Below, one piece after another: positions 1 to 64,000 of a stretch of DNA of 64,000 nucleotides. The notes under the pieces are model-generated. The model worked only from the letters and a program-made list of their open reading frames with translations, made no database searches and had not been told where the DNA came from. This DNA is from an uncultured Fibrobacterota bacterium (lineage in GTDB: Bacteria; Fibrobacterota; Chitinivibrionia; Chitinivibrionales; CAYFVL01), in NCBI GenBank assembly GCA_964586285.1, contig CAZPHU010000005.1, positions 3,813 to 67,812 on the forward strand, written 5' to 3'. Position 1 is the stretch's first letter. The number at the start of each line of letters is the position of its first letter. The translations under genes were made by a program, and so were the position numbers.

Positions 1-1492
1 CTGCTTTTAACACCTGTTTGAGATTTCTCTCAAGGCGACTGTCTTGAGAAGCATCATCAAGAGACAAATCGGCATAACCAATGATAGCCCCCAGGATATT
101 ATTAAAATCATGCGCAATACCGCCCGCCAGCTTTCCGATCGCTTCCATTTTCTCCGATTGCTGAAGTCTGTTTTCAAGTTCCTGACGCTCGGTAACATCA
201 TAGATAAAGGAGTATAACAAATCTTTGCGCATCAGTCGGATAGCGCCGGAGTAAACCTCCACATCCCTTATACTTCCGTCCTTTCTTTTATGCCGAAACT
301 GGAAATAGTTGCGGCTGCCCCGACGAGCCCTCTCCATTTCGTTTTCGAGTTCTTGCGGTGTAAGAATATTGATTTCGGAGATTTTCTTACCCTGCATCTC
401 CTCACGGGTCCAGCCGTAAAACCGAACCGCGGCCGGATTAACATCGATTATGCATGATGTATCCGGGTCGATGAGAAACATAATGGTGTGATCATTTTCG
501 AAAAGAGATCTGTATCGAAGCTCACTTTCACGCAGATCCTCCAGAGCATGTTTCTGCTTCGTTTGATCTGAAAGAATGCAATGAGTCTGTTTGAATGTGC
601 CGTCATCATCCCTCCCGACCCGCCCCTCAAAGGAAATAAACCTCAATGTACCGTTTTTGTGCCTCATCCAGAATTCGCTGTGATCTTTGCCCTCGGCAAG
701 AAACCGAGGGAAACGCTCTCTAAACACCTGGACATACTCGGGTGCAAGAAAATCACCAAACCAACGGCCTACTACTTCATGGCGCTCATAACCCAGAGTA
801 TCCAGCCATGCCTGATTGATTTCAAGGAACCGGCCGTCGGAATCAAGCGACTGATAGCCCAAGGGGGCACGTTCAAAAAGTGCATGAAAACGCTCTTCGC
901 TCTCTCGGAGAGATAATTCAGCCGATTTACGCCTTGCTTCGGCTTCGTTTGACCAGAGTGCATAGCTAATATCACCCGCCAGTTCGCGAAAAAGTTCCTT
1001 CTCCTCCGGACTTCTCGCATAAAGTTTGGGGACCGATACTCCCAGACAACCGTAAGTCCGTCCGTTATGTACCAATCTGATTACAAACCCGGTGTGCTCT
1101 TCGTGCAGCTGTACAAAAGGACAAGCGATGCATTCTCGAGAGTTTTCTATTACATGAATACTGTCCTTTTCTAAACAGTGTCGCGCGCATAATGGAATGA
1201 AATGAGAGGGTATCTTCCCAGGATAAACTTGAGTAAAATTCTGATCTCCCATACTATAGAGAAGCGATTGCAGAATATCGTTCTCAGCTACCGCGATCCA
1301 GGCACTATTGTAACCACAGCTTTTCACCAGAAGTGGACACAACTCATTTAGAAGGGCTTTATTTTCTTTCTCTTTAGTGATAAGTCGGTTTATGTCACGA
1401 ATAGTACGCAACACCCGATTCACATGCTCGAGGCTTTTGACAGCTGTCTCATCTGTTAGTTTCAAAAGATTTGTCCCTTCCCGCCGATGCAT
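1..1492 (-). CDS. Sensor histidine kinase, C-terminus cut by window edge (Cys-rich GAF-like N-terminus, two PAS-like segments, HisKA H-box)
   Basis: Absent from the ORF track because no stop lies in the window. My minus-strand translation from ATG at 1492 gives MHRREGTNLLKL... PAS-like stretches are 'ERFHALFERAPLGYQSLDSDGRFLEINQAWLDTLGY' and 'LRYRSLFENDHTIMFLIDPDTSCIIDVNPAAVRFYGW'. The H-box 'KMEAIGKLAGGIAHDFNNIL' lies near 90-150. Confidence 0.85.
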   Translation of the reverse strand, partial: MHRREGTNLLKLTDETAVKSLEHVNRVLRTIRDINRLITKEKENKALLNELCPLLVKSCGYNSAWIAVAENDILQSLLYSMGDQNFTQVYPGKIPSHFIPLCARHCLEKDSIHVIENSRECIACPFVQLHEEHTGFVIRLVHNGRTYGCLGVSVPKLYARSPEEKELFRELAGDISYALWSNEAEARRKSAELSLRESEERFHALFERAPLGYQSLDSDGRFLEINQAWLDTLGYERHEVVGRWFGDFLAPEYVQVFRERFPRFLAEGKDHSEFWMRHKNGTLRFISFEGRVGRDDDGTFKQTHCILSDQTKQKHALEDLRESELRYRSLFENDHTIMFLIDPDTSCIIDVNPAAVRFYGWTREEMQGKKISEINILTPQELENEMERARRGSRNYFQFRHKRKDGSIRDVEVYSGAIRLMRKDLLYSFIYDVTERQELENRLQQSEKMEAIGKLAGGIAHDFNNILGAIIGYADLSLDDASQDSRLERNLKQVLKA

Positions 1493-1623
1493 TTGAGATA
1501 GCAAAGCTTAATTTCGGTCAGAAAAATGAAGACTCATATGCTCATAATGATAGAATAACCGCTGAAAAGATACCTCATACTAAATACAATCCTGCATATT
1601 GTTCAGTCAAATATATTACTTTC

Positions 1624-2676
1624 TCAAGCCGCGCCTTCAAATGCAAATGGGTAGACCACTTCAACTAATCCGGAACCTGGTGCATCAGCAAACGTCCATC
1701 TTTTCACATAACGCAAAATTGTCTGGTCGAATTCACTGTTTTGAGTCGTAGATTTAACGATAGATAAATTAGCCACCGAACCGTCAGGCATTATCGTGAA
1801 CTTGATCTTCAAATGCCCGCTTAAGTTCGGGTCTCTTTTAAGCCAGTTTTCATAAACTCGCTTCAGCCGTCGCGTTTCACGTTGAACCACCCTGTTTATG
1901 GATACTTGGCTGCGTTTCGTATCATTGGGTTTATCGCCTGTAAGCTGGGGCGGTTCCGAACGAACGGCGACTTCACCCGCCGAAGCTATTTGTTTGCTCT
2001 CTACCTTCCCGATTTCCTTCTTCTTGATGCTCACCCCCGCAGTTCTGGTGCCTCTCGGCCCACTCACCTGAGCCGCGGCCTCCTTTTTGGCGGCGAAAGC
2101 CCCGCCGCCGTTATCGGCAACCTTTAAATTCCCGATCTCTCCTATCTCATCTATCGCACCCAAAAGATCACTTGCTTCTTCTCCCCCAACGGACGGTCCG
2201 TCGGCGCTTGAAGTAATCGCTGCGAAGATGCCGCTTGACTGCACCTGCTTTGCTATCATATCCCGCCTTTGTGCCCGCTGCTCACTTGTTTGGGCCTTTC
2301 TTGTGCGCCGCTGAGCTACACTCTCCTTTTCCCTATCCACTTCCCTGCTCTCGCGGTTTTCCTCTTCCATCTTCTTTTCAACCGGCTTTGGTGCGAATGT
2401 TCGTGCCGTGCTTTCATTTATTTTGACTTCGGGCTTGGGCAACTGCTGATCCAATACCAACTTTGCATAACGCTCCTGAATTTTGAGTATCTCCTCCTGT
2501 GTAGCCTCTTGCCTTACCGGAAGCATAGACATAACCAGTGTGAAAATTCCCAGGACCGTACCGACAATAGCCACAATAGTGGTAAATCGCCGATCAAATC
2601 GTCTTAAAAAGGATCTACGCAGCTCTTTGGGGAACTCATACGATGTGCCGTAAGTCTCCGAAACTTCGGGAGTCAT
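1624..2676 (-). CDS. TonB-family energy transducer-like protein (N-terminal TM anchor, charged linker, TonB_C-like domain)
   Basis: 350 aa. TM segment 'FTTIVAIVGTVLGIFTLVMSML', a Lys/Glu/Arg-rich middle, and a C-terminal 'LKIKFTIMPDGSVANLSIVKSTTQNSEFDQTILRYVKRWTF' typical of TonB C-terminal domains. The start shares 1 nt with the exbD stop (TAATG). Confidence 0.75.
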   Translation of the reverse strand: MTPEVSETYGTSYEFPKELRRSFLRRFDRRFTTIVAIVGTVLGIFTLVMSMLPVRQEATQEEILKIQERYAKLVLDQQLPKPEVKINESTARTFAPKPVEKKMEEENRESREVDREKESVAQRRTRKAQTSEQRAQRRDMIAKQVQSSGIFAAITSSADGPSVGGEEASDLLGAIDEIGEIGNLKVADNGGGAFAAKKEAAAQVSGPRGTRTAGVSIKKKEIGKVESKQIASAGEVAVRSEPPQLTGDKPNDTKRSQVSINRVVQRETRRLKRVYENWLKRDPNLSGHLKIKFTIMPDGSVANLSIVKSTTQNSEFDQTILRYVKRWTFADAPGSGLVEVVYPFAFEGAA

Positions 2677-3182
2677 TATTCTTTCCTGTAAACTATCAGA
2701 TTCATATTCGGAAACCCTGCCTGTCCACAGGTATACATTATACGTGTTAAGACGCTATAAGGGACTTCCACATCTCCCTGTATTGTTATATCGCCGGGAA
2801 ATTCCTTCCCGAATCTCTTGGCGGCGTTTTTCCCCTGTTCGGCAAATTCAGTAAGTACCCGATACAGAGAATCTATTTTGAATGCATCCTGTTTCAGCAG
2901 ATCGTTGTATGTGCGGGAATCAATGACCACACGATCTTCAACAGATATGGCGTCCCGGGAAATCTTAATACTCAGAGCCTCCTGAGCCCCTCGCTGTACG
3001 GTAGATGCCGGCAAAATCAGGCCTGTCGCCGGTGTAACCAACTGTCCCTGTGCAGAAAAACTTTTAAGAAGAAATACCAGAATGATAGTAAACATATCCA
3101 TCATCGATGTAATATTCAGTTTCGCATCAGTAGAGCTGCGCGCCTTACGAGCCTGTCTTTTCAATCGCGGATTTGTATTCAC
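2676..3182 (-). CDS. exbD: ExbD/TolR biopolymer transport protein
   Basis: 168 aa. The N-terminal 'KLNITSMMDMFTIILVFLL' TM retains the conserved Asp (D29, codon 3096-3098). The GTG start overlaps the TGA stop of the upstream gene (GTGA). Confidence 0.85.
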   Translation of the reverse strand: MNTNPRLKRQARKARSSTDAKLNITSMMDMFTIILVFLLKSFSAQGQLVTPATGLILPASTVQRGAQEALSIKISRDAISVEDRVVIDSRTYNDLLKQDAFKIDSLYRVLTEFAEQGKNAAKRFGKEFPGDITIQGDVEVPYSVLTRIMYTCGQAGFPNMNLIVYRKE

Positions 3183-4474
3183 CTGACTATACCGCCTGCA
3201 AGAGAAACGTTGGGGAACATGGTAACCGTTCCATACGGAGTGCTCACTCCCCTGGCAGCATCCATGACCGAAACAACAACCTGATACTTTATTTTTTCCT
3301 GTGCGACAATCTTTACCTCTTCATGATCTTCAAAAGCCTTAATCGAGCTGTAGTCATTTTTCGACCAGGTATTAAAAAGTTTGAGAAGTGTCGCGTTTTT
3401 ATCCAGACCGGGATGGGCAATCGATAAAACACGGTGGAGCGCCCTGCGCTTAACATCCGCGAGCTTTCGGTTCAGAGTCTCATAGTCGTACTTTCCATTT
3501 TCAAGCATGGGTATTTGCGCAATACCATCGCTGCCCTGAGCTGAATCATTATGGAAATAATGAACAAGATCGAAGCCTTTTTCGGTGATAATCACCCCCA
3601 AATTCAGTTTTGCGTTTTGTTTGGATTCGGGTGATGGGTTACCGGTTATGCTCGATTCAGCTGATTGAGGCAGTTTGAGTTCGATTGCGCCGATTTTTAC
3701 GAATTCCGCAGAGCTTAACAGAAGAGGAATAAGAATAACCATCAGGTTCATCATGGGAGCGATATTCGGCTCTGTGTCTACTTCTTCCCTGATCCTTCGG
3801 TTACTTACTTTATAACCGGTGCGCCGGTTTTCTCCGGGATTAAGCAGCTGCAAAACCGCAACGGCGTATCTGTCGATAACGCTTATCGCACAGTCGACTT
3901 TATTTCGCAAAACCGAATACATGAAGACGCAAGGAACGCTAATAATCAATCCCAGAAGGGTAGTGTTCATTGCGGTTGAAATTCCCTGAGCCAGCAAGGA
4001 TGATTTCAATATCGGATCGATATCCGGCCGGGCTACCGCGGCAAATGACAGTATCAATCCGTAAATAGTTCCCATCAGACCCAGCAGAGTTGATACATTA
4101 CCAAACATTAGAACCAGGCCGATACCCTTTTCAAGTCTAGGGATCACATCCAGAGACTCTTCTTCCATCGCGTTTCTGATCATCTGTGGAGTCTGTAAAT
4201 ACTTTTCGATACCTGCGCCCAGTACCCGGGCAAGCATGAGCGATCTGTCGCCGTCGCACAATTGTCGGGCCTGTTTGTATTTACCGTCCTTTATCAGGAT
4301 TTTGAGTTTTTGAATGAAAAGCTCCGCATCGACATTTGTATACCGGCTCAGGGCAACCACGCGCTCAACTACTATACCCAAAGCCGTAACGCCCAATGTG
4401 GTCAGGATCCACATAAAAACAAATCCGTCGCGCTCCGGACTAAATGCCATTAACAATTCTGAAAGGATATTCAT
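3179..4474 (-). CDS. ExbB (MotA/TolQ/ExbB) - ExbD-like fusion protein
   Basis: 431 aa single ORF. Residues 1-215 are ExbB-like ('GNVSTLLGLMGTIYGLILSF', 'AQGISTAMNTTLLGLIISVP'). Residues ~225-431 are ExbD-like ('EPNIAPMMNLMVILIPLLL...IELKLPQS'). Confidence 0.8.
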   Translation of the reverse strand: MNILSELLMAFSPERDGFVFMWILTTLGVTALGIVVERVVALSRYTNVDAELFIQKLKILIKDGKYKQARQLCDGDRSLMLARVLGAGIEKYLQTPQMIRNAMEEESLDVIPRLEKGIGLVLMFGNVSTLLGLMGTIYGLILSFAAVARPDIDPILKSSLLAQGISTAMNTTLLGLIISVPCVFMYSVLRNKVDCAISVIDRYAVAVLQLLNPGENRRTGYKVSNRRIREEVDTEPNIAPMMNLMVILIPLLLSSAEFVKIGAIELKLPQSAESSITGNPSPESKQNAKLNLGVIITEKGFDLVHYFHNDSAQGSDGIAQIPMLENGKYDYETLNRKLADVKRRALHRVLSIAHPGLDKNATLLKLFNTWSKNDYSSIKAFEDHEEVKIVAQEKIKYQVVVSVMDAARGVSTPYGTVTMFPNVSLAGGIVR

Positions 4475-4487
4475 TTAAGAACCGATA

Positions 4488-5255
4488 TTATAAATTAATC
4501 TCTTTAATTAGCTGATTATCGGAGAACACCTTGATATTATCATGCGTAACATGTACGCCGATACCCTCCTTGATCTTATCGGGAGCAATATGGAATTTCC
4601 TTGTTTTATAGGATCTTTCCACAAGCATGTTTACGAGTCTGACCGAGTGTCTGTCAATCTGATCTATAATTTTCTGCGTTTTTGCTTTGAACAGCGCAAA
4701 CATAACTATTGCTGGAATGGCAACCATCAACCCGGAAAAAGTCGTATTCATCGCGGCGGCGATACCGGATGCCAAGAGGGTAGATTTCTCTGCCGCATCT
4801 ATTCCCGGCTTTCCCACGGCGGCAAAGGAGATGATCAGACCGTAAATCGTACCCATAAGGCCCAGAAGTGTCGCGATATTGCCGATTGTCGCAAGGTAGT
4901 TTGTACGACTTTCCAATTCTGGAATGACTTTGAGTGTAGCCTCATCCACCGAGTTGCGTATCGCGTCGCTTCCTCTGTTAGCATCGTCAAGACCGGCTTT
5001 GACAACCTGCGCCAGTGACATCCTTCCGACCTTCTCACATTCCTTTTTCGCCGCCTCCATTTCGTCCTGTTTTACATGATTGATCACCCTTTCCATGAAT
5101 CGATCGACTCGGGTACCGCAGCGACTTGTCAGGAACAACAGCCGCTCGATTACAATAGCAACACCAAACACTCCCACTCCCAACAAAATCCACATGAATA
5201 AAAAACCGGGTTCTCCGGAGTTAAACGAGTGAAAAAACTTTGAAATAAAATCCAT
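4488..5255 (-). CDS. exbB: MotA/TolQ/ExbB proton-channel protein
   Basis: 255 aa with three TM segments. Motifs 'GNIATLLGLMGTIYGLIISF' and 'ASGIAAAMNTTFSGLMVAIP'. Confidence 0.85.
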   Translation of the reverse strand: MDFISKFFHSFNSGEPGFLFMWILLGVGVFGVAIVIERLLFLTSRCGTRVDRFMERVINHVKQDEMEAAKKECEKVGRMSLAQVVKAGLDDANRGSDAIRNSVDEATLKVIPELESRTNYLATIGNIATLLGLMGTIYGLIISFAAVGKPGIDAAEKSTLLASGIAAAMNTTFSGLMVAIPAIVMFALFKAKTQKIIDQIDRHSVRLVNMLVERSYKTRKFHIAPDKIKEGIGVHVTHDNIKVFSDNQLIKEINL

Positions 5256-5417
5256 TGCAGATTTTCCTCCTAAACGACATCACCGACTTTTAAGCGACAC
5301 AACAGCAAGAAATTGGGTATCCCAAAAGAAATTACGGACATTTCAAACAGGTTGTAGCCACGTTTTCTTAACCCATTCGCAACAGTCACAAAGGCTCAAG
5401 CCTTCGTATTTTGTTGG

Positions 5418-5753
5418 TCATGGTTTATAATTTATGATTCTACGTCCCGAAAATTTAAAAGCACCCTCGTAGGGTGAATTTTCAAGCACCGATTCATCCG
5501 CGAAATTGACTACCGCATCCATGTTTCCGGGCTTTTGCATCATTATGGGCTCTATTCGCGGACGCTGCTCTGCTCTAATCAATACAAGCTGAGGGCGTCT
5601 GATTTTTCCCTCGATCCGCTGAGTTTCGAAAATGATGGTTTGAACATTTTTCTGATCGCTCACCTCCCCGGGATTCTCCTGAGCACCGGCCGATATCGAG
5701 AGAAAAAGCATCCCTGCCATACAGGCGATAAGTGGAATAACGGTGTTTTTCAT
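5418..5753 (-). CDS. Small secreted protein leading the Ton-like cluster (hypothetical)
   Basis: 111 aa. Signal peptide 'MKNTVIPLIACMAGMLFLSISAGAQE'. No motif I recognise. Confidence 0.5.
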   Translation of the reverse strand: MKNTVIPLIACMAGMLFLSISAGAQENPGEVSDQKNVQTIIFETQRIEGKIRRPQLVLIRAEQRPRIEPIMMQKPGNMDAVVNFADESVLENSPYEGAFKFSGRRIINYKP

Positions 5754-5978
5754 CGGTTCTTCCCTAGCCTTTGCACGAACTCTTATTCGTCGGGTTCAGT
5801 GTAAATCGATGCAATATAGCGACTTCAAAAAGATTATACCACCATGAAATCAGGATGGTCAACATCAATAGTAAATATTAAGCCGAAGCAAAGCAAAGGC
5901 GATTTTCGCGGATAAAATGTATATTCTAAGAGCATTTTGAAAGCTTTTTTCGAGCAGGATGGATAAAAACAACTCATA

Positions 5979-7595
5979 ATGGTAAAAGAAACAGATTTTC
6001 TGGTAGTTGGAAGCGGCATCGCAGGGCTCAGCTTTGCTCTTCATGCGGCCGAATACGGCCGGGTTTTGATGGTGACTAAAAAGCAGGATACCGACTCCAA
6101 TACCAACTACGCACAGGGCGGTATAGCCTGCGTGCTCGATCCTAAAGACAGTTTCGAGAGTCATATACGGGATACTCTTAACACGGGTAAGGGTTTAAGC
6201 GACAGTGAAGCCGTTCGGATTCTTGTGGAAGAGGGCCCCGAGCGAGTAAAGGAGTTGCTTGACTGGGGAGTAAACTTTACCACTTCCGACAAATCAAAGG
6301 CATTTGGTAGTCTGGACCTTGGTCGGGAAGGGGGGCACTCGTCGAGTCGTATCGTTCATTCTCGGGATCTTACGGGTAAGGAGCTTGAAGAGTCGCTGTT
6401 GGCAAAGGTAAGAGGTAACCGAGCCATAACCTTGTACGAAAATCATTGTCTGGTAGATTTGATTACCACCCATCATGTATCATCAATTAGTCTGGGCAAC
6501 GCCTGTTTCGGTGCATATGTGTTGGACACCAAAACAGAGCGGATTCATACTTTTAAATCGAAAATCACCTATCTATCCACCGGTGGAGCGGGACAAGTTT
6601 ACCTTCATACAACAAACCCCTCAATTGCCACCGGTGACGGTTTAGCCTGTGCGTACAGATCAGGTGCAAGTCTGGCTAATCTGGAGTTCATTCAGTTTCA
6701 TCCGACCACCTTATACCATCTCGAAAGTAACTCATTTCTTATCTCCGAGGCTCTTCGTGGATACGGTGCGGTTTTAAAAGATCGTGAAGGCAACGAATTC
6801 ATGGATAAATACCATCCCATGAAATCGCTGGCGCCAAGGGATATTGTGGCTCGCGCAATCGATAAGGAAATGAAACAAACGGGTGAATCATGCGTCTATC
6901 TTGATATAAGACATGCCGCGGCGGAAAAAACAAAAAAGCACTTTCCCAATATTTACGGCCGTTGCCGCGAACTCGGTATCGATATCACAAAAGATCTCAT
7001 ACCGGTTGTACCCGCCGCGCATTATATCTGCGGTGGAATAAGAGTAGACCATAACGGCAACACCGACATACCGTTTTTGTATGCATGCGGCGAGGTTGCG
7101 CATACGGGTGTGCATGGGGCAAATCGGCTTGCCTCCAATTCCTTGCTGGAAGCAGTCGTCTTTTCCCGTCGTGCAGCTGATGATGCGGTTAAGAAGTTAA
7201 ATTCGACTCCTCATGTCAAAAACGAGGATATTCCACAGTGGGACGAAAGTGGAACAGTCGCCGCGGAAGAATGGGTACTTCTAAGTCATAATGTACACGA
7301 GATTCGTACTATTATGTGGGATTATGTAGGAATCGTACGTTCAACACTCAGACTTCAACGTGCAAAAAGAAGGTTGGCGCTGCTTGAGAGAGAGACCGAA
7401 AACTTCTACAGAAGAACAAAGATAACCAGAAAGCTTCTTGAATTGCGCAACCTTGTAATAGTTGCCAAATTAATTGTAATAAGCGCTTTAAGAAGAAAAG
7501 AAAGCAGAGGTCTTCATTTCACGACCGACTATCCCAATCAAAATGATAGATTCTGGAAACGAAATACTCTTATGACAAAATCACTGAAAGCATGA
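5979..7595 (+). CDS. nadB: L-aspartate oxidase
   Basis: 538 aa. FAD fold 'DFLVVGSGIAGLSFAL', 'YAQGGIA', 'HPTTL', 'GLYACGEVA'-like 'FLYACGEVAHTGVHGANRLASNSLLE'. Confidence 0.95.
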   Translation: MVKETDFLVVGSGIAGLSFALHAAEYGRVLMVTKKQDTDSNTNYAQGGIACVLDPKDSFESHIRDTLNTGKGLSDSEAVRILVEEGPERVKELLDWGVNFTTSDKSKAFGSLDLGREGGHSSSRIVHSRDLTGKELEESLLAKVRGNRAITLYENHCLVDLITTHHVSSISLGNACFGAYVLDTKTERIHTFKSKITYLSTGGAGQVYLHTTNPSIATGDGLACAYRSGASLANLEFIQFHPTTLYHLESNSFLISEALRGYGAVLKDREGNEFMDKYHPMKSLAPRDIVARAIDKEMKQTGESCVYLDIRHAAAEKTKKHFPNIYGRCRELGIDITKDLIPVVPAAHYICGGIRVDHNGNTDIPFLYACGEVAHTGVHGANRLASNSLLEAVVFSRRAADDAVKKLNSTPHVKNEDIPQWDESGTVAAEEWVLLSHNVHEIRTIMWDYVGIVRSTLRLQRAKRRLALLERETENFYRRTKITRKLLELRNLVIVAKLIVISALRRKESRGLHFTTDYPNQNDRFWKRNTLMTKSLKA

Positions 7596-9529
7596 ACTCT
7601 TACAACTTTATATTCATTCTTATCCTTGGTATAGCCGCCGGTTTTGCTGTACAGTACTATTTGAGACGGGAAAAGCGTTTTCGGTCTGTAATACTTCTTT
7701 CTTTGCGACTGGGAGCAGTTCTTCTGGCTGCGCTTCTGTTTTTTCAGCCCAGGTTAAAGTTTGCCCGACTTTTGCCCGAACATAAACGTACCGCGATTCT
7801 AATTGATGCCTCCGCCAGCATGAAGCTTTTCGACACCGACAGCGCCTTTAATCGCATTGAACATTTAATCGACTCGATAGAGGGTAGAAGCCTGTTCAAA
7901 ACCGGACAAATGCCTGTGTTTGCATTTGGAGACTCCCTACGGAGCCTAAAAGATCTTAAGTCGGTCATCCACGAAGATAAAAGCAGCAGATTTCCCTCAA
8001 GCTTTTCGGCACAATCGATTAGGAATGCGGCCAACGTTTTAATTATTTCCGACGGGAACTGGTCCAATTTCGATCAGTTTTCATCACTTCTTCAGAATAA
8101 AAACGTACGATATATACCATTAAGAATGAGGAGGTTTGAACCCTTTCTCTCCCAGAACGCTTCGATTCAACCTCAGCGTTCGACAATAGGGAGCAAAGCA
8201 AAGGCCGGCATAAGAATAAACGGATACCGCGCAAGTAAGGATACACTGAAGGTTTCGATTCTGTCAGATTCGTTTAAAACGGATACAACATTCGTGGTGG
8301 ACAGTGGTTTTTTCGATGATTCCCTTGAGCTTGCGGTCCCAACCAATCAGGTCGGCTTGCGGCTTTTTAAGATTTCATCCCGCTTTCGAAGAGATTCCTT
8401 ACCCCTAGTATCCTATGGTACCCACGAGGTGACAGCCAAAAAAACACGTGTGGCGTTTGTGGACAGCAAACACTCTCTTGACAAACGCTTTCTCGGTATG
8501 GCTCTGAGAGGCCACGAACAAATTGACATCGTTTCCGTTTCGGCACTTAGGGAAGGTGACGTTGCCCTGTTTTTGAATTGGAACTCAAAAAACAGTCGGC
8601 TGTTTGAATCTTTCCCGGCATCAATAAATGTTGTTTTTGTCGGAGAACCTCCATGTTCGAACGCTCGTGAAATAAACCCCAAAACAGTCTCAATTGTCTC
8701 CCACCCGGCCTATGAGACCGAATTCAATTCACTTTCCAAAAGACTACCACCGCCCAGTCATCTAAAGACCTGCTTTCCTAAGGCTGAAGATGATTTGATT
8801 CTTTCGGCCAGAACGAAAAATGGAAACAAAATACCTCTGTTCTACGAAACAATATTCTCCAACAGGCGGGTTTTGATACTATCGGTAAAGGGAATCTGGA
8901 AATGGGATTTCTGGCCGGCGGCAGATGCTCAAACAGATGCGGAGCGTTTTTCTTCCTTTTTTATCAAACGCATGATTTCTTTTGCCCAAAGAAATGTTAA
9001 TCGATCCTTTTTCGCATATCCCGAAAAGACTCCAGTAATCCAATCCGACAGCATATGGTGGAGTTTAAACATACCTGCTCCCCTACGGATGCAGTCGCGT
9101 AAAATAAATGTGGGGATACAAATAAAAGATGGAACTTCGACGGTCGCGGAAAGCACGTTTACGATCGCAACTTTCGGCGCAGCTTCGGCTCGCATCACTC
9201 AGCGCCCACTTGACTCAGGGGCTTATCCCTACGAGGTATCACTGGAAGCGGATACCGGAACCATGAAGTATAAGGATACTTTAGTCGTTGTTGCAAATAA
9301 CCGTGAGATGAAAATACACGGACTAAACAAGAGCGTACTGGAACAAACAGCATCCGAAATGGACGAATCGGATTATAAGGAACTCAGCTATTTTGTCGGG
9401 GGCCAAAACACAGGAGATATCACCGTGATCGAATCCGTAGCGATGCGCAGGAGTTGGATAACACTCCTGATACTGGCTGCGCTTCTTTGCGTTGAGTGGC
9501 TCTTTCGCCGACTCTGGAGATATGACTGA
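7592..9529 (+). CDS. Membrane protein with N-terminal double-TM, VWA-like MIDAS motif and C-terminal TM anchor (Bat-like, hypothetical)
   Basis: 645 aa. Two N-terminal TM helices, 'TAILIDASASM' (DxSxS), and a C-terminal 'WITLLILAALLCVEWLFRRLWRYD'. ATGA overlap with the nadB stop. Confidence 0.6.
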   Translation: MNSYNFIFILILGIAAGFAVQYYLRREKRFRSVILLSLRLGAVLLAALLFFQPRLKFARLLPEHKRTAILIDASASMKLFDTDSAFNRIEHLIDSIEGRSLFKTGQMPVFAFGDSLRSLKDLKSVIHEDKSSRFPSSFSAQSIRNAANVLIISDGNWSNFDQFSSLLQNKNVRYIPLRMRRFEPFLSQNASIQPQRSTIGSKAKAGIRINGYRASKDTLKVSILSDSFKTDTTFVVDSGFFDDSLELAVPTNQVGLRLFKISSRFRRDSLPLVSYGTHEVTAKKTRVAFVDSKHSLDKRFLGMALRGHEQIDIVSVSALREGDVALFLNWNSKNSRLFESFPASINVVFVGEPPCSNAREINPKTVSIVSHPAYETEFNSLSKRLPPPSHLKTCFPKAEDDLILSARTKNGNKIPLFYETIFSNRRVLILSVKGIWKWDFWPAADAQTDAERFSSFFIKRMISFAQRNVNRSFFAYPEKTPVIQSDSIWWSLNIPAPLRMQSRKINVGIQIKDGTSTVAESTFTIATFGAASARITQRPLDSGAYPYEVSLEADTGTMKYKDTLVVVANNREMKIHGLNKSVLEQTASEMDESDYKELSYFVGGQNTGDITVIESVAMRRSWITLLILAALLCVEWLFRRLWRYD

Positions 9530-9530
9530 G

Positions 9531-10913
9531 CTATTTATAAACCGAGATTATATTATACGTTTTCATTTTCTGGTACAAAGTTTTTGGATTGATCTGTAAA
9601 AGCTTTGCGGCTCTGCCCTTATGTCCCTCAACATATTTCAAGACGTTTATTATATGCTTACGCTCCATCTCTTTAATTGACAGACATGTAGTATCAAAAA
9701 CGGGCTCTTCATCGAATGCATCAGTCGATATGTCAATTATGTCCCCTGAGTAAGAGCCGGACAAAAACGAAAGTTCGGAAGCTGTAATCAAAGGAGAAGA
9801 GCTTAGAATACAAGTTCTTTCGACCACATTCTTCAGCTCACGTACATTACCGGGCCAATCGTAGCGCATGAAAACATCAAGCGCCCGTTTATCAAACTTC
9901 CGCTGAAACGATTGACTGGCAAGTATAGTCTCCACAAGGTCGGGAATGTCGTCTTTATGCTCTCTAAGCGGAGGTACTCTAACCGACAAAACATTCAAAC
10001 GGTAGTACAGATCGGCTCGAAATTCCCTTTCCGCAACCAGCTTTTCCAAAGGTTTATTGGTGGCGCATATTATTCTTACATTCAGACTTATATCCTTAGT
10101 TCCACCCACCCGACGAATGTCTCCCGTTTCCAGGAAACGCAGCAGCTTCGCCTGAAAATGCATCGGTATTTCTCCCACTTCGTCAAGAAACAGCGTTCCC
10201 CCGTCGGCAATTTCCGCCAAGCCTCGCTTCTGCACCTTGGCATCGGTAAACGCACCTTTTTCGTAACCGAACAGTTCACTTTCGAGCAGCGATTCGGAAA
10301 ACGACGCGCAGTTAACAACCACAAAAGGCTTGTCTTTATTCAGGCTTTCCTCATGGATAGAACGTGCAACCAGTTCTTTACCTGTTCCGCTTTCACCCAA
10401 AATCAGTACCGTAGATTGTGTAGGGGCCACTCTCATGATGAAATTTTTCAACTCCCTCATCGGGCGGCTCTCGCCAATCAATTTGCCGCCGTAACGGCTC
10501 CTCTGGACTTCCTCGCGAAGCATCTGCATATCTATTTGTGAACGCTGATACTCGATGGCGCGCTCTATCTGGATAAGCAATTCATTGAGCGAATAGGGCT
10601 TGCGCACATACTCAAATGCGCCCAGTTTCATGCATTCAATCGCACCTTCTATAGTCGCGTTTCCCGTCAGGACAATAGCCTCGGTGGTTATGCCTTCTTC
10701 CTTCATGGTTCGAAGAACGGATATACCGTCCTGTTTAGGCATGACGATGTCCAGAAGAATAACATTGTAGTACTCTTCTCTGAGTCGAGCCAGAGCAGCC
10801 TGACCATCCTCGGCTACATCCACGGCATATCCGGCTCTGGTCAACTCCTTGCTCAGAAGCAAACGCAACGAGGCTTCATCGTCTGCAACCAAAATTTTGC
10901 CCTTTTTGGCCAC
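9531..10913 (-). CDS. Sigma54-dependent response regulator (REC + AAA+ + Fis-type HTH, NtrC family)
   Basis: 'KILVADDE', 'LLDIVMP', Walker A 'GESGTGKE', 'ESELFGYEKGAFTDA', and a C-terminal HTH 'GHKGRAAKLLQINPKTLYQKMK'. I prefer the GTG at 10913, which is preceded by GGAGG. The track's longer ORF (to 10970) would overlap the upstream kinase. Confidence 0.9.
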   Translation of the reverse strand: MAKKGKILVADDEASLRLLLSKELTRAGYAVDVAEDGQAALARLREEYYNVILLDIVMPKQDGISVLRTMKEEGITTEAIVLTGNATIEGAIECMKLGAFEYVRKPYSLNELLIQIERAIEYQRSQIDMQMLREEVQRSRYGGKLIGESRPMRELKNFIMRVAPTQSTVLILGESGTGKELVARSIHEESLNKDKPFVVVNCASFSESLLESELFGYEKGAFTDAKVQKRGLAEIADGGTLFLDEVGEIPMHFQAKLLRFLETGDIRRVGGTKDISLNVRIICATNKPLEKLVAEREFRADLYYRLNVLSVRVPPLREHKDDIPDLVETILASQSFQRKFDKRALDVFMRYDWPGNVRELKNVVERTCILSSSPLITASELSFLSGSYSGDIIDISTDAFDEEPVFDTTCLSIKEMERKHIINVLKYVEGHKGRAAKLLQINPKTLYQKMKTYNIISVYK

Positions 10914-10927
10914 ACTACCTCCACTAG

Positions 10928-12442
10928 TTACTGTTTCCGAGGAATGTCCAACATCACCAGTGTACCACAACCTGGCTCACTGAATATATCGATATCCCCT
11001 TCACACTCTTCCATAATTTTATGACAGATACTCAGCCCAAGTCCTGTTCCTTTTCCCACCTCTTTTGTGGTAAAGAAAGGATCAAACACTCTGGGGAGAA
11101 CATCCGCTGAGATACCAGGACCGCTATCTTTAATTCTTATACGAATAAACCGGTCATTTTGTTCTTTATCCTCCTCAATAACGACACGACTTCCCTTGGT
11201 ACAGAAGTCTATGCAATTGGACAGGATATTGATCAGAACCTGTGTGATCTTCTGGGCATCTGCCCTGGCTTCAAGGCCACCGTCAATTCGATTGTCTATC
11301 CTAATGCCGCTTTTTTGAGCCTTTGAGCTTATAAGCGTTAAAGCGGAATGAACACAATCTTTTAATTTGATGTCGTCAACCTGAGGTTCGCTCTCTCTGG
11401 AAAACTTCGCCAGGTTTTCGACAATATCCCTGCATCGCAGTGTCTCTGAGTTGATAATTTCAAGATACTGCCGAAGCTCTTTCTTATCAACCGTTCCATC
11501 ACTGTTCAAACGATGAAGCAGGGCATCCGCAAAGCCCAAAATAGCAGCCAACGGGTTATTAAGCTCGTGCGCGACCCCCGAGGACAATGTACCTATTGAG
11601 GCCAATCGGGCCGAGCGATATAGTTGACGCCTTGCGACTTTTTGTTCCTTTTCCAACCGAATCCGTCTGGTCTCATCCCCCAATGCAATTACCGTTGATA
11701 ATCCGCTTTCATGCTCCCCAAGATCCAAAGCCCTCATTGAAACAATTATGTTCTGTCGCTGGTTGTCTTTGAAAACTGTTTCGAAAACGGGTGCAAGACT
11801 TAAAAGGTTATTTCCATTCAGACTGTCAAGATACGACAAAACCTGCGGGCGATGATTATCGACAAAAAAACTTTCGAATGGTCTTCCTATTATTTCTTCT
11901 CTTAAAAGTCCGCTGCTTTGATAAAAAGCCTTATTACAGTCACTAATATTTCGATTCCTATCCAGAGATACACACATTTCAGGCACATGTTCGTATAAGC
12001 ATTGATAGCGACTTCTTGAAAGAAACAACTCGCGCTGCAGTTGGCGTATCCGCAGCATGCTTCTGATACGGGCCAGAAGCTCATCGTATGAAAAAGGCTT
12101 GGTTACATAGTCGTCGGCGTAAGCAAGACCGGCGATTTTGTCATCCTCGGTGCGCAGTGCCGATATCATTATAATCGGAATGAAACGATCTTCACAGAGT
12201 TGCTCTTTGATAGTTCGCGCCACGGTAAGCCCATCCATACCAGGCATCATAATATCCAGAAGAACCAGATCGACATCATGCTCTCGAATGTAGGCCAGGG
12301 CCTCTTCACCCTTACTAGCGGTGATGGCGCGGTAACCTTCCTCCGCAAGAAGCGTCTCCACCATAAATGATATATCGACCTCATCGTCGACAATCAGTAT
12401 CCTTGGTGATAATTCCGGTTTATTACTAGCTAAACTGTTCAT
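10928..12442 (-). CDS. Hybrid sensor kinase with N-terminal receiver (REC-PAS-HisKA-HATPase)
   Basis: 504 aa. 'RILIVDDE...LLDIMMPGMDG...KPF' (REC), H-box 'SSGVAHELNNPLAAILGF', and an ATPase region 'DSGPGI...GTGLGLSICHKIME'. Confidence 0.9.
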   Translation of the reverse strand: MNSLASNKPELSPRILIVDDEVDISFMVETLLAEEGYRAITASKGEEALAYIREHDVDLVLLDIMMPGMDGLTVARTIKEQLCEDRFIPIIMISALRTEDDKIAGLAYADDYVTKPFSYDELLARIRSMLRIRQLQRELFLSRSRYQCLYEHVPEMCVSLDRNRNISDCNKAFYQSSGLLREEIIGRPFESFFVDNHRPQVLSYLDSLNGNNLLSLAPVFETVFKDNQRQNIIVSMRALDLGEHESGLSTVIALGDETRRIRLEKEQKVARRQLYRSARLASIGTLSSGVAHELNNPLAAILGFADALLHRLNSDGTVDKKELRQYLEIINSETLRCRDIVENLAKFSRESEPQVDDIKLKDCVHSALTLISSKAQKSGIRIDNRIDGGLEARADAQKITQVLINILSNCIDFCTKGSRVVIEEDKEQNDRFIRIRIKDSGPGISADVLPRVFDPFFTTKEVGKGTGLGLSICHKIMEECEGDIDIFSEPGCGTLVMLDIPRKQ

Positions 12443-13031
12443 GCATCTTCCGAGACAAAGCTGAAAGGGCTTTTCCCCGATGACTAATCGCGTGCTTTTG
12501 ATTTGGGCTTAATTGAGCAAAGCTTTTATCGTAACCCTCAGGAATAAACAGCGGATCATAGCCAAAACCTTCATAGCCCTGCATTCCGAATCCTATTTTC
12601 CCCTCACATGTACCCTCAGACACATACTCTTTGCCATTTGGTCCCAAAAGAACCATTACACATCTGAATCGGGCCGCTCGTCGGTTTTCCGGCACACTTT
12701 GAAGCTTTTGTAGCAACAAGTCACAATTCTGTAGGTCGGTTGCTCTCTCGCCGGCAAATCTAGCACTCCTGACCCCCGGTGCACCGTCTAGTGCATCGAC
12801 TTCAAGGCCTGAATCATCGCCCAAGGTCCAAATACCTTTCCTCTGAAAAACCCACCTGGCCTTGATGCGAGCGTTTTCCTCGAAGGTATGAGCCGTTTCG
12901 GGTATATCGGGTATCGGAGACCAGTGATCCGCAAGTGAGCTGAAAATCAACGGTAAATCGGCACATATCTGCCGAATCTCCTTGAGTTTGCCCCGATTAC
13001 CTGTAGCTACTATGATTTCTGTCGAAGTCAT
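12426..13031 (-). CDS. rdgB: Non-canonical purine NTP pyrophosphatase (RdgB/HAM1)
   Basis: 201 aa. 'IVATGNRGKLKEIRQI', 'GDDSGLEVDALDGAPGVRSARF', 'GYDPLF', 'ISHRGKAL'. Confidence 0.9.
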   Translation of the reverse strand: MTSTEIIVATGNRGKLKEIRQICADLPLIFSSLADHWSPIPDIPETAHTFEENARIKARWVFQRKGIWTLGDDSGLEVDALDGAPGVRSARFAGERATDLQNCDLLLQKLQSVPENRRAARFRCVMVLLGPNGKEYVSEGTCEGKIGFGMQGYEGFGYDPLFIPEGYDKSFAQLSPNQKHAISHRGKALSALSRKMHEQFS

Positions 13032-13317
13032 AATCTTTAGTTCCGGTTAAAAAATTAAAAATTGAATCCGGTCGGCAGCAAATCCATTCCCAATCCGGGG
13101 ACTATTCTCTATCTATTATTGACGTTACCCGATAGATAGACACTGCTGACCGTCAGATAACCCTAATCTGACAGTTACCAACCCCGGCTTTCAGTTTTCC
13201 CCAGAGAGGAATATCATCTGTAAAGGGCCGAGCTTATCTAATTCGGTTCATTTGTTACGAAAGATGCGGGTTCAAAATCCACACGGATCGGAACATATGC
13301 CCCATACCTAAGTATAA

Positions 13318-15873
13318 TTAAACAGCAACTATATTGACCAGTTTTCCCGGAACAACAATGATTTTGCGCACGGTCTTGCCTTCCAGATGCGGCTGTACTT
13401 TCGGTAATTTCAGCGCCTGATGTTCCAAATCCTCTTTCTGAGAATCACGCTCCGCCTCGAACTGTCCTCGCAGTTTACCGTTGATCTGCACAACAATATT
13501 CACCGTATCTTCCACAACAAGCTCGGGGTCATACTGCGGCCATGATGCATGACAGATCAGTGATTTTTCACCCAGAAGATTCCAAAGCTCCTCGGCTATA
13601 TGTGGAGCAAAAGGAGCAATAGTCCTAAGGAAAATCTTCACAGTCTCGATCGGCAGACGCTCAACCTGAGTTGCCGCGTTGACGAACACCATAACCTGTG
13701 CGATGGCAGTATTCATCTTATCTATTGCTTCGGTATTTTCAGTTACAATCTTTATTGTCTTATGCAATCGCCGCCACAAGTCCGACTCTTCGCTTCCCGC
13801 ACAAACGGTCAGCTTTTCGTTGAGTTCTCCTGTGCGCTCATCTACAACCAGACGCCAGATTCGCTGAAGAAGACGATATACTCCTTCAACCCCCTTCATC
13901 TGCCAGGGTGCACTTGCACTTAACGGCCCCATAAAAAGCTCGTACAACCTCATGGCATCCGCCCCATACTCACTAATGACATCTTCGGGGTTTACCACAT
14001 TGTAGCGAGATTTGGACATTTTTTCTATCTGAGTTTTCACCGCCACGCCGCTGTTTTTCACAAACCATGAACCGTTTTTCTCTTCAACCTCATGTGGATA
14101 ATAGTATTTACCATTATCATCCTGGTATGAATAAGCCAGAATCATCCCCTGATTGAACAGCTTCTGGAATGGCTCTTTGGTGGATACAAGTCCGCAATCG
14201 TAGAGAACCTTGTGCCAAAAACGCGCATACAAAAGATGCAATACCGCGTGCTCCGCCCCGCCTACATACAAGTCAACCGGCATCCAGTATTCTTCGACCT
14301 CTTTTGACCATGGTTGTTCCCGGTTGTCAGGATCGAGAAAGCGCAGATAGTACCAGCAGGAACCGGCCCACTGCGGCATGGTATTGGTTTCGCGCATGCC
14401 GAGTCTACCGTCCGGAAGTGTAATCATGAGCCAATCATCTCCCGCGCGGGCAAGCGGAGGTCGCCCGTCAGGTGTCGGAGAATACTCATCTATTTCGGGT
14501 AGCTCCACCGGTAAATCACTCTCCGGCAAGGTAATGACCGTTCCATCTTCCATATGAATTATCGGAAAAGGCTCACCCCAGTACCTCTGACGAGAAAACA
14601 GCCAGTCCCTGAGTCTGTATTGCACCTTTTTAGTTCCGTGCTTGCGCTCTTCCAGCCAGAAAATAATTTTCTTCTTTGCATCATGTACCGAAAAGCCGTT
14701 TAGAAAATCGCTGTTGACAAGCTTTCCCTCACCCGTATACGCAGCCTCCTGAACCGAAACCTCTCCTCCTGAAATAACCTCGATTATGGGAAGATCAAAC
14801 TTGGAGGCAAACTCATGATCTCTCTCATCGTGTGCGGGAACAGCCATAATAGCTCCCGTCCCGTATGATAGAAGTACATAATCGGCAATCCATACAGGCA
14901 GAGCCTTCCCGTTGACAGGATTTACGGCATACGCTCCGGTGAAAACACCTGTCTTCTCTTTGGCCAGATCGGTACGATCAAGATCGGATTTGTTTCGGGC
15001 GGCATCTATATATGCATCGACATCTTCACGACATGATTCCTCGGTTATTTTTGAAACCAGCGGATGTTCCGGCGCAAGCACACAATAGGTCGCCCCGAAA
15101 AGCGTGTCGGGCCTGGTGGTAAAGACCGTAAAGGATTCTTGAATGTTTTTTACCGGAAAAACTACCTCAGCCCCCTCACTCTTGCCGATCCAGTTTCGCT
15201 GCATGTCCTTGATGCTTTCCGTCCAATCAAGCTCTTCCAGGTCTTCCAGAAGACGTTCCGCATACGCGGTAATCCGAAGCATCCATTGCCGCATCAGTCG
15301 ACGTTCTACAACATCTCCGGTTTCCACATATTTTCCGTCTTTAACCTCTTCATTGGCCAGAACTGTTCCCAAAGCCGGACACCAGTTTACCGGTACGTCC
15401 GCCATGTATGCCAAACCTTTTTCGTAAAGCTTGAGAAAGATCCACTGAGTCCAGCGATAATATTCAGGAGAGGATGTATTGATCTCACGCTCCCAATCAT
15501 AGGAGAATCCAAGCCGATTGATCTGCGCTCGGAAATTGTCTATATTCCTTTTTGTAATGACAGAGGGGTGAAGATTTTCGCGCACGGCCGCACGTTCGGC
15601 GGGTAGTCCCAGAGCATCCCACCCCATGGGATGAAGCACGTTATAACCCTGCATTCGCCTTAGACGAGCGATTACGTCGGTTGCCGTATACCCTTCGGCA
15701 TGCCCCACATGTAAACCTGCTCCTGATGGATAAGGAAACATGTCGAGTACGTAATATTTAGGTTTGTTTTTTAACTCCCGCATATCCGTCGGAGTACGGA
15801 ATGCTTGTTTTTCTTCCCAGATTTTTTGCCATTTCGGCTCAATTTCCGAATGATTATACAGATTACTGCTCAT
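13318..15873 (-). CDS. leuS: Leucyl-tRNA synthetase
   Basis: '[16 protein letters not shown]' (HIGH), 'KMSKSRYN' (KMSKS), '[12 protein letters not shown]'. Start chosen at ATG 15873 (MSSNLYN...) after a GGGGGAGA SD. The track ORF extends to 15906. Confidence 0.97.
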
Positions 15874-15959
15874 AGATTCTCCCCCACGATCAACCCATTC
15901 TCTCATCGAGTCATTATGTCAAGTTTTCCTATTCGTTCTCTTATCAACCGGATAGGTTT

Positions 15960-16907
15960 TCAGGCTTCGTTCTTTTCAATGATAGATTGAAAATACTCTA
16001 TGGTTTTCGACAATCCGTGTTTAAGTTGAATGGACGGAGACCAGCCGAGAACTTTTTGCGCAAGCGTAATGTCGGGCCTGCGCTTCTTGGGATCGTCGCT
16101 TGGCAGAGGATTGAAAACTATTTTTGAACCGCTGCTCACCTGCTGAACAATCTGTTGAGCGATTTGTTTGATCGTGTATTCTTCCGGATTACCTACGTTT
16201 ATTGGTCCCTGTACCCCCTCGGCATTCATCAACCGAACCATGCCTTCCAGCAAATCACTGACATAGCAAAACGAACGAGTCTGAGAACCGTCACCATAGA
16301 CGGTGATATCCTCTCCTTTAAGTGCCTGAACGATAAAGTTGGAGATTACTCGACCGTCATTGGGGTGCATTCGCGGACCGTATGTATTGAATATTCTGAT
16401 TATTCTAATATCGACATCATTCATGCGATGATAATCGAAAAAAAGTGTCTCCGCTACCCGCTTCCCTTCGTCATAACAGGAACGCAAACCTATCGGGTTT
16501 ACATTTCCCCAGTAATCTTCGGTTTGCGGATGAATGCTTGGGTCTCCGTATACTTCGGAAGTTGATGCCTGAAGCACTCGGGCTTTTACTCTTTTTGCTA
16601 GCCCCAGCACGTTAATCGCACCCATAACGCTTGTTTTGATTGTCTTAACGGCATTATACTGATAGTGAATCGGGGATGCGGGACACGCGAGATTATATAT
16701 CTGATCCACTTCAAGAAAAATGGGGATTGTAATATCATGCCTTATCAGCTCAAAAGTATAGTAATCACGCAAATGGGCAACATTCCTCTTGCGACCGGTA
16801 AAAAAATTATCCAGGCATATTACCTCGTGCCCCTCTTTAAGTAGCCTTTCACATAGATGAGAGCCAAGAAAGCCGGCTCCTCCCGTCACCAGGATACGTT
16901 TTCCCAT
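15960..16907 (-). CDS. UDP-glucuronate decarboxylase (UDP-xylose synthase-like SDR)
   Basis: 315 aa. '[18 protein letters not shown]', '[14 protein letters not shown]', '[10 protein letters not shown]' (YxxxK). Confidence 0.85.
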
Positions 16908-16942
16908 TACTCAATACTCCTTTTATAAATCGATTTCATATT

Positions 16943-17872
16943 CTAAACTGCTTCTATTCGAACCTGTTCCATCAAATGCCAAACTTCATCCCTCTCGATC
17001 ACCCCCGGTCCATGGTGAAGCGCATTGCCTGCACCACACGCTACAGCCATCCTACAGGTCTCGGCGAAAGAAAATTCTCTGCTTTGCGCCACCAGCAGAC
17101 CGGCCACCATAGCATCACCGCATCCTACCGTATCCACAGGCTCAATCAGAGGACCAGAGCATAGAAGACAATCGTTTTTGTGAATCGCGATCATGCCGTC
17201 GGCTCCCAGGGATATGAACACATACTCTATCCCCACATCCAGCAAACGCTTGCCTTTCAGGGCAATATGGTGAACTCCCTGAATCTGTTCTCCGAAGAAT
17301 TCCTCAAGTTCAGTGAGATTGGGCTTAACCATGGTGGGAAAAGCTCTAATTCCCAAACTCAAAGCCTCTCCCCGGCTGTCCAGAAGACAGGTGATGTCTT
17401 TATCCCGGGCGGATCTTATCAGTTGAGCGTACGTATCGGAACCAAAGCCGCGCGGAAGACTGCCGGTAAAAGCCCAATAGTCACCCCGTTTGAGACGTTG
17501 ACGGATAAATAGAATGAACTCATCCTGCACCCGGGGCGGATAAGTGGTACCCACACAGTTGATATGAGTGACCTGTCCGATCTGTTTTTCTGAAATGGTC
17601 GAGTTTATTCGTGCATTTCCCGGTACCAGATAAAATTCATGGCCTATTTCCAGCGTATCCATGTAGGTGCTGAAACGGACCTGATCATTTTCGGGGATAA
17701 GGGCCACCACACGCACATCTTCTCCCAGAGCCTTCACCGTTTTGGCTACATTTATTCCCTTACCGGCGGGATATATCGAAGAAGGAACATCAACCAAGGT
17801 CGTCCCGGGCATCAGTTCGTCCAACATGTACAACACATCAACAGCGGGATTGCACATCGCGCACTGAATCAA
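16943..17872 (-). CDS. PfkB-family sugar kinase (1-phosphofructokinase/tagatose-6-P kinase-like)
   Basis: 309 aa. 'NPAVDVLY', 'GKGINVA', and a C-terminal 'DTVGCGDAMVAGLL'. TTG start. Confidence 0.8.
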   Translation of the reverse strand: MIQCAMCNPAVDVLYMLDELMPGTTLVDVPSSIYPAGKGINVAKTVKALGEDVRVVALIPENDQVRFSTYMDTLEIGHEFYLVPGNARINSTISEKQIGQVTHINCVGTTYPPRVQDEFILFIRQRLKRGDYWAFTGSLPRGFGSDTYAQLIRSARDKDITCLLDSRGEALSLGIRAFPTMVKPNLTELEEFFGEQIQGVHHIALKGKRLLDVGIEYVFISLGADGMIAIHKNDCLLCSGPLIEPVDTVGCGDAMVAGLLVAQSREFSFAETCRMAVACGAGNALHHGPGVIERDEVWHLMEQVRIEAV

Positions 17873-18039
17873 AAAACCCCTTCTCCCTGCAAGAGTGTAT
17901 AAAGCATTTTCATAGCTTTCATCATCATGAAAGTAAGCATCATGGCAACAATAAGAATTATTGTTCGAACGATTTTGTTAATTTTTTGAAAATTTTTCAT
18001 AGCTAACGAGTGGTATAAAATACAATCGGCAAGTGGCTG

Positions 18040-18079
18040 CGGGAAAAAATGAGAAAAGGGGCCTTCTGAAAAAGCCCCT
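18040..18079 (-). terminator. Rho-independent terminator candidate after the anti-sigma gene
   Basis: Stem AGGGGC (18057-18062) pairs with GCCCCT (18074-18079). On the minus strand it is followed by TTTTCTCATTTTTT. Confidence 0.5.
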
Positions 18080-18179
18080 CAGTACATAAATTGGGAGTAG
18101 GAGTGTTGGCGTTTGGAAAGGATGTTCTCATTTTCAAACACCAAAAAGGACCCCGGTATTAAGGCCCCTTCGAAATTAA

Positions 18180-18743
18180 TCATTCTTCTTTTAAATCAAC
18201 CGGCACAACCCCTTCGCTTTTTAGATTACCGCGTTTAAGCGGTTGAACAGACTCCTCTGTTTTCTCATCGGAAGTCGCTGAGTCGGACTCGTCTGCACCG
18301 GCGGTCCTGGTTGATTGGTTCGCGCTTTTGCGAGCGGTCTGAGTTTTGGAAGCCGGCGAGGATTTCTGATCGGCCATTCGGATGGCTCCGGCATCTTGTC
18401 CTTGTAAATTGATAGTAAAATACACTCCACCACCAAAACCGACAGCGAGAAACAAAATAGAAAAAAGTGTCTTTTTAAATAGTAAGGAAACAGGATTGAG
18501 AACAGTTGCAGGGCGAGGCAGTTTACTACAGGCGTCTTTTATCCGTGCGTCGAGTTCCCTCGAAGTACTTTCTCCAAGGATGTCGACTGTGAATCGGTTG
18601 CTTTTTTCAGCGCTATACGTATCCAATTCGTCTTTACATGCTTTACAGCTTGACAGGTGCTCTTGAAGAGCTCTTTGTCTGTCGTCCGGAAGTTCTCCCG
18701 AAGTAAAGAGAATGCCTTCTTCTACCCAGCTATTGCACTCCAT
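18180..18743 (-). CDS. Anti-sigma factor (zf-HC2-type, single TM)
   Basis: 'HLSSCKACKDEL' (Hx3Cx2C) and TM 'LFSILFLAVGFGGGVYF'. It overlaps the 3' end of the ECF sigma gene. ATG at 18743 preferred over the track start at 18761. Confidence 0.6.
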   Translation of the reverse strand: MECNSWVEEGILFTSGELPDDRQRALQEHLSSCKACKDELDTYSAEKSNRFTVDILGESTSRELDARIKDACSKLPRPATVLNPVSLLFKKTLFSILFLAVGFGGGVYFTINLQGQDAGAIRMADQKSSPASKTQTARKSANQSTRTAGADESDSATSDEKTEESVQPLKRGNLKSEGVVPVDLKEE

Positions 18744-19293
18744 GTACTCCCCTTTTCTCAAGTTCCTTTCTAATGTTCCTCAGCGCCAGGCGCATTCGGC
18801 CAAGCGCGGTATTTATAGGACAATTCATAATCTTCGCTATCTCCTTAAACGGTACATCACCAAGTTCCCTCAACAGAAAGACCTCTCTTTGAAGAGGATC
18901 AAGGGTTTCTACCGCTTCGTTTATTAATCCCCGAAGATGCTCGTTTGAGACGTTATCTTCCGGAGATTCGAGTCTGGTTCCAATCGAACGTTCGGCGTCT
19001 TTCTGATGGTCGGTTTCCACTTTTGCGTGTCTGAAGTAGTCTATCGTCCGTTTATGCGCTATACCAAACACCCAACTGAGAAAACTTCGATTCCTATCAA
19101 ATTGATTCGAGTTTCTCAATGCTGCCAAGAACGTCTCCTGCAAGAGATCCTCAGCCAATTCTTTGTTTCCGGTCATGCGGACCAGAAAAGCAAAAACTCT
19201 ATTCTTGTATTTGTCATAGAGTTCTGAGAAACCACCAATATCGCCGTTCATCCAGCGATCGAAATACATTCTGTCTTCTGTTCGATCATCCAT
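18730..19293 (-). CDS. ECF (sigma-24 family) RNA polymerase sigma factor
   Basis: 187 aa. Region 2 'LAEDLLQETFLAALRN...FLSWVFGIAHKRTIDYFR' and region 4 'REVFLLRELGDVPFKEIAKIMNCPINTALGRMRLALRNI'. Confidence 0.85.
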   Translation of the reverse strand: MDDRTEDRMYFDRWMNGDIGGFSELYDKYKNRVFAFLVRMTGNKELAEDLLQETFLAALRNSNQFDRNRSFLSWVFGIAHKRTIDYFRHAKVETDHQKDAERSIGTRLESPEDNVSNEHLRGLINEAVETLDPLQREVFLLRELGDVPFKEIAKIMNCPINTALGRMRLALRNIRKELEKRGVHGVQ

Positions 19294-19442
19294 TTTAAAT
19301 ACGTCTCTGAGGCTAGGTTTATTGTTTTAATTCCAATGTTCCAAATACAAGGCTTCCAGATCCAACCGCACTCTCAGCCCCTACTCCGCTGATCTTTTCA
19401 TCATCTATAAAAGATGTACAATTTTCATGCCAAAAGAAACCG

Positions 19443-19907
19443 CTACAACAACCCAAAATCGCTCAAGGCCTTTGCGTAGACTTGCTTTTTGAATGAAACG
19501 ACCCTTTCAAGAGCCTGCTTTGTACTACACCATTCAAATGAATCAAATTCGGCGGGTTCATGCTCAAAATTAATCACACTTTCGTCAACACAAAGCTCCA
19601 ACAGTACCCACCTTTGACGTTGGCCGCGGTAGTTTTTGGAGCCCTTGCTGATTCCGTGAGGGAAATCGTATGTATACGTACCGGGAGATATTTGTACCAC
19701 ACGAACAGCGTCGGTACCTATCTCCTCACGTAATTCCCGTTTCAATTCGGCTACAAGATCCTTCTTGGGATTAACCCCTCCCTGAGGAAACTGCCAGCCC
19801 TCATCGAGGGGGTAGCCCCTTCTGTGAAAAAGGAGAACGGCCCCATCGCCTGTACGCCGGATTACGGCGCACAGGTTGTGGCGATATCCACCGGTTTTAT
19901 TGAGCAT
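19443..19907 (-). CDS. rppH: Nudix hydrolase, RNA pyrophosphohydrolase-like
   Basis: 154 aa. Nudix box 'GGVNPKKDLVAELKRELREEIG' and 'WQFPQGG'. Confidence 0.8.
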   Translation of the reverse strand: MLNKTGGYRHNLCAVIRRTGDGAVLLFHRRGYPLDEGWQFPQGGVNPKKDLVAELKRELREEIGTDAVRVVQISPGTYTYDFPHGISKGSKNYRGQRQRWVLLELCVDESVINFEHEPAEFDSFEWCSTKQALERVVSFKKQVYAKALSDFGLL

Positions 19908-22900
19908 TACCTGTTTGCTTTAGCATACTCCGACTTAATCAGCTCATTGTTAGGATCGAGCTTATAGGCATTCTTCAAATGCTTCATATACATGATGTCG
20001 TTCTTGCGCAGCTTGGCAATCTTTGCCAGACCAAGCTCCGCCAGAGCAAATTTAGGATCGGTTTTCAATACGCGTTCATAAAATCGCTCCGCCCAATGAA
20101 GCTCGTTTTGCATCATGTATACTTCGGCTCGTTCGTAAATAGCCGGAATATAATCCCCGTTTATGTAAATAATTTCCTTATAAGTCTCTATCGCGTCATC
20201 ATATTTCTTACGTGTCCTCTGAATCGCCGCAAGCGTCATCAATGCATCAATATTCGTCGGGTCAGTGGCACGGATATCCTCTATTGCATTATGGGCATCC
20301 TTATACTTCCCCTCCTCCATAAGCAGCTGAGCATAGAGAAGAAGAGTTTCGTTATCCCTCTTCAGGTCGATAAGTTGCTTTATTTCGGCAACGGCTTTCT
20401 TCTTATCGCCTGTCTTCATGTAAGTCTTGTACAGCTGACGACGAATACCTGGATCATCGGGTTTAAGCTCTTTGGCCTTGTTAAGAAGGCCTATCGCCTC
20501 CTGAGTGCGATTGGTTTTGACATACCCGAATGCCAGCGGCTCAATAACCTTGATATTGTTAGTAGACAGGGTGTTGGCAGTCTCCAGATAGATCATCGCA
20601 TCGGTGTACTTTTCCTCTTTCATCAGAATCGTTCCTACGCGAATATTCGCATCCAGATTCTGAGGATCCTTTTCAAGGTATTTCATGTAGGCATTCAACT
20701 CTTCTTTTTCATTGCCAAGCTTGCCGTAAACCTGTGCAATATCCTGCCATACCGATGGAAGAGAGTCTGCAAGAGCAGCCGCTTTCTTAAGCATGGGACC
20801 AGCCTTCTCGAGCGTGGCCTTTTTCTCGGCATACAGAAGCCCCAGACGCAGAAAGTTGCGATAATCTTTTTCGTACTTTTTGACATTTTCCTCGTAAATG
20901 CCTATAGCTGCACCCTTATTGGTTTTCTCCTGCAGAAAAGCCGCCTTGTAGGCCGCTTCCGGATCATCCACTCCGGGCAAGGCAATGTAGGTTTTATAGG
21001 TCTGCACAGCCTTCGCCGAGTTATCCGTCTTTTCGTAGGCTTCCGCCAGCATTGCCACGATCACACGTCTAGTCGCAATCTTTGGATTACGGGTCAAAAG
21101 ACCTTCGAAAATTTGGATCGACTTTTTGTACTTCTCCGACTTATGCATCGATTCACCGTACATAAGAAGCGTACCAAAATCGCCGGCGGCCTCGCCCCTG
21201 ATCATACCGAAATATTTGGCAGCGGCCACATAGTCTTTCTTGTTATAGTTGTATGTGGCAACTTTTAGAGCGACATCACTGTCGGGAGATGATGTCTTGT
21301 CCAAATATTTTTTGTATGCATTCATCGCCTGTGACGAATTTTTCTGCTTAACATACAAATCACCGAGACGCTTGTATTCCTCAGACGCATCGGGATTCAT
21401 CATAACGGCCTGTTCATAGGTGATAACAGCGGCACTTAAATCACCGCCCGCCGCCTGAGCATCACCTAAAGAGATAAGAGCCTCGGTATTTTGAGGATCA
21501 AGCTGCAACGCCTTCTGATACATCTCTATTGCCTTATCATGTTGCCCTTTTTTGAAATACATCATCCCCAGGGTCGAGTATGTGCTGAAATCGGCCTCAC
21601 CGGAGCGTATCACTCCACTCAAAGCTTTTATCACCTCCTCCTGCTGCCCCTTTGCTATGACTATCTCGGCATATCTCTTGTAAAAGCCCTTGATTGTCGG
21701 GTCGAGTTTGATTGCCTGACGATAAGCGGCCAGAGCACCGTCGAATTCCTTACGCTCATAGAGTAGATCACCTAAATCTCTTTGAGCCTCGGCATCGTTG
21801 GGATTGAGTTTAAGGTAGGAACGAAGGTAGCTGACAGCAGAAGGTGTTTCCTTCTTTGTTTTGGCCAGTTCGTATAATTTTTTAAACACCTCAGGATTTT
21901 TGGAATCCAGAGTAGAAAGTTCCTTGTACAAATCATACGCCTTGTCCGTACCGCCCTTTGACAGGGTGTACTTAGCCAGGCGATGACGTGATTCTACGCT
22001 GTTGCGATCGAGCTGGTTGATTTTTTCATCCGTTTTAGCCAGTTTCTCGACCTCGTTTGTCTTATCATAAGCGGTGGCAAGATCCTTCCAATACTCCACA
22101 TTTCTCGGATCTTTTGTTACCAGAACCTCCAGGTGTTTCTTGACTTCCGTATAGTTCTTGTCACGCATGAACACCTTGTAGAGGATTATGCGAGACTCCT
22201 TAAGATTAGAATCCATATTAACCGCAGATTCAGCAGCATCACGAGCCTTGTCCCACTGACCAAGCTCCGAGGCACAAATCGCGATTCCCTCCAGTGTAAT
22301 CGGATTCTTCTCCAGTGTATTGCTCTTAACAAACAGGTCCAACGCTTCCGAATACTTCTTGGCTTCCAGATTGTACTGCCCAAGGATCAGGTAGACCTTG
22401 GGATCGTTGGGCGACAGCGACATCATCTTTTCATAAGTCTGCTTGGCCTTACTTTCCATGTTGTTCTTTTCGTACAAATCGGCAAGTCTTGCATAAGCCT
22501 CGATGTTCTTGTTGTCCAACTCGATGGCCTTTTCGAGACTGCTGATAGCTTTTTGGGAATTATCGGCCCTCTGATAAGCATCGGCCATTAAAAAGTAAAT
22601 CTCTTTTACCCTTGCCGCTTTTGGATCGGCTTTGGCAATGAATTCGAAGTGAATCAGTGCGGCGTTATAATTCTTATGGGCCATCATATCCTTACCGACC
22701 TTAAGACGGGCCCTTATAGCTTCGTCGCTTGTTTGTGAGCCAAATGCGCTCACGGCCTGTTTGTAAGCATCAACTGCCTTGTCGCTTTTCTTGGATTCAT
22801 CGAAGGCGACAGCCTGGTTGTAGTAATCCCTCGCCTCGAAGCTTACCTTTCCGTTCACACGATCGTACTCTCCGGCGGCGGCCAAATACTTGCCCATTCC

Positions 22901-23596
22901 AAAATAGGCGCGCGCAAGATCAAGTCCTGCGTCATACATGGTCGGTTTCTGTTCGGTGGCTTTTTTAAGATACCCTACCGCATTGTCTACGTTATTAGTC
23001 TCGAGGAAACACTTTCCGATCATGTAGGCGACTTCGGGGTCTTCCTTTGATTCCATCGATTTCTGAAGCAAAGGCAGAGCTTTGCCGTACTCTTTATCCT
23101 TGTAGTAGATCAATCCCAGCTCACGATTAGCGACAACATTAGCTGAATCGGTCTCTATAACCTTCTCAAGAGCTTTTTTGGCTTCCTCGGGACGTTCCAA
23201 TTCGATGGCCGCACGAGCGAATTCCCAGCTGGCTTCTCCCGTGAAATTCTGATCCAGGGCTTTCTTGGCCATGTTCATGGCATTTTCTGCCTGACCAAGC
23301 TTGTTGTAAATACGCGCGGCGCCTAGAAGCGATGCGTAATCCTTGGGATTGAGCCGCCATGATACCATATAACAGGCCAGGGCCTTTTCGGTCAGTCCCA
23401 ACTTCTCGTTTGCACCCGCAAGCTTAACCCACAATGCAGCATCCCGCTTGCCCGCGGGAATCTTTTCATCCGCATAATCGATAGCTTCACGGTATTTACC
23501 CGCGTCAATCAGATTATTAAATGTCTCATCCGCACCGGCTAAACCTACCAGCAGGCATACCAACAGACTAATCAGAGCGAGATGCTGTCTGCCCAT
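19907..23596 (-). CDS. Very large secreted TPR-repeat protein
   Basis: About 1229 aa counted from ATG 23596, which has an AGGAG SD 8 nt upstream. Signal peptide 'MGRQHLALISLLVCLLVGLAGA' followed by dozens of 34-aa TPR-like repeats ('A...Y..A..L.P.'). Confidence 0.9.
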   Translation of the reverse strand: MGRQHLALISLLVCLLVGLAGADETFNNLIDAGKYREAIDYADEKIPAGKRDAALWVKLAGANEKLGLTEKALACYMVSWRLNPKDYASLLGAARIYNKLGQAENAMNMAKKALDQNFTGEASWEFARAAIELERPEEAKKALEKVIETDSANVVANRELGLIYYKDKEYGKALPLLQKSMESKEDPEVAYMIGKCFLETNNVDNAVGYLKKATEQKPTMYDAGLDLARAYFGMGKYLAAAGEYDRVNGKVSFEARDYYNQAVAFDESKKSDKAVDAYKQAVSAFGSQTSDEAIRARLKVGKDMMAHKNYNAALIHFEFIAKADPKAARVKEIYFLMADAYQRADNSQKAISSLEKAIELDNKNIEAYARLADLYEKNNMESKAKQTYEKMMSLSPNDPKVYLILGQYNLEAKKYSEALDLFVKSNTLEKNPITLEGIAICASELGQWDKARDAAESAVNMDSNLKESRIILYKVFMRDKNYTEVKKHLEVLVTKDPRNVEYWKDLATAYDKTNEVEKLAKTDEKINQLDRNSVESRHRLAKYTLSKGGTDKAYDLYKELSTLDSKNPEVFKKLYELAKTKKETPSAVSYLRSYLKLNPNDAEAQRDLGDLLYERKEFDGALAAYRQAIKLDPTIKGFYKRYAEIVIAKGQQEEVIKALSGVIRSGEADFSTYSTLGMMYFKKGQHDKAIEMYQKALQLDPQNTEALISLGDAQAAGGDLSAAVITYEQAVMMNPDASEEYKRLGDLYVKQKNSSQAMNAYKKYLDKTSSPDSDVALKVATYNYNKKDYVAAAKYFGMIRGEAAGDFGTLLMYGESMHKSEKYKKSIQIFEGLLTRNPKIATRRVIVAMLAEAYEKTDNSAKAVQTYKTYIALPGVDDPEAAYKAAFLQEKTNKGAAIGIYEENVKKYEKDYRNFLRLGLLYAEKKATLEKAGPMLKKAAALADSLPSVWQDIAQVYGKLGNEKEELNAYMKYLEKDPQNLDANIRVGTILMKEEKYTDAMIYLETANTLSTNNIKVIEPLAFGYVKTNRTQEAIGLLNKAKELKPDDPGIRRQLYKTYMKTGDKKKAVAEIKQLIDLKRDNETLLLYAQLLMEEGKYKDAHNAIEDIRATDPTNIDALMTLAAIQRTRKKYDDAIETYKEIIYINGDYIPAIYERAEVYMMQNELHWAERFYERVLKTDPKFALAELGLAKIAKLRKNDIMYMKHLKNAYKLDPNNELIKSEYAKANR

Positions 23597-23705
23597 AACG
23601 AAAGCTCCTTTCGTGATTTCCACCGAAATCTAAATTTTTCTCTGCAAGTGTTTTCGAAGATATTGAAAAACGGTGTTTTCCACCATCATTAAAATACAAT
23701 ATAAA

Positions 23706-23720
23706 GTAACATTTGTGCCA
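23706..23720 (-). promoter_or_regulatory. Weak sigma54 (-24/-12) promoter candidate upstream of the TPR gene
   Basis: The minus strand reads TGGCAC-AAATG-TTAC against consensus TGGCAC-N5-TTGC. The -24 element is perfect and the -12 GC is degraded to AC. Confidence 0.2.
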
Positions 23721-23937
23721 CGCGACCGGGGTTAATTTATTTTTTCGCGCTGTTTTAGTTATTCAACTGAGGACATAATCGGTGATCTTAAGCGCGCTGC
23801 AATATCCATAAACCAGATATCTTGCCATCCGTCCGGAAACACAACCGTGATGAAAGCACACTATAATAACGCATCTTTTCCCGCTAAATTGCAACCGCTA
23901 CATCAATTTTATTTAGAAAAAAACGGTTTTTGCGTCA

Positions 23938-24525
23938 TTAACCCATGCGCTCGCGCTCAAACCTCTCCCAATCAAACAGCGGGCCGGGATCGGTTTTGGC
24001 GACGGCTCTAAGCCCCAACAAAACCGCCGCCTCCCCGGCCACATCCTCATGCCCCACATATTTCATGGGGCCCCGACGCGATTCGATATCCTTGCACAAA
24101 GCTACCAAACTATCATACTGGGCATCGGTATACCCCGACTGCTCAGTGCCCATGAGTTCGATTCCAATAGAAAAGTCGTTTACTCCCCGGCGAGAATCGG
24201 GAGGAGGCATTATACTGGGGCCACAGTGCCAGGCTTTTAATTGCTCCGGAACCAATATACAGATATCTCCCCGCCGGTCTATCAAATAATGACTACTGAC
24301 ACCATAGGTACAAAAAAGCTGCATAATATGTGCCGAGTTGTAGAGATCGTCAGGAAAATCTACCACGGCGCTGATATGGTGAATAACGACTGTATCTATC
24401 ACGGATGAAGTTCGTTCTTCCCATAAATGCATCTTTCCCTGTTTGCGAATCAGCTCGGCCACAGTCAGCTCGCCAATCGGCATGGAATTATTCACATCCA
24501 GGTAACAGGAATTTGGATTCATCAT
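23938..24525 (-). CDS. N-acetylmuramoyl-L-alanine amidase (Amidase_2, AmpD-like)
   Basis: 195 aa. 'IDTVVIHHISA', 'KAWHCG', 'NDFSIGIELMG', 'YVGHEDV'. Confidence 0.8.
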   Translation of the reverse strand: MMNPNSCYLDVNNSMPIGELTVAELIRKQGKMHLWEERTSSVIDTVVIHHISAVVDFPDDLYNSAHIMQLFCTYGVSSHYLIDRRGDICILVPEQLKAWHCGPSIMPPPDSRRGVNDFSIGIELMGTEQSGYTDAQYDSLVALCKDIESRRGPMKYVGHEDVAGEAAVLLGLRAVAKTDPGPLFDWERFERERMG

Positions 24526-24570
24526 AAGATACTCTTTCTTTTATACACAGAGGAAACTAATTTATTACCT

Positions 24571-25281
24571 ATGAGAAAAAAGAAGGCAGTTATTATCACC
24601 GGCGCTACAAAACGCCTGGGACTTCGTTTTACCCGTGAAACTCTTGAGCTTGGCTACGCGGTTGTCGCACACTACCGGGGCTCTAAGACTCCTTTGCACT
24701 CCTGGCTGCAAAAAAATCCGGAGTTCAAATCCGAGGTGCACTTTATTCAACAAGACCTCACGGATAGCCCTGAACGGCTGATCAAGCTTTCTTTCGAAAG
24801 CCCGTTTGAAATAACCGGGCTTATAAACAATGCCGCCACCTTCACCCACGGGGACCTTCTGGACAAAGACCACTTCGAAACGACTATGCGAATTAATGCC
24901 CTAATACCCCTGGACTTATCACGCCGCTTCGCCCAACAGGCAGACCGGGGATGGATTATCAACATAACCGACGCACATATTTCCTCTTACAACCAAAGAT
25001 ACCAAAACTACCGTATCGCCAAAAAGCTCCTGGTTGAGCTTACCGAACAGCTCGCGACGCTTCTAGCCCCCAGGATTCGCGTCAATGCTGTTGCCCCAGG
25101 TGCCATGCTGCCCCCCTCGGACAAAAACGGACTACCTATGAGCAGGCTCAAGAAACTCATCCCCCTCAAGAAAACGGGCGATCTGACTTCTCTTATGCAG
25201 GCATATCGCTATCTTCTTGATAACACCTACATTACCGGCCAAACTCTCTACGTAGACGGCGGCTGGCATCTGATTGGTTAA
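24571..25281 (+). CDS. SDR-family oxidoreductase (pteridine/dihydromonapterin reductase-like)
   Basis: 'AVIITGATKRLG', 'NNAA', 'YRIAKKLL' (YxxxK). ATG at 24571 chosen. The track ORF starts at 24427, inside the divergent amidase gene. Confidence 0.85.
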   Translation: MRKKKAVIITGATKRLGLRFTRETLELGYAVVAHYRGSKTPLHSWLQKNPEFKSEVHFIQQDLTDSPERLIKLSFESPFEITGLINNAATFTHGDLLDKDHFETTMRINALIPLDLSRRFAQQADRGWIINITDAHISSYNQRYQNYRIAKKLLVELTEQLATLLAPRIRVNAVAPGAMLPPSDKNGLPMSRLKKLIPLKKTGDLTSLMQAYRYLLDNTYITGQTLYVDGGWHLIG

Positions 25282-25772
25282 TCGCAATCCAGTTTCGTCT
25301 GCCTGGAATCCGAATGGAACAAAAGCTCCGGAAAAATTCGTCTTATATTCTCGTAGATGGAATCAAACGTCTTTTTGTACACCTTCACCGATCCGCCAAT
25401 CGGATCTTTTATAATACTTTTGCGCGAGGGCTTCTGGGGCCAGGCGCCGAGAAGAAAAACTTTTTGCCGCAGGGATGGAAAAAACATTTGTATGAATTCC
25501 TGCTGCACGAAATCCATGGTAAACACCAGATCCGCCTCGTTTAACTCATCAAACACCAGCGGCCGGGAATGATGAGATGAGATATCGATACCGTTTTCGG
25601 CACAGATATCTTTGGCAAGGGATGAAGCCGGTTGTTGGTCCAGGCCGTGGATTCCCATCGAAGAGACAAAAAGATCTTCACGATTTTCCCTCATCCACAT
25701 GTGTCTGAGTATTCCCTCTGCCATGGGACTTCGACATATGTTTCCGGTACAGACAAATACGATTCGAAGCAT
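25278..25772 (-). CDS. Low-molecular-weight protein tyrosine phosphatase
   Basis: 164 aa. P-loop 'VCTGNICRSPMAEG' (CX5R). Confidence 0.9.
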   Translation of the reverse strand: MLRIVFVCTGNICRSPMAEGILRHMWMRENREDLFVSSMGIHGLDQQPASSLAKDICAENGIDISSHHSRPLVFDELNEADLVFTMDFVQQEFIQMFFPSLRQKVFLLGAWPQKPSRKSIIKDPIGGSVKVYKKTFDSIYENIRRIFPELLFHSDSRQTKLDCD

Positions 25773-25909
25773 ATATACAAATATCCAAATTAATTATTCG
25801 AAATTCTGAGTGATCCTATAGAAAATATTATTTTTACTGTTTCAATCAAGTGAGTTTGGGCCTGAAAGTGTTCCCGCTCACCTTTTTTACGCTTGCACAG
25901 GAGAGATTT

Positions 25910-26230
25910 ATGGCACTGAGCAATGAAGAAAAGATGTTTGTCAACGAAGCGATACAAGTCTACATTCAGATTGCCGCCCGACAAATGCCCCCGCAGCATG
26001 TTCAACAACTTGTACAGATGGGCGAAGAGATCGTTAAGAAACTCGATCAGGTAGGGGCGGGCAAAGGCAAGAACAACAAACCGGCGGGTATTACGGATGA
26101 ATGGTTCAAGAAAGTTTGCTCCAACTGCGATAAACTCGCCCCCTCCGGGTGCACCGATAAGGTAACCGAAAAGTTTCCGGGAAAATGCGACCCTATTCTC
26201 CACTATGAAAACAGCAAAGCAAGAAAGTAA
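25910..26230 (+). CDS. Small Cys-containing hypothetical protein
   Basis: 106 aa counted from ATG 25910 (SD CAGGAGAG). 'CSNCDKLAPSGCTDKVTEKFPGKC'. A similarly long antisense ORF exists here; see the rejected list. Confidence 0.45.
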   Translation: MALSNEEKMFVNEAIQVYIQIAARQMPPQHVQQLVQMGEEIVKKLDQVGAGKGKNNKPAGITDEWFKKVCSNCDKLAPSGCTDKVTEKFPGKCDPILHYENSKARK

Positions 26231-26355
26231 TCACCGGTTACCAAATAAAGTGCGGCTAAGCCGGAGAAACAAGGATTAAAGAAATTAAAAACAAAACACA
26301 TAGATAGCTAATACGACAAAAAGTATGCTTTGTCGAACATGGAATCTAAATATTG

Positions 26356-26388
26356 GAGGGCGAACTCGTGTTCGCCCTCTTTGCGTTT
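26356..26388. terminator. Bidirectional rho-independent terminator between convergent genes
   Basis: GAGGGCGAAC (26356-26365), loop tcgt, GTTCGCCCTC (26370-26379), then TTTGCGTTT. Confidence 0.8.
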
Positions 26389-26391
26389 CCG

Positions 26392-27690
26392 TTACGCCTG
26401 TTGCACCTCTACCAGATAGTAGTTTTTCTTTCCCTTCTGAACCAGAAGATACTTGCCTTTTAGCAGCATGTCCGAATTCACTACCGCCTGCTCATCCGCC
26501 GGGCCGGTTTTGTTTATACTCACCCCTTTTGCCTTCAACAACCTGCGCACCTCACCCTTTGATGCAAACCATCCGCTCTTCTCGGTCAACAGATCAACCA
26601 ACGGCAACCCGTTTTCTATCTCCGATCTGCTCACCGTCGCGCGCGGCACCCCTTCGAATATGTCCAGGAAACTACGCTCATCCAGCTTCCTGAGCGTTTC
26701 GGTGGTCGCCTTTCCGAAAAGAATCTGCGACGCCTCCAAAGCCATGTTGTAATCCGATTCCGAATGAACCCGTATGGTAATGTCCTTTGCTGTGGCCTTT
26801 TGCATCGGACGCTCATGAGGGTTTTGTTTCTGTTGTTCCCAAAGCTCGGCAATTTCTTCTCTGGAAAGAAGCGAAAAGATTTTTGCATACTTTACCGCGT
26901 CCTCATCGGATGCATTCAACCAGTACTGGTAGAATTTATACGGCGAAGTCATGCCGGGGTCGAGCCATACACTCTCCCCTCCCTCCGATTTACCAAACTT
27001 CTTGCCGTCGGCACGAGTCAGAAGCGGACAAGTCAATGCATAGCAGTCACCGTTTATCTTGCGTCGAACAAGTTCCGTTCCGGATGTTATATTACCCCAC
27101 TGATCGGATCCGCCCATCTGAAGAACACAGCTTTTGTTTTGATACAACCACAAAAAATCGTAGCCCTGAAGCAGCTGGTAGCTGAATTCTGTGAAGGAAA
27201 TCCCCGACTCCAAGCGATTCTGAACCGAATCCTTGGACATCATGTAGCTTATAGTCAGATGTTTTCCGATTTCGCGAAGGAAATCCAAAAACTTCATCTC
27301 ACCAAACCAGTCGAAGTTGTTAACCAGCTCGGCCGCATTGTGCTTGTTTTCGAAATCAAGAAACTTGGAAAGCTGATTCTTTATACACTCCTGATTGTAG
27401 CGAAGCTCCTCCTGGGAAAGGAGATTTCTCTCCGCACTCTTGCCCGAAGGATCACCAATCATTCCCGTCGCACCGCCAACCAGTGCGATAGGCTTGTTTC
27501 CAGTTCTCTGGAGGTGAACCAACAGCATGATTGGAATTAAATGACCGATATGCAGGGAAGAGGCGGTCGGGTCAAAACCGGCATACCCGGCCACAGGCCC
27601 CTGATTGAGCTTCTCCTCTATACCGGGAGTCTTATCGTGCAGCATTCCGCGCCATTGTAATTCCTCAAGAAAATCGATACTCAAAGTCAA
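26392..27690 (-). CDS. tyrS: Tyrosyl-tRNA synthetase
   Basis: 432 aa. '[10 protein letters not shown]' (HIGH), 'KFGKSEG' (KMSKS) and a C-terminal S4-like domain. TTG start after AGGAGAAAGGA. Confidence 0.95.
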
Positions 27691-27763
27691 TCCTTTCTCC
27701 TATATAGTCACATATTTCATCTTCGGTACTCACTGCCAACGGGAGGCATTCGCTTAAAGAGGA

Positions 27764-30535
27764 TCAAAACAGCTTTTTGAGCGCATCCTTTGCCTTCTTT
27801 TCGATGTCCTGCTGAACTTCCTTTTGTTTCTCCTGGACTTGCCGTTTCTCTTTTTCCATCTTCTTGCGCGCTTCCTCCTCCAGACGTTTTTTTTGCGCCT
27901 CCAGCTCTTTTTGGGCCTCCTGCTTTTTCTCCTCTATCTTTTTTTCCACTTTTTGGCGTGCAGAGGGCTTTGGAGCCGGTTGAGATTCAGCCGCACCGTT
28001 GCCGCTTCCGAATCCGCGAAACCCCACACGTGGGGACGTTACCGTACCGCCCATGTGCAAAAGAACAGTCACCCGCCCATCCCTATCTGTAGGAACGGCA
28101 AACGACTGAGCCAACTGGCCGACCGCCGCGGCGGCGTCGTCTCCCAGAAAATTCTTGAGCAAACCTGCCCCACTCTTTTTTATCGACTGCTCTGCGGCCG
28201 TCACCTTTTTGGAAGCCGCCACAGGCAACCGGTTTGATATGTCCAGGTCGGCACGGGTATCAAAACCCACCGAACCGTCCGCCTCCCAGTCTCCCGTCGG
28301 CGACTCTATTCGAACCGAATCAAGATACACGTTCTGCTGAGCCACCCGCGCCCGGATGCGCATGTCCCTGAAACTTATTTCGTCAATTTCGTAAAACCTG
28401 TTTAGTGTCTTTGAGACCTCCTCCAAAAGCGCCCCGCCCGCTATACGTCCGTCGCTGAGCTTGGTGTAGATTTTTCCGGTCAGATTTGCAGTAAGCTGTT
28501 CGACAGTTGCTCCGTTTGTACTAAAATCCATGTCGGACTGAGCCTTCCCATACATGACGTCATCCATGTCTTTTAGAATAGTAAACAATTGCTGATCGTC
28601 GGGAAGTAAATCGTTGACGTTGGATATGGTCGAATTAACATCCACGCCATTCATCTTTAAGGCGGTCCACACCTTCAAGTTCTTGTGATTGCGAATATCC
28701 ATACGTAAACTGTTGTCGATTGAGCCGCCGTACATCCCAGCACGAAACTTGGTGTTCATCACGTCGTCAACGGCATCGATATCCATGGCAATATTGGACA
28801 TCTCGATACCGCTGTAAATCAGCCGATCGGCCTTGATCTTACCGTGCATATCGATTCCGGGCAGAGGCGCGGGGATCAGAAGTGTCGGCTGCTTTGGGGC
28901 ATTATCATTGGAACCGGTGTCAGCCTGTGAACTACCCGCAGGAAGGAACTCATCAGTATTGAGGTACGATGAGTTAAGCGTAAAGCTAAGATTTGGCCTG
29001 GGCTGCTTCTTTGTGGAGTCGGTAAGAACCAAAGTGAGGTAATCTTTAAGCTCTGCACTCAGTTGCATGTCCGACTTACCTAAAGAGACAGCGAGTTTGG
29101 GAGTCAGCGTTTGTGATGTCAGTGCAAGTGTACCATTGACCGTAACCGCCTTGGCAATATCGGGTGTCTTTGCCACAACATTCTTAAACTCTACATCCCC
29201 CTCAACATTCAGACCGGCGGGATTGGCCGGATCCGCCTTACCCTTTGCCTTCACATTCGCATCGACCTGTCCCGAAGCACTCACCCCCTGGGGCAGCGTG
29301 ACCACTTTCTTAAGCATGTCAAGATCCACCCTCGCATTCACCTCGCCGTCAACAAACGGCTGCTCAAAATTGGTTACCGCCACACGCATGTCGATCGGGT
29401 TCTCGCCCGCCTTCAGTTTCAACGATTGTACATTCAGGCTTGTATCCGTAAACTGGATCGCGGCATTGATATCGGTTATTTCCTGGGGAAGATCGGTATA
29501 GGCGATTCTTCCGTCGGAAAAGGAAAGGGTACCGCTTACAGCAGGAAGACCGGAGTCGGGAAGCGCCCCTTTTACGGCCAGGTCGAAGAAAACGGTTCCC
29601 TCACCCTCGGCCCTGGCCAGATGGGGTGATATTTCGGAGGGGATCTCCTTAAGCAGATCGTCCAGCTGAATCGTGTCTGCGGTAACCCGAAGATCAAGTA
29701 CCGGGTTGGCCGAAAGAACTTTGGTCGCAGTGCCTTGAGCCTTGATTTTTATCTTCTGCAACGACAGCTCGATTCCCTTTACAGAAATTTTCTGGCCTGG
29801 TATATCCGCCTGAATATCATGATCGAATGAAAAGGTAAGATCGCTTAGTGTGTCGGTAAGAAGAGGTGAACTGAGTGCTATATCCGAAATATCAAGTCTA
29901 CCGCTGCTTCGAATGTCTTTAAGTTCCTTGTCGATCGAAAAAGATATATCCTGGCCGATCGATCCAAGGTTTACTGAATTACCCGATTTCAGATCGTGGT
30001 AAAACACAGAACCGTCCACTATACGCAACTTCTCCAGGGTAACCGGAATCGGCAGCATGGGAAGCCTTGTTTGTTTTGTCCTTTTCTCTTTCTGAAGGCT
30101 TTTTTTTTCGGATTGAGCCAGATCGTCATAATTATATGATCCCTCACTGTCGATCAAGACCCGTATGGCGGGTTTGTGTATTGCGATTTTTACAATCTTG
30201 ACCTCTTTTTGTAAAAGAGGCATCAGGGCGACGTGAACCCGAAAATCATCCATTGAAACAAAGGGGTTTTCCGAAGGAAACCCCGCTCTGTCTGTTTCGG
30301 CGATTTCTACTCCCCCCAGCCGAACGCCGATAAACGGAAAAATTGACAGCGAAGCGTCTTCTACGCCGATTTTGCGCCCCACCACCTTTTCCACCTCGGG
30401 AATAATCATCGCCTTGATCTTTTCGGGGGGATATGCATAGCGGATAACGACTGCCGCGATACCATATAAGGCGACGATCGCAATAAATACAATCAGCAAA
30501 AACTTCATTGGTTTGGAAAGACGTGCTCCTGCCAT
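27764..30535 (-). CDS. AsmA-family envelope protein with Lys/Glu-rich C-terminal tail
   Basis: About 923 aa. An N-terminal TM 'FLLIVFIAIVALYGIAAVVI', then long beta-rich repeats, and the last ~90 aa are a KE-rich coiled segment. ATG 30535 preferred (AAGGAG SD). Confidence 0.7.
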   Translation of the reverse strand: MAGARLSKPMKFLLIVFIAIVALYGIAAVVIRYAYPPEKIKAMIIPEVEKVVGRKIGVEDASLSIFPFIGVRLGGVEIAETDRAGFPSENPFVSMDDFRVHVALMPLLQKEVKIVKIAIHKPAIRVLIDSEGSYNYDDLAQSEKKSLQKEKRTKQTRLPMLPIPVTLEKLRIVDGSVFYHDLKSGNSVNLGSIGQDISFSIDKELKDIRSSGRLDISDIALSSPLLTDTLSDLTFSFDHDIQADIPGQKISVKGIELSLQKIKIKAQGTATKVLSANPVLDLRVTADTIQLDDLLKEIPSEISPHLARAEGEGTVFFDLAVKGALPDSGLPAVSGTLSFSDGRIAYTDLPQEITDINAAIQFTDTSLNVQSLKLKAGENPIDMRVAVTNFEQPFVDGEVNARVDLDMLKKVVTLPQGVSASGQVDANVKAKGKADPANPAGLNVEGDVEFKNVVAKTPDIAKAVTVNGTLALTSQTLTPKLAVSLGKSDMQLSAELKDYLTLVLTDSTKKQPRPNLSFTLNSSYLNTDEFLPAGSSQADTGSNDNAPKQPTLLIPAPLPGIDMHGKIKADRLIYSGIEMSNIAMDIDAVDDVMNTKFRAGMYGGSIDNSLRMDIRNHKNLKVWTALKMNGVDVNSTISNVNDLLPDDQQLFTILKDMDDVMYGKAQSDMDFSTNGATVEQLTANLTGKIYTKLSDGRIAGGALLEEVSKTLNRFYEIDEISFRDMRIRARVAQQNVYLDSVRIESPTGDWEADGSVGFDTRADLDISNRLPVAASKKVTAAEQSIKKSGAGLLKNFLGDDAAAAVGQLAQSFAVPTDRDGRVTVLLHMGGTVTSPRVGFRGFGSGNGAAESQPAPKPSARQKVEKKIEEKKQEAQKELEAQKKRLEEEARKKMEKEKRQVQEKQKEVQQDIEKKAKDALKKLF

Positions 30536-30550
30536 CAATTTATCTCCTTA

Positions 30551-31351
30551 TCAAGGTAAGGGTATTCCATTTCCCCTGGGTATATTTGTGTACGAAGAAT
30601 ACGAACCGTCTATCAGATCTTTTACCCTGCTTACTCTATCTTTGGAATCCGGGTGTGTGGAGAGGAATTCGATATTTTGTCCGCCGCTCATATCGGCCAG
30701 CATTTGAAGCATATCCTGCATACCTTTAGGGTTGATTCCCGCATGCGCGACATACTTTAGTCCTTCCCCGTCTGCCTCAAATTCGTTATCTCTGCTGTAT
30801 TTAAGCACCCTTAATCCTCCAACCACTCCAAGGGCTCCGGCGATAACTTCCCTGTCCCCCGCAATCAGGCCGATAGCCATATTCTGAAACTGAGTACGCA
30901 TCAGCCTCTTGACCCCATGGCGCAGGGTAATATGAGCGATCTCGTGAGCCAGGACAGAGGCCAGCATCGCTTCATCACCCCCCTGCTCGATTATTTTTTT
31001 GATCAAACCTGTATAGATATACACAAAACCGCCGGGAACGGCAAACGCATTTATATCGTCTCTGTCGATGATCTGGAAATGGAATTCAAGTTCCTTGCGA
31101 ACACCCTGAGCATCGGCCAGCCTCTGTCCCAGGTCTTCGATATAGGTTACCAGGTCGCGATTATGGCTGCCGTTGTCTTCATAAAGTGGGTAATCACTGC
31201 TTTCCCGAATTTGGGCATCGACATTATGCCCCATCCGTATTTCCTCGGAATCGGATATCAGAAATGATGCTGCGTCAAGAATTTTCCCACATCGTGGGGT
31301 AAGAACCAGTACCATCCAAACGCTTACCAGCGGTATTATCCGACCTTTCAT
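30551..31351 (-). CDS. M48-family zinc metallopeptidase
   Basis: 'LAHEIAHITLRHG' (HExxH), 'NEFEADGEG', and the signal-like 'MKGRIIPLVSVWMVLVL'. Confidence 0.85.
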   Translation of the reverse strand: MKGRIIPLVSVWMVLVLTPRCGKILDAASFLISDSEEIRMGHNVDAQIRESSDYPLYEDNGSHNRDLVTYIEDLGQRLADAQGVRKELEFHFQIIDRDDINAFAVPGGFVYIYTGLIKKIIEQGGDEAMLASVLAHEIAHITLRHGVKRLMRTQFQNMAIGLIAGDREVIAGALGVVGGLRVLKYSRDNEFEADGEGLKYVAHAGINPKGMQDMLQMLADMSGGQNIEFLSTHPDSKDRVSRVKDLIDGSYSSYTNIPRGNGIPLP

Positions 31352-31546
31352 AGCTGTGCACCTTTTAGATAGAAAACGAATACGCCGTGCAGACAAAATA
31401 CATTGTCCAATTGGGCATTCTCAATTTTAAAAAAGGATACTTCACCGGCGTATTTTCGCTGATTGCGACAAATGAAACCTGAAGTATTTCGAAATGATAG
31501 TTAAACTAAAATTAAATCCCGCACACACCGTTATCTATATTTTGCC

Positions 31547-31999
31547 ATGATGTGGATTAAAAACAAAAAATACCGAATACTTCTTCTATCGGTTTCGCTG
31601 CTTTTTGCTTTGGGCTGCGCTCCGTCCACTAAGATCAAACCGTTTACCTCGGATGACTGCTCCTGTTGGCCGGAAGGATACGATAATCAAAATCAGTGGG
31701 AAGAGTGCTGCAGAGAGCATGATCTTGCCTATTGGGCCGGTGGAAGTCGGGAAGATCGACTGAGGGCGGACGAGAAGCTCAGGGAATGTGTCGAGCAGGT
31801 CGGTGATACTGCAATCGCACGGGTAATGTATGTGGGAGTTCGGGTGGGAGGCAGCGCTCTGCTGCCATTCCCCTGGAGATGGGGGTACGGGTGGCCGTTT
31901 CTAAGAGGCTATGGCCCGTTGACTGAAAAAGAGCAGCGCATGGTCGACATATATAAGAAAGAGGCGCAAAAAAGAATCGGAAGAGAAAATGAAAAGTAG
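31547..31999 (+). CDS. Lipoprotein with phospholipase-A2-like CCxxHDxxY motif (hypothetical)
   Basis: 150 aa. Lipobox 'LLFALGC' and 'EECCREHDLAYWAGG...RADEKLREC'. Confidence 0.55.
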   Translation: MMWIKNKKYRILLLSVSLLFALGCAPSTKIKPFTSDDCSCWPEGYDNQNQWEECCREHDLAYWAGGSREDRLRADEKLRECVEQVGDTAIARVMYVGVRVGGSALLPFPWRWGYGWPFLRGYGPLTEKEQRMVDIYKKEAQKRIGRENEK

Positions 32000-32053
32000 G
32001 GTTTGAATCTTATATTATATACTACTTTGATTTTTCCATTCCCTGGATTGATG

Positions 32054-32956
32054 TCACCTTCTAAGATCGAAAAGGATCTGATCCTCCGCAACCGATCGTA
32101 TGGTGATATACCCGCAGCAAGCCTCTTTTGCGGTGCCGTGGTTTTTCGAAATGATCATATACGAATCGCCGGGGCGAGCCTCCATAGTGTCGTTTTCGGT
32201 CACTATCGGTTGCCCCGAAGATGCCACTCTGTATTTTCCCAGGAACAGGGCGGCGTCATAAGAGGAGGCGATTGTCCTGATCGAATCACACTGCTTCGAT
32301 GAAAAGCGGGTTGTGGAGTTTGTATCCATATAGACCAGAACCGCACCGTTGACCGCCCGGGCAACGACAGTCGAATCGCTGAGAGTGAATACCAGATCCG
32401 CCTTTCCTCCATCACTGAAACCGCTAATATTATCCATCCTTTGTACGTCTACGATATCAAAAGAATCGGCATCTATATCCAATCCGCCGTCTTTTCCCGC
32501 GCCTCTGTACACGGTTTTGATTTTTAGCGAGGCATACGCGGTCTGGTTGTTGGAGGAGATATCGACTATTTGGCTGAGATCCCCCGCGGTATCCCGTGCC
32601 GCGACGGCCCAGATACGAAAACTTGTCTGGTCGTACCGAAAACTAAATGCGGTGTCTCCGGTGAATTTCTTGTTGAGTATGATCGAATCTACCGGCGAAG
32701 GTTCCGACTCATTTTCATCCGAGAGATCAAAAAGCACATACCCTGCGAAATCATCCTCTGTGTTGTTGCCCCTGAAAATGATCCGCCCGCTGTCCGGAGG
32801 AACCTGCTCGAACTGGACATTAGTTGGTGCGGCTATCGTGGCTACGGTGTCCTCTTTCGCCGCTGTGGGAAGAAGGTCGGCGCAGTTGGAAAGGGTAAGC
32901 ACCGTCAAAATCAGAAGAGAATAAACCAGGGCATAGAATAAACCGACTTTTTTCAT
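32054..32956 (-). CDS. Hypothetical lipoprotein (Fn3/Ig-like beta-rich)
   Basis: ATG 32956 gives 'MKKVGLFYALVYSLLILTVLTLSNC' (lipobox). I recognise no catalytic motif. Confidence 0.6.
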   Translation of the reverse strand: MKKVGLFYALVYSLLILTVLTLSNCADLLPTAAKEDTVATIAAPTNVQFEQVPPDSGRIIFRGNNTEDDFAGYVLFDLSDENESEPSPVDSIILNKKFTGDTAFSFRYDQTSFRIWAVAARDTAGDLSQIVDISSNNQTAYASLKIKTVYRGAGKDGGLDIDADSFDIVDVQRMDNISGFSDGGKADLVFTLSDSTVVARAVNGAVLVYMDTNSTTRFSSKQCDSIRTIASSYDAALFLGKYRVASSGQPIVTENDTMEARPGDSYMIISKNHGTAKEACCGYITIRSVAEDQILFDLRR

Positions 32957-33202
32957 AAAATCACTCTCGATGAATGTTGTTAGCAGGACCGAATAAAAAA
33001 ATAAATCATAGAAGGTGTCGCAAAAAGATATATTACAATATGCGCTCATAAACACGCGGCACAACCTTTGCAATGCACGATTCGGTGCCAAGTATCAAAA
33101 AAGATCAATCAAAACTATTGATTCGTATCACAAACACGGTATAATTGAATTATTTTCATCTCAGACAGTAACTTCGTTCTAATTATTTACAGGAGGGTGT
33201 TC

Positions 33203-34120
33203 ATGAAAAGAGTTGCTAAAGCCTTGACTTCCATTTCGATGCTCGGTATCGCGGGCATGTTTGTTCTCAATTTAAGCAGTTGTGATGCTCTTGGCCCGGA
33301 GGAAAACGACGATAATGCATCCGTTAGTATCAAACAAATCGAAAACGTAACCTTTTCCGGAGGGGCTGAAACAGCCACACGTCCCTTGGACGGAGAGATT
33401 AAGGGAGATCCTCAGATCAATGATGTAGTTTTTTCGATCATATATGAAGGCGAGGATGTAACCGAAGAGGGCCATATTATAATCGACCAAGGAGAATTCG
33501 TTTACGAAAATAAGAAAAAAGTTGATCTGGATGCCATTTCATTAATCATCAATAACACCGCCTGTAACGGCACATACACTCTTAAGATCGATGTGACAGC
33601 AGGAAGTGCTCCCGGTGGGAATAGTACAAGCTTCACTGTTTCCGGTGCAACCGCTTGCGGCGAGCAGCCGGAAGAACAATTGCAGGAGGTAACGGTTACA
33701 GTGGGTAATCAAGACGCAGGCCCCGGATCGGCTCTTGATGTTGACAGCATGAAAGTACATCAATCCAGTGACGCCAAAAACAGTGCTTCGATTCAGGAAG
33801 CTGTCGATGTATGGTTTGGTATTGTTGAGAGCAATGCATCGATGATGGCTCCCGCCAGTGCTCCGTCCGGTTTTGCCACAAGCAGTTGGACCGTTAAAAA
33901 CGCTACTGCGTTTCAAAAAGTTACGGTTGCTTTTGATGAGATTACCACTCAATCTCAAATCGATGCCCTATGGTCGGGTAGCGGATCGAGTCTGGTAACA
34001 ATAGCGGCAGGTGACGTCTTTGTTGTTCAAACTGTAGAAGGTAACAACCGTTTGCTCAAAATTGTATCAGCATCTGATGCTACAACTGGAACAGCGGAAG
34101 TCACGGGCAAAATCAAATAA
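33203..34120 (+). CDS. Hypothetical lipoprotein
   Basis: ATG 33203 follows a CAGGAGGG SD. 'MKRVAKALTSISMLGIAGMFVLNLSSC' (lipobox). Confidence 0.6.
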   Translation: MKRVAKALTSISMLGIAGMFVLNLSSCDALGPEENDDNASVSIKQIENVTFSGGAETATRPLDGEIKGDPQINDVVFSIIYEGEDVTEEGHIIIDQGEFVYENKKKVDLDAISLIINNTACNGTYTLKIDVTAGSAPGGNSTSFTVSGATACGEQPEEQLQEVTVTVGNQDAGPGSALDVDSMKVHQSSDAKNSASIQEAVDVWFGIVESNASMMAPASAPSGFATSSWTVKNATAFQKVTVAFDEITTQSQIDALWSGSGSSLVTIAAGDVFVVQTVEGNNRLLKIVSASDATTGTAEVTGKIK

Positions 34121-34149
34121 CTTCTTTAGATTTTTGTTTTATAGGCATA

Positions 34150-34178
34150 AAAGCCGGTCTCTATTGACCGGCTTTTTT
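34150..34178. terminator. Bidirectional rho-independent terminator
   Basis: AAAGCCGGTC (34150-34159), loop tctatt, GACCGGCTTT (34166-34175), then TTT. It lies between convergent genes. Confidence 0.8.
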
Positions 34179-34197
34179 AATACCCTCTCGACACTTT

Positions 34198-34944
34198 TTA
34201 CTCCTTAAAGGGCAGCAACTCCGAGATGAACTTCACCGTTCGGTGGGGCTGTATTTTACAATCCGAGGGCAAGCCCGTACCTCGAGCATCATTCCATACG
34301 GTGTACATCCCAAGCCTTTGAGGCACCGCCACCTCCCATTCAAGATTGTCCCCTACTATCCAGCTCTGATACGCCTTGAGGCCTATGGCGGCTGCGGCAT
34401 CATGGTAGACCCGCTCCTGTGGTTTGCCGTAACCAAGCTCTCCCTCAATAAAGATATGGTCGAAAAACCGCTCCAGCTTAAAGCGCTCGACTTTCATGCG
34501 CTGCATCCGTTTGTCGCCGTTTGTAACAAGTACTAACGGTATCCCCTGCTGTTTCAATGAGTGCAGTGTCTTCTCGGCACCCGGGAAAAACTCCAGCTTC
34601 TTTGCATGCTCCTCTATATACTCATCAGCCATTTTTAGAGCAAGTTCACCATTGTCGATGTTCAGAAGCGTAAATGCCCCAGACACGACCTTGTGACGAG
34701 CCGCGGTCATGTCCAGTCTACCGATTCGATGACGGGCCGGATCCGACCAATACCAGAGGCTGTACTTAACTATAGCCTCATACAACTGATCGGCCGTAAC
34801 ACTCCCGATCTTCTCAGCATAAACCCGGCTGACCCTTTTCCACACCGACGGCGCAACCACTCCAAAGGAGATTATCGTATCATCCAAATCAAACAGGATA
34901 CCGGGAGGTAATTCGTTTGTTTTTTTCGCTTCGTTTCTTTCCAT
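34198..34944 (-). CDS. HAD-superfamily hydrolase
   Basis: 'GILFDLDDTII' (DxDxT), 'LVLVTNGD', 'WIVGDNLEWEV'. Confidence 0.75.
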   Translation of the reverse strand: MERNEAKKTNELPPGILFDLDDTIISFGVVAPSVWKRVSRVYAEKIGSVTADQLYEAIVKYSLWYWSDPARHRIGRLDMTAARHKVVSGAFTLLNIDNGELALKMADEYIEEHAKKLEFFPGAEKTLHSLKQQGIPLVLVTNGDKRMQRMKVERFKLERFFDHIFIEGELGYGKPQERVYHDAAAAIGLKAYQSWIVGDNLEWEVAVPQRLGMYTVWNDARGTGLPSDCKIQPHRTVKFISELLPFKE

Positions 34945-35198
34945 TAAGACCAATTCCTGCACAATAAAAGGATAGCATCCAAATCTTTGCTTTGCCTTAC
35001 TTCATTACGCCGGGACATCAGGATAATGCCCCCCGAAACATTTAGCGCCGGCCCAAACTCATTATCTTCGGATCCACCCCCGGCCTCATGGCATCAAAAA
35101 TACTTAATTTCGCTATTCCCGATTATTTTGGATGCGGCTTTTGGAACAATATTTGTACAAAGTGTTTCTGTGAGTTTATCACCTGGAAGGGAGGTTTT

Positions 35199-35960
35199 AT
35201 GGGTAGCAGTATGGACGGGAAAACCGCATTTATCACCGGAGCGGCATCGGGAATCGGCGCCTCCACGGCTTCTATGCTTCTCAGAGAGGGAGCACGGGTG
35301 TGTATCACGGATGTTACCGACATCCGGGATGAAGAGCTGTCGCACATGATTTCCGAGAGGCCCGACAATTCTCTATTCCTCAAAGCGGATGTATCGGACG
35401 ATTCTCAGGTTGAGAAAGTCATCCGAGGCACGGTCGAGCGCTTCGGCTCCCTCGATTTTGCCTTCAACAACGCAGGTATCGAAGGCAAACAGGTTCCAAC
35501 GGCAGAGTATGACCAAAGCGACTTCGATCGTGTAATCGCTATCAATCTCAAGGGTGTGTGGCTATGCATGCGCCATGAGATCGATTACATGTTGAAGAGG
35601 GGCCATGGTTCGATTGTAAACAATTCCTCCATTGCCGGTCTGAGGGGTTTTTCCAACCTCAGTGCTTATACCGCAAGTAAGCATGGGGTGATAGGCCTCA
35701 CCAAATCCGCAGCTCTAGAGTATGCAAAAAGTGGAATCAGAGTAAATGCGGTATGCCCCGGAGTGATTCGCACGGCAATGGTAGATCGGGTTATCGGCGG
35801 CGATCCCGAGGTAGAAAAAATGTACACCGGCATGGAACCGATAGGGAGAATGGGCGTCCCCAGGGAAATAGGAGAAGCTGTTTTGTGGCTGTTTTCAGAC
35901 AGTTCCTCATTCGTAACCGGACACGCAATGATCGTGGACGGTGGAATGATGGCGGCATAG
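35199..35960 (+). CDS. SDR-family oxidoreductase
   Basis: 'AFITGAASGIGAS', 'NNAG', 'YTASKHGVIGLT', 'PGVIRT'. ATG 35199 follows GGAAGGGAGG. Confidence 0.9.
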   Translation: MGSSMDGKTAFITGAASGIGASTASMLLREGARVCITDVTDIRDEELSHMISERPDNSLFLKADVSDDSQVEKVIRGTVERFGSLDFAFNNAGIEGKQVPTAEYDQSDFDRVIAINLKGVWLCMRHEIDYMLKRGHGSIVNNSSIAGLRGFSNLSAYTASKHGVIGLTKSAALEYAKSGIRVNAVCPGVIRTAMVDRVIGGDPEVEKMYTGMEPIGRMGVPREIGEAVLWLFSDSSSFVTGHAMIVDGGMMAA

Positions 35961-35984
35961 TCGAATCAATAATAGGTGAAAAAA

Positions 35985-36020
35985 AGTCAGGGAAGGAATA
36001 GTGCCTTTCCCTGACTCTTT
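35985..36020 (+). terminator. Rho-independent terminator candidate after the SDR gene
   Basis: AGTCAGGGAAGG (35985-35996), loop aatagtg, CCTTTCCCTGACT (36004-36016) with one bulge, then CTTT. Confidence 0.55.
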
Positions 36021-36089
36021 AGAATTATATGATAGATAATGATCATCGGGATATGGGGTATATTACTTTGACAATAATAGATCTTATCG

Positions 36090-36350
36090 TTACTTCGCAC
36101 AGCTGCGCGGAAAAATCCGCTTCATGGATAATCCGATGATCGGGACTATAATCAGTGCTTCAAAATAGCCTAGAGTCTGCATCCAATGTGTTTTTAGAAA
36201 ACCCAAGCCATTTTGTTGGCCTAGTTTGGCCATCTTGTCCAAGAGATGATCGCCGCAAGAAGAGTTCATCACCCGGTTTAAGCGTTTTAAAACCCCGAAA
36301 ACCCCTTCGGTCAGACTTTTATCTATTTCTAACACATTAGTAATAGACAT
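36090..36350 (-). CDS. Hypothetical small protein
   Basis: 86-aa ORF with a hydrophobic C-terminal segment 'FEALIIVPIIGLSM'. No motif recognised. Confidence 0.3.
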   Translation of the reverse strand: MSITNVLEIDKSLTEGVFGVLKRLNRVMNSSCGDHLLDKMAKLGQQNGLGFLKTHWMQTLGYFEALIIVPIIGLSMKRIFPRSCAK

Positions 36351-36604
36351 TTTGTGATTGAAATATCTATATTACCTGTTGTGGCTTTAAGGTGGTTTTT
36401 AGATTCCGCTTTCGATAAAAGCGCACTTTTTGTGGTTTTATTTGTCTTTTTGTTTTTAGTTCCTGTTTCCCTGGACTTTGACCTTGATTTTGCGGCGGTT
36501 GCCGGACTTAGCTGATGGTGGTAAAGACTTGAATGCCCACTTATTCTCAGTAAAGGCTTCAATTGACCGACAAGGTTACCTTCAGTCCATATGGCACTTT
36601 CCAT
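36329..36604 (-). CDS. Hypothetical basic low-complexity protein
   Basis: 91-aa ORF rich in K/T/S. It overlaps the next ORF by 22 nt in a different frame. Confidence 0.25.
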   Translation of the reverse strand: MESAIWTEGNLVGQLKPLLRISGHSSLYHHQLSPATAAKSRSKSRETGTKNKKTNKTTKSALLSKAESKNHLKATTGNIDISITKCLLLMC

Positions 36605-36725
36605 TTCACCGACATGTAGAGAATTGATTCGGTTATAAACAATGGATGCAAATATTCAGGACTAAAACAGATACCAGGAAGCCGAATCATGGTTCAGATA
36701 AGGTGTGTGCTGAAAGGATTTTTAG

Positions 36726-38609
36726 ATGACCGTTGAACCACGCTCAGATTCCGAAGACGCTTTTTCGGATATACCGGCTAAGAGGACTCATCGACAGCCG
36801 GATAATAAAAGGAATATCGAAGCAAAACCAACAAGTACCCGCACAGATCTGGCGGGTTTGGGGATAAATACGTCCACCGGTACCAACATTTATGTAGGAA
36901 AAAAAATCACAGGATCCTTTTTACCCGAAACCCTGCGCAGGCTTAAGGATACCACCCTGGACGGTTTTTCAATCGAGACAAAATCGAAAGACGGCAAGGA
37001 AACCGATGTATGCCCAAAGAAGACTACGCGGTTTTCGCAGACGACGATCGAAACTTCTCCAATTGCGCCTGTGAAGAACAAAGCAAAAACAGACTGTCCG
37101 ATTGTGGTCGAGGAGTCCTCGGAAAGTTCAGTTGAGAAGCAGAAGAATAAGTCTTCTAATGCCGGGCATAAGAAAGATAAGAAATCCTCACATCACATAT
37201 CGGTTGATATTTCATCCGGTTACATGGGAAGCTTGCCCTCCGAGGATGATCGTGTGTCGCTTGGTTCGGGTATTTCGGCAGGAGTTTTGGGAAGCGGAGG
37301 GATGGCCAAGGTTTATAAGATCTGGAATGAACAGCTGGAGATATTCCGCGCCGTGAAGGTACTGCTTCCTTCCAATCATCAGGAAACCTGGAGGCGATTT
37401 GAAACCGAGGCTAAGATATCGGCCAAACTTCATCATCCAAACATCGTAGAGGTATATACGATTGGGCAATGGCACGGGTTGCCCTTCATGGAGATGGAAA
37501 TGGTACAGGGAAAACCTCTGACCGATTTGATTTCCAGGTTCAAGCCTCTTCCCTGCTTTGTATGCTCAGCCGTGGCACTTCAGATTTCTCGCGCCCTTGC
37601 CTATGCGCATCGCCTGGAGGTTCTCATATACGGGAAGAAGTACAAAGGCATTATCCATCGTGATCTTAAGCCGTCAAACATAATGATTGATGAAAGCGGA
37701 GTGGTCAAACTGATGGATTTCGGTGTGGCGCGGCCGGTCGAAACCGGCCTGCATACAATCAACACCACGAATCTTGTAGGCACAATGCAGTATTTTTCGC
37801 CCGAGCAGATTAACGGGTATCCGATCGATCAGCTGTCCGACATATATTCTTTCGGGGCGGTACTGTATGAGATGATATGCGGTGTCAATCCTTTCCCGCA
37901 AAGCAAGATGGTTCAGCTGATACAGGCAAAAACAAAAAATGTGTTCAAACGCCTGGAGGATTACAGCTTGACCTTTGACGGCAGACTATCCTCCGTCTCC
38001 CAGATATGTTTACGAACCGATAAGAACACGCGTTACAATGATTCCGCGCAACTGCAGGAGCATCTGGAGGAAATTCACAGATCATTTAAGATCGGTTCTC
38101 CGGAAGATGTGGTTGTCTCATTTCTCAATGATCCGGAGTCGATGTACAGGGAAGAGAAAGAAAGATATTTACAGTCGGTACACGCGGTAGCGCAACAGCC
38201 TCCAGATCCGCCTGTTCGGAGGGTGCAAGCCGTAAACACGGATGCGGACACCGAGCGCTGCGAATCGTCATCAATTTACGATCAGGAGCAAGGCGCATCA
38301 AAAATCAGGGCTGCAAAAGAGAGTGAATTTACGAATAAACAGTTTGATATCGGGGATCAGACGCAGAAATGCGGCTTCGTAGTAACTTCCGAGAAAAGCC
38401 GGCCGGAGAATGAAGAGGAGTTTGAGGAGCCAAAGCCCAAAAGAAAACTGCCTTTGCTTGTTTTGATCATTCTTGCTTCTTTGCTTGTTGTTGTCGGTAT
38501 TATTTTGTTTCTTCGAAGTACGTCAGGTACGCAAAAGTCCGTGTCACATATTAAAAAAGGCTCGATATCATGTGTATCGTTGAGTGCGCCTTTGAAACGA
38601 GAGGTTTGA
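36726..38609 (+). CDS. Hanks-type Ser/Thr protein kinase, C-terminally membrane-anchored
   Basis: 627 aa. 'GSGGMAKVYKI...AVKVL', 'HRDLKPSNIM', 'DFGVAR', 'YFSPEQ', and a C-terminal TM 'LPLLVLIILASLLVVVGIILFL' followed by only ~30 aa. Confidence 0.9.
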   Translation: MTVEPRSDSEDAFSDIPAKRTHRQPDNKRNIEAKPTSTRTDLAGLGINTSTGTNIYVGKKITGSFLPETLRRLKDTTLDGFSIETKSKDGKETDVCPKKTTRFSQTTIETSPIAPVKNKAKTDCPIVVEESSESSVEKQKNKSSNAGHKKDKKSSHHISVDISSGYMGSLPSEDDRVSLGSGISAGVLGSGGMAKVYKIWNEQLEIFRAVKVLLPSNHQETWRRFETEAKISAKLHHPNIVEVYTIGQWHGLPFMEMEMVQGKPLTDLISRFKPLPCFVCSAVALQISRALAYAHRLEVLIYGKKYKGIIHRDLKPSNIMIDESGVVKLMDFGVARPVETGLHTINTTNLVGTMQYFSPEQINGYPIDQLSDIYSFGAVLYEMICGVNPFPQSKMVQLIQAKTKNVFKRLEDYSLTFDGRLSSVSQICLRTDKNTRYNDSAQLQEHLEEIHRSFKIGSPEDVVVSFLNDPESMYREEKERYLQSVHAVAQQPPDPPVRRVQAVNTDADTERCESSSIYDQEQGASKIRAAKESEFTNKQFDIGDQTQKCGFVVTSEKSRPENEEEFEEPKPKRKLPLLVLIILASLLVVVGIILFLRSTSGTQKSVSHIKKGSISCVSLSAPLKREV

Positions 38610-38613
38610 TAGA

Positions 38614-40350
38614 ATGATTGTTGGGAAAAGACTGAAAAAACTTCCTGTAATTGTAGGTGTTGATGCGGAAAAATGCGTCAATTGCCATGCCTGCATAACA
38701 GCCTGTCCGGTCAAGTATTGTAACGACGGCAGCGGCGACTTTGTAAGTGTAAATCCATACATGTGTATAGGATGCGGTAATTGTATAAAAAAGTGCACCC
38801 ACGGTGCCAGGTATATGGTGGATGATTTTGATCTTTTCATGGAAGATCTTGCGGCCGGGGAGAATATCATTCTTATCGTCGCACCTTCTGTAGTGGCGAA
38901 TTTTCCCAATGATTATTTGCATTTAAACGGGTGGTTTAAAAGCCTTGGGGTAAAAGCGGTATTTGATGTGAGTTTCGGTGCGGAGTTGACTGTAAAGTCT
39001 TACATAGATCTTCTTCAGAAACAAAATTCTCCCGAAACGATTATCTCCCAGCCGTGTCCTGCAATAGTAACATATATTCAGATGTATATCCCTGAGCTTC
39101 TAAATAACCTGGCTCCGGTAGACAGTCCGATGCTTCACACCATGCGAATGATCAAAAAGTACTTTCCCGAGTATGCCGAGTGTAAAATAGCCGCTCTATC
39201 GCCATGTCTGGCCAAAAAGAGAGAATTCTTCGAAACTGGAATGGGAAATTATAATATCGGCTTCAAATCGATACGTACCTGGTTGGAAAAACATGAGGTT
39301 AATCTCTGCGATTATTCACCCGATGATTATATCAATCCACCCGCTGAGAGGGCGGTTGGCTTTTCAAGCCCCGGAGGTCTTCTTAAAACTGCCGAACGCT
39401 GGGTTCCCGGCATAACGGAACAGTCACGAAAAATAGAGGGAACCGAAAACATCTATAGCTATCTTGATAAGTTATCAGAGTCGATTTTAAACCAAACAGC
39501 TCCTGTTCTGATCGACTGTCTTAACTGCGAGCGCGGTTGTAACGGCGGACCTCTGACGGTTACCGACAACGCTCCCCTTGACGACATGGAGAAAGTTGTT
39601 TCCAGACGCTTACAACAGGCTGTGGATTCGTATGAAGAAGGTGAAGTTGAGCAAGAAACTCAGCTGTCAGTTGACAGAATTGATGAGGTACTGAAACAGT
39701 ATTGGGAAAACGGACTCTATCGACGCAACTATTCGGATCTAAGTATTAACAATCGCATAATTGTTCCCTCCGAGGAGGAACTTAAAAAGATCTATAAACT
39801 GATGCGTAAAACTTGCGATGCTGACTTTTACAACTGCAGCTCCTGTGGATACGGTACCTGCGAACAAATGGCAATCGCCATATATAACGGATTGAACCGC
39901 CCCGAAAACTGTCATTTCTACCTTGCCGCCGAAGCTACGATGCAAACCGCGGAGATCTCGGAAAATGAAAAGCGACTCCGAACAATACTATCTTCCACAT
40001 CCGCAGGTTTTTGCCTTGCGGATGAAGATTACAGGCTTATTGTTGTGAACTCCGCCTTCTGCGACTATATGGGAATGGAAAGAGAAAAGCTTCTTGGTAC
40101 TACATTCCTGACCAAACAGTTTAAGCGCTGTTCGGCGGGTAATCCATATTCTTCGGAAATAAAGATCAGCCGTCCGAATGGAACCGCTGCCTACTATCTT
40201 TTCATCGCCAATCCATATATAGACGAAAACAAGGAGACAGTCGGATATTTTGCTTTGGTTGTAGATGTAAACAGATATAAGAACAATAAATCAACTACCG
40301 CAGGCACGAACGTGCCTAAGTCAAAGCCGCATAGCGACCTTCTAGCATAA
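38614..40350 (+). CDS. Sensory-type [FeFe]-hydrogenase-like protein (2x[4Fe-4S] ferredoxin + H-cluster domain + Cx2Cx4Cx16C + PAS)
   Basis: 578 aa. 'CVNCHACITACP' and 'CIGCGNCIKKC'. H-domain motifs are 'SQPCP' (vs TSCCP), 'SPCLAKKRE' (vs MPCxxKxxE) and 'CLNCERGCNGG' (vs CxxGCxxGG). 'CSSCGYGTC-x16-C' spans residues 408-433. C-terminal PAS 'LRTILSSTSAGFCLADEDYRLIVVNSAFCDYMG'. Confidence 0.85.
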   Translation: MIVGKRLKKLPVIVGVDAEKCVNCHACITACPVKYCNDGSGDFVSVNPYMCIGCGNCIKKCTHGARYMVDDFDLFMEDLAAGENIILIVAPSVVANFPNDYLHLNGWFKSLGVKAVFDVSFGAELTVKSYIDLLQKQNSPETIISQPCPAIVTYIQMYIPELLNNLAPVDSPMLHTMRMIKKYFPEYAECKIAALSPCLAKKREFFETGMGNYNIGFKSIRTWLEKHEVNLCDYSPDDYINPPAERAVGFSSPGGLLKTAERWVPGITEQSRKIEGTENIYSYLDKLSESILNQTAPVLIDCLNCERGCNGGPLTVTDNAPLDDMEKVVSRRLQQAVDSYEEGEVEQETQLSVDRIDEVLKQYWENGLYRRNYSDLSINNRIIVPSEEELKKIYKLMRKTCDADFYNCSSCGYGTCEQMAIAIYNGLNRPENCHFYLAAEATMQTAEISENEKRLRTILSSTSAGFCLADEDYRLIVVNSAFCDYMGMEREKLLGTTFLTKQFKRCSAGNPYSSEIKISRPNGTAAYYLFIANPYIDENKETVGYFALVVDVNRYKNNKSTTAGTNVPKSKPHSDLLA

Positions 40351-40385
40351 GAAAGCGGCGGTATAAACCACCGCTTTCTTATCTC
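40349..40385. terminator. Bidirectional terminator between the convergent hydrogenase-like and CotH genes
   Basis: GAAAGCGGCGG (40351-40361), loop tataaa, CCACCGCTTTC (40368-40378) with one mismatch, T-rich on both sides. Confidence 0.6.
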
Positions 40386-40458
40386 TTGCCCGGCAATACA
40401 GAAGTTTGCATCCGTTCGAGTCGGTGCATTTTTGGAACCGAAGGCCTTTTGAGTTTTT

Positions 40459-43230
40459 CTATTGACAAGAAGCTGTGAATTGCGTCAACTTTTCAGGAGA
40501 AATGGTTCTCTTAGGCTCCTTATTCCCGTCACTCCACTTCACGAACGATTTCCCCGTTGCCGGAATGACTTCCAAGGTCAAGGGAGAACCGCTGAAATAG
40601 GTTCCGGTATAAGGGTTTTCGAATATTTCCAGACCATTTATCAGAACAGCTCCATTCTCAACGTTTATGCTTAACTCGTACTCATCACCCAAATCAAAGT
40701 ATCTTTTCATTTGCTCAACAAAATATCCCTTGCGGTCCTGAGCAAATTCGTAGAGTTTATCAACTTCGTAATCCCAGTTCTTGAAACCCCACCGCTCGTA
40801 ATGACGTGATATTTCCGAACTGTAAATAGATTTAAACTCATCTATGCGCTTCTCTATCCTCTTTGTACGAAAGTTTGTATTTAGAAGCGTAGAAGTTATG
40901 GAAATAAAATCCGCCTTGAATTGTTCGTTTTGCAGCAGTGTTCTGAAAAGAAAAGTTGCATTTGCTCCATTTGGATAATCGGGTCCGATATCATTTGTAC
41001 AAAACTCAAACATATCAACATCGATATCCGAGTGTCCTTGAAATCCAAAATCGGTATCGTACAATATCCAGCGCCATTTCGAACCCGGCTGATAGGATCT
41101 CCAGAACTTGATGTTATTGGCGGGCCAGTCGGTATTTCCATAGAACATTTCCGAAGCCATATAAGTAGCATAGTTTAGAAGGTCAGCCTGGGATCTTACA
41201 TGTTGGTAAGGTTCATCTTTACTGATATCGTTTGCGCTCATGTAGTTTGTGAGTTCATCATATCGGGTTCGGTTGCCTGAGGTCACATCACCGATTGCCT
41301 TGATTATATCGAAATTTCCTTCTTCCAAACCGTAATTTGTCCAGAGGTAATCTTCGTTAAGCTTTTCGCGCAGATTGTAAATACCCCAATATGCCCCGTT
41401 TATATAAACTACCACCGGTCGGTACTTCTGGTAATCAAGATCCCGATCCTCAAGTAATGAACACATTAATACGTCACGAAACCCAGTTTTCCCACAGTTA
41501 CTTCCGTTATTTCTAAGAACAAACTTTTTAAACTTATCAAGATGCGGATATTCTGGAAACAGGGTCTGCTTCAATTCCGAGACACCGTATTGCCCTCGAA
41601 AATGAACCGATAAAGACTTCTGTTCGTTTGCTCTGCTCCAGTTACCAAATATCCGCAACCCAGCGTCATGAGCAAACATTTTGCTTTTGCTCTCATCATA
41701 CATTTCCACGGAAACCGCCACCTCCTTTTCGCCCCAGAAATTTGCGCCGAAATAAGGGAATACAGGACTCGCATGTTTTCCGTAAGAATATATGCCAGTG
41801 TCGGGATCAAAAAGCTGAGAAGAATCTGTCACCAGAGATACCACAGCCATATCGGTATTCTCTCTAATAAAAACACTTGCCGTATTCACAGAAGATGAAT
41901 ACTCGCCTCTTTTATAAGCGCGGGCTCGCACGACGGCGGTGGAGTCAAGTTTGAACGGCCTTTCATAAAGTATGCTTGACGTATCCGGAACTGATCCGTC
42001 CAGCGTATAGCGAATGATTGTGTTTGCGGGGGCGGCAATTCTTATATTCACCGGTGACTGAAAAAAACCACCTCCGGGTAAAATCTCCGGGGCAGGTGTT
42101 CTTTTTGCATGGCCTTCCGTCGCATTTTTTTCACCGGGTGTGGGCTGATCCGTTATCGAAACGAGGGATGAATCGGTCAAATTCCTGCGCATTGTAAATC
42201 CGCCGGGCAAATCCCTAAGATCCATTGAGTCCACAACTTTCCCATTCGAATCGGAGAGAAAAACGGTCTCGTTTCCTCCGAGAGAAAAATTAGTGTGGAA
42301 ATGTTTTTCACAAGTGATGAAATAAAAACCTTCAACCGTAAAAGATACCGATCCGACAAAATTATCGGGATTAGCCACCTCTACGGCATAGAACTTTGTA
42401 AGATCAAGCATCCCGTCTTTAATCAAAGGAATAGTGTAGATATCGCCTTCTTTGCCCGTACCGGTCAACTCGTGCTTGTATGACATCCATTCTTCTATGC
42501 CCTGTTGGTTTATGCGGATCAAAACCTTTTTATCCTTTTCGATGTATCCTTTGAATAGCAGACGATCATATCGTGACATATTAACGGTATCTGTTTTTCG
42601 CCATCCATCCCAACCCATATGTATAACAGCTGAGCGCCAACCAAGTTGAGTGTTTTGAGCCATATTCATTGTTGCGGAGAGGACGGTATTTGTATCTCCT
42701 TCCAAAACACCACGATACCCTCTTTCAAGCCTGTAAGGCTCGATACTACTTTTCCCCAAACCACTCTGATCATCCTCATCCGCCCATGCATATGTATACC
42801 TGGTTATACCGCCAACCGTATCACCTCCCTGATCAGCTTCCCGATAATCCTTTCCTGAAGCCATTATAAGGATAAATTGTCCCGGAGCAATAACGGTATC
42901 GGGAATTGCCCATCGGGTAAGCGAGTCTCTATCGTCTGAAAGGTAGTATGAGCCCAAATCTATCGAATCATCCGACCTGTTGTACAACTCAATCCAGTCC
43001 GGATCGTCATAGTCTCTGTCTTTTAGACGCTCGTTTACAGCCGCCACTTCACTGATTATCAGGTCGGGAAACTCGTTTTTCTCTTCGACTCCCTCCACCG
43101 GATTAAAAATGAAAGGCAGCGCAGTTTCTTCTCTGTCGGTGCATGAAAAAACCAAAGCAAAACAAAAGAAAACAAAAAAACAAAGACTCAATCTTCTATT
43201 CATATATCTGAAATAAGAGGGTTGTTTCAT
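40459..43230 (-). CDS. CotH-family (atypical kinase fold) lipoprotein with lamin-tail domain and chitobiase-C/Fn3-like module
   Basis: 923 aa. Lipobox 'FALVFSC'. LTD 'LIISEVAAVN...DWIELYNRSDDSIDLGSYYLSDD'. 'IIRYTLDGSVPDTSS'. CotH core 'FVLRNNGSNCGKTGFRD...VVVYINGAYWGIYNLREK...WRWILYDTDFGF'. Confidence 0.85.
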   Translation of the reverse strand: MKQPSYFRYMNRRLSLCFFVFFCFALVFSCTDREETALPFIFNPVEGVEEKNEFPDLIISEVAAVNERLKDRDYDDPDWIELYNRSDDSIDLGSYYLSDDRDSLTRWAIPDTVIAPGQFILIMASGKDYREADQGGDTVGGITRYTYAWADEDDQSGLGKSSIEPYRLERGYRGVLEGDTNTVLSATMNMAQNTQLGWRSAVIHMGWDGWRKTDTVNMSRYDRLLFKGYIEKDKKVLIRINQQGIEEWMSYKHELTGTGKEGDIYTIPLIKDGMLDLTKFYAVEVANPDNFVGSVSFTVEGFYFITCEKHFHTNFSLGGNETVFLSDSNGKVVDSMDLRDLPGGFTMRRNLTDSSLVSITDQPTPGEKNATEGHAKRTPAPEILPGGGFFQSPVNIRIAAPANTIIRYTLDGSVPDTSSILYERPFKLDSTAVVRARAYKRGEYSSSVNTASVFIRENTDMAVVSLVTDSSQLFDPDTGIYSYGKHASPVFPYFGANFWGEKEVAVSVEMYDESKSKMFAHDAGLRIFGNWSRANEQKSLSVHFRGQYGVSELKQTLFPEYPHLDKFKKFVLRNNGSNCGKTGFRDVLMCSLLEDRDLDYQKYRPVVVYINGAYWGIYNLREKLNEDYLWTNYGLEEGNFDIIKAIGDVTSGNRTRYDELTNYMSANDISKDEPYQHVRSQADLLNYATYMASEMFYGNTDWPANNIKFWRSYQPGSKWRWILYDTDFGFQGHSDIDVDMFEFCTNDIGPDYPNGANATFLFRTLLQNEQFKADFISITSTLLNTNFRTKRIEKRIDEFKSIYSSEISRHYERWGFKNWDYEVDKLYEFAQDRKGYFVEQMKRYFDLGDEYELSINVENGAVLINGLEIFENPYTGTYFSGSPLTLEVIPATGKSFVKWSDGNKEPKRTISPEKLTQFTASCQ

Positions 43231-44717
43231 TGCACTTCTCCCGGATTACCGCCTATTTTTTCGGAACGTTTCCAATTCTTTGGCAAAGGTCCACAACCGC
43301 CCACGCGCACCAGTGAATACCCTTCGCCGTCCGCGGCCGCCGCCCAGGCCCGGCGGTCATCATACGTAATCTGGTCGACATTTGCATACACCGGTTTGTG
43401 TTCTCCACTCTCTGAGACGTAGGAATCTACAGGTTGTGCTATGCTTACAGTCTCCCCTTTATTGGATAATTTTCCAGAGTAAAAGAATACTTGTACCGAA
43501 TTCCCCCTGTATTTCTCTTTAAATAGAGTGGAATCGTTTGCGTTTACTAAAAGTATTGTTTCTTCGGCACCGATAACCATGTCTTGCGGGAAGGTGAAAT
43601 CCACTCCACGCACTTTCCAACTAAACGGCATGTATGGAGTCGTTCCAAGAACAACCGCAGTATCGCCGAGGTTGGTTATCTCAAGAAATTCAAAATTTCC
43701 GGGTGAGGGATGATACATTAGTTCCGATATGATTATGTGTCTTGAACATACTGTTGAGTCATTATGTTTTCCCGGCGTAGGTTGGGAAAGAGGCCCGACA
43801 GTAAGGCGGTCCTCAAGTATTCCGATCGACTTATCCCTGACAGCTCCGGATGTCTGCATTCCACTACAGTATCCGGTCATTTTTCCGTTTAAGGCGGATA
43901 GTAGAAAGATGCATTGTCCCGCATTTCTAAAATCCAACTCCGGCGCATCCTCGGATTTTATGACAAAGAATCCACCCGGTTTCATGACCGCATTTGACTT
44001 TACAGTATAATACTCTGAAAAATCTTTTCGTGTTGTAATAAGCCATCCCGTAATGTCAACTATCTTCGATTCACCGTTAAACAGCTCGATGAATCCGCCC
44101 GAATCATTCCAATTGGGTTTGAATTCATTTATCAATACTTTTGAATAAGGAACGGAAGGATCAGTGAATCCGGGGGAGCCCCCTGTGTCGGCGCTGTTTC
44201 TCCAGTAATCATGATAATCCTGTTTGTAAACGGGTGAATCATCTATGCTCACCAGCGAGTACCCCCTACCATCAGCGAGAACAGGCCAGGGTAGCTCATT
44301 ATCCCAGCTCATCTCCGTTATTACCGAACCGAACGGTGAAATTAACTCAATGCTTTCCCCTTCATTTGCAAGTCGTCCGGTGAAAGGCCCGGCACAAGGA
44401 CTGTTTGGGTATCGTTTCCTGTATTCTTCGGTAGAATTTGTCACCACCATATATGCTCCGGAGGATAAGACCGGAGCCTCTGGACCAAACTGAAAATCAA
44501 TACCACCCGTAATGCGGATCCCCTTAAGCTCTACATCCACATCACACACATTTCGTATTTCAACATACTCAAGGGTATCGGTCTCTGAAAACCTGTACAT
44601 TATTTCTGTGAAGGCAAGCGGCATGTCGTCATAATCCGCAGCCGTTAAACCTGGTGATGCACATTTGATAGTACAAAGATAAAGTATAACGCAAAGAAAC
44701 CGTTTTACATTTTTCAT
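43227..44717 (-). CDS. Secreted protein with three lamin-tail domains (LTD)
   Basis: 496 aa with a signal peptide. LTD starts are 'FTEIMYRF..LEYVEIRN', 'LINEFKPN...GFIELFN' and 'IISELMYHP..FEFLEITN', each followed by 'L.N.GE.i.L'. ATGA overlap with the CotH start. Confidence 0.8.
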   Translation of the reverse strand: MKNVKRFLCVILYLCTIKCASPGLTAADYDDMPLAFTEIMYRFSETDTLEYVEIRNVCDVDVELKGIRITGGIDFQFGPEAPVLSSGAYMVVTNSTEEYRKRYPNSPCAGPFTGRLANEGESIELISPFGSVITEMSWDNELPWPVLADGRGYSLVSIDDSPVYKQDYHDYWRNSADTGGSPGFTDPSVPYSKVLINEFKPNWNDSGGFIELFNGESKIVDITGWLITTRKDFSEYYTVKSNAVMKPGGFFVIKSEDAPELDFRNAGQCIFLLSALNGKMTGYCSGMQTSGAVRDKSIGILEDRLTVGPLSQPTPGKHNDSTVCSRHIIISELMYHPSPGNFEFLEITNLGDTAVVLGTTPYMPFSWKVRGVDFTFPQDMVIGAEETILLVNANDSTLFKEKYRGNSVQVFFYSGKLSNKGETVSIAQPVDSYVSESGEHKPVYANVDQITYDDRRAWAAAADGEGYSLVRVGGCGPLPKNWKRSEKIGGNPGEVQ

Positions 44718-45487
44718 TATATAGTCCTTCGGTAAAATGCCGGTGTATCGGGGCAGTCCGATTCAAACCACTCACACCTAAACACTTCATTCATGGCATT
44801 CGCGTATTTAGAAAAACTTGCTTTTTTCAGACCGAAATAGTGTATGAGATCAAAAAACCATAATGGAAAAGTTTGACGATATGTTTTTAGCTCAAGAATT
44901 ATATTACATCCGAGTGGGAAGATTTCCTCAAAGTCGTATGAGTATAGCCTGCCGTTGTCGGGGATAAGAGAATAATCATTCTGCCGGTGACATACCAGTT
45001 CCTTATCAAAAGTTATGCGGGCATATTTGTCTACTGTCGAAAACCAGGCCAGTCTTTTGTATTGCGTAAATACCTTCGGAGCACAGTTAAAAAAATGATA
45101 TTTCCCCAAGAACTCATCATCGTCCCGACTATCCAAATACTGCTGAGGTTCGCTCGTAAAAGGCACTCTTGTTTTTCTTATCACCATTCCTTCACGATAC
45201 TTTACCTCCGCAAAGTACGGCGGTAGCGGATTCTCCCCATAAGATCTCATTCTCAAGTTGAATCGCTTAGGCTCTTGCTCCACACGCCATTTCAAAAAAA
45301 GATAGTCTTCAGTATCGAAATAAAGTGAATTGATCGTATAAAAACCACCGGGTACTAACTTTGAATACGGGTCCATATCGCAATATGATTTAATAAACTC
45401 CGAGACGGGATAAACGTAGTCTTGCGGTATGAGATATTTCAGCTCATATCGTGACAGTCTTTGTTTTTCAAAGGAATGGCTATTCAT
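44717..45487 (-). CDS. VTC-domain (polyphosphate polymerase / CYTH-like tunnel) protein
   Basis: 256 aa, cytoplasmic. 'LSRYELKYLIP', 'INSLYFDT', 'FNLRMRSY', 'AEVKYREG...RKTR'. These resemble the bacterial proteins annotated as polyphosphate polymerase domain-containing. Confidence 0.75.
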   Translation of the reverse strand: MNSHSFEKQRLSRYELKYLIPQDYVYPVSEFIKSYCDMDPYSKLVPGGFYTINSLYFDTEDYLFLKWRVEQEPKRFNLRMRSYGENPLPPYFAEVKYREGMVIRKTRVPFTSEPQQYLDSRDDDEFLGKYHFFNCAPKVFTQYKRLAWFSTVDKYARITFDKELVCHRQNDYSLIPDNGRLYSYDFEEIFPLGCNIILELKTYRQTFPLWFFDLIHYFGLKKASFSKYANAMNEVFRCEWFESDCPDTPAFYRRTI

Positions 45488-46754
45488 TACCTTTTATCAC
45501 CTGAAAGTTTTTATCTAAATAGTTTTTCAGCTCACCGTTAGTGAGCATGCCGGATATATTAAGCAGCTTTACATACGCGATGTAAATATCAAACCTGAAT
45601 TCTTCTATTTCCATGGCGCTTTCAAGAATACTTTCACGAGTCTTGAGAATGAGTAAAGGATCGGTGCCGGCAACACGAAGATACTCCTTCATTTCCTCAT
45701 TTCTATTGAGATCATCGGTTCTTTTTTCCAGAATTGTTATTTGCTTGAGCATTATTTGCATATCGCTTTTAAGCTCGGTGATTCTTTGGTGAATCTCTTT
45801 TCTCTTTTCAAGGTACTTGCCTTCGTCTTTAAGTAAAGCTGCTTTACGACGATGTATATCATTCTTATCGGGAATCGGAATGGATATACCGGTACCGACA
45901 TGCATGTTTTCATAAGCGGGAGTGCGATCCTTACGTATGCCTTCATAAATTCTATGATCATATCCAAATTCTAAAAACTGAACCAGGTCTCTACCCTCCG
46001 ATCGCTCAAGTTCATAGCGGCTTTGTGATTCCTTCAACTCCCACCAGGCAAGCTGGATATGCACGTTGAGAGTATCAGGATTAATGTGCTCCAGCAAACT
46101 GTCGATGTCTCTTAGACGCACAAAATTTGTAGTATCGAAATTGTTTTCCGCTGTAAACGGACGATATTCGGATATCTCCCTGATTATGTCTTCAAGTTTT
46201 TTTTCGTTACGGATAATTTGCAGACGCATTTTCGTGAGTTCATCCTGAGCCTCAACAAGGTTTGAAAAATCAAAATCCTCCTCATTCATTCTGCTTCTGT
46301 AAACAGTAATTTTGTCCTCGTATACTTCCCTAAGCTCAAGCCTGTGGCGCATCTCTATTCTCTTGTGAATAAGCTCCAGAACCAATTTATAACGATCATA
46401 GAGCTTTTCATTCAACATTTCTTTTTCGGCCCACCGATGATAATGGAGTCTGTTGTGCGACAACCTTTTTCCGGTAAAAGTCTCTCCTAAACCGCGCATC
46501 TCCAAGCGGGCCGCGAATTTATGTCTATTGACATCCAGCCCGTCCAAGTCATATCGAAGCTCCACTCCGTCAAGAAATGGGACTGACCACAAGGAATTCT
46601 CAAGATAAGCTACTGTTTTTCTTCGGCTTTCCAGTCGCATGTCCTCATCGGCTCCCGCCAAAAAAGACTCAACCGCAACAGTTTGTGCATCACTGCCAAA
46701 AACTAATCCCAGAAGTATAAGAACTTTCAACCTTATCATATCTCTTTTCGCCAC
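45480..46754 (-). CDS. Putative outer-membrane factor (TolC-like) protein
   Basis: 424 aa. Signal peptide 'MIRLKVLILLGLVFGSDAQ' and long helical, charged repeats. The assignment rests on composition and context only. Confidence 0.45.
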   Translation of the reverse strand: MAKRDMIRLKVLILLGLVFGSDAQTVAVESFLAGADEDMRLESRRKTVAYLENSLWSVPFLDGVELRYDLDGLDVNRHKFAARLEMRGLGETFTGKRLSHNRLHYHRWAEKEMLNEKLYDRYKLVLELIHKRIEMRHRLELREVYEDKITVYRSRMNEEDFDFSNLVEAQDELTKMRLQIIRNEKKLEDIIREISEYRPFTAENNFDTTNFVRLRDIDSLLEHINPDTLNVHIQLAWWELKESQSRYELERSEGRDLVQFLEFGYDHRIYEGIRKDRTPAYENMHVGTGISIPIPDKNDIHRRKAALLKDEGKYLEKRKEIHQRITELKSDMQIMLKQITILEKRTDDLNRNEEMKEYLRVAGTDPLLILKTRESILESAMEIEEFRFDIYIAYVKLLNISGMLTNGELKNYLDKNFQVIKGNE

Positions 46755-46758
46755 CTTT

Positions 46759-47742
46759 TTACTTACTGCTGATTATTACTTTCTCTCCCAGAAGAAACCT
46801 GTTGCGCTCAGGTATCCTAATAGAAACTTCCCTACCCCAAACCGATATGTCCGGACGGCTTCTCAATCGTAGAGGAAATTCCACGATCCGCGCCCCCACT
46901 CCAACCACTTCTCCGGTCACGAAATTGTGGTTATCGGCAACAGACTTAACCGATACCACATCACCCCTTTGAATACTGCTGTAGATTTTCTCGTGAATGT
47001 AGCCGCGGATAATTTCGGGGGTCTGTGAATGAACCGTCATTATCGGTTCAAATGCCGAAACCTTTTCACCAACGCCATAATTTACCGATCCCACCACTCC
47101 ATTTATCACCGAGGTTAAAACCAGATTTCGGAGCTGCGTCACAATAAGATCTTTCTCTCTACTTAAGTTTTGAATCCTTACCTTTTGAGTCTCCGCCTTT
47201 TCTCCCCTACTCTTTTTCAGAATTTCAATCTGATATCTCATCGATTGCTCTTCCAACTGTAGTTGCTTTTGATAATTTGAGATTTTTTTCATTAAAGGAT
47301 TCTCCGAATCATCCATCACAACCGGTTGCGTTATGCTTTCGAGTCTGGATGTAAGCTCAAGATTTTTGCGCATTTTCCTTTCAAGCTCGTCAATAGAGTA
47401 TTGGATTTCGCTTTTTTTCTTTACGAAATCGGCCCTTACGGCAGCTATCCTCGACTGAAGTTCATCCCCGTCTATATTCTTGAAAGTTGCATAGTTATTC
47501 AGTTGCTGTTCGATGATCGCCAATTTAAGGCGAAGCTCCGGCATATCCAAAAGGGCCAAAGTATCACCGATTGATATTGATTGACCGGGTATGGCGGTTA
47601 CCTGCTTTACTTCGACCGCCTTCTCGAAATTCAGTTTCGTTTCGCGGCTTTCGGCGATTCCGTAAAACTGTGCCCTCTCCGAACTGAACCGACTCGACAT
47701 ACCGATCAACACCAACACGGCAGTAAGCCAGATTAAGATCAT
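46759..47742 (-). CDS. HlyD-like membrane-fusion (periplasmic adaptor) protein
   Basis: 327 aa. N-terminal TM 'MILIWLTAVLVLIG', lipoyl-like 'VTAIPGQSISIGDTLALLD', a ~150-aa coiled coil, and a C-terminal beta region 'GVVGSVNYGVGEKVSAFEPIMTV...GYIHE'. Confidence 0.7.
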   Translation of the reverse strand: MILIWLTAVLVLIGMSSRFSSERAQFYGIAESRETKLNFEKAVEVKQVTAIPGQSISIGDTLALLDMPELRLKLAIIEQQLNNYATFKNIDGDELQSRIAAVRADFVKKKSEIQYSIDELERKMRKNLELTSRLESITQPVVMDDSENPLMKKISNYQKQLQLEEQSMRYQIEILKKSRGEKAETQKVRIQNLSREKDLIVTQLRNLVLTSVINGVVGSVNYGVGEKVSAFEPIMTVHSQTPEIIRGYIHEKIYSSIQRGDVVSVKSVADNHNFVTGEVVGVGARIVEFPLRLRSRPDISVWGREVSIRIPERNRFLLGEKVIISSK

Positions 47743-47752
47743 CCGTTTGATA

Positions 47753-48466
47753 TTACACCTCCGCCGTTAATGTCTGGTTTATAAGATTGATCGATTTTAA
47801 GGTATCGATTTTTTGAAGAGCATGCGCCAGCTCGGCTGAATTATTTGTGTTTTTTAACTTGATCTGATATGCATATTCTATTCTTTTTCCCTGTGAAGCC
47901 TCTCTGACCGTCACCAGAACAAACTGCCTGCAATAAGCACGAAGCACTGTTTCGATACTCTGCTTGACTCTAGGCTCATCTTCCACATTGAAACGAACGA
48001 TACCGTCAAAGGCGTTGGTGCGTATGGATGGAATGAAATGCAAGGCGGCGGAAGCGGTGCAGAAGGCAACCGTACCAATAACTGCTACAGTGTATGCGTT
48101 TACGCCGCATCCAATTCCAGCCGCAAGGGCGGCAAACATGAAAATAATATCCCGAGAATCCTTAAAATTGGTCCTGAACCGAACGATGGCCAAAGCACCG
48201 ATCATTCCAAGGCCGCGAGCCAGACTATCTCCGATGGCCTGCATGATAGTGGATGCCACAATGGAGCTAAGTACCAGGGATTGGACAAAGTTGTGATAAT
48301 ATGAAAGTCCGCGAAATGTTCGCTCATAGGTAAATGCTATCAGCATCGAAAGCACAAAAGCCAGAATGGATGAGAAAAGAACCGTTATTAATCCCGGATT
48401 TATGGAACTTGTCTGTACGGTAAAATAATCTAACACCTCTACCTGCCTTAATTGGAATGTGTACAT
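47753..48466 (-). CDS. DUF4956-family integral membrane protein
   Basis: 237 aa, ~4 TM. 'GMIGALAIVRFRTNFKDSRDIIFMFAALAAGIGCG' matches the family hallmark as I remember it. It has a soluble C-terminal ~90 aa. Confidence 0.75.
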   Translation of the reverse strand: MYTFQLRQVEVLDYFTVQTSSINPGLITVLFSSILAFVLSMLIAFTYERTFRGLSYYHNFVQSLVLSSIVASTIMQAIGDSLARGLGMIGALAIVRFRTNFKDSRDIIFMFAALAAGIGCGVNAYTVAVIGTVAFCTASAALHFIPSIRTNAFDGIVRFNVEDEPRVKQSIETVLRAYCRQFVLVTVREASQGKRIEYAYQIKLKNTNNSAELAHALQKIDTLKSINLINQTLTAEV

Positions 48467-48560
48467 GACTAGGACTTTTTTAATCGCACAACCACACTGC
48501 AGATAATAAGCCCTGCATTACTGTTTCGCCTCTTTAGTATCCTAATATACCGACTCTGTT

Positions 48561-48589
48561 CTAACATTTTCCTAACATCCACCTAACAT
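48561..48589. repeat. Three perfect CTAACAT direct repeats at exact 11-bp phasing (Pho-box-like operator candidate)
   Basis: CTAACAT at 48561, 48572 and 48583, separated by 4-nt spacers TTTC and CCAC. On the minus strand a TATATT (48549-48544) lies 11 nt downstream of the repeats. The operon ATG is at 48466. Confidence 0.6.
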
Positions 48590-48881
48590 TTCGTTATTTC
48601 GCTAAATGGTTGGTTCTTTTTGGAAAAAAATCAAAACAAAACCTCTTTTCTTACAAAAATTATTAATAAATGTTAAAAAAAATCAGGAGATGTAGATGCT
48701 TTTAAAGGAAATGTCGATTTTTCAGACTACTATCATTTATCTGTATTTTCTTCCATGCACAAAGGTTTAAACACAATTTAATGTATCTTTCAATGAGTGC
48801 ACTTGGACCGTTAGTCCAGAAGATAGTCAAAACGTATTTTTGTGGTATTCTCAGAGAAATAAACAACGAAGGGAGTATCTG

Positions 48882-49580
48882 ATGATTTTTCTAGAAAACA
48901 AATGGGCTTTAGTAACCGGCTCCAGTCGAGGTATTGGCCAACAGATTGCGCTGGGTCTTGCAAAGAGAAAATGTAATGTGATCGTTCATGGAAGAAAAGC
49001 GGATAATGCGTGCCAAACGCTTGAGCTTCTAAAAGAGTATGATGTTCTGACCCACTGTGTTTCGGGAGAGCTTTCGTCACCGGATGAGGTAGCGGGTATA
49101 ATCGATCAAGTCAAAAATGGGCCTGGAAAAGTCGATGTCCTGTACAACAACGCCGCAATTCAGAATGCCTGGAAACCGATATGGGAGATAACCCATGAAG
49201 AATGGCTGGAATCCTTTGAGATTAACTTTTTCTCGGTGATCGCCTTGTGCAATGCATTTGCACCTGGAATGAAAGAACGTGGTTATGGACGTATAATCAA
49301 CCTGACTTCAGGGATTAAAGATGTGCCCAATCTTTCACCTTACAGCACATCCAAAGCAGCTATAGATAAATACACCCAGGACCTTGCTTTCGAACTTAAG
49401 GGCACGAATGTCTTGGTTAACAGGGTGGATCCGGGATGGCTGAGAACGGATCTGGGCGGTCCAAACGGGATGTTTTCGGTTGAAACCGTTATCCCCGGAG
49501 CACTTGTACCGGCACTTTTCGAGGACAACGGCCCAAGCGGTAATTTTTACGCCGCACAAGATTTTAAATATCTGGATTAG
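48882..49580 (+). CDS. SDR-family oxidoreductase
   Basis: 'ALVTGSSRGIGQQ', 'NNAA', 'YSTSKAAIDK'. ATG 48882 follows a GAAGGGAG SD. Confidence 0.85.
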   Translation: MIFLENKWALVTGSSRGIGQQIALGLAKRKCNVIVHGRKADNACQTLELLKEYDVLTHCVSGELSSPDEVAGIIDQVKNGPGKVDVLYNNAAIQNAWKPIWEITHEEWLESFEINFFSVIALCNAFAPGMKERGYGRIINLTSGIKDVPNLSPYSTSKAAIDKYTQDLAFELKGTNVLVNRVDPGWLRTDLGGPNGMFSVETVIPGALVPALFEDNGPSGNFYAAQDFKYLD

Positions 49581-49760
49581 AGAAGCAGCCTCTATCAGGC
49601 AAAAGTCTGGTATTCGGAAGGCATTCGGGATGACCGATTTTTCATGGGTTCAGCTTGTCTTCCTCATCAACACCTACCCTAATGCTGACAGAGTTTTTTT
49701 AAACAGGTTAAGCGCTTGCTTTTAAACCTGACATAATAATCTCACCAGCTTTACAATCAA

Positions 49761-49795
49761 AAAAAGAGCAGTCCCGAAGCACTGCTCTTTTAAAA
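49761..49795. terminator. Bidirectional rho-independent terminator
   Basis: AAAAGAGCAGT (49762-49772), loop cccgaagc, ACTGCTCTTTT (49781-49791). A-run upstream and T-run downstream, between convergent genes. Confidence 0.8.
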
Positions 49796-49816
49796 ATTCT
49801 GCGATGTTTGAAACTG

Positions 49817-52444
49817 TTATCTTTCGGCAATGATCGAAACAGGCTGGGTAAAATGACCTGCCCCGTCGAAATACCTGATCACGTACATGCCGGAGCCCAG
49901 AGTGTTTTGAAGGTTTAGTGTATGTCTGCCAGTACTCAATTGTTTTAGTTGAGCAGACAAATCCTTAACCAATTTTCCGGAAACAGAGTACATCTTAAGA
50001 GAAGAGGCGGAAGGTCTCTTCAATAAAAGATCCAGCATTAATTTCGAACCCTTTGTCCGAGCGAAAAACGCAGCCTGGCCCGATTTACGAATAAAGGGAC
50101 TGGCAAGCTCCACCTTATCCTGCATTTTAAGTTTTACATTATCGATGTACACGTTCCTGTCAGATAAACCTGCATAGAATCCAATACGAGCCTGGTCATC
50201 GGTAGGATAAACCATTGTGAAGGTAAAAGAGTAGTTTTGGGGTTGATCAGAGAGAGTTATCTCTGTTTCGGCGTCACCCGTATATGATTCATACGGATCG
50301 CTTGACATGCCCACATCCGCCACGATTATCCGACTGGTGTCAGCCCAGGCATCGAAACTGAATTCATAAACACCCCCTTGTATCAGTTCAATCCCAAGCT
50401 GTGTCATTTGTACACCCCAGCCGACCTCACCACCATCTCTAATATCAAGCACAAACACGCCGCTGTCGGATACATATTCCCTGCCTAGTCCGCCCTCATG
50501 ATATGTTACCGACCATTCATTATCCCCATCAGAAAAGTCTCCGTTGCGTACGATTTCATCCACAAGACCGAATCCGGCACGAATCGAAAGATCTTTATCT
50601 ACCGTCAACGTAATCGTGGTATCTTCGCCATGTTCGGCGCCGCTCCAGCCCCTGAAAATCTCACCACTATCCGAAACGGCAGTCAATTGCACTGAACTAC
50701 CTTTTTCAAAGAGTTTCTGATTCGGTTCAACCAAAACGCTTCCCGGCCCCTCAACGGATATATTGATTGCAAACATAGTCTGCTCGACACGAGGCCCTTC
50801 GCCCATAACGGCGTCAACTGCCGCCAGCAGAGCCGTCATAGGTGAACTCCAGTTAATTGCAACTTCGTTAGTTGTATAACTTCCATAAACGTCTTCATAA
50901 TCACCTGCTCCCCCGTTTGGACCGCCGACCAGAAACCCTGGTATCATTTCTTCGATCCCGTCGGCTCCCGAGGGACGATGATGAGGATTCCTTGCCGCCT
51001 TCAAACCAAATCCCGTCAAAAAGGAGTGTGTAGTAGCGTTTTTCCCAAGCAGGTAATCGATACATTCCGCGGCACCTTTGATATACTTTTTATCTTCTGT
51101 AAGAGTATATGCGACAACCAGACAAAGACCGTCATTGGCCAGGAACGAATTCGATCCCCAGTTAAAAATGAGTCTTGGTATTCTATATGCATAGGTTTCA
51201 ATTTCATCCAACAACTCATCCGCCGCAACTATGAAAGAGCTTTTAATTGCATGAAAAGACGCGCTGTCCAACTCGTTGTCGGCAATTGCAAGAGAAAGTG
51301 GCGACATACTTTTAACGAACTGCCAACGAGGCGCATACCTGTACTCGTATAGATTTTCAACCACAATATTGCGGTACTCTTCTTTACCTGTAGTAATAAA
51401 CAGCTCCGTTGCGGCCCACAGTCTCTCATCCGCGACTTGTTCATCTTCATACGCTCCAGTACCAACGCCGGAGGGATTTTCATCAAATAACTCCGAGGGA
51501 TTTTCTTCAGCCCATACCCAGGCACTTTCGGCCTGTGCCAGACACCCTGCAGCAAATGTACTGTCCAAAGCTACATATATGCGTCCTGCCATTGCCATCA
51601 CTGCTGCAAAATCCAGTGTCGCGGCGGTTGATTTTCCTATAAAATACCGAGTTGCATTCGCCTCGTGAGGCATTTCGGTACCGGTAAAGTTTAGAGTTGT
51701 AAGCTTGTGGAAAACACCACCGTCACTATCCTGCATGGTTTTCATCCATTCAAGTTCATACCGCACCTCATCCAGAAGGTCATCCTGGGAATTACCGGAT
51801 TCGGGTATGTTTAGAACGCTGTCGCCAAAGTAAGTACCAAACATCTCATAAAATTGCAATAGAGTTCCCACCGTTATGCCCGCGTTGACTATATATTTAC
51901 CGTAATCACCAGCATCATACCAGCCGCCGGGTGATGAAGCCTTACCGCCGTCCTTTCCGGTAGAGGAATGATATACGACCGCAGTGTCCGGATGTCCGGC
52001 CGGCCTGGCGAATTTGCCTGCATACTGCGGTTCCAACTCCATGCTTGCTCGCTGATAGTAGAAGGATTTTAGTGATGCCGCGGCTGCATCTGCATAGATT
52101 CGATTAGATATTCTAAAAGGATAGGAAGTACCCAAACCTTCTGTTCTGATCCAGTAAGTTCCAGGCTCGGTTAATGCGGAGAAATCCGCCTGCTTAACCG
52201 CTTCCTGCCATTCTCTTCTCCACGCAGTCTTTTCCTCAGACAAAATGTCCCTAAAAACCACACTGTCCCGTGCATCAATCACCTCAAAAACCGAGTCGAC
52301 AGCCCCAATTATAATGGCGATCTTATTTGCCGAAGGATAGTAACCTACCTGATTGATTCTGTAGTTATCTTCATCTCCCCACGCTTTGAAAAACATACAA
52401 CTTACTACAATTATTAGCCACATTTCCGTTCTTTTTCTCTTCAT
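49817..52444 (-). CDS. GH9 endoglucanase: Ig-like N-domain + GH9 + InlB-B-repeat-like + CBM4/9-like + T9SS-type C-terminal sorting domain
   Basis: 'YRINQVGYYP' (CelD_N-like), 'GWYDAGDYGKY', 'NPHHRPSG', 'LVGGPNGG', 'YTTNEVAINW', 'FRGWSG', and the C-terminal 'LKMYSVSGKLVKDL...LGSGMYVIRYFDGAGHF'. ATG 52444 (MKRKRTEMWLIIVV...) preferred. Confidence 0.9.
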   Translation of the reverse strand: MKRKRTEMWLIIVVSCMFFKAWGDEDNYRINQVGYYPSANKIAIIIGAVDSVFEVIDARDSVVFRDILSEEKTAWRREWQEAVKQADFSALTEPGTYWIRTEGLGTSYPFRISNRIYADAAAASLKSFYYQRASMELEPQYAGKFARPAGHPDTAVVYHSSTGKDGGKASSPGGWYDAGDYGKYIVNAGITVGTLLQFYEMFGTYFGDSVLNIPESGNSQDDLLDEVRYELEWMKTMQDSDGGVFHKLTTLNFTGTEMPHEANATRYFIGKSTAATLDFAAVMAMAGRIYVALDSTFAAGCLAQAESAWVWAEENPSELFDENPSGVGTGAYEDEQVADERLWAATELFITTGKEEYRNIVVENLYEYRYAPRWQFVKSMSPLSLAIADNELDSASFHAIKSSFIVAADELLDEIETYAYRIPRLIFNWGSNSFLANDGLCLVVAYTLTEDKKYIKGAAECIDYLLGKNATTHSFLTGFGLKAARNPHHRPSGADGIEEMIPGFLVGGPNGGAGDYEDVYGSYTTNEVAINWSSPMTALLAAVDAVMGEGPRVEQTMFAINISVEGPGSVLVEPNQKLFEKGSSVQLTAVSDSGEIFRGWSGAEHGEDTTITLTVDKDLSIRAGFGLVDEIVRNGDFSDGDNEWSVTYHEGGLGREYVSDSGVFVLDIRDGGEVGWGVQMTQLGIELIQGGVYEFSFDAWADTSRIIVADVGMSSDPYESYTGDAETEITLSDQPQNYSFTFTMVYPTDDQARIGFYAGLSDRNVYIDNVKLKMQDKVELASPFIRKSGQAAFFARTKGSKLMLDLLLKRPSASSLKMYSVSGKLVKDLSAQLKQLSTGRHTLNLQNTLGSGMYVIRYFDGAGHFTQPVSIIAER

Positions 52445-52659
52445 CTTAAGAAAAAACCCCTTTCGTACCAAAAACACACTTAATTCATAATACAATATAA
52501 GCTCAGATACCTTTCCGGCAGTTGGCGCAGGCGCCATCAAATTTTCTAATTGTTTTAATTGTTCAAAACGTGATATATAGGCGCCGAGAGAAGGGGACAA
52601 TGAGAAAGCCTGATTTTTGATTCACTTGGGAAGCCAAACTATTCAGTCCATTAACACAA

Positions 52660-53064
52660 TCATCCATTGGAGTGTGGATTCTTGTAAAGCCTCGGCCGAC
52701 GACTCAGTAGATCAACCGTCTTTTTGTTCATCTCTACCACGCGGGAGGCCAGCGCTTTTGCAATCATATACGCAGACGACGGGCTGTTCTCGAAAAGACG
52801 GGTAACATCTTCGATGTACATCAATTCGGCATAGGTTGCGGCAACGACAGTTGCTTGCCTTCTCCCCCCCAACAACGCCTCAATCTCTCCAACATACTCC
52901 CCTCTTTCGGTTATTCGGGTGAGTGTAGTTCCACGAAATGAGACCTCCAGTACACCGGCTAGAAGAACATACATTCCTCGAGCGAGTTTCCCTTCTTTGA
53001 GGATAATCTGTCCCGGTTCAAACGCTACAATTTTTCTTTTTCCACTCATTTCAAACTTTATCAA
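52660..53064 (-). CDS. Cyclic-nucleotide-binding domain protein
   Basis: 134 aa. 'FEPGQIILKEG...MYVLLAGVLEV...GEYVGEIEALLGGRRQATVVA'. The start is either TTG 53064 (a 4-nt overlap with the upstream gene) or ATG 53049. Confidence 0.8.
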   Translation of the reverse strand: MIKFEMSGKRKIVAFEPGQIILKEGKLARGMYVLLAGVLEVSFRGTTLTRITERGEYVGEIEALLGGRRQATVVAATYAELMYIEDVTRLFENSPSSAYMIAKALASRVVEMNKKTVDLLSRRPRLYKNPHSNG

Positions 53065-54017
53065 TCGTATAAACCTGGAAACATCTCCTGAGGAGACTTG
53101 GGTGCAACACGCACGGTTTTACATCTTTCGGCAATAACCTGTCCTGGTGGCGATTTTCTTGGCTTTCTTACAAACCTGGCCTCGGTTACGTGCACTTCTG
53201 CATATGATGTATGCTTTGCTTTTGAAAACCAGACAGCTAACGCTCCCGCATCTTCTAGTATACTATGCGGCGGCCACGGGCTTGATTTCTCGCGGCGTAT
53301 CACTACATGTGAACCCGCATGTCCTGCCACATGCAACCATAAATCCCAGGGACGCGCAAATCTGGTAGATAACTCATCGTTTTGGGCGTCGGTTTTTCCT
53401 ATATAGATGTCAAAGTTTTGCAGGCGAAAATGTCTATAAGGGACGTTATGTCGTTTTTCTTCACCTCCGCCTGCTCCTGTGGATGAATCAGTTTCATATT
53501 TCTTGGCCGCCGTGGCCAGCTCAGTGATTTCCTTCTCATCAAAGGATTGCTCATCCGACCATTTCTCAATAACTTTGTCGCAACCGGTTATGAACGACTC
53601 AATTTCTTCGATTTCCATTCGGCTGTCCGAAACCTTTTGCATTGCAGCATCAAATCCGCGTTTACCTTTACGTGCTTTTTTATAATACAATTCCGCGTTC
53701 CTGTATGCATCACATTTCGGATTCAACCGCACGTTTTCTATTTCCTGAGTATGGACATTTATTATATCCCGCTGTGCTTCACCTTTGTTATATGCATCGG
53801 GATCGGCGAGAAGTGAGTCGGCTATCTGCCCAAACCATTGCCACTTTTTTACTTCCTCAAGTTCCTTCTCCTGTTTTTGTATTTTGGCGCGAGCTTTTTT
53901 CAACGCTTTATTTGCATTTTTTCTCCATTTTCTTACAACGGAGATCTCTAAGATTGATTGTTCTTTCTCATTTTCTTTGACCATAATTCTTGACACCATT
54001 ATCTGTTCGTGGTACAA
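53061..54017 (-). CDS. NFACT-R/DUF814 domain protein (short RqcH-like, lacks NFACT-N)
   Basis: 318 aa. A coiled-coil N-half, then 'FDIYIGKTDAQNDELS...DLWLHVAGHAGSHVVIR...EVHVTEARFVRKPR'. Confidence 0.75.
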   Translation of the reverse strand: MYHEQIMVSRIMVKENEKEQSILEISVVRKWRKNANKALKKARAKIQKQEKELEEVKKWQWFGQIADSLLADPDAYNKGEAQRDIINVHTQEIENVRLNPKCDAYRNAELYYKKARKGKRGFDAAMQKVSDSRMEIEEIESFITGCDKVIEKWSDEQSFDEKEITELATAAKKYETDSSTGAGGGEEKRHNVPYRHFRLQNFDIYIGKTDAQNDELSTRFARPWDLWLHVAGHAGSHVVIRREKSSPWPPHSILEDAGALAVWFSKAKHTSYAEVHVTEARFVRKPRKSPPGQVIAERCKTVRVAPKSPQEMFPGLYD

Positions 54018-54062
54018 TCTATTTAGAGTTTCATTTACGTCTTAAATGATTTTGAGGATTCA

Positions 54063-54461
54063 ATGATTACGAACATTGTCGTGGAATGTCCATTTTGTCA
54101 ATCGTCAAGTGAACTGTTTCTTACAACGCATACCAATGTCATCGTTCTTAATTGTCCTCACTGCTGGACACCTCTGGTACATACAACCAATGGGGTTTTT
54201 GTGTTAACGGAGAACCAACTGGCGGAATTGGCGACCGATTCGCAAGGACGTGCCTTAAACCGCCTACTTAACAAAATGACAGGAGGCTCTTACATGGATA
54301 AAGGAGATACGTTCGAAAATAAATTCAGTTACCCGAAAACAAAACTGGCTCAAAATCATTTCGATGATGAGCGCACCTGCATAACGCATGATGATATTAT
54401 CAATTTACAGATTGATTTGGCAACGATAAAGGATCCTCTCGAACTTATCGAGAAAATGTAA
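54063..54461 (+). CDS. Hypothetical zinc-ribbon protein
   Basis: 132 aa. 'CPFCQSS...x18...CPHCWTP'. Confidence 0.5.
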   Translation: MITNIVVECPFCQSSSELFLTTHTNVIVLNCPHCWTPLVHTTNGVFVLTENQLAELATDSQGRALNRLLNKMTGGSYMDKGDTFENKFSYPKTKLAQNHFDDERTCITHDDIINLQIDLATIKDPLELIEKM

Positions 54462-54618
54462 TACCCCTTCGTTTCTACCCTTGAAAGCCATGTTATCCGT
54501 AGCGGACAATATGGCTTTTATCGTAAGCAGCCGTTCTTGTTGCGTGAGCCTTAAAAGTAATAAAGCCGAAGAAAAGTTCTTCGGCTCTACAAAAACCTTC
54601 TCAAAATGCCTCAACGTT

Positions 54619-56370
54619 TCATTTCGAAACGGTATCAACAGCCGTTATGGTATCCGACAAGTTTTCAAGCTCTTCCTGATCCACCGGCCTGCCCTGGCGA
54701 CGAGACTGTGCCTGAAGCTCTTCGATGCTGGTCATTGGTTCGTCCAAATGTTGAATCATAAACTCCGCATCATCGGCAAGTTCACAATCCGGACTGTTTT
54801 CCAGAATCCATTTGTAATTTACTTCCGCCAATCGTGGACGTTCCAGATGCTCATCATAAATAAAGCCGATCATAAAAAAGGTATTACAAAGGTGCTCCCT
54901 GCTATGAGTGAATATCTGATATCTTCTATAACTGCGAACAGCATCACGCAGAATTCTGTTTCTACTCGTTTCAGCCGCTTGAAGATTAGCAAGCTCCGTT
55001 TGAACCTTGGCCAAATCGATCAGAGCCTCTTTACCGGTCTGAGTATATGGAAAAGAATTCACCACATCTCTCAATAAACTCTGAGCATTGCTGAGGGTTT
55101 TTGAAGCCTCGCTGCCCGTTTGCTGTTCCTCCAGCGCTAATAGAGAATCCACCTCTTTCATCATTGCTGCAGGATCCCGATCTTTTTCATCTTTCCAGTC
55201 TGATTGCAGGAATTCAACGCCTACATCCCTGCGAACATCACGAATCTCCTCTTCTAGAGCGTATCCCACAGCCCTTTCCCTATACTCATCAACAACTGAA
55301 GCAAATCTGGATGAATCAGGCCTTTTACCGGCGACATACCCCTCGTCCCATATCGCATATTTGATTACCGAAGTATCCAAGTGTGTCTGTTTTTTTGCCT
55401 CCGGCAGCAAAGTTTCTTCTATGTAGTGAGTTGCAACTTCATATTTCCACGCCCATTCATTTACTCCCTGAACATCTTCATTGTTAACAAAGCCGCTTTC
55501 ACGTGCCTGCTCCGAGAATAATTTCCACTTTAAAAGCCACTCAACGAGGTATTTCTTTTTGGACGGATCATTGTAATTATCTCTGGCGTCTTCAGGAAGC
55601 CAACTGAGGATAACATCCATATCTTGAGGTGTTATATACTGATCTTGCCCATAAAACGCATTTAGAGAATCCGGATATGGTTCATTGAATTTTTGCTCAT
55701 AAAATTGTCTCATGAAAAACGCGGAAGGGTCCTTGCTTGCATATCTGAGCCACCTCTGACGAACAGCCGAGGAATCGACAGCGGTATCACCATCATCGGA
55801 TACTTGTGCATAAAAGGAGGAATCCGGCGGATATTTGGACAGAAACAAATCGGTAATTATCTGATGACGTACTTGAGTTAGCGGCCGATAAAAAACCGAA
55901 TCCCTGGTCTGATTTTGTGCAAGTGAATCGGAAGAAGCTGTGTCTGCCTGAACTTTGACTTCTACGGTATCTTTGAATTCTTCACGATTTTGGTCGTAAT
56001 ATGATTGAATTTCTTGTTCCGTAAAACCCAAGTTACGAGTGAGAATCTGCTGGGCATACATCTGTGCCGGGTAAAAACGATTTTTCCACTCCCAGTCGTT
56101 ACCGGATTTCAGTTTATTTTTGTCCGGAGCCTTTTCGAATAGCACCTGTGTTTCTACCAATGCCGTTGCGGGCGCCCGATTGCCCGGAAAGTATTTACTC
56201 CTTTGAGCCGGATACATACGCTGCATCGTGGTAAACCATTGGTAATTTTCGCGCTGTAACAGTTCACCTCCCACTCTGGCAAAAGCGTTCTCCTCATCAC
56301 CTGTATTACTGCACGACACACACAAAAGAAGTGCTCCCAGGAGCAGAACACAGACAGAAAAACGGCACAT
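54619..56370 (-). CDS. Hypothetical lipoprotein (helical/TPR-like C-terminal region)
   Basis: 583 aa. Lipobox 'LLLCVSC'. No catalytic motif recognised. Confidence 0.5.
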   Translation of the reverse strand: MCRFSVCVLLLGALLLCVSCSNTGDEENAFARVGGELLQRENYQWFTTMQRMYPAQRSKYFPGNRAPATALVETQVLFEKAPDKNKLKSGNDWEWKNRFYPAQMYAQQILTRNLGFTEQEIQSYYDQNREEFKDTVEVKVQADTASSDSLAQNQTRDSVFYRPLTQVRHQIITDLFLSKYPPDSSFYAQVSDDGDTAVDSSAVRQRWLRYASKDPSAFFMRQFYEQKFNEPYPDSLNAFYGQDQYITPQDMDVILSWLPEDARDNYNDPSKKKYLVEWLLKWKLFSEQARESGFVNNEDVQGVNEWAWKYEVATHYIEETLLPEAKKQTHLDTSVIKYAIWDEGYVAGKRPDSSRFASVVDEYRERAVGYALEEEIRDVRRDVGVEFLQSDWKDEKDRDPAAMMKEVDSLLALEEQQTGSEASKTLSNAQSLLRDVVNSFPYTQTGKEALIDLAKVQTELANLQAAETSRNRILRDAVRSYRRYQIFTHSREHLCNTFFMIGFIYDEHLERPRLAEVNYKWILENSPDCELADDAEFMIQHLDEPMTSIEELQAQSRRQGRPVDQEELENLSDTITAVDTVSK

Positions 56371-56461
56371 AAAGGCATCTCCTTCCTAACTGGAAATAAA
56401 AGAATGAGATATAAAAAATATATTCGGCGGATAAAAAGAATCGCAATCGACCTATATTAGA

Positions 56462-56815
56462 TTATAGGCTGTTAATCGCCTCATCCAATTCGTCGTATAT
56501 TTCCAGTAGAGATGTAGCTCCGATAATTTCGATTATTTCGTATACGTTTTCATTTACATTGGCTATTTTGAATGATCCGCCCTTTTCTTTAGCGGCTTCG
56601 CTAAAGTGCAGTAATATGCCCAGTCCGGTACTGTTAACATAGCGCAACTTGGCAAAATCTGCCACAATTACAGGAAACCCCTCACTAAAAAGATTCGATA
56701 TTTTCACCCGCACCGAATCAACATTGGTGGCATCAAGATCCCCTATGAATCGAACCAGTTTTACATTGTCTTTACCGGCTATATTTTCATATTCTAATTC
56801 GATTTGAGACTCCAT
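56462..56815 (-). CDS. STAS-domain anti-sigma-factor antagonist (SpoIIAA/RsbV-like)
   Basis: 117 aa. 'LRYVNSTGLGILL' aligns to the DSSGLG phospho-site loop. Confidence 0.85.
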   Translation of the reverse strand: MESQIELEYENIAGKDNVKLVRFIGDLDATNVDSVRVKISNLFSEGFPVIVADFAKLRYVNSTGLGILLHFSEAAKEKGGSFKIANVNENVYEIIEIIGATSLLEIYDELDEAINSL

Positions 56816-56818
56816 ATA

Positions 56819-57610
56819 CTATTCCTCTTTCAGTTTGGTGACATGAACGCTCGTGCCACCCTCTGAATGTTCGATTTTGAAATCATTAGATAACATTTTG
56901 ATTAATTTCAATCCTCTGCCTCGTCTTTCGTTTGCGGATTTTTTCTGAACGCAAAGTGATTTGGAAAGTTCTTTGAGTGCATGAGCCTTTGTCTGGTCAC
57001 TGGTATTAATCACCTGAATTTCGATTTTTTCTCTGTCTATTGCCGTTGTGATTGTCACCTCAGCCCCGGATTGCCTTAAACCATGCTCCACGGCATTATT
57101 GCATACTTCATCGACAATCGTCTCGATTCTGAACGAATCACGATTGCTGTATCCTTTTTGACGCGCCAGCCGACTTATCATTTGGCGAACAGGCGGCACA
57201 TATTTCAACTGAGAAGGAAAGATAAGACAGATTTTTTCAGCGCGCCCCTTGTAATCCCAGTTAAACGCATTCACCGCACTTTTAACATCTTTACAGAATT
57301 TAAAGATCTTATGTGCATCCATGGTGTTGAGTTTTTCTTTTACACTTGGACTCAGCCCCGCCAACACCAAATCACCGCCTTTATCAAGCATACAGGAACG
57401 ATACCCCATCAGTTCTCCAAGCACCGCCGAAGAAATCAGCCCGACATCTGACATGTCTACGACGCCGAAGACATAATCCCCTCCGGTTACCGATTCAAAA
57501 CTCCTGGAAATCTCTTCAATACTCGCTGAATCCAGATCTCCTTCTATTCGGATTATTGCCACCTCCGGCATTTCTGAATCCGGAACTACAATTATTTTTG
57601 GAGAATTCAT
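56819..57610 (-). CDS. STAS domain fused to RsbW/SpoIIAB-like HATPase domain
   Basis: 263 aa. The N-half is 'IIRIEGDLDSASIEE...VGLISSAVLGELMG'. The C-half is 'VDEVCNNAVEHG...GRGLKLIKML'. I cannot see a DxGxG G1 box. Confidence 0.75.
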   Translation of the reverse strand: MNSPKIIVVPDSEMPEVAIIRIEGDLDSASIEEISRSFESVTGGDYVFGVVDMSDVGLISSAVLGELMGYRSCMLDKGGDLVLAGLSPSVKEKLNTMDAHKIFKFCKDVKSAVNAFNWDYKGRAEKICLIFPSQLKYVPPVRQMISRLARQKGYSNRDSFRIETIVDEVCNNAVEHGLRQSGAEVTITTAIDREKIEIQVINTSDQTKAHALKELSKSLCVQKKSANERRGRGLKLIKMLSNDFKIEHSEGGTSVHVTKLKEE

Positions 57611-57647
57611 TTAAAATTTTCCCCTGAGGGTGAAATATTTGTACCCG

Positions 57648-58136
57648 TTACATCTGAGTTTCTTCCGGAAAGTCCTGCTCTCGTTTTCGAACAACCTTTA
57701 TAGAGGTCAAATTATTCTCATCAATCTCAAACTCTACATTTTCCGAAAGCATCCTGATGATTTCAAACCCCAAACCGGTAACTTTCTCACTAGCCGCTTC
57801 CCGACCGAAATCAGTAAGATCTTTGTCGTCCTCGAATTTAAGCGCCTTTCGAAGACGCTGAATATCCCCGCCTGTTCCGCCCTTGTCTTTTACATTAATT
57901 TCTATTCTATCAGAAAATATCTTACAGGTAAGATCAATAACATCATCGAGCGATTTACAACCATAAACTACCGCATTATTGCAAATCTCATCAATTATGA
58001 TTTCTGAACGATAAGCGAACTTGGAAGAAAAACCGTCTACAAGCAGAATGTCGGCAATGAACTTGCGCACCGCAGGTATGTATTCCAGATCGCCGGGAAA
58101 GCTTAAGCGAATTTTTTCTGAAATGGATTCATTCAT
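57648..58136 (-). CDS. Anti-sigma regulatory Ser kinase (RsbW/SpoIIAB-like HATPase_c_2)
   Basis: 162 aa. 'IDEICNNAVVYG', 'VKDKGGTGGD', 'GLGFEIIRML'. Confidence 0.8.
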   Translation of the reverse strand: MNESISEKIRLSFPGDLEYIPAVRKFIADILLVDGFSSKFAYRSEIIIDEICNNAVVYGCKSLDDVIDLTCKIFSDRIEINVKDKGGTGGDIQRLRKALKFEDDKDLTDFGREAASEKVTGLGFEIIRMLSENVEFEIDENNLTSIKVVRKREQDFPEETQM

Positions 58137-58207
58137 GTTTTATCCCAATAATTTTTATACCGTCTCCCGATTAACGGTATACGATTTGTGTCGTTTACTG
58201 TTACTTG

Positions 58208-58540
58208 TCATTCGCCATGCAAAACATAGGTTTCATCGTCTGAACTGATAAGACCCTTTTTGACCATAATCTCAACCAACCGTGCATTTACTTCAAGTAG
58301 TTTCCTAAAACTCGGGGCTTCATCAAGCCCTTTAATATTCTGAACCGTTCTTGCATCCTTTTCAGATTGCCCCCGTAACGTGTCCAGTACGCACTCAAGA
58401 ACGAACATCACTTCTCCGTATGTCAAATTGCCTTGACGGTAATTTGAAAACTCCTGTATAGCTCCAAGTATCAATTCGTTGAGCTTATTATACTCATTCT
58501 GGTCGTCAAAGACATTACGATACTTGCCGAAATTCCCCAT
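58208..58540 (-). CDS. Hypothetical protein
   Basis: 110 aa counted from ATG 58540 (GGGAGGA SD). No motif recognised. Confidence 0.45.
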   Translation of the reverse strand: MGNFGKYRNVFDDQNEYNKLNELILGAIQEFSNYRQGNLTYGEVMFVLECVLDTLRGQSEKDARTVQNIKGLDEAPSFRKLLEVNARLVEIMVKKGLISSDDETYVLHGE

Positions 58541-58707
58541 AACAGATCCTCCCTTCGAGCAATGACGCAGACGCAACTCAGTGCGTTATGCCCCAAAAGA
58601 TTAATAAATATACATTTAAGCACGATTTTTCAGGTATGTTGCCAATCCTGTCGTGATAATTTTCAATAATTCTCTTTCGGCCCCAGACTTTCTATTACTT
58701 AGACTTC

Positions 58708-59490
58708 TCACGGTGTTGGAACTTCAAGCAGCGGTTGCTGTTGGGTATTCTGATTTTGTTCATCAATTGGGTTGTCCGTAGCCTCATTTTGACTCGGCAC
58801 GATATTCTCCCCTTCCACACTGGGAATACCAAAAAGATCTTCTATTCGAGGTTGCTGATTGCCCTCGACACCCGGATCAGGCTCCTCAATCGGGTTACCT
58901 TGTTCCAACCATGAACGAATAACCGCCGCGATAACATTCTCACTTTTTTTGGACGCTTCCATGATGAGATTATCATTTATAATCTGTCGATCATCAACGG
59001 AAACATGAGTAACCGTTTTTACCGGTCTGAAAAACGCCGGGCCCTTTCTTAGCGAATACTTGGCATGTATTTGTCCAGTATACATATATTGTTCAAGGCT
59101 TAAGCTGTATACTACCATTTTTATCCGCAAATCTCCCATGATCCTGGTCGTTAGTAGATTTTTTCTTTGGACTGAAATATCATACTTTTCAGCACGAGTC
59201 CATATAACAATAGTACTGTCACCGACAGTTTTCATTAATTTCTGAACGAGACTTTTACTTACGGTTGGATAATAAGTGAACCCGGCCTTTTGCCCGTATA
59301 TACGTGTTTGTCGATAATCCGCCAAAGATACCGACGGAAGCATAGTCAGGCGGTCACGTAGAGCGCTGTCGTAATCACCGCTTATAGAGGGGATACTTTC
59401 ATCGGACAATCCCAGGTATATAACATTTACTTTCTGGGCATGCAACTGTATTGCGATCAGGAAAATCAATCCAATACACGACCTGATCAT
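58708..59490 (-). CDS. Hypothetical secreted protein with Q/N/E-rich tail
   Basis: 260 aa. Signal-like 'MIRSCIGLIFLIAIQLHAQ'. 4-nt overlap with the upstream FlhB-like gene. Confidence 0.5.
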   Translation of the reverse strand: MIRSCIGLIFLIAIQLHAQKVNVIYLGLSDESIPSISGDYDSALRDRLTMLPSVSLADYRQTRIYGQKAGFTYYPTVSKSLVQKLMKTVGDSTIVIWTRAEKYDISVQRKNLLTTRIMGDLRIKMVVYSLSLEQYMYTGQIHAKYSLRKGPAFFRPVKTVTHVSVDDRQIINDNLIMEASKKSENVIAAVIRSWLEQGNPIEEPDPGVEGNQQPRIEDLFGIPSVEGENIVPSQNEATDNPIDEQNQNTQQQPLLEVPTP

Positions 59491-59789
59491 GACTCGATCT
59501 CCCTTTTTATCATATCATTTGCACGGTATACCCAGCTCAGTATCTCGGCTACAGCTTTATACAATTCCGACGGGATTTCCTGATCCAAATCGACTTTTGC
59601 CAAAAACTCCACCAGCTCATCATCGCGAGTAATTGGAATCCCATTCTCATCGGCTATTCGCCTGATCCTATTCGCGCAACTACCCGATCCTTTGGCCACG
59701 ACCCGTGGAGCAGATTCAGTCTCACTATTATATCGCAGCGCAACCGCTTTTTCCGACAATAGTTTTTTTTCTTTTTTACTTTCTTTCAC
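59487..59789 (-). CDS. FlhB C-terminal-domain-like small protein (EscU/YscU/HrcU switch family, YlqH-like)
   Basis: 100 aa. 'AVALRYNSETESAPRVVAKGSGSCANRIRRIADENGIPITRDDELVEFL'. Confidence 0.85.
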   Translation of the reverse strand: MKESKKEKKLLSEKAVALRYNSETESAPRVVAKGSGSCANRIRRIADENGIPITRDDELVEFLAKVDLDQEIPSELYKAVAEILSWVYRANDMIKREIES

Positions 59790-59793
59790 ACAA

Positions 59794-61686
59794 TCACCCT
59801 GTTATGTCGAGTATACCATTATGCGAACGGCTATGTGTATCATTACTTTGCGGTGATGATGATTTCATGGTATGCATTTCCAGGCGAATAGCGGCGAAAT
59901 CGAGAGATTTCAAGGCTTCTCTAAAAGGTTTTAATCTGCGTTTAAACCAGCTGTGAGCGATTTGCTTTTGGAAGGCAAGCGAGATGTGGCAATGCTTTTT
60001 ATTCTCCAATCGGATTGTGGCACAAACCTCCCCCAGTTCCCGAGGACAAACACAAATAGTCACAACATAGAGTTTTTTCCCCCTTCCTTGAGATCCCGTG
60101 TTTTTTTTCTTGAGAATTTTCAAACGCAATTCCGTCCACTCGCCGCCAATGCGAAGCGGTATTGCAATCACCTGTTGCTCCCCGTCGGAAGTGGATACCG
60201 GACGCGCCAAAATCTGAAGAGCCTCTATACGCTCCAACATTCCTTCCGTGACTCGACGTACTTTGGCGATCTCGGTCATGGACATGCGCTCCAGCGCCGA
60301 AGCGCTTTCGACATCCTTACCGGTTTCAAAAAACTTATACCGATTTCCCTCTTCGAGCATTTCCTGGGACTCTTTAGCATCTTGCGTTTGCTGAATCTCA
60401 TGCATGAATCGGAGCAGTTTTGATTTCAGATCCTCAGGCTTTTGGGCAAATTCATTCGGGAAGGCCGAGGCCAGTTTGGATTCCAAAGTAAGACCGACAC
60501 TTTCCATGTATCGACTCAAAAAATCTTTGAAGGAGTTTGACGGCAGTTTGTCGGACCATGCGATGCCAGACTCAAGCGATAGCGGCAGCTTAATTGCTTT
60601 AACCGGGTCATTCGTGCAAAATTCCACTTTCTGCATAAGATTAGTTGCCGATGGAGTGAGCGCGATTGCTATGCTGCGGGAGAATGCCGCACTGGAAGAG
60701 ATTCTCGTTTTCATCAGGTTAAAGATGTGTTGAAAAGAAAGCTCCTGGGTCGCCGGTGCCAGAACACTTATCCCGTCTTTGCGCTCTAATGTTGCGACTG
60801 CGGAATCAAGGTATTGAAGCTGCCGGTCGGAGATGCTCGTGCTGCCGTCAAGGGCATCCTGCAACAGCCTGGGGTTACAGTTGCGCAGCATTGAACTTTC
60901 CATCCTGGAAAGCAATCCCTTAACCTCAGCTACCAACTGCCTGTCGTTTAGAATTGTCGCCGCCGCTAAATCGGCACCGTCGCCCGATATCCTGATGTAT
61001 ACATTTGATTCTTTGGAAACAGGCATACTCGTACTAATCTCACCTGAGATATCTCTGATGCCGTTTTCTGTCAACCAGATGCGGCATTCCCGAGAGGAGC
61101 TGAAGGATAGAAAACCGTTTTCAAAGCATCCCCCGGGCAATTTTAACGGTGTTGAATCCTGATTGTTAAGTTTCAGGAGAGATGCAAGAGTGATTAATTC
61201 ACTGTGGAGTTTGTTTTTCGATGCTTGCTGAGGACCGTCTTTTGAAACACTTTCTACCAGATGTGCCAGAAGTTTTTCCGCTGCCGCAATTTTGGATTCC
61301 TCAAGAAGAATTGAGCCGCGAACATTGTTAATCACCTCACGGGCAAGCGAGTTTATTTCTGAGTCGGGATAATCAGAAAGAAGTGTCAGCAAAGACCGCA
61401 GATCCATGGATGTTATAAATTTACCGCGATCCAGAGAATCCATTTGACTCAGGAGGGAGCTTTCGTAAGGGATTTTATGGACGAGCAATTTTTGCCCGAT
61501 CTTTACAAGAACTACCGAATCCCCCTTATTCAACTCGCTCTTGTCACTTATTTCAACGGTTATCTCGCGGCCGTTGCTTTCTAAGATCATGCAGCCGTTT
61601 TTGATGTCTTTTATCGCTGCGCGAACAGCATAATGAAATTTTCCCCTTGCTGCTAAGCCGGACAGTATATTTGCGGAAATATTCAT
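59794..61686 (-). CDS. Putative FliK-like hook-length-control-type protein
   Basis: 630 aa. The C-terminal 'CPRELGEVCATIRLENKKHCHISLAFQKQIAHSWFKRRLKPFREALKSLDF' resembles the Flg_hook pattern (L.P.eLG.V.v.i...). Its position directly upstream of the FlhB-CTD-like gene supports the call. Confidence 0.5.
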   Translation of the reverse strand: MNISANILSGLAARGKFHYAVRAAIKDIKNGCMILESNGREITVEISDKSELNKGDSVVLVKIGQKLLVHKIPYESSLLSQMDSLDRGKFITSMDLRSLLTLLSDYPDSEINSLAREVINNVRGSILLEESKIAAAEKLLAHLVESVSKDGPQQASKNKLHSELITLASLLKLNNQDSTPLKLPGGCFENGFLSFSSSRECRIWLTENGIRDISGEISTSMPVSKESNVYIRISGDGADLAAATILNDRQLVAEVKGLLSRMESSMLRNCNPRLLQDALDGSTSISDRQLQYLDSAVATLERKDGISVLAPATQELSFQHIFNLMKTRISSSAAFSRSIAIALTPSATNLMQKVEFCTNDPVKAIKLPLSLESGIAWSDKLPSNSFKDFLSRYMESVGLTLESKLASAFPNEFAQKPEDLKSKLLRFMHEIQQTQDAKESQEMLEEGNRYKFFETGKDVESASALERMSMTEIAKVRRVTEGMLERIEALQILARPVSTSDGEQQVIAIPLRIGGEWTELRLKILKKKNTGSQGRGKKLYVVTICVCPRELGEVCATIRLENKKHCHISLAFQKQIAHSWFKRRLKPFREALKSLDFAAIRLEMHTMKSSSPQSNDTHSRSHNGILDITG

Positions 61687-61730
61687 TGATAATATTCAGT
61701 CAATGGTGTCGGCAAACACCACACTGAAAC

Positions 61731-62819
61731 TCAGGAAAGTCGGTGCTTGCTGCTTTTTGTTGTGACTCGCAGTATCAGTTCAACCTGATCCACACTAAGC
61801 TGTTCATTACGGGAGATTTCATGCTTACTCAGGCCACATTTTGCAGCCTGTATAACTCTGTTTTTCAAATCACTTCGGTCTTCCAAATCCCCCGTATGTT
61901 CTTGTATACTGGAAGAATCATCGGATGAAGCAGAAGCGACTCCGGATTCAAAGCCGCTTTCTTGCTTTTCATCACTCGTACCAATAGATTCAAAGGGATG
62001 ATTGAAACGCTGAATGCTTTTTATATCATCGGCCATTCGGCGACGAAGAGATTCTATAGACTCCCTGTCATCTATATCGGTATTGCCGATACCGTCTGAA
62101 GGCTTTTGTTGAGAAAAAACCGGTTTATCCTGCTCATATCTTTTGAAAGGATATGTTAGTGGAGTTTCGGCGGCATTTTCGGTCTTTGTTCGAGAACCAA
62201 CCGATTCGGTAGAAGACGGTTTTCTCGAATCGGTGTATGGGTACTCAGGTTTAACTGCGGAGGATAAGCTGTTTTGAGGAACCGCTGATTGAGGCAGCGC
62301 TTTTTCTTTTTGTTCCAAAGCAGACTTTTGATTCTTTTTTTTTCTGTTACATACAGCCTGAATAATGCCCCATAAGAGAATAATGACACATATAGAAGAA
62401 ACCAAGCTGATAAAAAGAATAGCCCATTCAAAAATTCCGGCAGGTTTAACCGATTCCCACAACCCGGTGATTTGCTTTGAAAAACTTGTGTAGCCTGAAG
62501 ATTCAACCTTCGTTGATTCTATCACAGCAACCAGTTGTTCCCTTAACGTCTCGATTGAGTCTTTAACAATGTTTGACTGTTTTTCGATATCCATCAACGG
62601 TTTGCCGCGACGTTTCAATCGTTGTTTGTGCACTTCCAAAGAATCCAACCGGCGCGTTAATCGGTATTTATTTTGAGCCAACACGCTGATATTTGAGGAG
62701 GTAGTATCGGCGAAAGACGGCGAAACGAAAAGAGTCGTCAGTATTAAAAATGCGAGCGCCGTACTGGATTTTAGAAAAATGGAGCGCAAGAGATTATTTT
62801 CTTTGTTTAAGCGAAACAA
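61731..62819 (-). CDS. Hypothetical bitopic membrane protein (signal/TM, coiled coil, TM, disordered Ser-rich tail)
   Basis: 362 aa. 'ALAFLILTTLFVSPSFA' and 'IFEWAILFISLVSSICVIILLWGII'. The start codon is uncertain (TTG). Confidence 0.5.
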   Translation of the reverse strand: MFRLNKENNLLRSIFLKSSTALAFLILTTLFVSPSFADTTSSNISVLAQNKYRLTRRLDSLEVHKQRLKRRGKPLMDIEKQSNIVKDSIETLREQLVAVIESTKVESSGYTSFSKQITGLWESVKPAGIFEWAILFISLVSSICVIILLWGIIQAVCNRKKKNQKSALEQKEKALPQSAVPQNSLSSAVKPEYPYTDSRKPSSTESVGSRTKTENAAETPLTYPFKRYEQDKPVFSQQKPSDGIGNTDIDDRESIESLRRRMADDIKSIQRFNHPFESIGTSDEKQESGFESGVASASSDDSSSIQEHTGDLEDRSDLKNRVIQAAKCGLSKHEISRNEQLSVDQVELILRVTTKSSKHRLS

Positions 62820-63006
62820 CAGCAGATCAGCCTTGTTTTTTAATTCAGATTGTTATTGAAGTAGGTCTTTCAGAAATTTAAGATATATTTTGTAGTACAA
62901 CATCGCAATTGTTCCTTGTAATTCGCTAACAGGGGCTTGTCTATTGCCCCCGTCATTCTTAGATTGTATATTGTTTTTTAGTCTTTTACCAGAGGCTTAA
63001 CAAAAT

Positions 63007-63711
63007 ATGCTCCGGTTTATTGTTTATCATAATGACCAGCCGATAAAAACCTATGAAGTAGATGATCCGGTGATTACTATCGGTCGCCTGCCTGAGAATA
63101 CGATTTCGATCGCAAACATGGGTATATCCCGCAGGCATGTACGTATCGAAAGGGATGCCAACAGCAATTATGTGCTCTCGGATCTGAATTCGCTTAACGG
63201 TACCTTTATCAACGATAGAAAAGTGAAGCGTGCAACGCTTAATCCCGGTGATAGAATCGGGATTGGCAAGTATGTCATCACTTGTGAATCACTTACGCAG
63301 GATTCCGACAGCACCGACCGTATTATCCACCACACCAACGGATACAGCAGTCCGGAAGCGGAAGAACTCCCCTTTGAGTATCACAACAGCCGTACGGTTA
63401 CGCAACCTGCGGTATCGACAACCGCTGCATCGGCGGTTCTGATTGAGACAGGTAAGCATGTGGTTTACAAGATTGATAAGCCGCTTCTTTCGATAGGCAA
63501 TTCGGATGAGGACGACATATTCGTCTCGGGTTTTCTCATCGGAGATAACTATCTCTTTATTGAACAAAAAGATGACGGCTTTTGGATGCACTCCAAAAAG
63601 AAAATGACCAAATTCAAGGTAAACGGTAAAAAAACCAACAGACACAAATTGGAGCATAAAGACCGCATTGAAATTGGCAATTGTACCTTTCGATTTATGG
63701 AAAATGGATAA
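63007..63711 (+). CDS. Tandem FHA-domain protein
   Basis: 234 aa. FHA1 is 'ITIGRLPENTISIANMGISRRHVRIE...YVLSDLNSLNGTFINDRKV'. FHA2 is 'LLSIGNSDEDDIFV...FKVNGKK...DRIEIGNCTFRF'. Confidence 0.85.
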   Translation: MLRFIVYHNDQPIKTYEVDDPVITIGRLPENTISIANMGISRRHVRIERDANSNYVLSDLNSLNGTFINDRKVKRATLNPGDRIGIGKYVITCESLTQDSDSTDRIIHHTNGYSSPEAEELPFEYHNSRTVTQPAVSTTAASAVLIETGKHVVYKIDKPLLSIGNSDEDDIFVSGFLIGDNYLFIEQKDDGFWMHSKKKMTKFKVNGKKTNRHKLEHKDRIEIGNCTFRFMENG

Positions 63712-63716
63712 CGGGA

Positions 63717-64000
63717 ATGCGAATAGCCATAATATCTGACATCCATGGTAATATAGAAGCTCTGGATGCAGTATTTGAGGATATTGAAGCTCAACAAGTT
63801 GATGATATTATTTGTCTTGGAGATGTTGTAGGATATGGGCCTGCGCCTAACGAATGCATCGATTTGATTAACCGCAAATGCCCCGATGTTCTACTTGGGA
63901 ATCACGATTCCGCTGCAATAGGGACACTTTCCACACAGCATTTCAATATACACGCGAAAATAGCTATTGACTGGACCACCGAGCATCTTACCGAACAGTC
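63717..64000 (+). CDS. Metallophosphoesterase (partial, runs off window)
   Basis: Not in the ORF track. My translation is MRIAIISDIHGNIEALDAVFEDI...ICLGDVVGYGPAP...LLGNHD (motifs DxH, GD, GNHD). Confidence 0.8.
   Translation, partial: MRIAIISDIHGNIEALDAVFEDIEAQQVDDIICLGDVVGYGPAPNECIDLINRKCPDVLLGNHDSAAIGTLSTQHFNIHAKIAIDWTTEHLTEQ

Follow-up and report, generated by a model that had tools for sequence, protein, structure and literature searches.

The gene pair and its kinase

The window (the whole stretch of 64,000 nucleotides analyzed here) contains two adjacent plus-strand genes, the first encoding a Hanks-type Ser/Thr protein kinase and the second a protein, here called HydS, that by its sequence fits a group C (M2f, HydS-like) putative sensory [FeFe]-hydrogenase (Table 1). 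Both ORFs start with ATG. As an earlier, sequence-only reading had stated, the TGA stop of the kinase gene (38607-38609) and the ATG of the HydS gene (38614) are separated by 4 nt, and a Shine-Dalgarno-like GAGAGG, read directly from the sequence, lies inside the kinase gene. This short gap indicates co-transcription and probable translational coupling of the two genes. The long intergenic region upstream contains no ORF with a family match and no Rfam match at E<=1, and its sigma-70-like matches (e.g. 36344-36373) numbered 8 against 7.9 expected from shuffles, which is no excess. A terminator-like hairpin starts 7 nt past the HydS stop, where the HydS and CotH genes converge. The genes flanking the pair in the window encode SDR, HAD hydrolase and CotH/LTD/VTC proteins.

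Table 1. Features of the kinase-HydS locus (positions in the window)
Feature	Residues	Position	Strand	Remarks
Long intergenic region		35961..36725	+	5' of kinase gene; presumed promoter of two-gene operon
Kinase gene	627 aa	36726..38609	+	Hanks-type (PknB-like) Ser/Thr protein kinase, predicted membrane tail anchor
Disordered N-terminal region	1-167	36726..37226	+	short conserved motifs
Kinase catalytic domain	182-440	37269..38045	+	
Three-helix extension	440-490	38043..38195	+	conserved; 3' of kinase domain
Transmembrane helix	575-599	38448..38522	+	single, C-terminal; followed by 28-aa tail (38523-38606)
Shine-Dalgarno-like GAGAGG		38599..38604	+	for HydS gene; within kinase CDS, 9 nt 5' of ATG
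HydS gene	578 aa	38614..40350	+	group C (M2f, HydS-like) putative sensory [FeFe]-hydrogenase
Two ferredoxin-type [4Fe-4S] motifs	14-66	38653..38811	+	Fer4 families
H-cluster domain	84-313	38863..39552	+	sensor-type active site; Fe_hyd_lg_C PF02906, E 4.5e-31
C-terminal Cx2Cx4Cx16C [4Fe-4S] motif	C408/C411/C416/C433	39829..39915	+	PF04060
PAS domain	454-553	39973..40272	+	PAS_9/PAS_4/PAS; presumed signal-output domain
Bidirectional terminator-like hairpin		40357..40375	both	GGCGGTATAAACCACCGC stem-loop, T-rich tails on both strands; closes operon

The kinase has the canonical catalytic core that had been claimed for it. Pfam placed Pkinase (PF00069) at aa 187-438 (E 6.7e-47), and the VAIK Lys, HRD, DFG and APE-type motifs are all present. 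Across an alignment of 36 kinase sequences, K211, H311-R312-D313, N318, D331-F332-G333 and S358-P359-E360 are invariant, as are T344 and T353 of the activation loop, with T347 nearly so. The best Foldseek matches were M. tuberculosis PknB and S. aureus Stk1 (28-33% identity), and the score against the PASTA-kinase equivalog NF033483 was 252 bits, below its cutoff of 450.

An AlphaFold2 model, built with 36 orthologues, places the folded kinase at about aa 170-440 and gives pLDDT below 50 for aa 17-167. The disorder that had been predicted for the N-terminus thus stands, while its length is about 170-180 aa rather than 190. This region is not featureless: conserved islands recur among orthologues (K59-K60, T62, T76, S82-I83-D84-T85, S159, D161-I162, P171), with K60, I83, D161-I162 and P171 among their short motifs. 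The catalytic domain is followed by three helices (440-454, 459-468 and 470-490; pLDDT 88-97 for the block), in which G457, E460, F466 and P470 are conserved in the family, and which represent a candidate regulatory or docking module. A disordered linker (aa 501-571) then leads to the transmembrane helix, whose modeled extent agrees with a Kyte-Doolittle maximum of 3.41 at aa 578-596. The tail past the membrane is 28-31 residues long, varying with the chosen helix end, in accord with the C-terminal anchor and ~30 extracytoplasmic residues of the sequence-only reading. Of the 20 other HydS-linked kinases, 19 share this layout; the tails measure 4-37 aa and are not conserved. Neither Pfam nor AlphaFold2 revealed a sensor domain in the kinase, again as claimed; there are only the disordered region, the helical extension, the anchor and the short tail. 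Because the transmembrane helix lies at the extreme C-terminus with so short a tail, any input to the kinase must be cytoplasmic.

A sensor-type [FeFe]-hydrogenase homologue

Family matches to HydS returned the whole domain make-up that had been read from the sequence: two ferredoxin clusters, an H-cluster domain, the Cx2Cx4Cx16C motif and a PAS domain. The ferredoxin-motif cysteines C21, C24, C27, C31, C51, C54, C57 and C61 are invariant in 41 sequences, and C408, C411, C416 and C433, within the PF04060 match at aa 406-434, are likewise all invariant. PAS-family matches span aa 450-557 (TIGR00229, E 6e-11), and AlphaFold2 folds this part into a five-stranded PAS-like sheet (pLDDT 81-90) within a model of mean pLDDT 85.5. 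All top 50 Foldseek matches are [FeFe]-hydrogenases, with E down to 6e-19; the best PDB matches, every one a genuine [FeFe]-hydrogenase, align over about 440-470 columns. Among the best 120 HydS homologues, all have the H-domain and most have PAS, the rest carrying an MCP or PP2C output; their named sources are all bacterial MAGs. A Nar1/NARF-like non-hydrogenase Fe-S protein, the class that the sequence-only reading had named as contrary to its own assignment, was rejected on the bacterial, PAS-containing [FeFe]-hydrogenase relatives and the hydrogenase structural matches.

Relative to CpI, HydS keeps the H-cluster ligands (C300, C355, C499 and C503 of CpI are C148, C198, C305 and C309 here) as well as K358 (K201). 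Its proton-relay residues are changed (C299 to P147, E279 to S129, S319 to A167), as are R286 (K136) and E282 (D132) of the proton pathway and, elsewhere in the active site, M353 (S196) and M497 (L303). This signature is shared: 117 relatives keep K358 and all four H-cluster cysteines without exception and read P/S/A/S/L at C299/E279/S319/M353/M497, and they include proteins fused to HisKA/HATPase (histidine kinase), MCP or PP2C domains. Putative sensors have been reported to lack proton-transfer residues (PMC8163306). The M2f architecture has been assigned to group C (PMC13104023, PMC8163306), and what distinguishes group C/M2f from group D/M2e is a PAS domain that follows the C-terminal cluster (PMC13104023). 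The proposed group C identity is therefore supported by the M2f architecture, the retained H-cluster ligands and the absence of the group A proton relay.

Given that its fold and metal sites are complete, HydS could evolve H2 as an ordinary catalytic hydrogenase, kept at the membrane by the anchored kinase. We regard this as very improbable, since C299, E279 and S319 of the proton relay are all substituted, a PAS domain and signaling-fused relatives misfit a metabolic enzyme, and genes for electron-transfer partners are not adjacent.

Conservation of the pair and proposed signaling

The sequence-only reading had called for a check of whether the pair is conserved, and it proved to be strictly kept within one clade. 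Besides that of the window, 20 distinct Fibrobacterota/Chitinispirillaceae loci were examined (L001-L003 from contig look-ups and 17 from a genome scan; 18 species representatives), and every one contained the pair, with the kinase encoded directly 5' of the HydS gene and, in 18 of them, an intergenic gap of -7 to +68 nt. Flanking genes were unrelated between loci, and no gene besides the pair was common to more than 4. Across all 21 loci, window included, the Hanks kinase is the only conserved HydS neighbor. In other phyla, 62 group C loci were surveyed, and not one has a Hanks kinase within 6 kb. Because the adjacency recurs in every examined locus of the clade with differing flanks and is missing in the 62 others, it exceeds chance. 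Pairwise identities of the kinase and HydS proteins correlate (r = 0.90). A rough NJ tree, which carries no support values, recovers the HydS clade as monophyletic (35/35) and sister to fused forms; outside the clade, the closest relatives are proteins fused to HK, MCP or PP2C, with 46-58% identity over the sensor part.

These data bear on whether the two genes are merely co-transcribed neighbors with independent functions. The best 120 matches of a chimeric query included no fusion of kinase and HydS, and neither a third conserved partner nor a known target is encoded close by; both results would fit independence. We nevertheless find it scarcely credible, as the pair persists while its flanks turn over completely, the gaps are often negative or below 70 nt, and divergence of one protein is matched by that of the other.

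A sensor-less kinase that, in this clade of polysaccharide-fermenting bacteria, is always encoded 5' of HydS points to an undescribed route from H2 or redox sensing to protein phosphorylation, in which HydS is most likely the input module of the kinase. We infer H2 as the ligand and a physical contact through which HydS signals to the kinase. The two genes would form a self-contained signaling operon, with HydS a soluble [FeFe]-hydrogenase homologue made for sensing rather than turnover, having an H-cluster site without the proton relay, three accessory [4Fe-4S] sites and a C-terminal PAS domain. HydS would report the partial pressure of H2 via the redox and ligand state of the H-cluster, and its conformational change would be relayed via the C-terminal cluster/PAS region. 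Direct contact with HydS would then alter the activity of the tail-anchored kinase, itself without an input domain; candidate contact surfaces are the HydS PAS domain and, on the kinase, the post-catalytic helices or the conserved N-terminal motifs. The kinase would autophosphorylate at its conserved activation-loop threonines and go on to phosphorylate cytoplasmic targets, and so may tune fermentation and H2 production in H2-evolving polysaccharide fermenters. The cultured relatives Chitinispirillum and Chitinivibrio release H2 by fermentation and possess no hydrogenases other than [FeFe] enzymes (PMC4814513); together with the invariant ligands, this lends indirect support to an H-cluster being assembled in HydS. 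We give about even chances to this entire chain, from H2 partial pressure read at the H-cluster, through direct contact, to tuned fermentation and H2 output.

Several observations count against signaling from HydS to the kinase. A P0169/P0174-type sub-lineage of closely related kinases occurs without HydS, so this kinase family does not require HydS to function. The kinase-first gene order is uninformative on the direction of signaling. The missing fusion protein also counts here, as does the absence of hydE/F/G and catalytic hydrogenase genes from the 64-kb window. The C-terminal cluster of TamHydS, a group D enzyme, gave no H2 response (PMC13104023), and there is no demonstrated case of biochemical signaling by a group C enzyme. 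FHA and partner-switching proteins had been put forward as downstream readers; their genes do exist in the window (63007-63711 and 56462-58136, respectively), but they lie 16-23 kb away, and a comparison of 21 loci gave no conserved link to the pair.

It is unlikely, in our judgment, that HydS feeds the kinase but senses a cue other than H2, such as ferredoxin-pool redox state, read through its accessory clusters, or damage to the H-cluster by O2 or CO. The three accessory [4Fe-4S] sites are indeed invariant, and a demonstration of H2 sensing is lacking for groups C and D alike (PMC8924675; PMC13104023). However, accessory clusters alone hardly explain why none of the 117 relatives departs from the four H-cluster cysteines or K358, and the physiology of Ruminococcus albus, in which a group C sensor cluster shows a strong response to the H2 level, favors H2 as the cue (PMC6776011).

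Signaling may also run the other way, with HydS a substrate or client of a kinase that takes its cue from the membrane or from other proteins; by phosphorylating HydS or bringing it to the membrane, the kinase would turn a slow hydrogenase, or its binding of partners, on or off. In this translationally coupled pair the kinase gene precedes the HydS gene, the conserved N-terminal motifs and the membrane anchor could accept other inputs, and related kinases function without HydS. The short, unconserved tail past the membrane, however, offers no obvious membrane-side sensor. Moreover, the PAS domain of HydS and an active-site signature common to relatives fused to outputs (HK, MCP, PP2C) argue that HydS is the input end. 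We therefore consider the reverse direction quite improbable.

Comparison with known systems

HydDB recognizes only the group C subtypes C1 (histidine kinase-linked), C2 (chemotactic, MCP) and C3 (Ser/Thr phosphatase-linked), which is the company that the sequence-only reading had named for such hydrogenases. The present HydS has the identical active-site signature and, like these, would tie one H-cluster sensor module to a signaling output. Whereas that output is a fused or adjacent HK, MCP or PP2C in C1-C3, here it is a separate, upstream-encoded, membrane-anchored Hanks kinase; no histidine kinase, MCP or PP2C was found in HydS (Pfam) or its flanks, and HydS falls outside the three subtypes. 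That reading also did not recognize the pairing as characterized, and a full-text literature search found no paper linking [FeFe] hydrogenases with Hanks kinases. We tentatively propose, at somewhat less than even odds, that a stand-alone HydS forms a complex with a sensor-less, tail-anchored Hanks kinase and renders its activity H2-dependent, as a fourth output class beside C1-C3. If true, this would be the first bacterial Hanks kinase with a gas input read by a dedicated metalloenzyme partner, and a two-protein system in which group C H2 sensing can be read as phosphorylation.

TmHydS of Thermotoga maritima, the characterized putative sensory [FeFe]-hydrogenase of group C/M2f, has the same domain order (two [4Fe-4S], H-domain, Cx2Cx4Cx16C, PAS), and both proteins stand alone without a fused output and without the proton-relay cysteine. 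The methionines framing the diiron site are Ser/Gly in TmHydS (compared by description), as against Leu (M497) and Ser (M353) here. We know of no Hanks kinase partner for TmHydS. The Leu and Ser pair at these positions has been reported for TamHydS (PMC8163306).

In R. albus, signaling from HydS to an adjacent Ser/Thr kinase has been proposed, as cited in PMC5707799. The R. albus HydS cluster and the hfsABCD operon of Thermoanaerobacterium saccharolyticum share with the present pair a PAS-containing sensor hydrogenase and proposed signaling by Ser/Thr phosphorylation (PMC5707799; PMC6776011). Deletion of hfsB has regulatory phenotypes. These operons include a catalytic hydrogenase (HydA2/HfsD) and a PP2C phosphatase, which the present module lacks. 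Their kinase is presumably an RsbW/SpoIIAB-like GHKL protein rather than a Hanks kinase, unlike the PknB-like kinase here (Pfam, Foldseek).

With PknB, Stk1 and PrkC the present kinase shares its catalytic fold, motifs, activation-loop threonines and single-pass membrane topology; it differs in having no PASTA or other extracytoplasmic sensor and in its transmembrane helix at the extreme C-terminus. The closest mechanistic analogue of the pair is provided by the [NiFe] regulatory hydrogenases. In HoxBC-HoxJ (Ralstonia/Cupriavidus) and HupUV-HupT (Rhodobacter), a slow sensor hydrogenase is complexed with a separate protein kinase and governs that kinase in an H2-dependent way (PMC5707799, PMC8163306). 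Their metal site is unrelated, [NiFe] as against [FeFe] here, and their PAS domain resides on a histidine kinase, whereas in the present pair it resides on the hydrogenase and the kinase is of the Ser/Thr type.

Conservation of the kinase–HydS gene pair

ORF calling and sequence reading confirmed the stop and start positions that the sequence-only reading had assigned to the kinase and to HydS, as well as its placement of a Shine-Dalgarno sequence inside the kinase gene (see table). Given the adjacent ORFs and the terminator-like hairpin downstream, the two genes are predicted to form a two-gene operon after a 765-nt intergenic region. An Rfam search of this 765-nt region gave no matches, and promoter-like matches in it occurred only at chance frequency; two small antisense ORFs lie inside it and may be spurious. 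On the 3' side, the HydS gene is convergent with the CotH gene of a cluster that looks like a secreted CotH/polyphosphate-related module.

Features of the kinase–HydS locus and its surroundings (window coordinates)
Feature	Position	Strand	Details
Response regulator and hybrid kinase	9531-12442	-	sigma-54-dependent regulator (REC-AAA-HTH_8) overlapping REC-PAS-HisKA-HATPase kinase
Two small ORFs	36090-36604	-	86 and 91 aa, antisense
Kinase ORF	36726..38609	+	627 aa, TGA at 38607-38609
Shine-Dalgarno-like GAGAGG hexamer	38599-38604	+	within kinase gene, 9 nt 5' of HydS ATG
HydS ORF	38614..40350	+	ATG at 38614, 578 aa
Terminator-like hairpin	40357-40375		3' of HydS gene
CotH cluster, just 3' of HydS	40459-48466	-	CotH kinase-like protein with LTD and chitobiase C-terminal domains (923 aa), triple-LTD protein (496 aa), VTC-domain protein, OEP-like protein, 327-aa ORF, DUF4956
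GH9 cellulase	49817-52600	-	CelD_N and CBM4_9 domains, 927 aa
Small cNMP-binding protein	52660-53064	-	adjoins GH9 cellulase
Partner-switching set	56462-58136	-	STAS protein (117 aa), STAS-HATPase_c_2 fusion (263 aa), second HATPase_c_2 protein (162 aa)
FlhB C-terminal fragment	59487-59789
FliK-like match	59794-61686		weak
FHA-domain protein	63007-63711	+	FHA at aa 23-87, E 2e-23

The 38 closest homologues of HydS (54-100% identity) come from Fibrobacterota, Chitinispirillaceae and Chitinivibrionales MAGs. In all three contig look-ups a Pkinase gene lay directly 5' of HydS, and the flanks were wholly different. We also scanned one genome per GTDB species and took the best 80 of 340 matches as loci. 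By tblastn, a homologue of the window kinase was located directly 5' of HydS, on the same strand, in 18 of 18 Fibrobacterota loci. Of the 62 loci that belong to other phyla among these best 80 of 340 matches, none had such a homologue, or any Hanks kinase, within 6 kb. Rarer pairings of HydS with a Hanks kinase may occur beyond Fibrobacterota among the lower-ranking matches. Because scan locus L012 and contig look-up L001 represent a single site, there are 20 distinct loci besides the window, and the pair is kept in every one of these Fibrobacterota loci. In 18 of these 20 loci the kinase and HydS genes are separated by -7 to +68 nt; the gaps in the remaining two are 180 and 218 nt. After clustering of all flank ORFs, the kinase and HydS were the only genes common to all 21 loci; no third conserved gene was found across them, other families being present in at most four loci or consisting of antisense shadow ORFs.

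Pairwise identities of the kinase and of HydS correlate (r = 0.90), a co-divergence that fits inheritance of the pair as a unit. The HydS proteins of the clade form a monophyletic group (35/35) in a rough NJ tree, with forms fused to HK, PP2C or MCP domains as their sister, and the kinase is absent beside all three of the more distant stand-alone HydS homologues P0052, P0085 and P0045. A chimeric (Rosetta-stone) query that joined kinase aa 181-470 to HydS aa 80-322 revealed no fusion, with no protein spanning both halves among the best 120 matches (maximum coverage 57%). With the pair kept in all 20 other Fibrobacterota loci despite the turnover of flanking genes, and with this co-divergence, we regard it as highly improbable that the two genes are merely co-transcribed and function independently.

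A kinase without an input domain

Pfam places the Pkinase domain at kinase aa 187-438 (E 6.7e-47). In a 36-sequence alignment, the catalytic lysine K211, HRD 311-313, N318, DFG 331-333 and SPE 358-360 are invariant, as are T344 and T353 of the activation loop, where T347 is nearly so. An AlphaFold2 model built from the same alignment has a kinase fold spanning ~aa 170 to 440, with M. tuberculosis PknB and S. aureus Stk1 as top PDB matches; against the PASTA-kinase equivalog profile the kinase scored 252 bits, below the cutoff of 450. The model is not confident over aa 17-167, and after the catalytic domain it consists of three confident helices (aa 440-490), a disordered linker (aa 501-571), and a helix (aa 575-599) followed by a disordered tail. 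The reading of a kinase that lacks its own sensor domain was thus borne out, with the refinement that short motifs in its N-terminal region and the helical module after the catalytic domain are both conserved. Foldseek also aligned the kinase to full-length AMPK alpha over ~380-390 columns, running past the catalytic domain. The three-helix extension (aa 440-490, window 38043-38195) may therefore resemble an autoinhibitory/UBA-like bundle, a lead only at an rmsd of ~15 A.

Among the 20 other HydS-linked kinases, 19 likewise carry a TM helix close to the C-terminus with a tail of 4-37 aa. Two close relatives that are not HydS-linked, P0169 and P0174, are 59-62% identical to the catalytic part of the kinase and have no TM anchor. 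Relatives of the P0169 type have a disordered N-terminus and a kinase domain, end after the first post-kinase helices, and are followed by an Exo_endo_phos gene in place of HydS. These unlinked soluble kinases nest inside the HydS-linked clade in a rough NJ tree, which suggests a secondary loss of both anchor and HydS, or a duplication. At two loci with this soluble sister form (L088, 4001-6534; L089, 4001-6405), a kinase of 365-467 aa with no TM helix precedes the Exo_endo_phos (endonuclease/exonuclease/phosphatase) gene. The neighbourhood is conserved and also includes genes for an ABC-F ATPase and a radical SAM/SPASM protein. The paralogue P0183, more distant than the P0169 type and likewise not HydS-linked, has with its relatives a TM helix and then a ~270-aa ectodomain.

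HydS as a putative input module

The architecture claimed for HydS was recovered by Pfam and NCBIfam as two Fer4 motifs, Fe_hyd_lg_C, the C-terminal PF04060 Fe-S motif and PAS. In a HMMER alignment to the reference hydrogenase CpI, the H-cluster ligands are kept (C148, C198, C305 and C309) and K201 corresponds to CpI K358, while CpI C299, E279, S319, R286, M353 and M497 are replaced by P147, S129, A167, K136, S196 and L303. Every metal-binding Cys, including C408/C411/C416/C433, is invariant in 41 sequences, and the H-cluster ligands and the P/S/A/S/L signature are common to all 117 relatives examined. The AlphaFold2 model is confident (mean pLDDT 85.5, pTM 0.75), and each of its 50 top PDB matches is a genuine [FeFe]-hydrogenase. 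Outside the clade, its nearest relatives (46-58% identity) carry fused HisKA/HATPase, MCP or PP2C domains. A Nar1-like identity is ruled out by the H-cluster ligands, the fold matches and these signalling-fused relatives.

The architecture of HydS is that of M2f, equated with group C (TmHydS), and M2e, equated with group D (TamHydS), has no PAS domain (PMC13104023, PMC8163306); both groups are without the group A proton pathway (PMC8163306). From its architecture, its active site with the proton relay replaced, its fold matches and its signalling-fused relatives, HydS is therefore assigned as a group C-type putative sensor module, in agreement with the sequence-only reading. Its metal sites are complete, but the replaced proton relay, the PAS domain and the signalling-fused relatives make a catalytic hydrogenase that is held at the membrane by the kinase very doubtful.

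The best-supported reading is that HydS would provide the kinase with the input that it lacks, because in relatives the same sensor module is coupled to output domains of three further kinds, HydS has its PAS domain at the output end, the kinase itself lacks any input domain, and the two genes are inseparable within the clade. The reverse order, in which the kinase acts upstream and HydS is its substrate or client, has to be weighed against these same observations and appears quite improbable. As to the cue, cultured relatives evolve H2 by fermentation and rely solely on [FeFe] hydrogenases (PMC4814513), and in R. albus a cluster with a group C sensor shows a strong response to H2 (PMC6776011). 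That HydS feeds the kinase but senses redox, O2 or CO instead of H2 is unlikely. Input from HydS to the kinase, as interpreted earlier, is thus supported to the limit of sequence analysis.

The FHA and partner-switching proteins that had been put forward as downstream readers are present in the window, but they are distant and not conserved with the pair. The FHA protein, recognised by Pfam, lies ~23 kb from the kinase, shows no sign of linkage to it, and adjoins flagellar-export-like genes (59487-63711 region). The STAS-HATPase_c_2 antagonist-kinase fusion of the partner-switching set is unusual. The GH9 cellulase is consistent with a polysaccharide-degrading Fibrobacterota host.

Within the 64-kb window, no hydrogenase gene other than HydS and no maturase gene were found. 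In a Pelobacter-labelled MAG (L058, 6010-13251), maturase genes follow a group C hydrogenase of 627 aa that is fused to an MCP. They are hydG (9002-10426; TIGR03955, 490 bits) and hydF (12013-13251; TIGR03918, 557 bits), interspersed with two unassigned ORFs at 7929-9005 (possible hydE) and 10559-12016. In a Bacteroidetes locus (L025), hydG lies ~3 kb from its HydS.

Comparison with known putative sensory hydrogenases

The sensory role of [FeFe]-hydrogenases of this kind is called putative, and the route of signal transduction is posed as a question (PMC8924675, PMC13104023, PMC8163306). The HydDB list for group C holds only C1 (histidine kinase), C2 (MCP) and C3 (Ser/Thr phosphatase), and a full-text literature search returned nothing relevant that joins sensory [FeFe] hydrogenases with Ser/Thr or Hanks kinases. 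For R. albus, signalling from HydS to an adjacent Ser/Thr kinase has already been proposed, as cited in PMC5707799. The concept of H2-dependent Ser/Thr phosphorylation is therefore not new; the apparent novelty lies in a Hanks-type, tail-anchored kinase as the partner and in a two-gene module that stands alone. The kinase of the R. albus/Hfs operons is presumably an RsbW-like GHKL protein.

As a clade-wide module of two genes, the pair would be a simple, separable test system for the signal output of putative sensory [FeFe]-hydrogenases, the sole conserved partner of HydS being a kinase without an input domain. For research on Hanks kinases, it points to a way in which a membrane kinase with no sensor could receive its cue. 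In ecological terms, if the reading is true, H2 partial pressure and Ser/Thr phosphorylation would be linked in uncultured Fibrobacterota that ferment polysaccharides.

At the sites of CpI M353/M497, HydS carries Ser/Leu (residues 196/303), like the group D enzyme TamHydS and unlike the group C enzyme TmHydS, which has Gly/Ser (PMC8163306). Leu at M497 is found in 117 of 117 PAS-, HK-, MCP- and PP2C-type relatives, and Ser at M353 in nearly all. Since Ser/Leu is common across these relatives, TmHydS may itself be atypical of group C at the two sites.

Follow-up and report, generated by a model that had tools for sequence, protein, structure and literature searches.

We found that four genes, which encode a DUF4956 membrane protein, a periplasmic adaptor, a TolC-like outer membrane factor (OMF), and a VTC-domain protein, constitute a recurrent cassette. 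The copy analyzed here was located in the window, a 64,000-nucleotide stretch of DNA from an uncultured Fibrobacterota bacterium (GCA_964586285.1 CAZPHU010000005.1:3813-67812), where genes for a secreted lamin-tail (LTD) protein and a CotH protein followed it. In our judgment, the chances are about even that the products of this locus form an apparatus that spans the envelope and couples the synthesis of inorganic polyphosphate (polyP), or a close phospho-polymer, to its export. We found no description of the diderm VTC cassette in the searchable literature, and a diderm export route for polyP via this cassette, if true, would be undescribed so far.

The VTC-anchored census covered the nearest 80 of 411 VTC loci in species-level representative genomes. 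In this set, the complete core was present in 69 of the 80 genomes, in two gene orders, and the exceptions were mostly cut contigs. The OMF gene adjoined the VTC gene in 79/80 loci, the two genes usually overlapped by a few nucleotides, and near-universal neighbors were limited to the four core families. Similar results were obtained in the reciprocal, adaptor-anchored test with metagenome loci: OMF and VTC genes were found in 37 of the 40 loci that had downstream room, and all four core genes were found in 27 of the 30 loci that had room on both sides. A few loci were incomplete, among them L106 and L164, which had no OMF gene, and L138, which had no VTC gene; these count against polyP export. 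The proportions of syntenic cores in the two surveys (69/80 and 27/30) were far above chance. Classical tripartite systems, including type I secretion systems (T1SSs), encode an ABC, RND, or MFS transporter with the adaptor and OMF; no such pump was found in the operon, in agreement with the initial annotation, or in its flanks, and none recurred across the 80 loci. These observations bear on an alternative that we consider unlikely, namely that the locus is a regulatory or homeostatic module. Here, the VTC protein would make or hydrolyze cytoplasmic polyP or triphosphate, the DUF4956 protein would be an MgtC-like regulator of phosphate or ATP, and the adaptor-OMF pair would export another small molecule via DUF4956 or an unlinked pump. 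Such a module is difficult to reconcile with adaptor and OMF families that are dedicated and nearly confined to the cassette, with the typical overlap of the OMF and VTC genes, or with the lack of a conserved pump nearby.

The named lineages in the census were all diderm. In the monoderm loci of Enterococcus, Paenibacillus, Planococcus, and Nonomuraea, the VTC gene adjoined the DUF4956 gene and three of the four loci contained a CotH gene, but an adaptor or OMF gene was found in none of the four. Thus, the proposed tie between the adaptor-OMF pair and diderms held. The idea that insertion of this pair was the novel element of the locus held only in part, as the insertion suits diderms but is standard in a widespread diderm cassette rather than special to this genome. 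The presence of the pair in diderms and its absence from the monoderm loci provided a topological argument for export of the VTC product, and a diderm-only adaptor and OMF would be hard to explain with a regulatory module if no VTC product leaves the cell.

Genes for CotH, a "polyphosphate polymerase," and DUF4956 have been described in Gram-positive bacteria as accessories to pel loci (Whitfield et al. 2020), such as SIR_1592-1594 of S. intermedius and NELoc-2 of C. perfringens. The three genes are adjacent in these loci, as they are in Enterococcus, Planococcus, and Nonomuraea. However, the pel loci are monoderm, lack the adaptor and OMF genes, and lie beside Pel polysaccharide genes, whereas the diderm form has no link to Pel and does not always include CotH. 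In work on S. intermedius, the CotH/polymerase/DUF4956 triad was not found outside Pel loci (PMC12345266); our census contradicts that finding. The same authors reported that a VTC deletion had no clear phenotype, whereas DUF4956 and CotH deletions did, and they suggested both a role in phosphate metabolism and that polyP may be kept in the cytoplasm (PMC12345266). The VTC deletion result counts against export of polyP, and the two suggestions favor the regulatory module.

In the window, an ORF check placed six minus-strand ORFs between positions 40459 and 48466. The DUF4956 and adaptor genes were separated by 10 nt and the adaptor and OMF genes by 4 nt, and the later junctions were overlaps of 8 nt (OMF/VTC), 1 nt (VTC/LTD), and 4 nt (LTD/CotH). 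A terminator scan called no terminator-like site inside these junctions, which bore out the tight, hairpin-free packing described earlier; across the region, such sites were at chance level (10 observed vs 8.6 expected). The spacing suggested that the six genes are co-transcribed. At positions 40354 to 40375, 84 nt past the last stop codon of the unit, a bidirectional terminator-like hairpin (GCGGTGG-TTTATA-CCGCCGC, then TTTCTTA) was called on both strands. This hairpin separates the CotH gene from a convergent sensor gene on the opposite strand and is likely to be the 3' end of the six-gene transcription unit. At the other end, direct reading of the sequence revealed a 373-nt, AT-rich intergenic stretch (48467 to 48839) between the DUF4956 gene and a divergent SDR gene. 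We presume that this is the promoter region for the minus-strand unit, although no σ70-like promoter match was called in it and no Rfam family match was found there. The host is a diderm, as indicated by its genes for TonB, ExbBD, and AsmA.

The fourth gene (44717 to 45487, minus strand) encodes a 256-aa protein that matched Pfam VTC (PF09359) with 123 bits (cut-off, 23 bits) across profile positions 2 to 234 of 235. Hydropathy analysis identified no TM segment and no signal peptide in this protein, which is predicted to be cytoplasmic. The VTC family profile (A4) aligned with Vtc4 (3g3q) over its full length (3.3e-12, positions 8 to 250 vs 6 to 284), and it favored the catalytic Vtc4 (49.5 bits) over the non-catalytic Vtc2 (41.8 bits) and Vtc3 (26.8 bits). 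All 11 of the Vtc4 tunnel/catalytic residues examined (R196 to K458), which we take to be those listed by Hothorn et al. (2009), were kept and were invariant in 14 clade members. Counted by position on the printed alignment, Vtc4 residues R196, K200, R264, R266, K281, and Y359 corresponded to R13, K17, R79, R81, K96, and Y143 of the window protein, and Vtc4 residues R361, R373, E426, S457, and K458 corresponded to R145, R157, E199, S226, and K227. Sequence comparison thus pointed to a triphosphate-tunnel enzyme that is homologous to the Vtc4 catalytic domain and is predicted to be a polyP polymerase. The polymerase reading was strengthened by the retention of these residues and by a phosphate transporter gene inside some cassettes (see below). 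No bacterial VTC protein is known from biochemical or genetic work to make or export polyP, and this weighs against the export reading.

The TTM/CYTH superfamily spans several triphosphate chemistries, and identity among bacterial VTC proteins is only 26 to 47%, with Vtc4 a distant match (49.5 bits). These facts, together with the phytase-like propeller found on many adaptors (see below), are consistent with altered VTC/TTM chemistry and a product other than long-chain polyP, such as a polymer derived from nucleotides, an oligophosphate of short length, or polyP bound covalently to a carrier, that takes the same route out of the cell. We regard this as quite unlikely, given the invariance of the checked polymerase residues, K200 among them, and the preference of the profile for Vtc4 over Vtc2 and Vtc3.

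The first gene (47753 to 48466, minus strand) encodes the inner-membrane protein that matched Pfam DUF4956 (PF16316) with 49.4 bits (cut-off, 30.6 bits). Translation probably begins at GTG 48436, which yields a 227-aa protein; the family N-terminus begins with MLD, and the same-contig gene call was also 227 aa. Hydropathy analysis placed TM segments at residues 26-44, 60-78, and 107-146 (about four to five TM helices). An AF2 single-sequence model, of a confidence too low for use (pLDDT 48.8), had five helices followed by a cytoplasmic, ACT-like C-terminal domain (βαββα). DUF4956 was the best conserved of the four core proteins (50 to 57% identity), and G80, A81, R86, F87, R88, G107, and G111 were invariant in the family, monoderm homologues included. 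The DUF4956 profile matched 27/27 family members, and 19 of the 27 also matched MgtC (best, 2e-5), a similarity that fits the regulatory module. MgtC, a distant relative, has a known role in regulation and is, to our knowledge, not a known channel, which counts against polyP export. We propose DUF4956 as a candidate inner-membrane partner or translocon, through which the polymer would pass.

The second gene (46759 to 47742, minus strand) encodes an EmrA/HlyD-type adaptor of the periplasm, also called a membrane-fusion protein. Adaptors of the HlyD/EmrA/MacA kind combine a barrel-sandwich (lipoyl) domain, a hairpin, and a β-barrel. It yielded partial matches to the NCBIfam models RND_mfp, HlyD, and EmrA (5.5e-10 to 2.5e-8). 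The window adaptor alone was under the Pfam HlyD_3 cut-off (19.6 vs 22.2 bits), but its orthologues cleared the Pfam cut-offs (HlyD_D23, 43 to 45 bits; HlyD_3, 25 to 39 bits), and orthologues in five other loci scored 118 to 236 bits. The adaptor family profile (A2) matched EmrA (8zar) at 1.8e-9 over positions 12 to 284, as well as MacA (1.5e-6) and MexJ (7e-5). With the NCBIfam models, the orthologues, and the family profile as support for the adaptor, HMM searches agreed with the initial family calls for all six proteins. The window adaptor has a single N-terminal TM anchor (residues 1-19) and no cysteine lipobox. Like EmrAB-TolC, the cassette combines a TolC-family partner with an adaptor that is anchored by one N-terminal TM segment instead of a lipid and has a long hairpin, and EmrA is the best solved match of the adaptor profile; unlike EmrAB-TolC, it has no MFS (EmrB-like) transporter in the operon or conserved nearby. 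The window adaptor is a short form, and most orthologues have an extra C-terminal β-propeller. On many adaptors, the propeller is phytase-like/DUF3616, a hint that a phospho-ligand may be processed in the periplasm.

The third gene (45480 to 46754, minus strand) encodes a protein with a Sec signal peptide, and its start is either GTG 46754 or ATG 46739. The protein matched Pfam OEP (PF02321) with 30.7 bits (cut-off, 22 bits) at residues 263 to 402, which is the C-terminal repeat only; the orthologue in L005 matched OEP through the N-terminal repeat. An AF2 model built from 4 sequences had moderate confidence (pLDDT 64.7, pTM 0.58) and showed two repeats of a β-hairpin and a long antiparallel helix pair (E61-69/E77-86 and H89-154/H163-197; E258-268/E283-291 and H297-361/H366-401). 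In a Foldseek search against the PDB, the top 44 matches to this model were all TolC-family proteins (TolC, OprM, SilC, VceC, CusC, CmeC, OprN, and MtrE), with 399 to 454 aligned columns, TM scores of 0.42 to 0.65, and E values down to 7e-14; no sequence-level match was found in the PDB. The model supported the earlier proposal of an outer membrane channel, and we predict that the third gene product is a TolC-family channel. The OMF family comprised 961 clusters at E<=1e-3, and OMF length co-varied with adaptor core length (Spearman 0.49, n=104, uncorrected for phylogeny), which favors polyP export. The window OMF has a net charge of -10. An acidic TolC-like protein resembles ordinary efflux OMFs, as a regulatory module would have it, and the acidic OMF, CotH, and LTD proteins gave no electrostatic sign of polyanion handling, which counts against polyP export.

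If the locus does export polyP, the soluble VTC enzyme would make polyP from ATP at the cytoplasmic face and would dock on DUF4956 (an MgtC-like TM bundle plus an ACT-like domain), through which the growing chain would pass the inner membrane. Passage across the periplasm and outer membrane would then be through the EmrA-type adaptor and TolC-like channel, driven at least in part by polymerization. The catalytic tunnel domain is homologous to that of the eukaryotic VTC complex (yeast Vtc4/Vtc3/Vtc1 and related subunits), with which the logic of cytoplasmic polymerization and threading via a membrane partner would also be shared. In contrast to that complex, the bacterial enzyme is free, soluble, and 256 aa long, with no SPX or VTC-type transmembrane domain, its candidate membrane partner is the unrelated, MgtC-like DUF4956, and the predicted destination is the cell exterior, via the adaptor and TolC-like channel, rather than the vacuole lumen. 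A second parallel is BgsA/BgsB/TolC of S. meliloti, in which a synthase, an HlyD-like adaptor, and TolC are proposed to export a mixed-linkage β-glucan (PMC13438883); similar synthase-adaptor-TolC export has been proposed for cyanobacterial cellulose (cited in PMC13438883). BgsAB-TolC pairs an inner-membrane polymer synthase with an adaptor and a TolC-family channel, with no pump, and the cassette, with its predicted synthase, fits this pattern in gene content and has strong synteny; synthesis and export are coupled in BgsAB-TolC, and by analogy they may be coupled here. The two differ in that BgsAB-TolC relies on an integral-membrane glycosyltransferase to make its polymer, a polysaccharide, and uses an unlinked housekeeping TolC, whereas the cassette is predicted to handle an inorganic polymer, splits its predicted synthase into a soluble enzyme and a small membrane protein, and contains a dedicated, highly divergent OMF.

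Additional genes near the core also had a bearing on the product. In L133, L140, and L142, which belong to one sub-clade, a PHO4/PiT phosphate transporter gene (316 to 365 bits) was located between the OMF and VTC genes. This link to phosphate favors polyP export, although it fits phosphate homeostasis equally well. Exported phosphotransferases also recurred beside the core, namely CotH and, in about five loci, a PPDK_N-domain lipoprotein, and this recurrence favors polyP export. It is conceivable, if doubtful, that the cassette is a secretion system dedicated to an inorganic polymer and that exported polyP is an extracellular phosphoryl donor for secreted kinase-like enzymes (CotH here and in many relatives, the PPDK_N lipoprotein in others) that have no surface ATP. 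If true, surface or matrix components could undergo polyP-driven phosphorylation outside the cell, and both the placement of extracellular polyP without lysis and the association of CotH, VTC, and DUF4956 in monoderms would be explained.

Export of the CotH and LTD proteins themselves through the adaptor and OMF, in a type I-like or periplasm-to-outside manner that VTC and DUF4956 energize or regulate, appears very improbable. Both proteins require passage across the outer membrane, both are encoded in the unit in the window, and CotH and/or LTD genes were near the core in 34/80 loci (22/80 if CotH alone is counted), but neither was within 10 kb of the core in the other 46 of these nearest 80 of 411 VTC loci. 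Moreover, the proteins have N-terminal Sec/lipoprotein signals rather than C-terminal T1SS signals, no ABC transporter is encoded, and monoderms retain VTC, DUF4956, and CotH without the adaptor and OMF. The CotH and LTD proteins are optional partners outside the conserved core. With polyP export, these Sec-dependent proteins would be co-transcribed clients that work on or with the polymer at the cell surface. Simple electrostatic binding of polyP is unlikely because CotH and LTD proteins are strongly acidic (pI ~4.3 to 4.9).

The CotH protein (40459 to 43230, minus strand) combines LTD (47 bits), CHB_HEX_C/Fn3-associated (CHB_HEX_C, 49.8 bits), and CotH kinase (PF08757, 154.9 bits) Pfam domains, has a pI of 4.9, and is probably a secreted lipoprotein, based on the lipobox LVFS/C (cleavage before C). 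The CotH family profile matched B. cereus CotH (5jd9) at 1.2e-39. Residues D180 and D204, in the QNxD and WD motifs, were invariant; we take them to be the catalytic and metal-binding Asp residues of Nguyen et al. (2016). The triple-LTD protein (43227 to 44717, minus strand) matched Pfam LTD (PF00932) with 106 bits in three stretches and has an N-terminal hydrophobic signal and a pI of 4.7. The VTC gene was likewise followed by genes for LTD proteins in the Fibrobacterota/Chitinispirillaceae loci L033, L074, L079, and L085.

The ORF listing matched exactly the coordinates that the initial annotation had assigned to six minus-strand genes, which encoded a DUF4956 protein (47753-48466, 237 aa), a periplasmic adaptor (46759-47742, 327 aa), a TolC-like outer membrane factor (OMF; 45480-46754, 424 aa), a VTC protein (44717-45487, 256 aa), an LTD protein (43227-44717, 496 aa), and a CotH protein (40459-43230, 923 aa). 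The junctions, in this order, were a 10-nt gap, a 4-nt gap, and overlaps of 8, 1, and 4 nt, in agreement with the tight packing described previously. A terminator scan placed no terminator-like sites in the junctions, which was consistent with the proposed absence of hairpins between the genes. Across the operon region, such sites were at chance level (10 versus 8.6 expected), and a bidirectional hairpin was located at 40354-40375, 84 nt past the final stop codon of the operon. Based on the family N terminus (MLD...) and a gene call on the same contig, the DUF4956 protein was likely to start at a GTG at 48436, yielding a product of 227 aa; an ATG at 46739 may serve as an alternative start for the OMF.

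The annotation of neighboring genes indicated that the operon was flanked by unrelated genes on the opposite strand. An SDR gene was divergent from the operon, and the spacer was AT-rich and 373 nt in length. A σ70 scan yielded no promoter-like sites in the upstream intergenic region (48467-48839), and the 12 sites detected in 40000-49000 were all intragenic, compared to 17.9 expected by chance. An Rfam scan of the window identified no riboswitches and no other RNAs. Convergent with the operon was a kinase-sensor gene pair at 36726-40350 (plus strand): a 627-aa Ser/Thr protein kinase and, 4 nt further on, a 578-aa PAS protein with 4Fe-4S clusters and an Fe-hydrogenase large-subunit-like domain, which is a HydS-like sensor architecture.

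Membership of the third-from-last gene product in the VTC family, as proposed initially, was borne out by a Pfam VTC match of 123 bits. A 14-member VTC profile aligned end to end with the catalytic domain of yeast Vtc4 (3g3q; E=3.3e-12), and the profile was closer to Vtc4 than to the noncatalytic Vtc2 or Vtc3. Vtc4 residues R196, K200, R264, R266, K281, Y359, R361, R373, E426, S457, and K458 corresponded to invariant columns in the bacterial clade; the equivalents in the window protein, counted along the printed profile alignment, were R13, K17, R79, R81, K96, Y143, R145, R157, E199, S226, and K227, respectively. These catalytic residues are the ones reported for the Vtc4 structure. The nearest relatives of the VTC protein were only 36-47% identical and came from diderm lineages. 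The product would presumably be polyphosphate (polyP); that this protein makes a different phospho-product seems quite unlikely.

The DUF4956 assignment also held (Pfam, 49 bits). This protein was the best conserved in the core (50-57% identity), and its signature, G-A…R-F-R…G…G, was invariant even when monoderm homologues were included. MgtC was a distant relative. As the candidate inner membrane partner of VTC, DUF4956 may act as the conduit for the polymer. An AF2 model generated from one sequence was too poor for use (pLDDT 48.8). In one metagenome-assembled genome (MAG), DUF4956 was present as two ORFs of 104 and 112 aa (L005:7165-7844; same as L014), which could be explained by a frameshift, by pseudogenization, or by misassembly.

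In the case of the adaptor, the HlyD-like assignment was sustained through the orthologues, which scored above the Pfam HlyD_3 cut-off; the window protein itself fell slightly below it. A six-member adaptor profile matched EmrA (1.8e-9, nearly whole length), MacA, and MexJ, and the protein had a single, N-terminal TM helix. A C-terminal extension of ~326 aa was found in 55 of 74 adaptors (e.g., L004:7758-8732 and L006:7862-8809, plus 53 other orthologues) and corresponded to a β-propeller of the DUF3616/phytase-like/SdiA-regulated kind, with matches to DUF3616 (15), Phytase-like (13), and SdiA-regulated (7) among the 26 that were scanned. Seven acidic residues were invariant in the propeller alignment, and the propeller also occurred as a standalone ORF at L095:1169-2098 and L162:338-1321. 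The window adaptor lacked the propeller, and none of the other window ORFs encoded it. The length of the adaptor core was correlated with that of the OMF (Spearman 0.49, n=104), a value that was uncorrected for phylogeny and driven in large part by the Bdellovibrionota clade.

The OMF matched Pfam OEP with 30.7 bits over one repeat. Single-sequence searches of the PDB with the OMF, adaptor, VTC, and CotH proteins gave nothing useful, and profiles were required for the latter three; for the OMF, neither the single sequence nor the family profile had a PDB match. Because the OMF profile gave no sequence matches, its fold was tested via modeling. An AF2 model based on four sequences (pLDDT 64.7, pTM 0.58) displayed two repeats of a β-hairpin plus a long helix pair. 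When this model was compared to the PDB using Foldseek, the first 44 matches were all TolC-family channels (E down to 7e-14, TM 0.42-0.65) and the alignments were full-length; the next match had E=0.17. Thus, the TolC-like outer membrane channel predicted from the sequence was upheld. Word-indexed homologue searches returned 2 and then 4 proteins, suggesting that the OMF was an orphan, but this idea was overturned by an exhaustive search that yielded 961 clusters at E<=1e-3; almost all of these were 400-440 aa in length and matched end to end. The sole distant relative found in the word-indexed search (P0002, L003:24-2297) was preceded by an adaptor at the contig start and followed by an opposite-strand PALP gene instead of VTC; its upstream side lay beyond the contig end.

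To place the operon in a wider context, we used a census with one genome per species. At least 411 species-level genomes carried a VTC relative, and the best 80 of these 411 loci were annotated for the cassette with newly built HMMs. In Desulforapulum, Halobacteriovorax, Bdellovibrio, and a MAG, VTC was adjoined by orthologues of the adaptor (118-236 bits), the OMF (8-146 bits), and DUF4956 (221-251 bits). Among the best 80 loci, 42 had the order DUF4956-adaptor-OMF-VTC and 27 had the order adaptor-OMF-VTC-DUF4956; two further loci were complete, with the order mis-assigned through overlapping ORFs, and the remaining, incomplete loci were mostly cut by contig ends. The OMF adjoined VTC in 79 of the 80. 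When neighboring ORFs of the 80 loci were clustered, the four core genes alone were near-universal (71-79 loci); CotH/LTD ranked next (33 loci), ahead of generic histidine kinases. These neighbors included no recurrent ABC, RND, or MFS transporter, in line with the absence of such pumps noted for the operon itself. Similar results were obtained with an adaptor-seeded test of 40 metagenome loci that extended 2.3 kb or more downstream (OMF in 38, VTC in 39, both in 37); all four genes were present in 27 of the 30 loci with room on both sides. The gene order nearest to that of the window cassette was found in Chitinispirillaceae/Fibrobacteres loci. Rare variants included DUF4956-adaptor-VTC without an OMF gene (L106 and L164) and DUF4956-adaptor-OMF lacking a VTC gene in the following 4.5 kb (L138).

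The named lineages among the loci were Desulfobacterota, Bdellovibrionota, Fibrobacterota/Chitinispirillaceae, Spirochaetales, Calditrichota, Myxococcia, and UBP6, with one locus each in Bacteroidia and Campylobacterales. All of these are diderm phyla. The window host was also a diderm, as indicated by window genes for TonB, AsmA/YhdP, and a fused ExbB-ExbD protein; the fusion was a 431-aa ORF at 3179-4474 (minus strand) with MotA/ExbB and ExbD domains, and a TonB_C protein was nearby at 1624-2676. A small sample of monoderm VTC loci (n=4), found via tblastn of plasmid and chromid records, came from Enterococcus faecalis, Paenibacillus cellulosilyticus, Planococcus maritimus, and Nonomuraea gerenzanensis. 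DUF4956 was directly 3' of VTC in 4/4 and CotH was within 3 kb in 3/4. The adaptor and OMF, which had been described as suited to a diderm, were part of the core in the diderm loci (best 80 of 411) and absent from 4/4 monoderm loci.

These monoderm VTC-DUF4956-CotH loci agreed with the literature, in which Gram-positive pel loci are described as carrying accessory genes for CotH, a "polyphosphate polymerase," and DUF4956 (Whitfield et al. 2020) and the same three genes are reported in C. perfringens NELoc-2. The sole functional data on the triad are from S. intermedius: deletion of DUF4956 or CotH reduced aggregation by >50% and altered Pel levels, and the VTC deletion had no clear phenotype in a study that did not measure polyP (PMC12345266). 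The authors stated that the triad is absent outside Pel loci (PMC12345266). Our census of the best 80 of 411 VTC loci contradicted this confinement. Bacteroidota may have a different outer membrane partner for VTC/DUF4956 if DUF2490 is, as we presume, an outer membrane β-barrel family. In B. thetaiotaomicron, a DUF4956 gene and an adjacent DUF2490 gene (BT3498-BT3499) form one iron-responsive entry (PMC10434189).

In the proposed topology, a cytoplasmic polymerase would lead to an inner membrane protein, a periplasmic adaptor, an outer membrane duct, and finally secreted enzymes. Mechanistically, this resembles drug pumps less closely than it does the combination of a synthase, an HlyD-like adaptor, and TolC that has been proposed to export S. 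meliloti mixed-linkage β-glucan and cyanobacterial cellulose (PMC13438883), which is the nearest precedent. Based on this topology and precedent, we read the core as a putative synthase-dependent tripartite exporter, in which a polyP polymerase of the Vtc4 type would act as the synthase together with DUF4956; we infer both the physical assembly of these components and the energy source. We would give about even chances that the core exports the product of VTC in this way. In the loci annotated here, the adaptor and OMF occurred only with an outer membrane, and export of the polymerase product best explains the layout.

In one metagenomic sub-clade, the OMF and VTC genes were separated by an inserted gene for a PHO4/PiT inorganic-phosphate transporter (316-365 bits; L133:3727-5319, L140:9168-10757, and L142:9175-10740), which is an independent link of the cassette to phosphate flux. 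A homeostatic or regulatory module might share such a link and would leave the adaptor/OMF pair to be accounted for; we regard this reading as unlikely. A fourth locus, L136, had an equal-sized gap at the insertion site.

For an exporter of the VTC product, the CotH and LTD proteins would be optional clients outside the cell. The predicted domains were recovered in both: the 496-aa protein had three LTD stretches (Pfam, 106 bits), and the 923-aa protein matched CotH (Pfam, 155 bits), LTD, and CHB_HEX_C. The CotH family profile matched B. cereus CotH (5jd9) at 1.2e-39, the QNxD and WD motifs each had an invariant aspartate, and the N terminus read as a lipoprotein signal (…LVFS|C). Protein secretion, which would make these proteins the cargo, is highly improbable given a core that was near-universal in the 80 loci and CotH/LTD neighbors in 33; T1SS-like secretion of CotH/LTD as the core function was considered and rejected. 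We also considered the OMF and the secreted proteins as basic polyanion handlers. The OMF, CotH, and LTD proteins were all acidic, so this electrostatic argument for polyP handling was dropped; their acidity would still be compatible with polyP export if the polymer moves as a Mg/Ca complex. In about five loci, the gene directly upstream of the adaptor encoded a lipoprotein that contained a phosphotransferase domain (PPDK_N) and would be a second exported phosphotransferase besides CotH. An example from this sub-clade was a 647-aa protein (L010:4846-6789; …VVLS|C), and a small single-LTD protein (159-169 aa) was encoded directly 3' of DUF4956 (e.g., L010:11474-11953).

Bacterial polyP is usually credited to PPK1 and PPK2 and viewed as a reserve kept inside the cell, and polymerases of the VTC type are mostly discussed in the context of eukaryotes. 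Bacteria have also been reported to have polyP outside the cell and on its surface, and we know of no export route for it. The cassette is a concrete and widespread candidate for such a route. If this is true, a polymerase plus an MgtC-like protein would be a fourth kind of inner membrane engine for adaptor/TolC tripartite systems, DUF4956 would gain a function, and secreted CotH kinases, including those of Pel-associated streptococcal and clostridial loci, would have a possible substrate or phosphoryl donor. Prior knowledge includes the monoderm three-gene association, the mechanism of VTC in eukaryotes, and export through a synthase, an adaptor, and TolC. The diderm four-gene cassette is apparently new: we found no description of it, or of the function of any bacterial VTC, in full-text literature that covered few subscription journals. 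The question of polyP export is directly testable because the cassette is present in culturable bacteria, including Bdellovibrio bacteriovorus, Desulforapulum autotrophicum, Desulfoluna limicola, and Desulfonema magnum.

Elsewhere in the window, six ORFs of 307-645 aa had no Pfam match at E<=1e-5 (7592-9529 and 33197-34120 on the plus strand; 32054-33091, 54619-56370, 59794-61686, and 61731-62819 on the minus strand). Beyond the SDR gene, and co-oriented with the operon, was a gene whose product suggests a fibrolytic host of the Fibrobacterota or Bacteroidota type: a 927-aa GH9 cellulase (49817-52600, minus strand) with CelD_N and CBM4_9 domains and a weak match to a T9SS C-terminal sorting domain.

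Follow-up and report, generated by a model that had tools for sequence, protein, structure and literature searches.

PhoP boxes of Bacillus subtilis are built from direct repeats of TT(A/T/C)ACA with an 11-bp period, and those at the repressed tagA/tagD promoters lie on the non-coding strand. Activation by PhoB involves a fixed contact with region 4 of the sigma factor. More generally, Pho boxes are composed of 11-nt direct-repeat units whose consensus differs by taxon, and PhoB binds them head-to-tail (PMC4415409). The Escherichia coli PhoB box reads CTGTCAT-N4-CTGTCAT and is positioned 10 bp upstream of the -10 element (PMC4415409, PMC1906773), and the SphR boxes of cyanobacteria comprise at least three tandem 8-bp repeats (CTTAACCT) joined by 3-bp linkers (PMC1906773). 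Here, we describe a phased repeat array in a 64-kb stretch of DNA (hereafter the window, i.e., the whole stretch of 64,000 nucleotides that was analysed) from a bacterium of the Fibrobacterota, within the FCB group, which the TonB, ExbBD, AsmA and OEP genes in the window mark as a diderm. The lineage was assigned from its LeuRS, which falls into one cluster, at an identity of at least 90%, with proteins bearing the names Chitinivibrionales and Chitinispirillaceae. With slightly better than even confidence, we hold that the array would serve as the Pho box of a leftward six-gene operon, that is, as an operator for a PhoB/PhoP-type (OmpR-family) regulator, which we infer to be the organism's own PhoB. 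The operon is probably under phosphate control, as judged from the sequence features presented below.

The array consists of three copies of CTAACAT on the plus strand, where the sequence reads tCTAACATtttcCTAACATccacCTAACATttcg. Repeat 1 (48561..48567) is proximal to the predicted leftward promoter, repeat 2 (48572..48578) is the middle unit and repeat 3 (48583..48589) is the unit distal from the operon. A first-pass annotation of this DNA had reported the three copies at 48561, 48572 and 48583 and their 11-bp phasing, all of which we confirmed by reading the sequence: the period is exactly 11 bp, with a 7-bp core and a 4-bp spacer per unit. Tandem Repeats Finder likewise called a period-11 array at 48561-48591. 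CTAACAT occurs only four times on both strands of the whole window; the array accounts for three of these, and the fourth lies at 62153. In an unbiased search of the whole window, the array was the sole 7-mer occurring three times at a 10-12 bp period. Triplets of 7-mers at that period appeared in none of 300 windows simulated with a first-order Markov model, and under the same type of model the 6-mer equivalent occurred on average 0.013 times per simulated window. The array is not a chance event. No second site was found in the window, either by a two-unit search allowing up to 3 mismatches or by a weight-matrix scan. Searches against Rfam returned no family in the window at gathering thresholds (the intergenic region gave one meaningless snoRNA match, E = 0.49), and the window search for tRNAs found none.

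The architecture is that of a Pho box, with at least two direct repeats, an 11-bp period, a core of ~7 bp and a variable spacer of ~4 bp. Across the three units, the cores are identical at 21/21 positions, whereas the two internal spacers, TTTC and CCAC, differ at three of four positions, which disfavours a slippage duplication of recent date. Read from the sequence, such a combination of identical cores and diverged spacers is a signature of selection on the cores.

On the minus strand, the array and its downstream flank read ATGTTAG-gtgg-ATGTTAG-gaaa-ATGTTAG-aacagagtcgg-TATATT. The -10-like hexamer TATATT (48544..48549, minus strand) follows repeat 1 at a distance of 11 nt on the operon strand, as had been proposed, and this gap is kept in a related locus described below (L205). 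A -35-like hexamer is missing, the position 16-18 nt upstream of TATATT reading GGAAAA. Just downstream of the -10-like hexamer is a conserved block, GATACTAA (48534..48541, minus strand), identical in the window and in L205, and transcription is predicted to start near 48537, within the GATACTAA region. Relative to this predicted start, repeat 1 would occupy positions ~-30 to -24; the array thus has the placement of a Pho box on the minus strand, just upstream of the -10 element and in place of a -35 element. A generic sigma-70/terminator scanner called nothing in 48300-49000, TATATT included, and our promoter assignments come from manual reading and conservation. The first gene of the operon, encoding a DUF4956 protein, probably starts at GTG 48436 and not, as first annotated, at ATG 48466, 30 nt away. 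The 227-aa protein that begins at GTG 48436 is what all 120 listed homologues, which align from this codon, and an independent gene call indicate. With the start placed there, the -10-like hexamer is ~108 nt from the start codon instead of the ~78 nt originally given.

Compared with the E. coli PhoB box, the array shares a 7-bp core with a 4-bp spacer and a box that replaces the -35 element, and CTAACAT agrees with CTGTCAT at 5 of 7 bases. The proximal unit is 10 nt from the -10 element in E. coli and 11 nt from it, on the operon strand, in the window. The operon-strand reading ATGTTAG is inverted under an alignment of CT..CAT and is direct if TGTTA is aligned to TGTCA. With B. subtilis PhoP boxes, the array has in common the same period and the presence of several tandem units, and CTAACA is one base from TTAACA; moreover, the degenerate form YT[ACT]ACA captures sites at homologous operons, and the boxes of the repressed tagA/tagD promoters have the same polarity as the window site. 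B. subtilis is nonetheless a Firmicute with four imperfect units, whereas the window belongs to a diderm of the Fibrobacterota and has three perfect units. Cyanobacterial SphR boxes share with the window three tandem units, the 11-bp period and a C-T-(T)-A-A-C core, but their consensus and phylum differ from the window's, and they have been described for activated pst/phoA in direct orientation.

Downstream of the predicted promoter are six tightly packed minus-strand genes: DUF4956, adaptor-like, TolC-like, VTC, LTD and CotH. Gene 1 (47753..48436) encodes the DUF4956 membrane protein of 227 aa (Pfam PF16316). The product of gene 2 (46759..47742; 327 aa) weakly matches membrane-fusion (periplasmic adaptor) proteins of the HlyD type (HlyD_3, E = 0.0015, below the Pfam cut-off), and that of gene 3 (45480..46754; 424 aa) contains an outer-membrane efflux protein (TolC-like) domain above the cut-off (PF02321, E = 3.4e-7). 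Gene 4 (44717..45487) encodes a VTC-domain protein of 256 aa with a polyphosphate-polymerase-type domain (PF09359, E = 1.8e-35), for which a PDB sequence search gave no match. Lamin-tail domains (PF00932) are found in the 496-aa product of gene 5 (43227..44717), and gene 6 (40459..43230) encodes a 923-aa protein combining LTD with a CotH kinase-like domain (PF08757 + PF00932). A divergent SDR gene (48882..49580, plus strand; 232 aa) begins 293 bp from the last repeat, a distance that agrees with the one first reported. Among the ~38 larger ORFs of the window, a Pfam scan identified no pst/pho gene and no OmpR-type regulator. Our literature searches found no paper on the DUF4956 cluster.

Scanning a public genome collection for CTAACA-N5-CTAACA-N5-CTAACA yielded at least 119 loci, which fall into three classes; the window's genome is not among the matches listed. 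The first class comprises micro-satellite-like arrays with identical spacers. The second comprises arrays of Prevotella/Bacteroidales and Firmicutes with conserved flanks, often arranged as inverted pairs and located near genes of the VapE-like, DUF6078 and HNH types; such arrays probably represent sites of mobile elements. The third, with perfect cores and divergent spacers, occurs in other diderm phyla. The second class bears on the idea that the window array is an iteron-like or recombinase-binding array of a mobile element or replication origin, since near-identical 11-bp CTAACAT inverted pairs lie by VapE-like and DUF6078 genes in Prevotella/Bacteroidales, and Firmicutes carry GTAACTAACA arrays near an HNH gene. 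However, the window contains no inverted partner array, its ~38 larger ORFs include no integrase, primase, relaxase or replication gene (Pfam scan), and no repeats were noticed at the boundaries of the block that carries the operon. We therefore regard such an origin as extremely improbable.

At 13 loci among the matches listed, a Pho gene stands immediately to the right of the triplet on the CTAACA strand, at distances of 16-151 bp. In six cases (L019, L040, L044, L083, L106 and L115), the gene downstream encodes a PstS that passes the NCBIfam curated cut-offs. The others encode a frameshifted PstS-like product (L077), an alkaline phosphatase (L112), PiT/PHO4 (L037), PhoU_div followed by PiT (L007), or a 230-aa OmpR-family regulator whose top NCBIfam match is PhoB, below the equivalog cut-off (L036, L061 and L082). 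A PhoB-like regulator is found 2.5-3.2 kb away in five of the listed Pho loci, and at many of the Pho-gene sites a fourth, degenerate unit precedes the triplet by 11 bp. The hosts belong to Planctomycetota, Desulfobacterota, Calditrichota, Ignavibacteria and Lentisphaerota. Two of these five lineages are members of the FCB group, like the window's organism, and the sample held no Pho promoter from Fibrobacterota. Because of the gene context, we interpret phased CTAACA triplets in several phyla as Pho boxes, and CTAACA in 3-4 units with an 11-bp period is a candidate Pho-box consensus for those five lineages, which could seed Pho-regulon reconstruction in phyla without genetics. No paper describing a CTAACA or TTAACA Pho-box consensus was found in our literature searches. 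The window site scores 32.9 bits, against 3.6 at the next unrelated position, with a matrix that was built from perfect-core sites and carries little information on tolerated variation. The phased hexamer also occurs beside non-Pho genes among the matches listed. The pstS locus of an Anaerolineaceae (L004) was dropped as an example of inverted polarity because its units form a palindrome, TGTTAACA, and score on both strands. Similarly, ORFs of ~140 aa to the left of several Pho boxes, which could pass for divergent genes, are antisense artefacts of an upstream histidine-kinase gene.

The proposed resemblance to Pho boxes thus holds for the hexamer, which is identical at 13 Pho loci of other phyla, but not for its polarity, which is opposite at those loci. 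The window array has the same hexamer, the same period and the same number of units (three) as the CTAACA boxes of the five lineages, which are themselves recognized from gene context. Those boxes are aimed at their genes over the distances given above, whereas the window site faces in the direction opposite to the operon and lacks a fourth unit. Specifically, CTAACA is on the coding strand in 13/13 canonical Pho promoters among the matches listed, and the operon strand of the window reads TGTTAG, which is not the orientation of activated Pho boxes. The caveat about orientation that accompanied the first-pass annotation is therefore real. At L019, a second array upstream of a phoB-like gene has the same sense as the first, and L112 carries two back-to-back arrays, each aimed at a gene of its own, an arrangement suggesting that polarity is important. 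Given that the contact of PhoB with sigma region 4 is fixed, an inverted site is not the canonical activating arrangement. The earlier proposal that the repeats replace a -35 element is accordingly borne out in part: the position fits and no -35 is present, but the activation model is not established given the inverted polarity.

The operon and its repeat-bearing promoter form a block of ~8.4 kb (40351..48765, boundaries approximate) that is missing from close relatives with the same synteny. Loci L201-L204, one of which comes from the same sample, encode an SDR 83% identical to the window's and show the order Pkinase, FeHyd/PAS, 203-bp gap, SDR, GH9, cNMP, NFACT, i.e., the window order minus the block. 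The missing block runs from the end of the FeHyd/PAS gene to ~48765, and neither the operon nor CTAACAT is present at L201-L204. The SDR-proximal ~110 bp (48770-48881) are common to the window and these repeat-less relatives. At L205, where the SDR is 81% identical, the gene divergent from the SDR is an LTD orthologue (63% identity), and the intergenic region can be aligned with that of the window through the repeats. In this alignment, the minus strand reads ATGTTAGGTGGATGTTAGGAAAATGTTAGAACAGAGTCGGTATATTAGGATACTAA in the window and ATGTTTGAC-AATGCTTAAAAAAAGTTAGAACGTCTAATGTATCTTCAGATACTAA in L205. The minus-strand counterparts of repeats 1, 2 and 3 in L205 are AAGTTAG (1 mismatch), ATGCTTA (3 mismatches, with a 1-nt deletion in the adjacent spacer) and ATGTTTG (1 mismatch), respectively. 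The L205 copy is degenerate and its exact phasing is lost; the features kept are the 11-nt gap, the -10 element (TATCTT, compared with TATATT in the window) and the GATACTAA block that follows. This conservation supports the placing of a leftward core promoter here. Alignment of related promoters, which had been suggested as a check, shows the site conserved in L205, in a degenerate form that can still be aligned; L201-L204, where the operon is missing, have no copy.

In both comparisons, the presence of the repeat region is tied to the leftward LTD/CotH (+/- VTC) operon and not to the SDR gene. The SDR gene had been put forward as an alternative target, which is at odds with the absence of the repeats where the operon is absent (L201-L204) and their retention with LTD in L205. 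A related possibility is that the array is a Pho box driving a rightward, plus-strand transcript (small ORFs, SDR), and that its proximity to the VTC operon is incidental. Such a box would have the polarity seen in 13/13 of the canonical promoters listed; TATTTC lies 6 nt past the last hexamer, much as L036, L082 and L061 have TATATC or TATTCG at 7 nt, and ATG 48606 and an AGGAG-preceded ATG 48696 are found downstream. Against this, the SDR gene is 293 bp away, compared with 16-151 bp at the canonical sites listed, and it has an upstream region of its own, as indicated by the SDR-proximal ~110 bp kept in the repeat-less relatives. In addition, L205 does not conserve the ORFs of 29 aa and 24 aa, a search of the region against Rfam gave no family, and it is the left operon, not the SDR gene, with which the repeat region co-occurs. 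Taken together, we consider a rightward target very unlikely.

The presence or absence of the 8.4-kb block among close relatives could also be expected if the array were a neutral tandem repeat with no present function, arising from replication slippage or carried on a horizontally acquired block. The decaying homologous array in L205 is in line with this, as is the fact that the nearest DUF4956 homologues of the window protein are just 58-60% identical. Slippage would, however, have copied the spacers along with the cores; furthermore, the motif has an independent functional context in many genomes, and its position and its gap to the -10 element are conserved. A neutral origin is, in our judgment, highly improbable.

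The DUF4956-adaptor-TolC-VTC-LTD-CotH cluster was retrieved from 80 metagenome loci, in two gene orders, and is thus conserved in many uncultured diderms. An exact or near-exact triplet (up to 3 mismatches in 18 bases) is present upstream of none of the 80 DUF4956 homologues, and in an unbiased search of the homologous operons, the only case of a hexamer occurring three times at a period of 10-12 was L133. The coding strand of this locus carries, 77-120 bp ahead of the start, four TTAACA-type repeats that recur every 11 bp (aTTAACAtaaaaTTAACAaaactTTAGCAcatttTTAACA). We then applied a relaxed B. subtilis-type pattern, [CT]T[ACT]ACA-N5-[CT]T[ACT]ACA, to the 250 bp upstream of 46 DUF4956-first operons. 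PhoP-type pairs were found at 8 of the 46 operons, compared with 0.095 expected, and the pattern ranked first among 360 permuted-motif controls (control mean 0.32). Across all 604 kb of loci, there are 11 such pairs, of which eight are in DUF4956 upstream regions and two are upstream of the LTD/CotH part, so that 10/11 fall in promoter regions of the cluster. This enrichment corroborates the likeness to B. subtilis PhoP repeats that had been pointed out at first pass. Since a single clade (81-93% identical DUF4956) accounts for six of the eight enriched loci, the eight represent approximately four independent lineages in addition to the window. None of the 80 homologous operons has a pst/pho gene at a distance of 6 kb or less, and arrays are absent at the Fibrobacterota VTC cluster L206 and the Desulfonema VTC cluster L207. 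A putative Pho-type operator in at least four lineages leads us to hypothesize that the cluster takes part in the phosphate economy, through polyphosphate synthesis/export or scavenging.

Polarity varies within this operon family. The pair is on the coding strand at L133, L139, L161 and L200 and on the non-coding strand, as in the window, at L129, L136, L140 and L144. At the latter four loci, the coding strand reads TTGTTA(A/G)-N4/5-TGTGA(A/G), followed after ~20 nt by TGTATAAT, an extended -10 that fits the consensus. ArcA, a gammaproteobacterial redox regulator, binds direct-repeat sites with TGTTA at 11-bp centre-to-centre spacing, and the operon strand of the window likewise contains TGTTA three times at 11 bp. 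The window array might thus be an operator for a different OmpR-family regulator that reads TGTTAG/TGTGAA direct repeats on the coding strand and activates from ~-41, much like TGTTA repeats of the ArcA type or TTGTGAA sites of the ResD type. With ATGTTAG three times on the operon strand, 11 nt from the -10 element and no -35, the geometry would be that of a classic activator site. The arrangement kept upstream of TGTATAAT at L129, L136, L140 and L144 would be explained as well, and the polarity problem would disappear. The near-symmetry of TGTTA and TAACA and the likeness to the E. coli TGTCA core make this a serious rival. On the other hand, each of the three units, when read as its reverse complement, agrees at 6/6 positions with the hexamer of the 13 listed Pho promoters, and no response regulator or kinase is located next to the operon, in the window or in the 80 related loci. 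In the sister loci L133 and L139, moreover, this half-site has the opposite polarity. The restriction of ArcA and ResD to particular lineages argues against an ArcA/ResD-like site, and no evidence ties the operon to redox control. Overall, we judge a different OmpR-family regulator to be unlikely.

If the array is instead a Pho box of the leftward operon, as we prefer, each 11-bp unit (core and variable spacer) would bind one winged-helix domain. With the 11-bp phasing, three monomers arranged head-to-tail would lie on the same side of the helix, at ~-52 to -24, and the promoter served by the box would have the conserved TATATT as its -10 and lack a -35. Under phosphate limitation, the regulator would then be phosphorylated and operon transcription would change. 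Between repression and activation from the inverted site we see little difference in likelihood, and we lean slightly towards repression. In favour of repression are the inverted polarity, the extended -10 of the L129 clade, which needs no activator, the logic of sparing phosphate from polyphosphate in starvation and, by analogy, B. subtilis tagA/tagD; the -35/sigma region 4 area would be occluded, and the phosphate-consuming operon would be shut off in starvation. In favour of activation are the position exactly where Pho boxes replace a -35 element, the lack of a -35 and the direct-polarity arrays in the sister loci L133 and L139, as well as the Pho-dependent induction of polyphosphate synthesis in other bacteria (PMC4415409). 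With its inverted polarity, the operon family offers a natural experiment on whether the orientation of the box determines the sign of control by PhoB in bacteria other than Firmicutes.

A more far-reaching reading, which we find quite unlikely, is that the operon encodes an envelope-spanning polyphosphate system and that the inverted Pho box is a repressor site that stops the export of a phosphate-rich polymer in starvation. The VTC-type polymerase domain, MgtC-like DUF4956 protein of the inner membrane, adaptor-like protein and TolC-like channel would in that case feed the surface LTD/CotH kinase proteins. If true, the operon would be a diderm counterpart of Bacillus PhoP repression of teichoic-acid synthesis, and box polarity would encode the sign of control. 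In the structural model, the DUF4956 protein has ~5 TM helices and a C-terminal ACT-like domain, a layout that resembles MgtC/YhiD and is unlike that of the yeast VTC channel. Gene 2 adjoins the DUF4956 gene in ~60 of the 80 metagenome loci, the exceptions being the shortest contigs.

The genes for the DUF4956 protein, an HlyD/adaptor-like protein, a TolC-like OEP and the VTC-domain protein (window 40459-48436) are jointly conserved in about 80 loci, covering homologous operons from metagenomes (L121-L200) as well as VTC clusters of Fibrobacterota (L206) and Desulfonema (L207), and LTD and CotH genes frequently accompany this set in the same loci. The HlyD/adaptor assignment is weak, its matches falling below Pfam cut-offs, and the gene set as a whole resembles an inner-membrane/adaptor/outer-membrane tripartite system joined to a polyphosphate-polymerase-type domain. 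For the DUF4956 protein (window 47753-48436), the AlphaFold model (pLDDT 75) combines approximately five TM helices with an alpha/beta domain at the C-terminus, and ACT-like folds were the top PDB matches of this domain (E about 1e-3). As modelled, its layout appears similar to that of MgtC/YhiD and unlike that of the yeast VTC membrane channel. At L206, a Fibrobacterota MAG locus, the homologous cluster's VTC gene and a purple-acid-phosphatase-type gene (Pur_ac_phosph_N and Metallophos; L206 13126-14670) are arranged convergently.

Close Chitinispirillaceae relatives (L201-L205) show that a block of ~8.4 kb (window 40351-48765), consisting of the entire VTC/CotH operon and its promoter, is variably present. 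The block is missing from L201-L204, where the SDR gene is the direct neighbour of the FeHyd/PAS gene. L205 retains the same promoter region with an LTD gene immediately behind it and lacks the genes for DUF4956, the adaptor-like protein, OEP and VTC. In the window, a Ser/Thr protein kinase gene followed by a gene for a [FeFe]-hydrogenase-like protein carrying a PAS domain at its C-terminus occupies positions 36726-40350, and this pair is kept in L201-L204. The first-pass annotation had placed the start codon of the first operon gene at ATG 48466, where its longest ORF begins. This placement is probably wrong: all listed homologues begin at GTG 48436, 10 codons downstream, and the 30-nt extension (window 48436-48466) aligned to the non-coding 5' leader of L205. 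On the SDR side, two back-to-back small ORFs of 29 and 24 aa (window 48606-48770, + strand) lie downstream of the repeats, the second with AGGAG before its start; neither is conserved in L205, the relative used for this comparison. Between its degenerate box and the SDR gene, L205 carries two copies of a 17-nt direct repeat, aaaaatgtaaaatcatt (L205 760-805), which is missing from the window.

Our genome-collection scan for the phased CTAACA triplet returned at least 119 loci. Among the matches listed, one 11-bp family belongs to Prevotella/Bacteroidales (L027, L053, L057, L058, L076, L103 and L116) and another to Firmicutes (L002, L008, L013, L017, L022, L059, L080 and L104). The Bacteroidales CTAACATAAACCTAACATAGACCTAACA arrays frequently form inverted pairs close to VapE-like and DUF6078 genes, and in the Firmicutes GTAACTAACA arrays the flanks are conserved and a hairpin is present, with an HNH gene nearby; both families look like mobile-element or iteron sites rather than Pho boxes. 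Other arrays stand at Pho-type genes. In a Desulfatiglandales locus they lie ahead of both pstS and a phoB-like gene (L019 806-935 and 4035-4061), and in a Desulfobacteraceae locus (L112 5574-5679) two arrays are set back to back and point opposite ways, one towards phoA and the other towards a 203-aa ORF. With regard to orientation, two perfect triplets among the matches listed (L003 2273-2300 and L073 6112-6139) have their closest gene on the TGTTAG side, like the window, namely a lipoprotein-like 135-aa gene 63 bp off in L003 and that of a 146-aa secreted protein 72 bp off in L073. In a Calditrichia locus, a phospholipase-D-like gene (L082 871-2454) lies 114 bp from a phoB-like gene's putative Pho box, in divergent orientation, and may be a phosphate-starvation lipid-remodelling gene.
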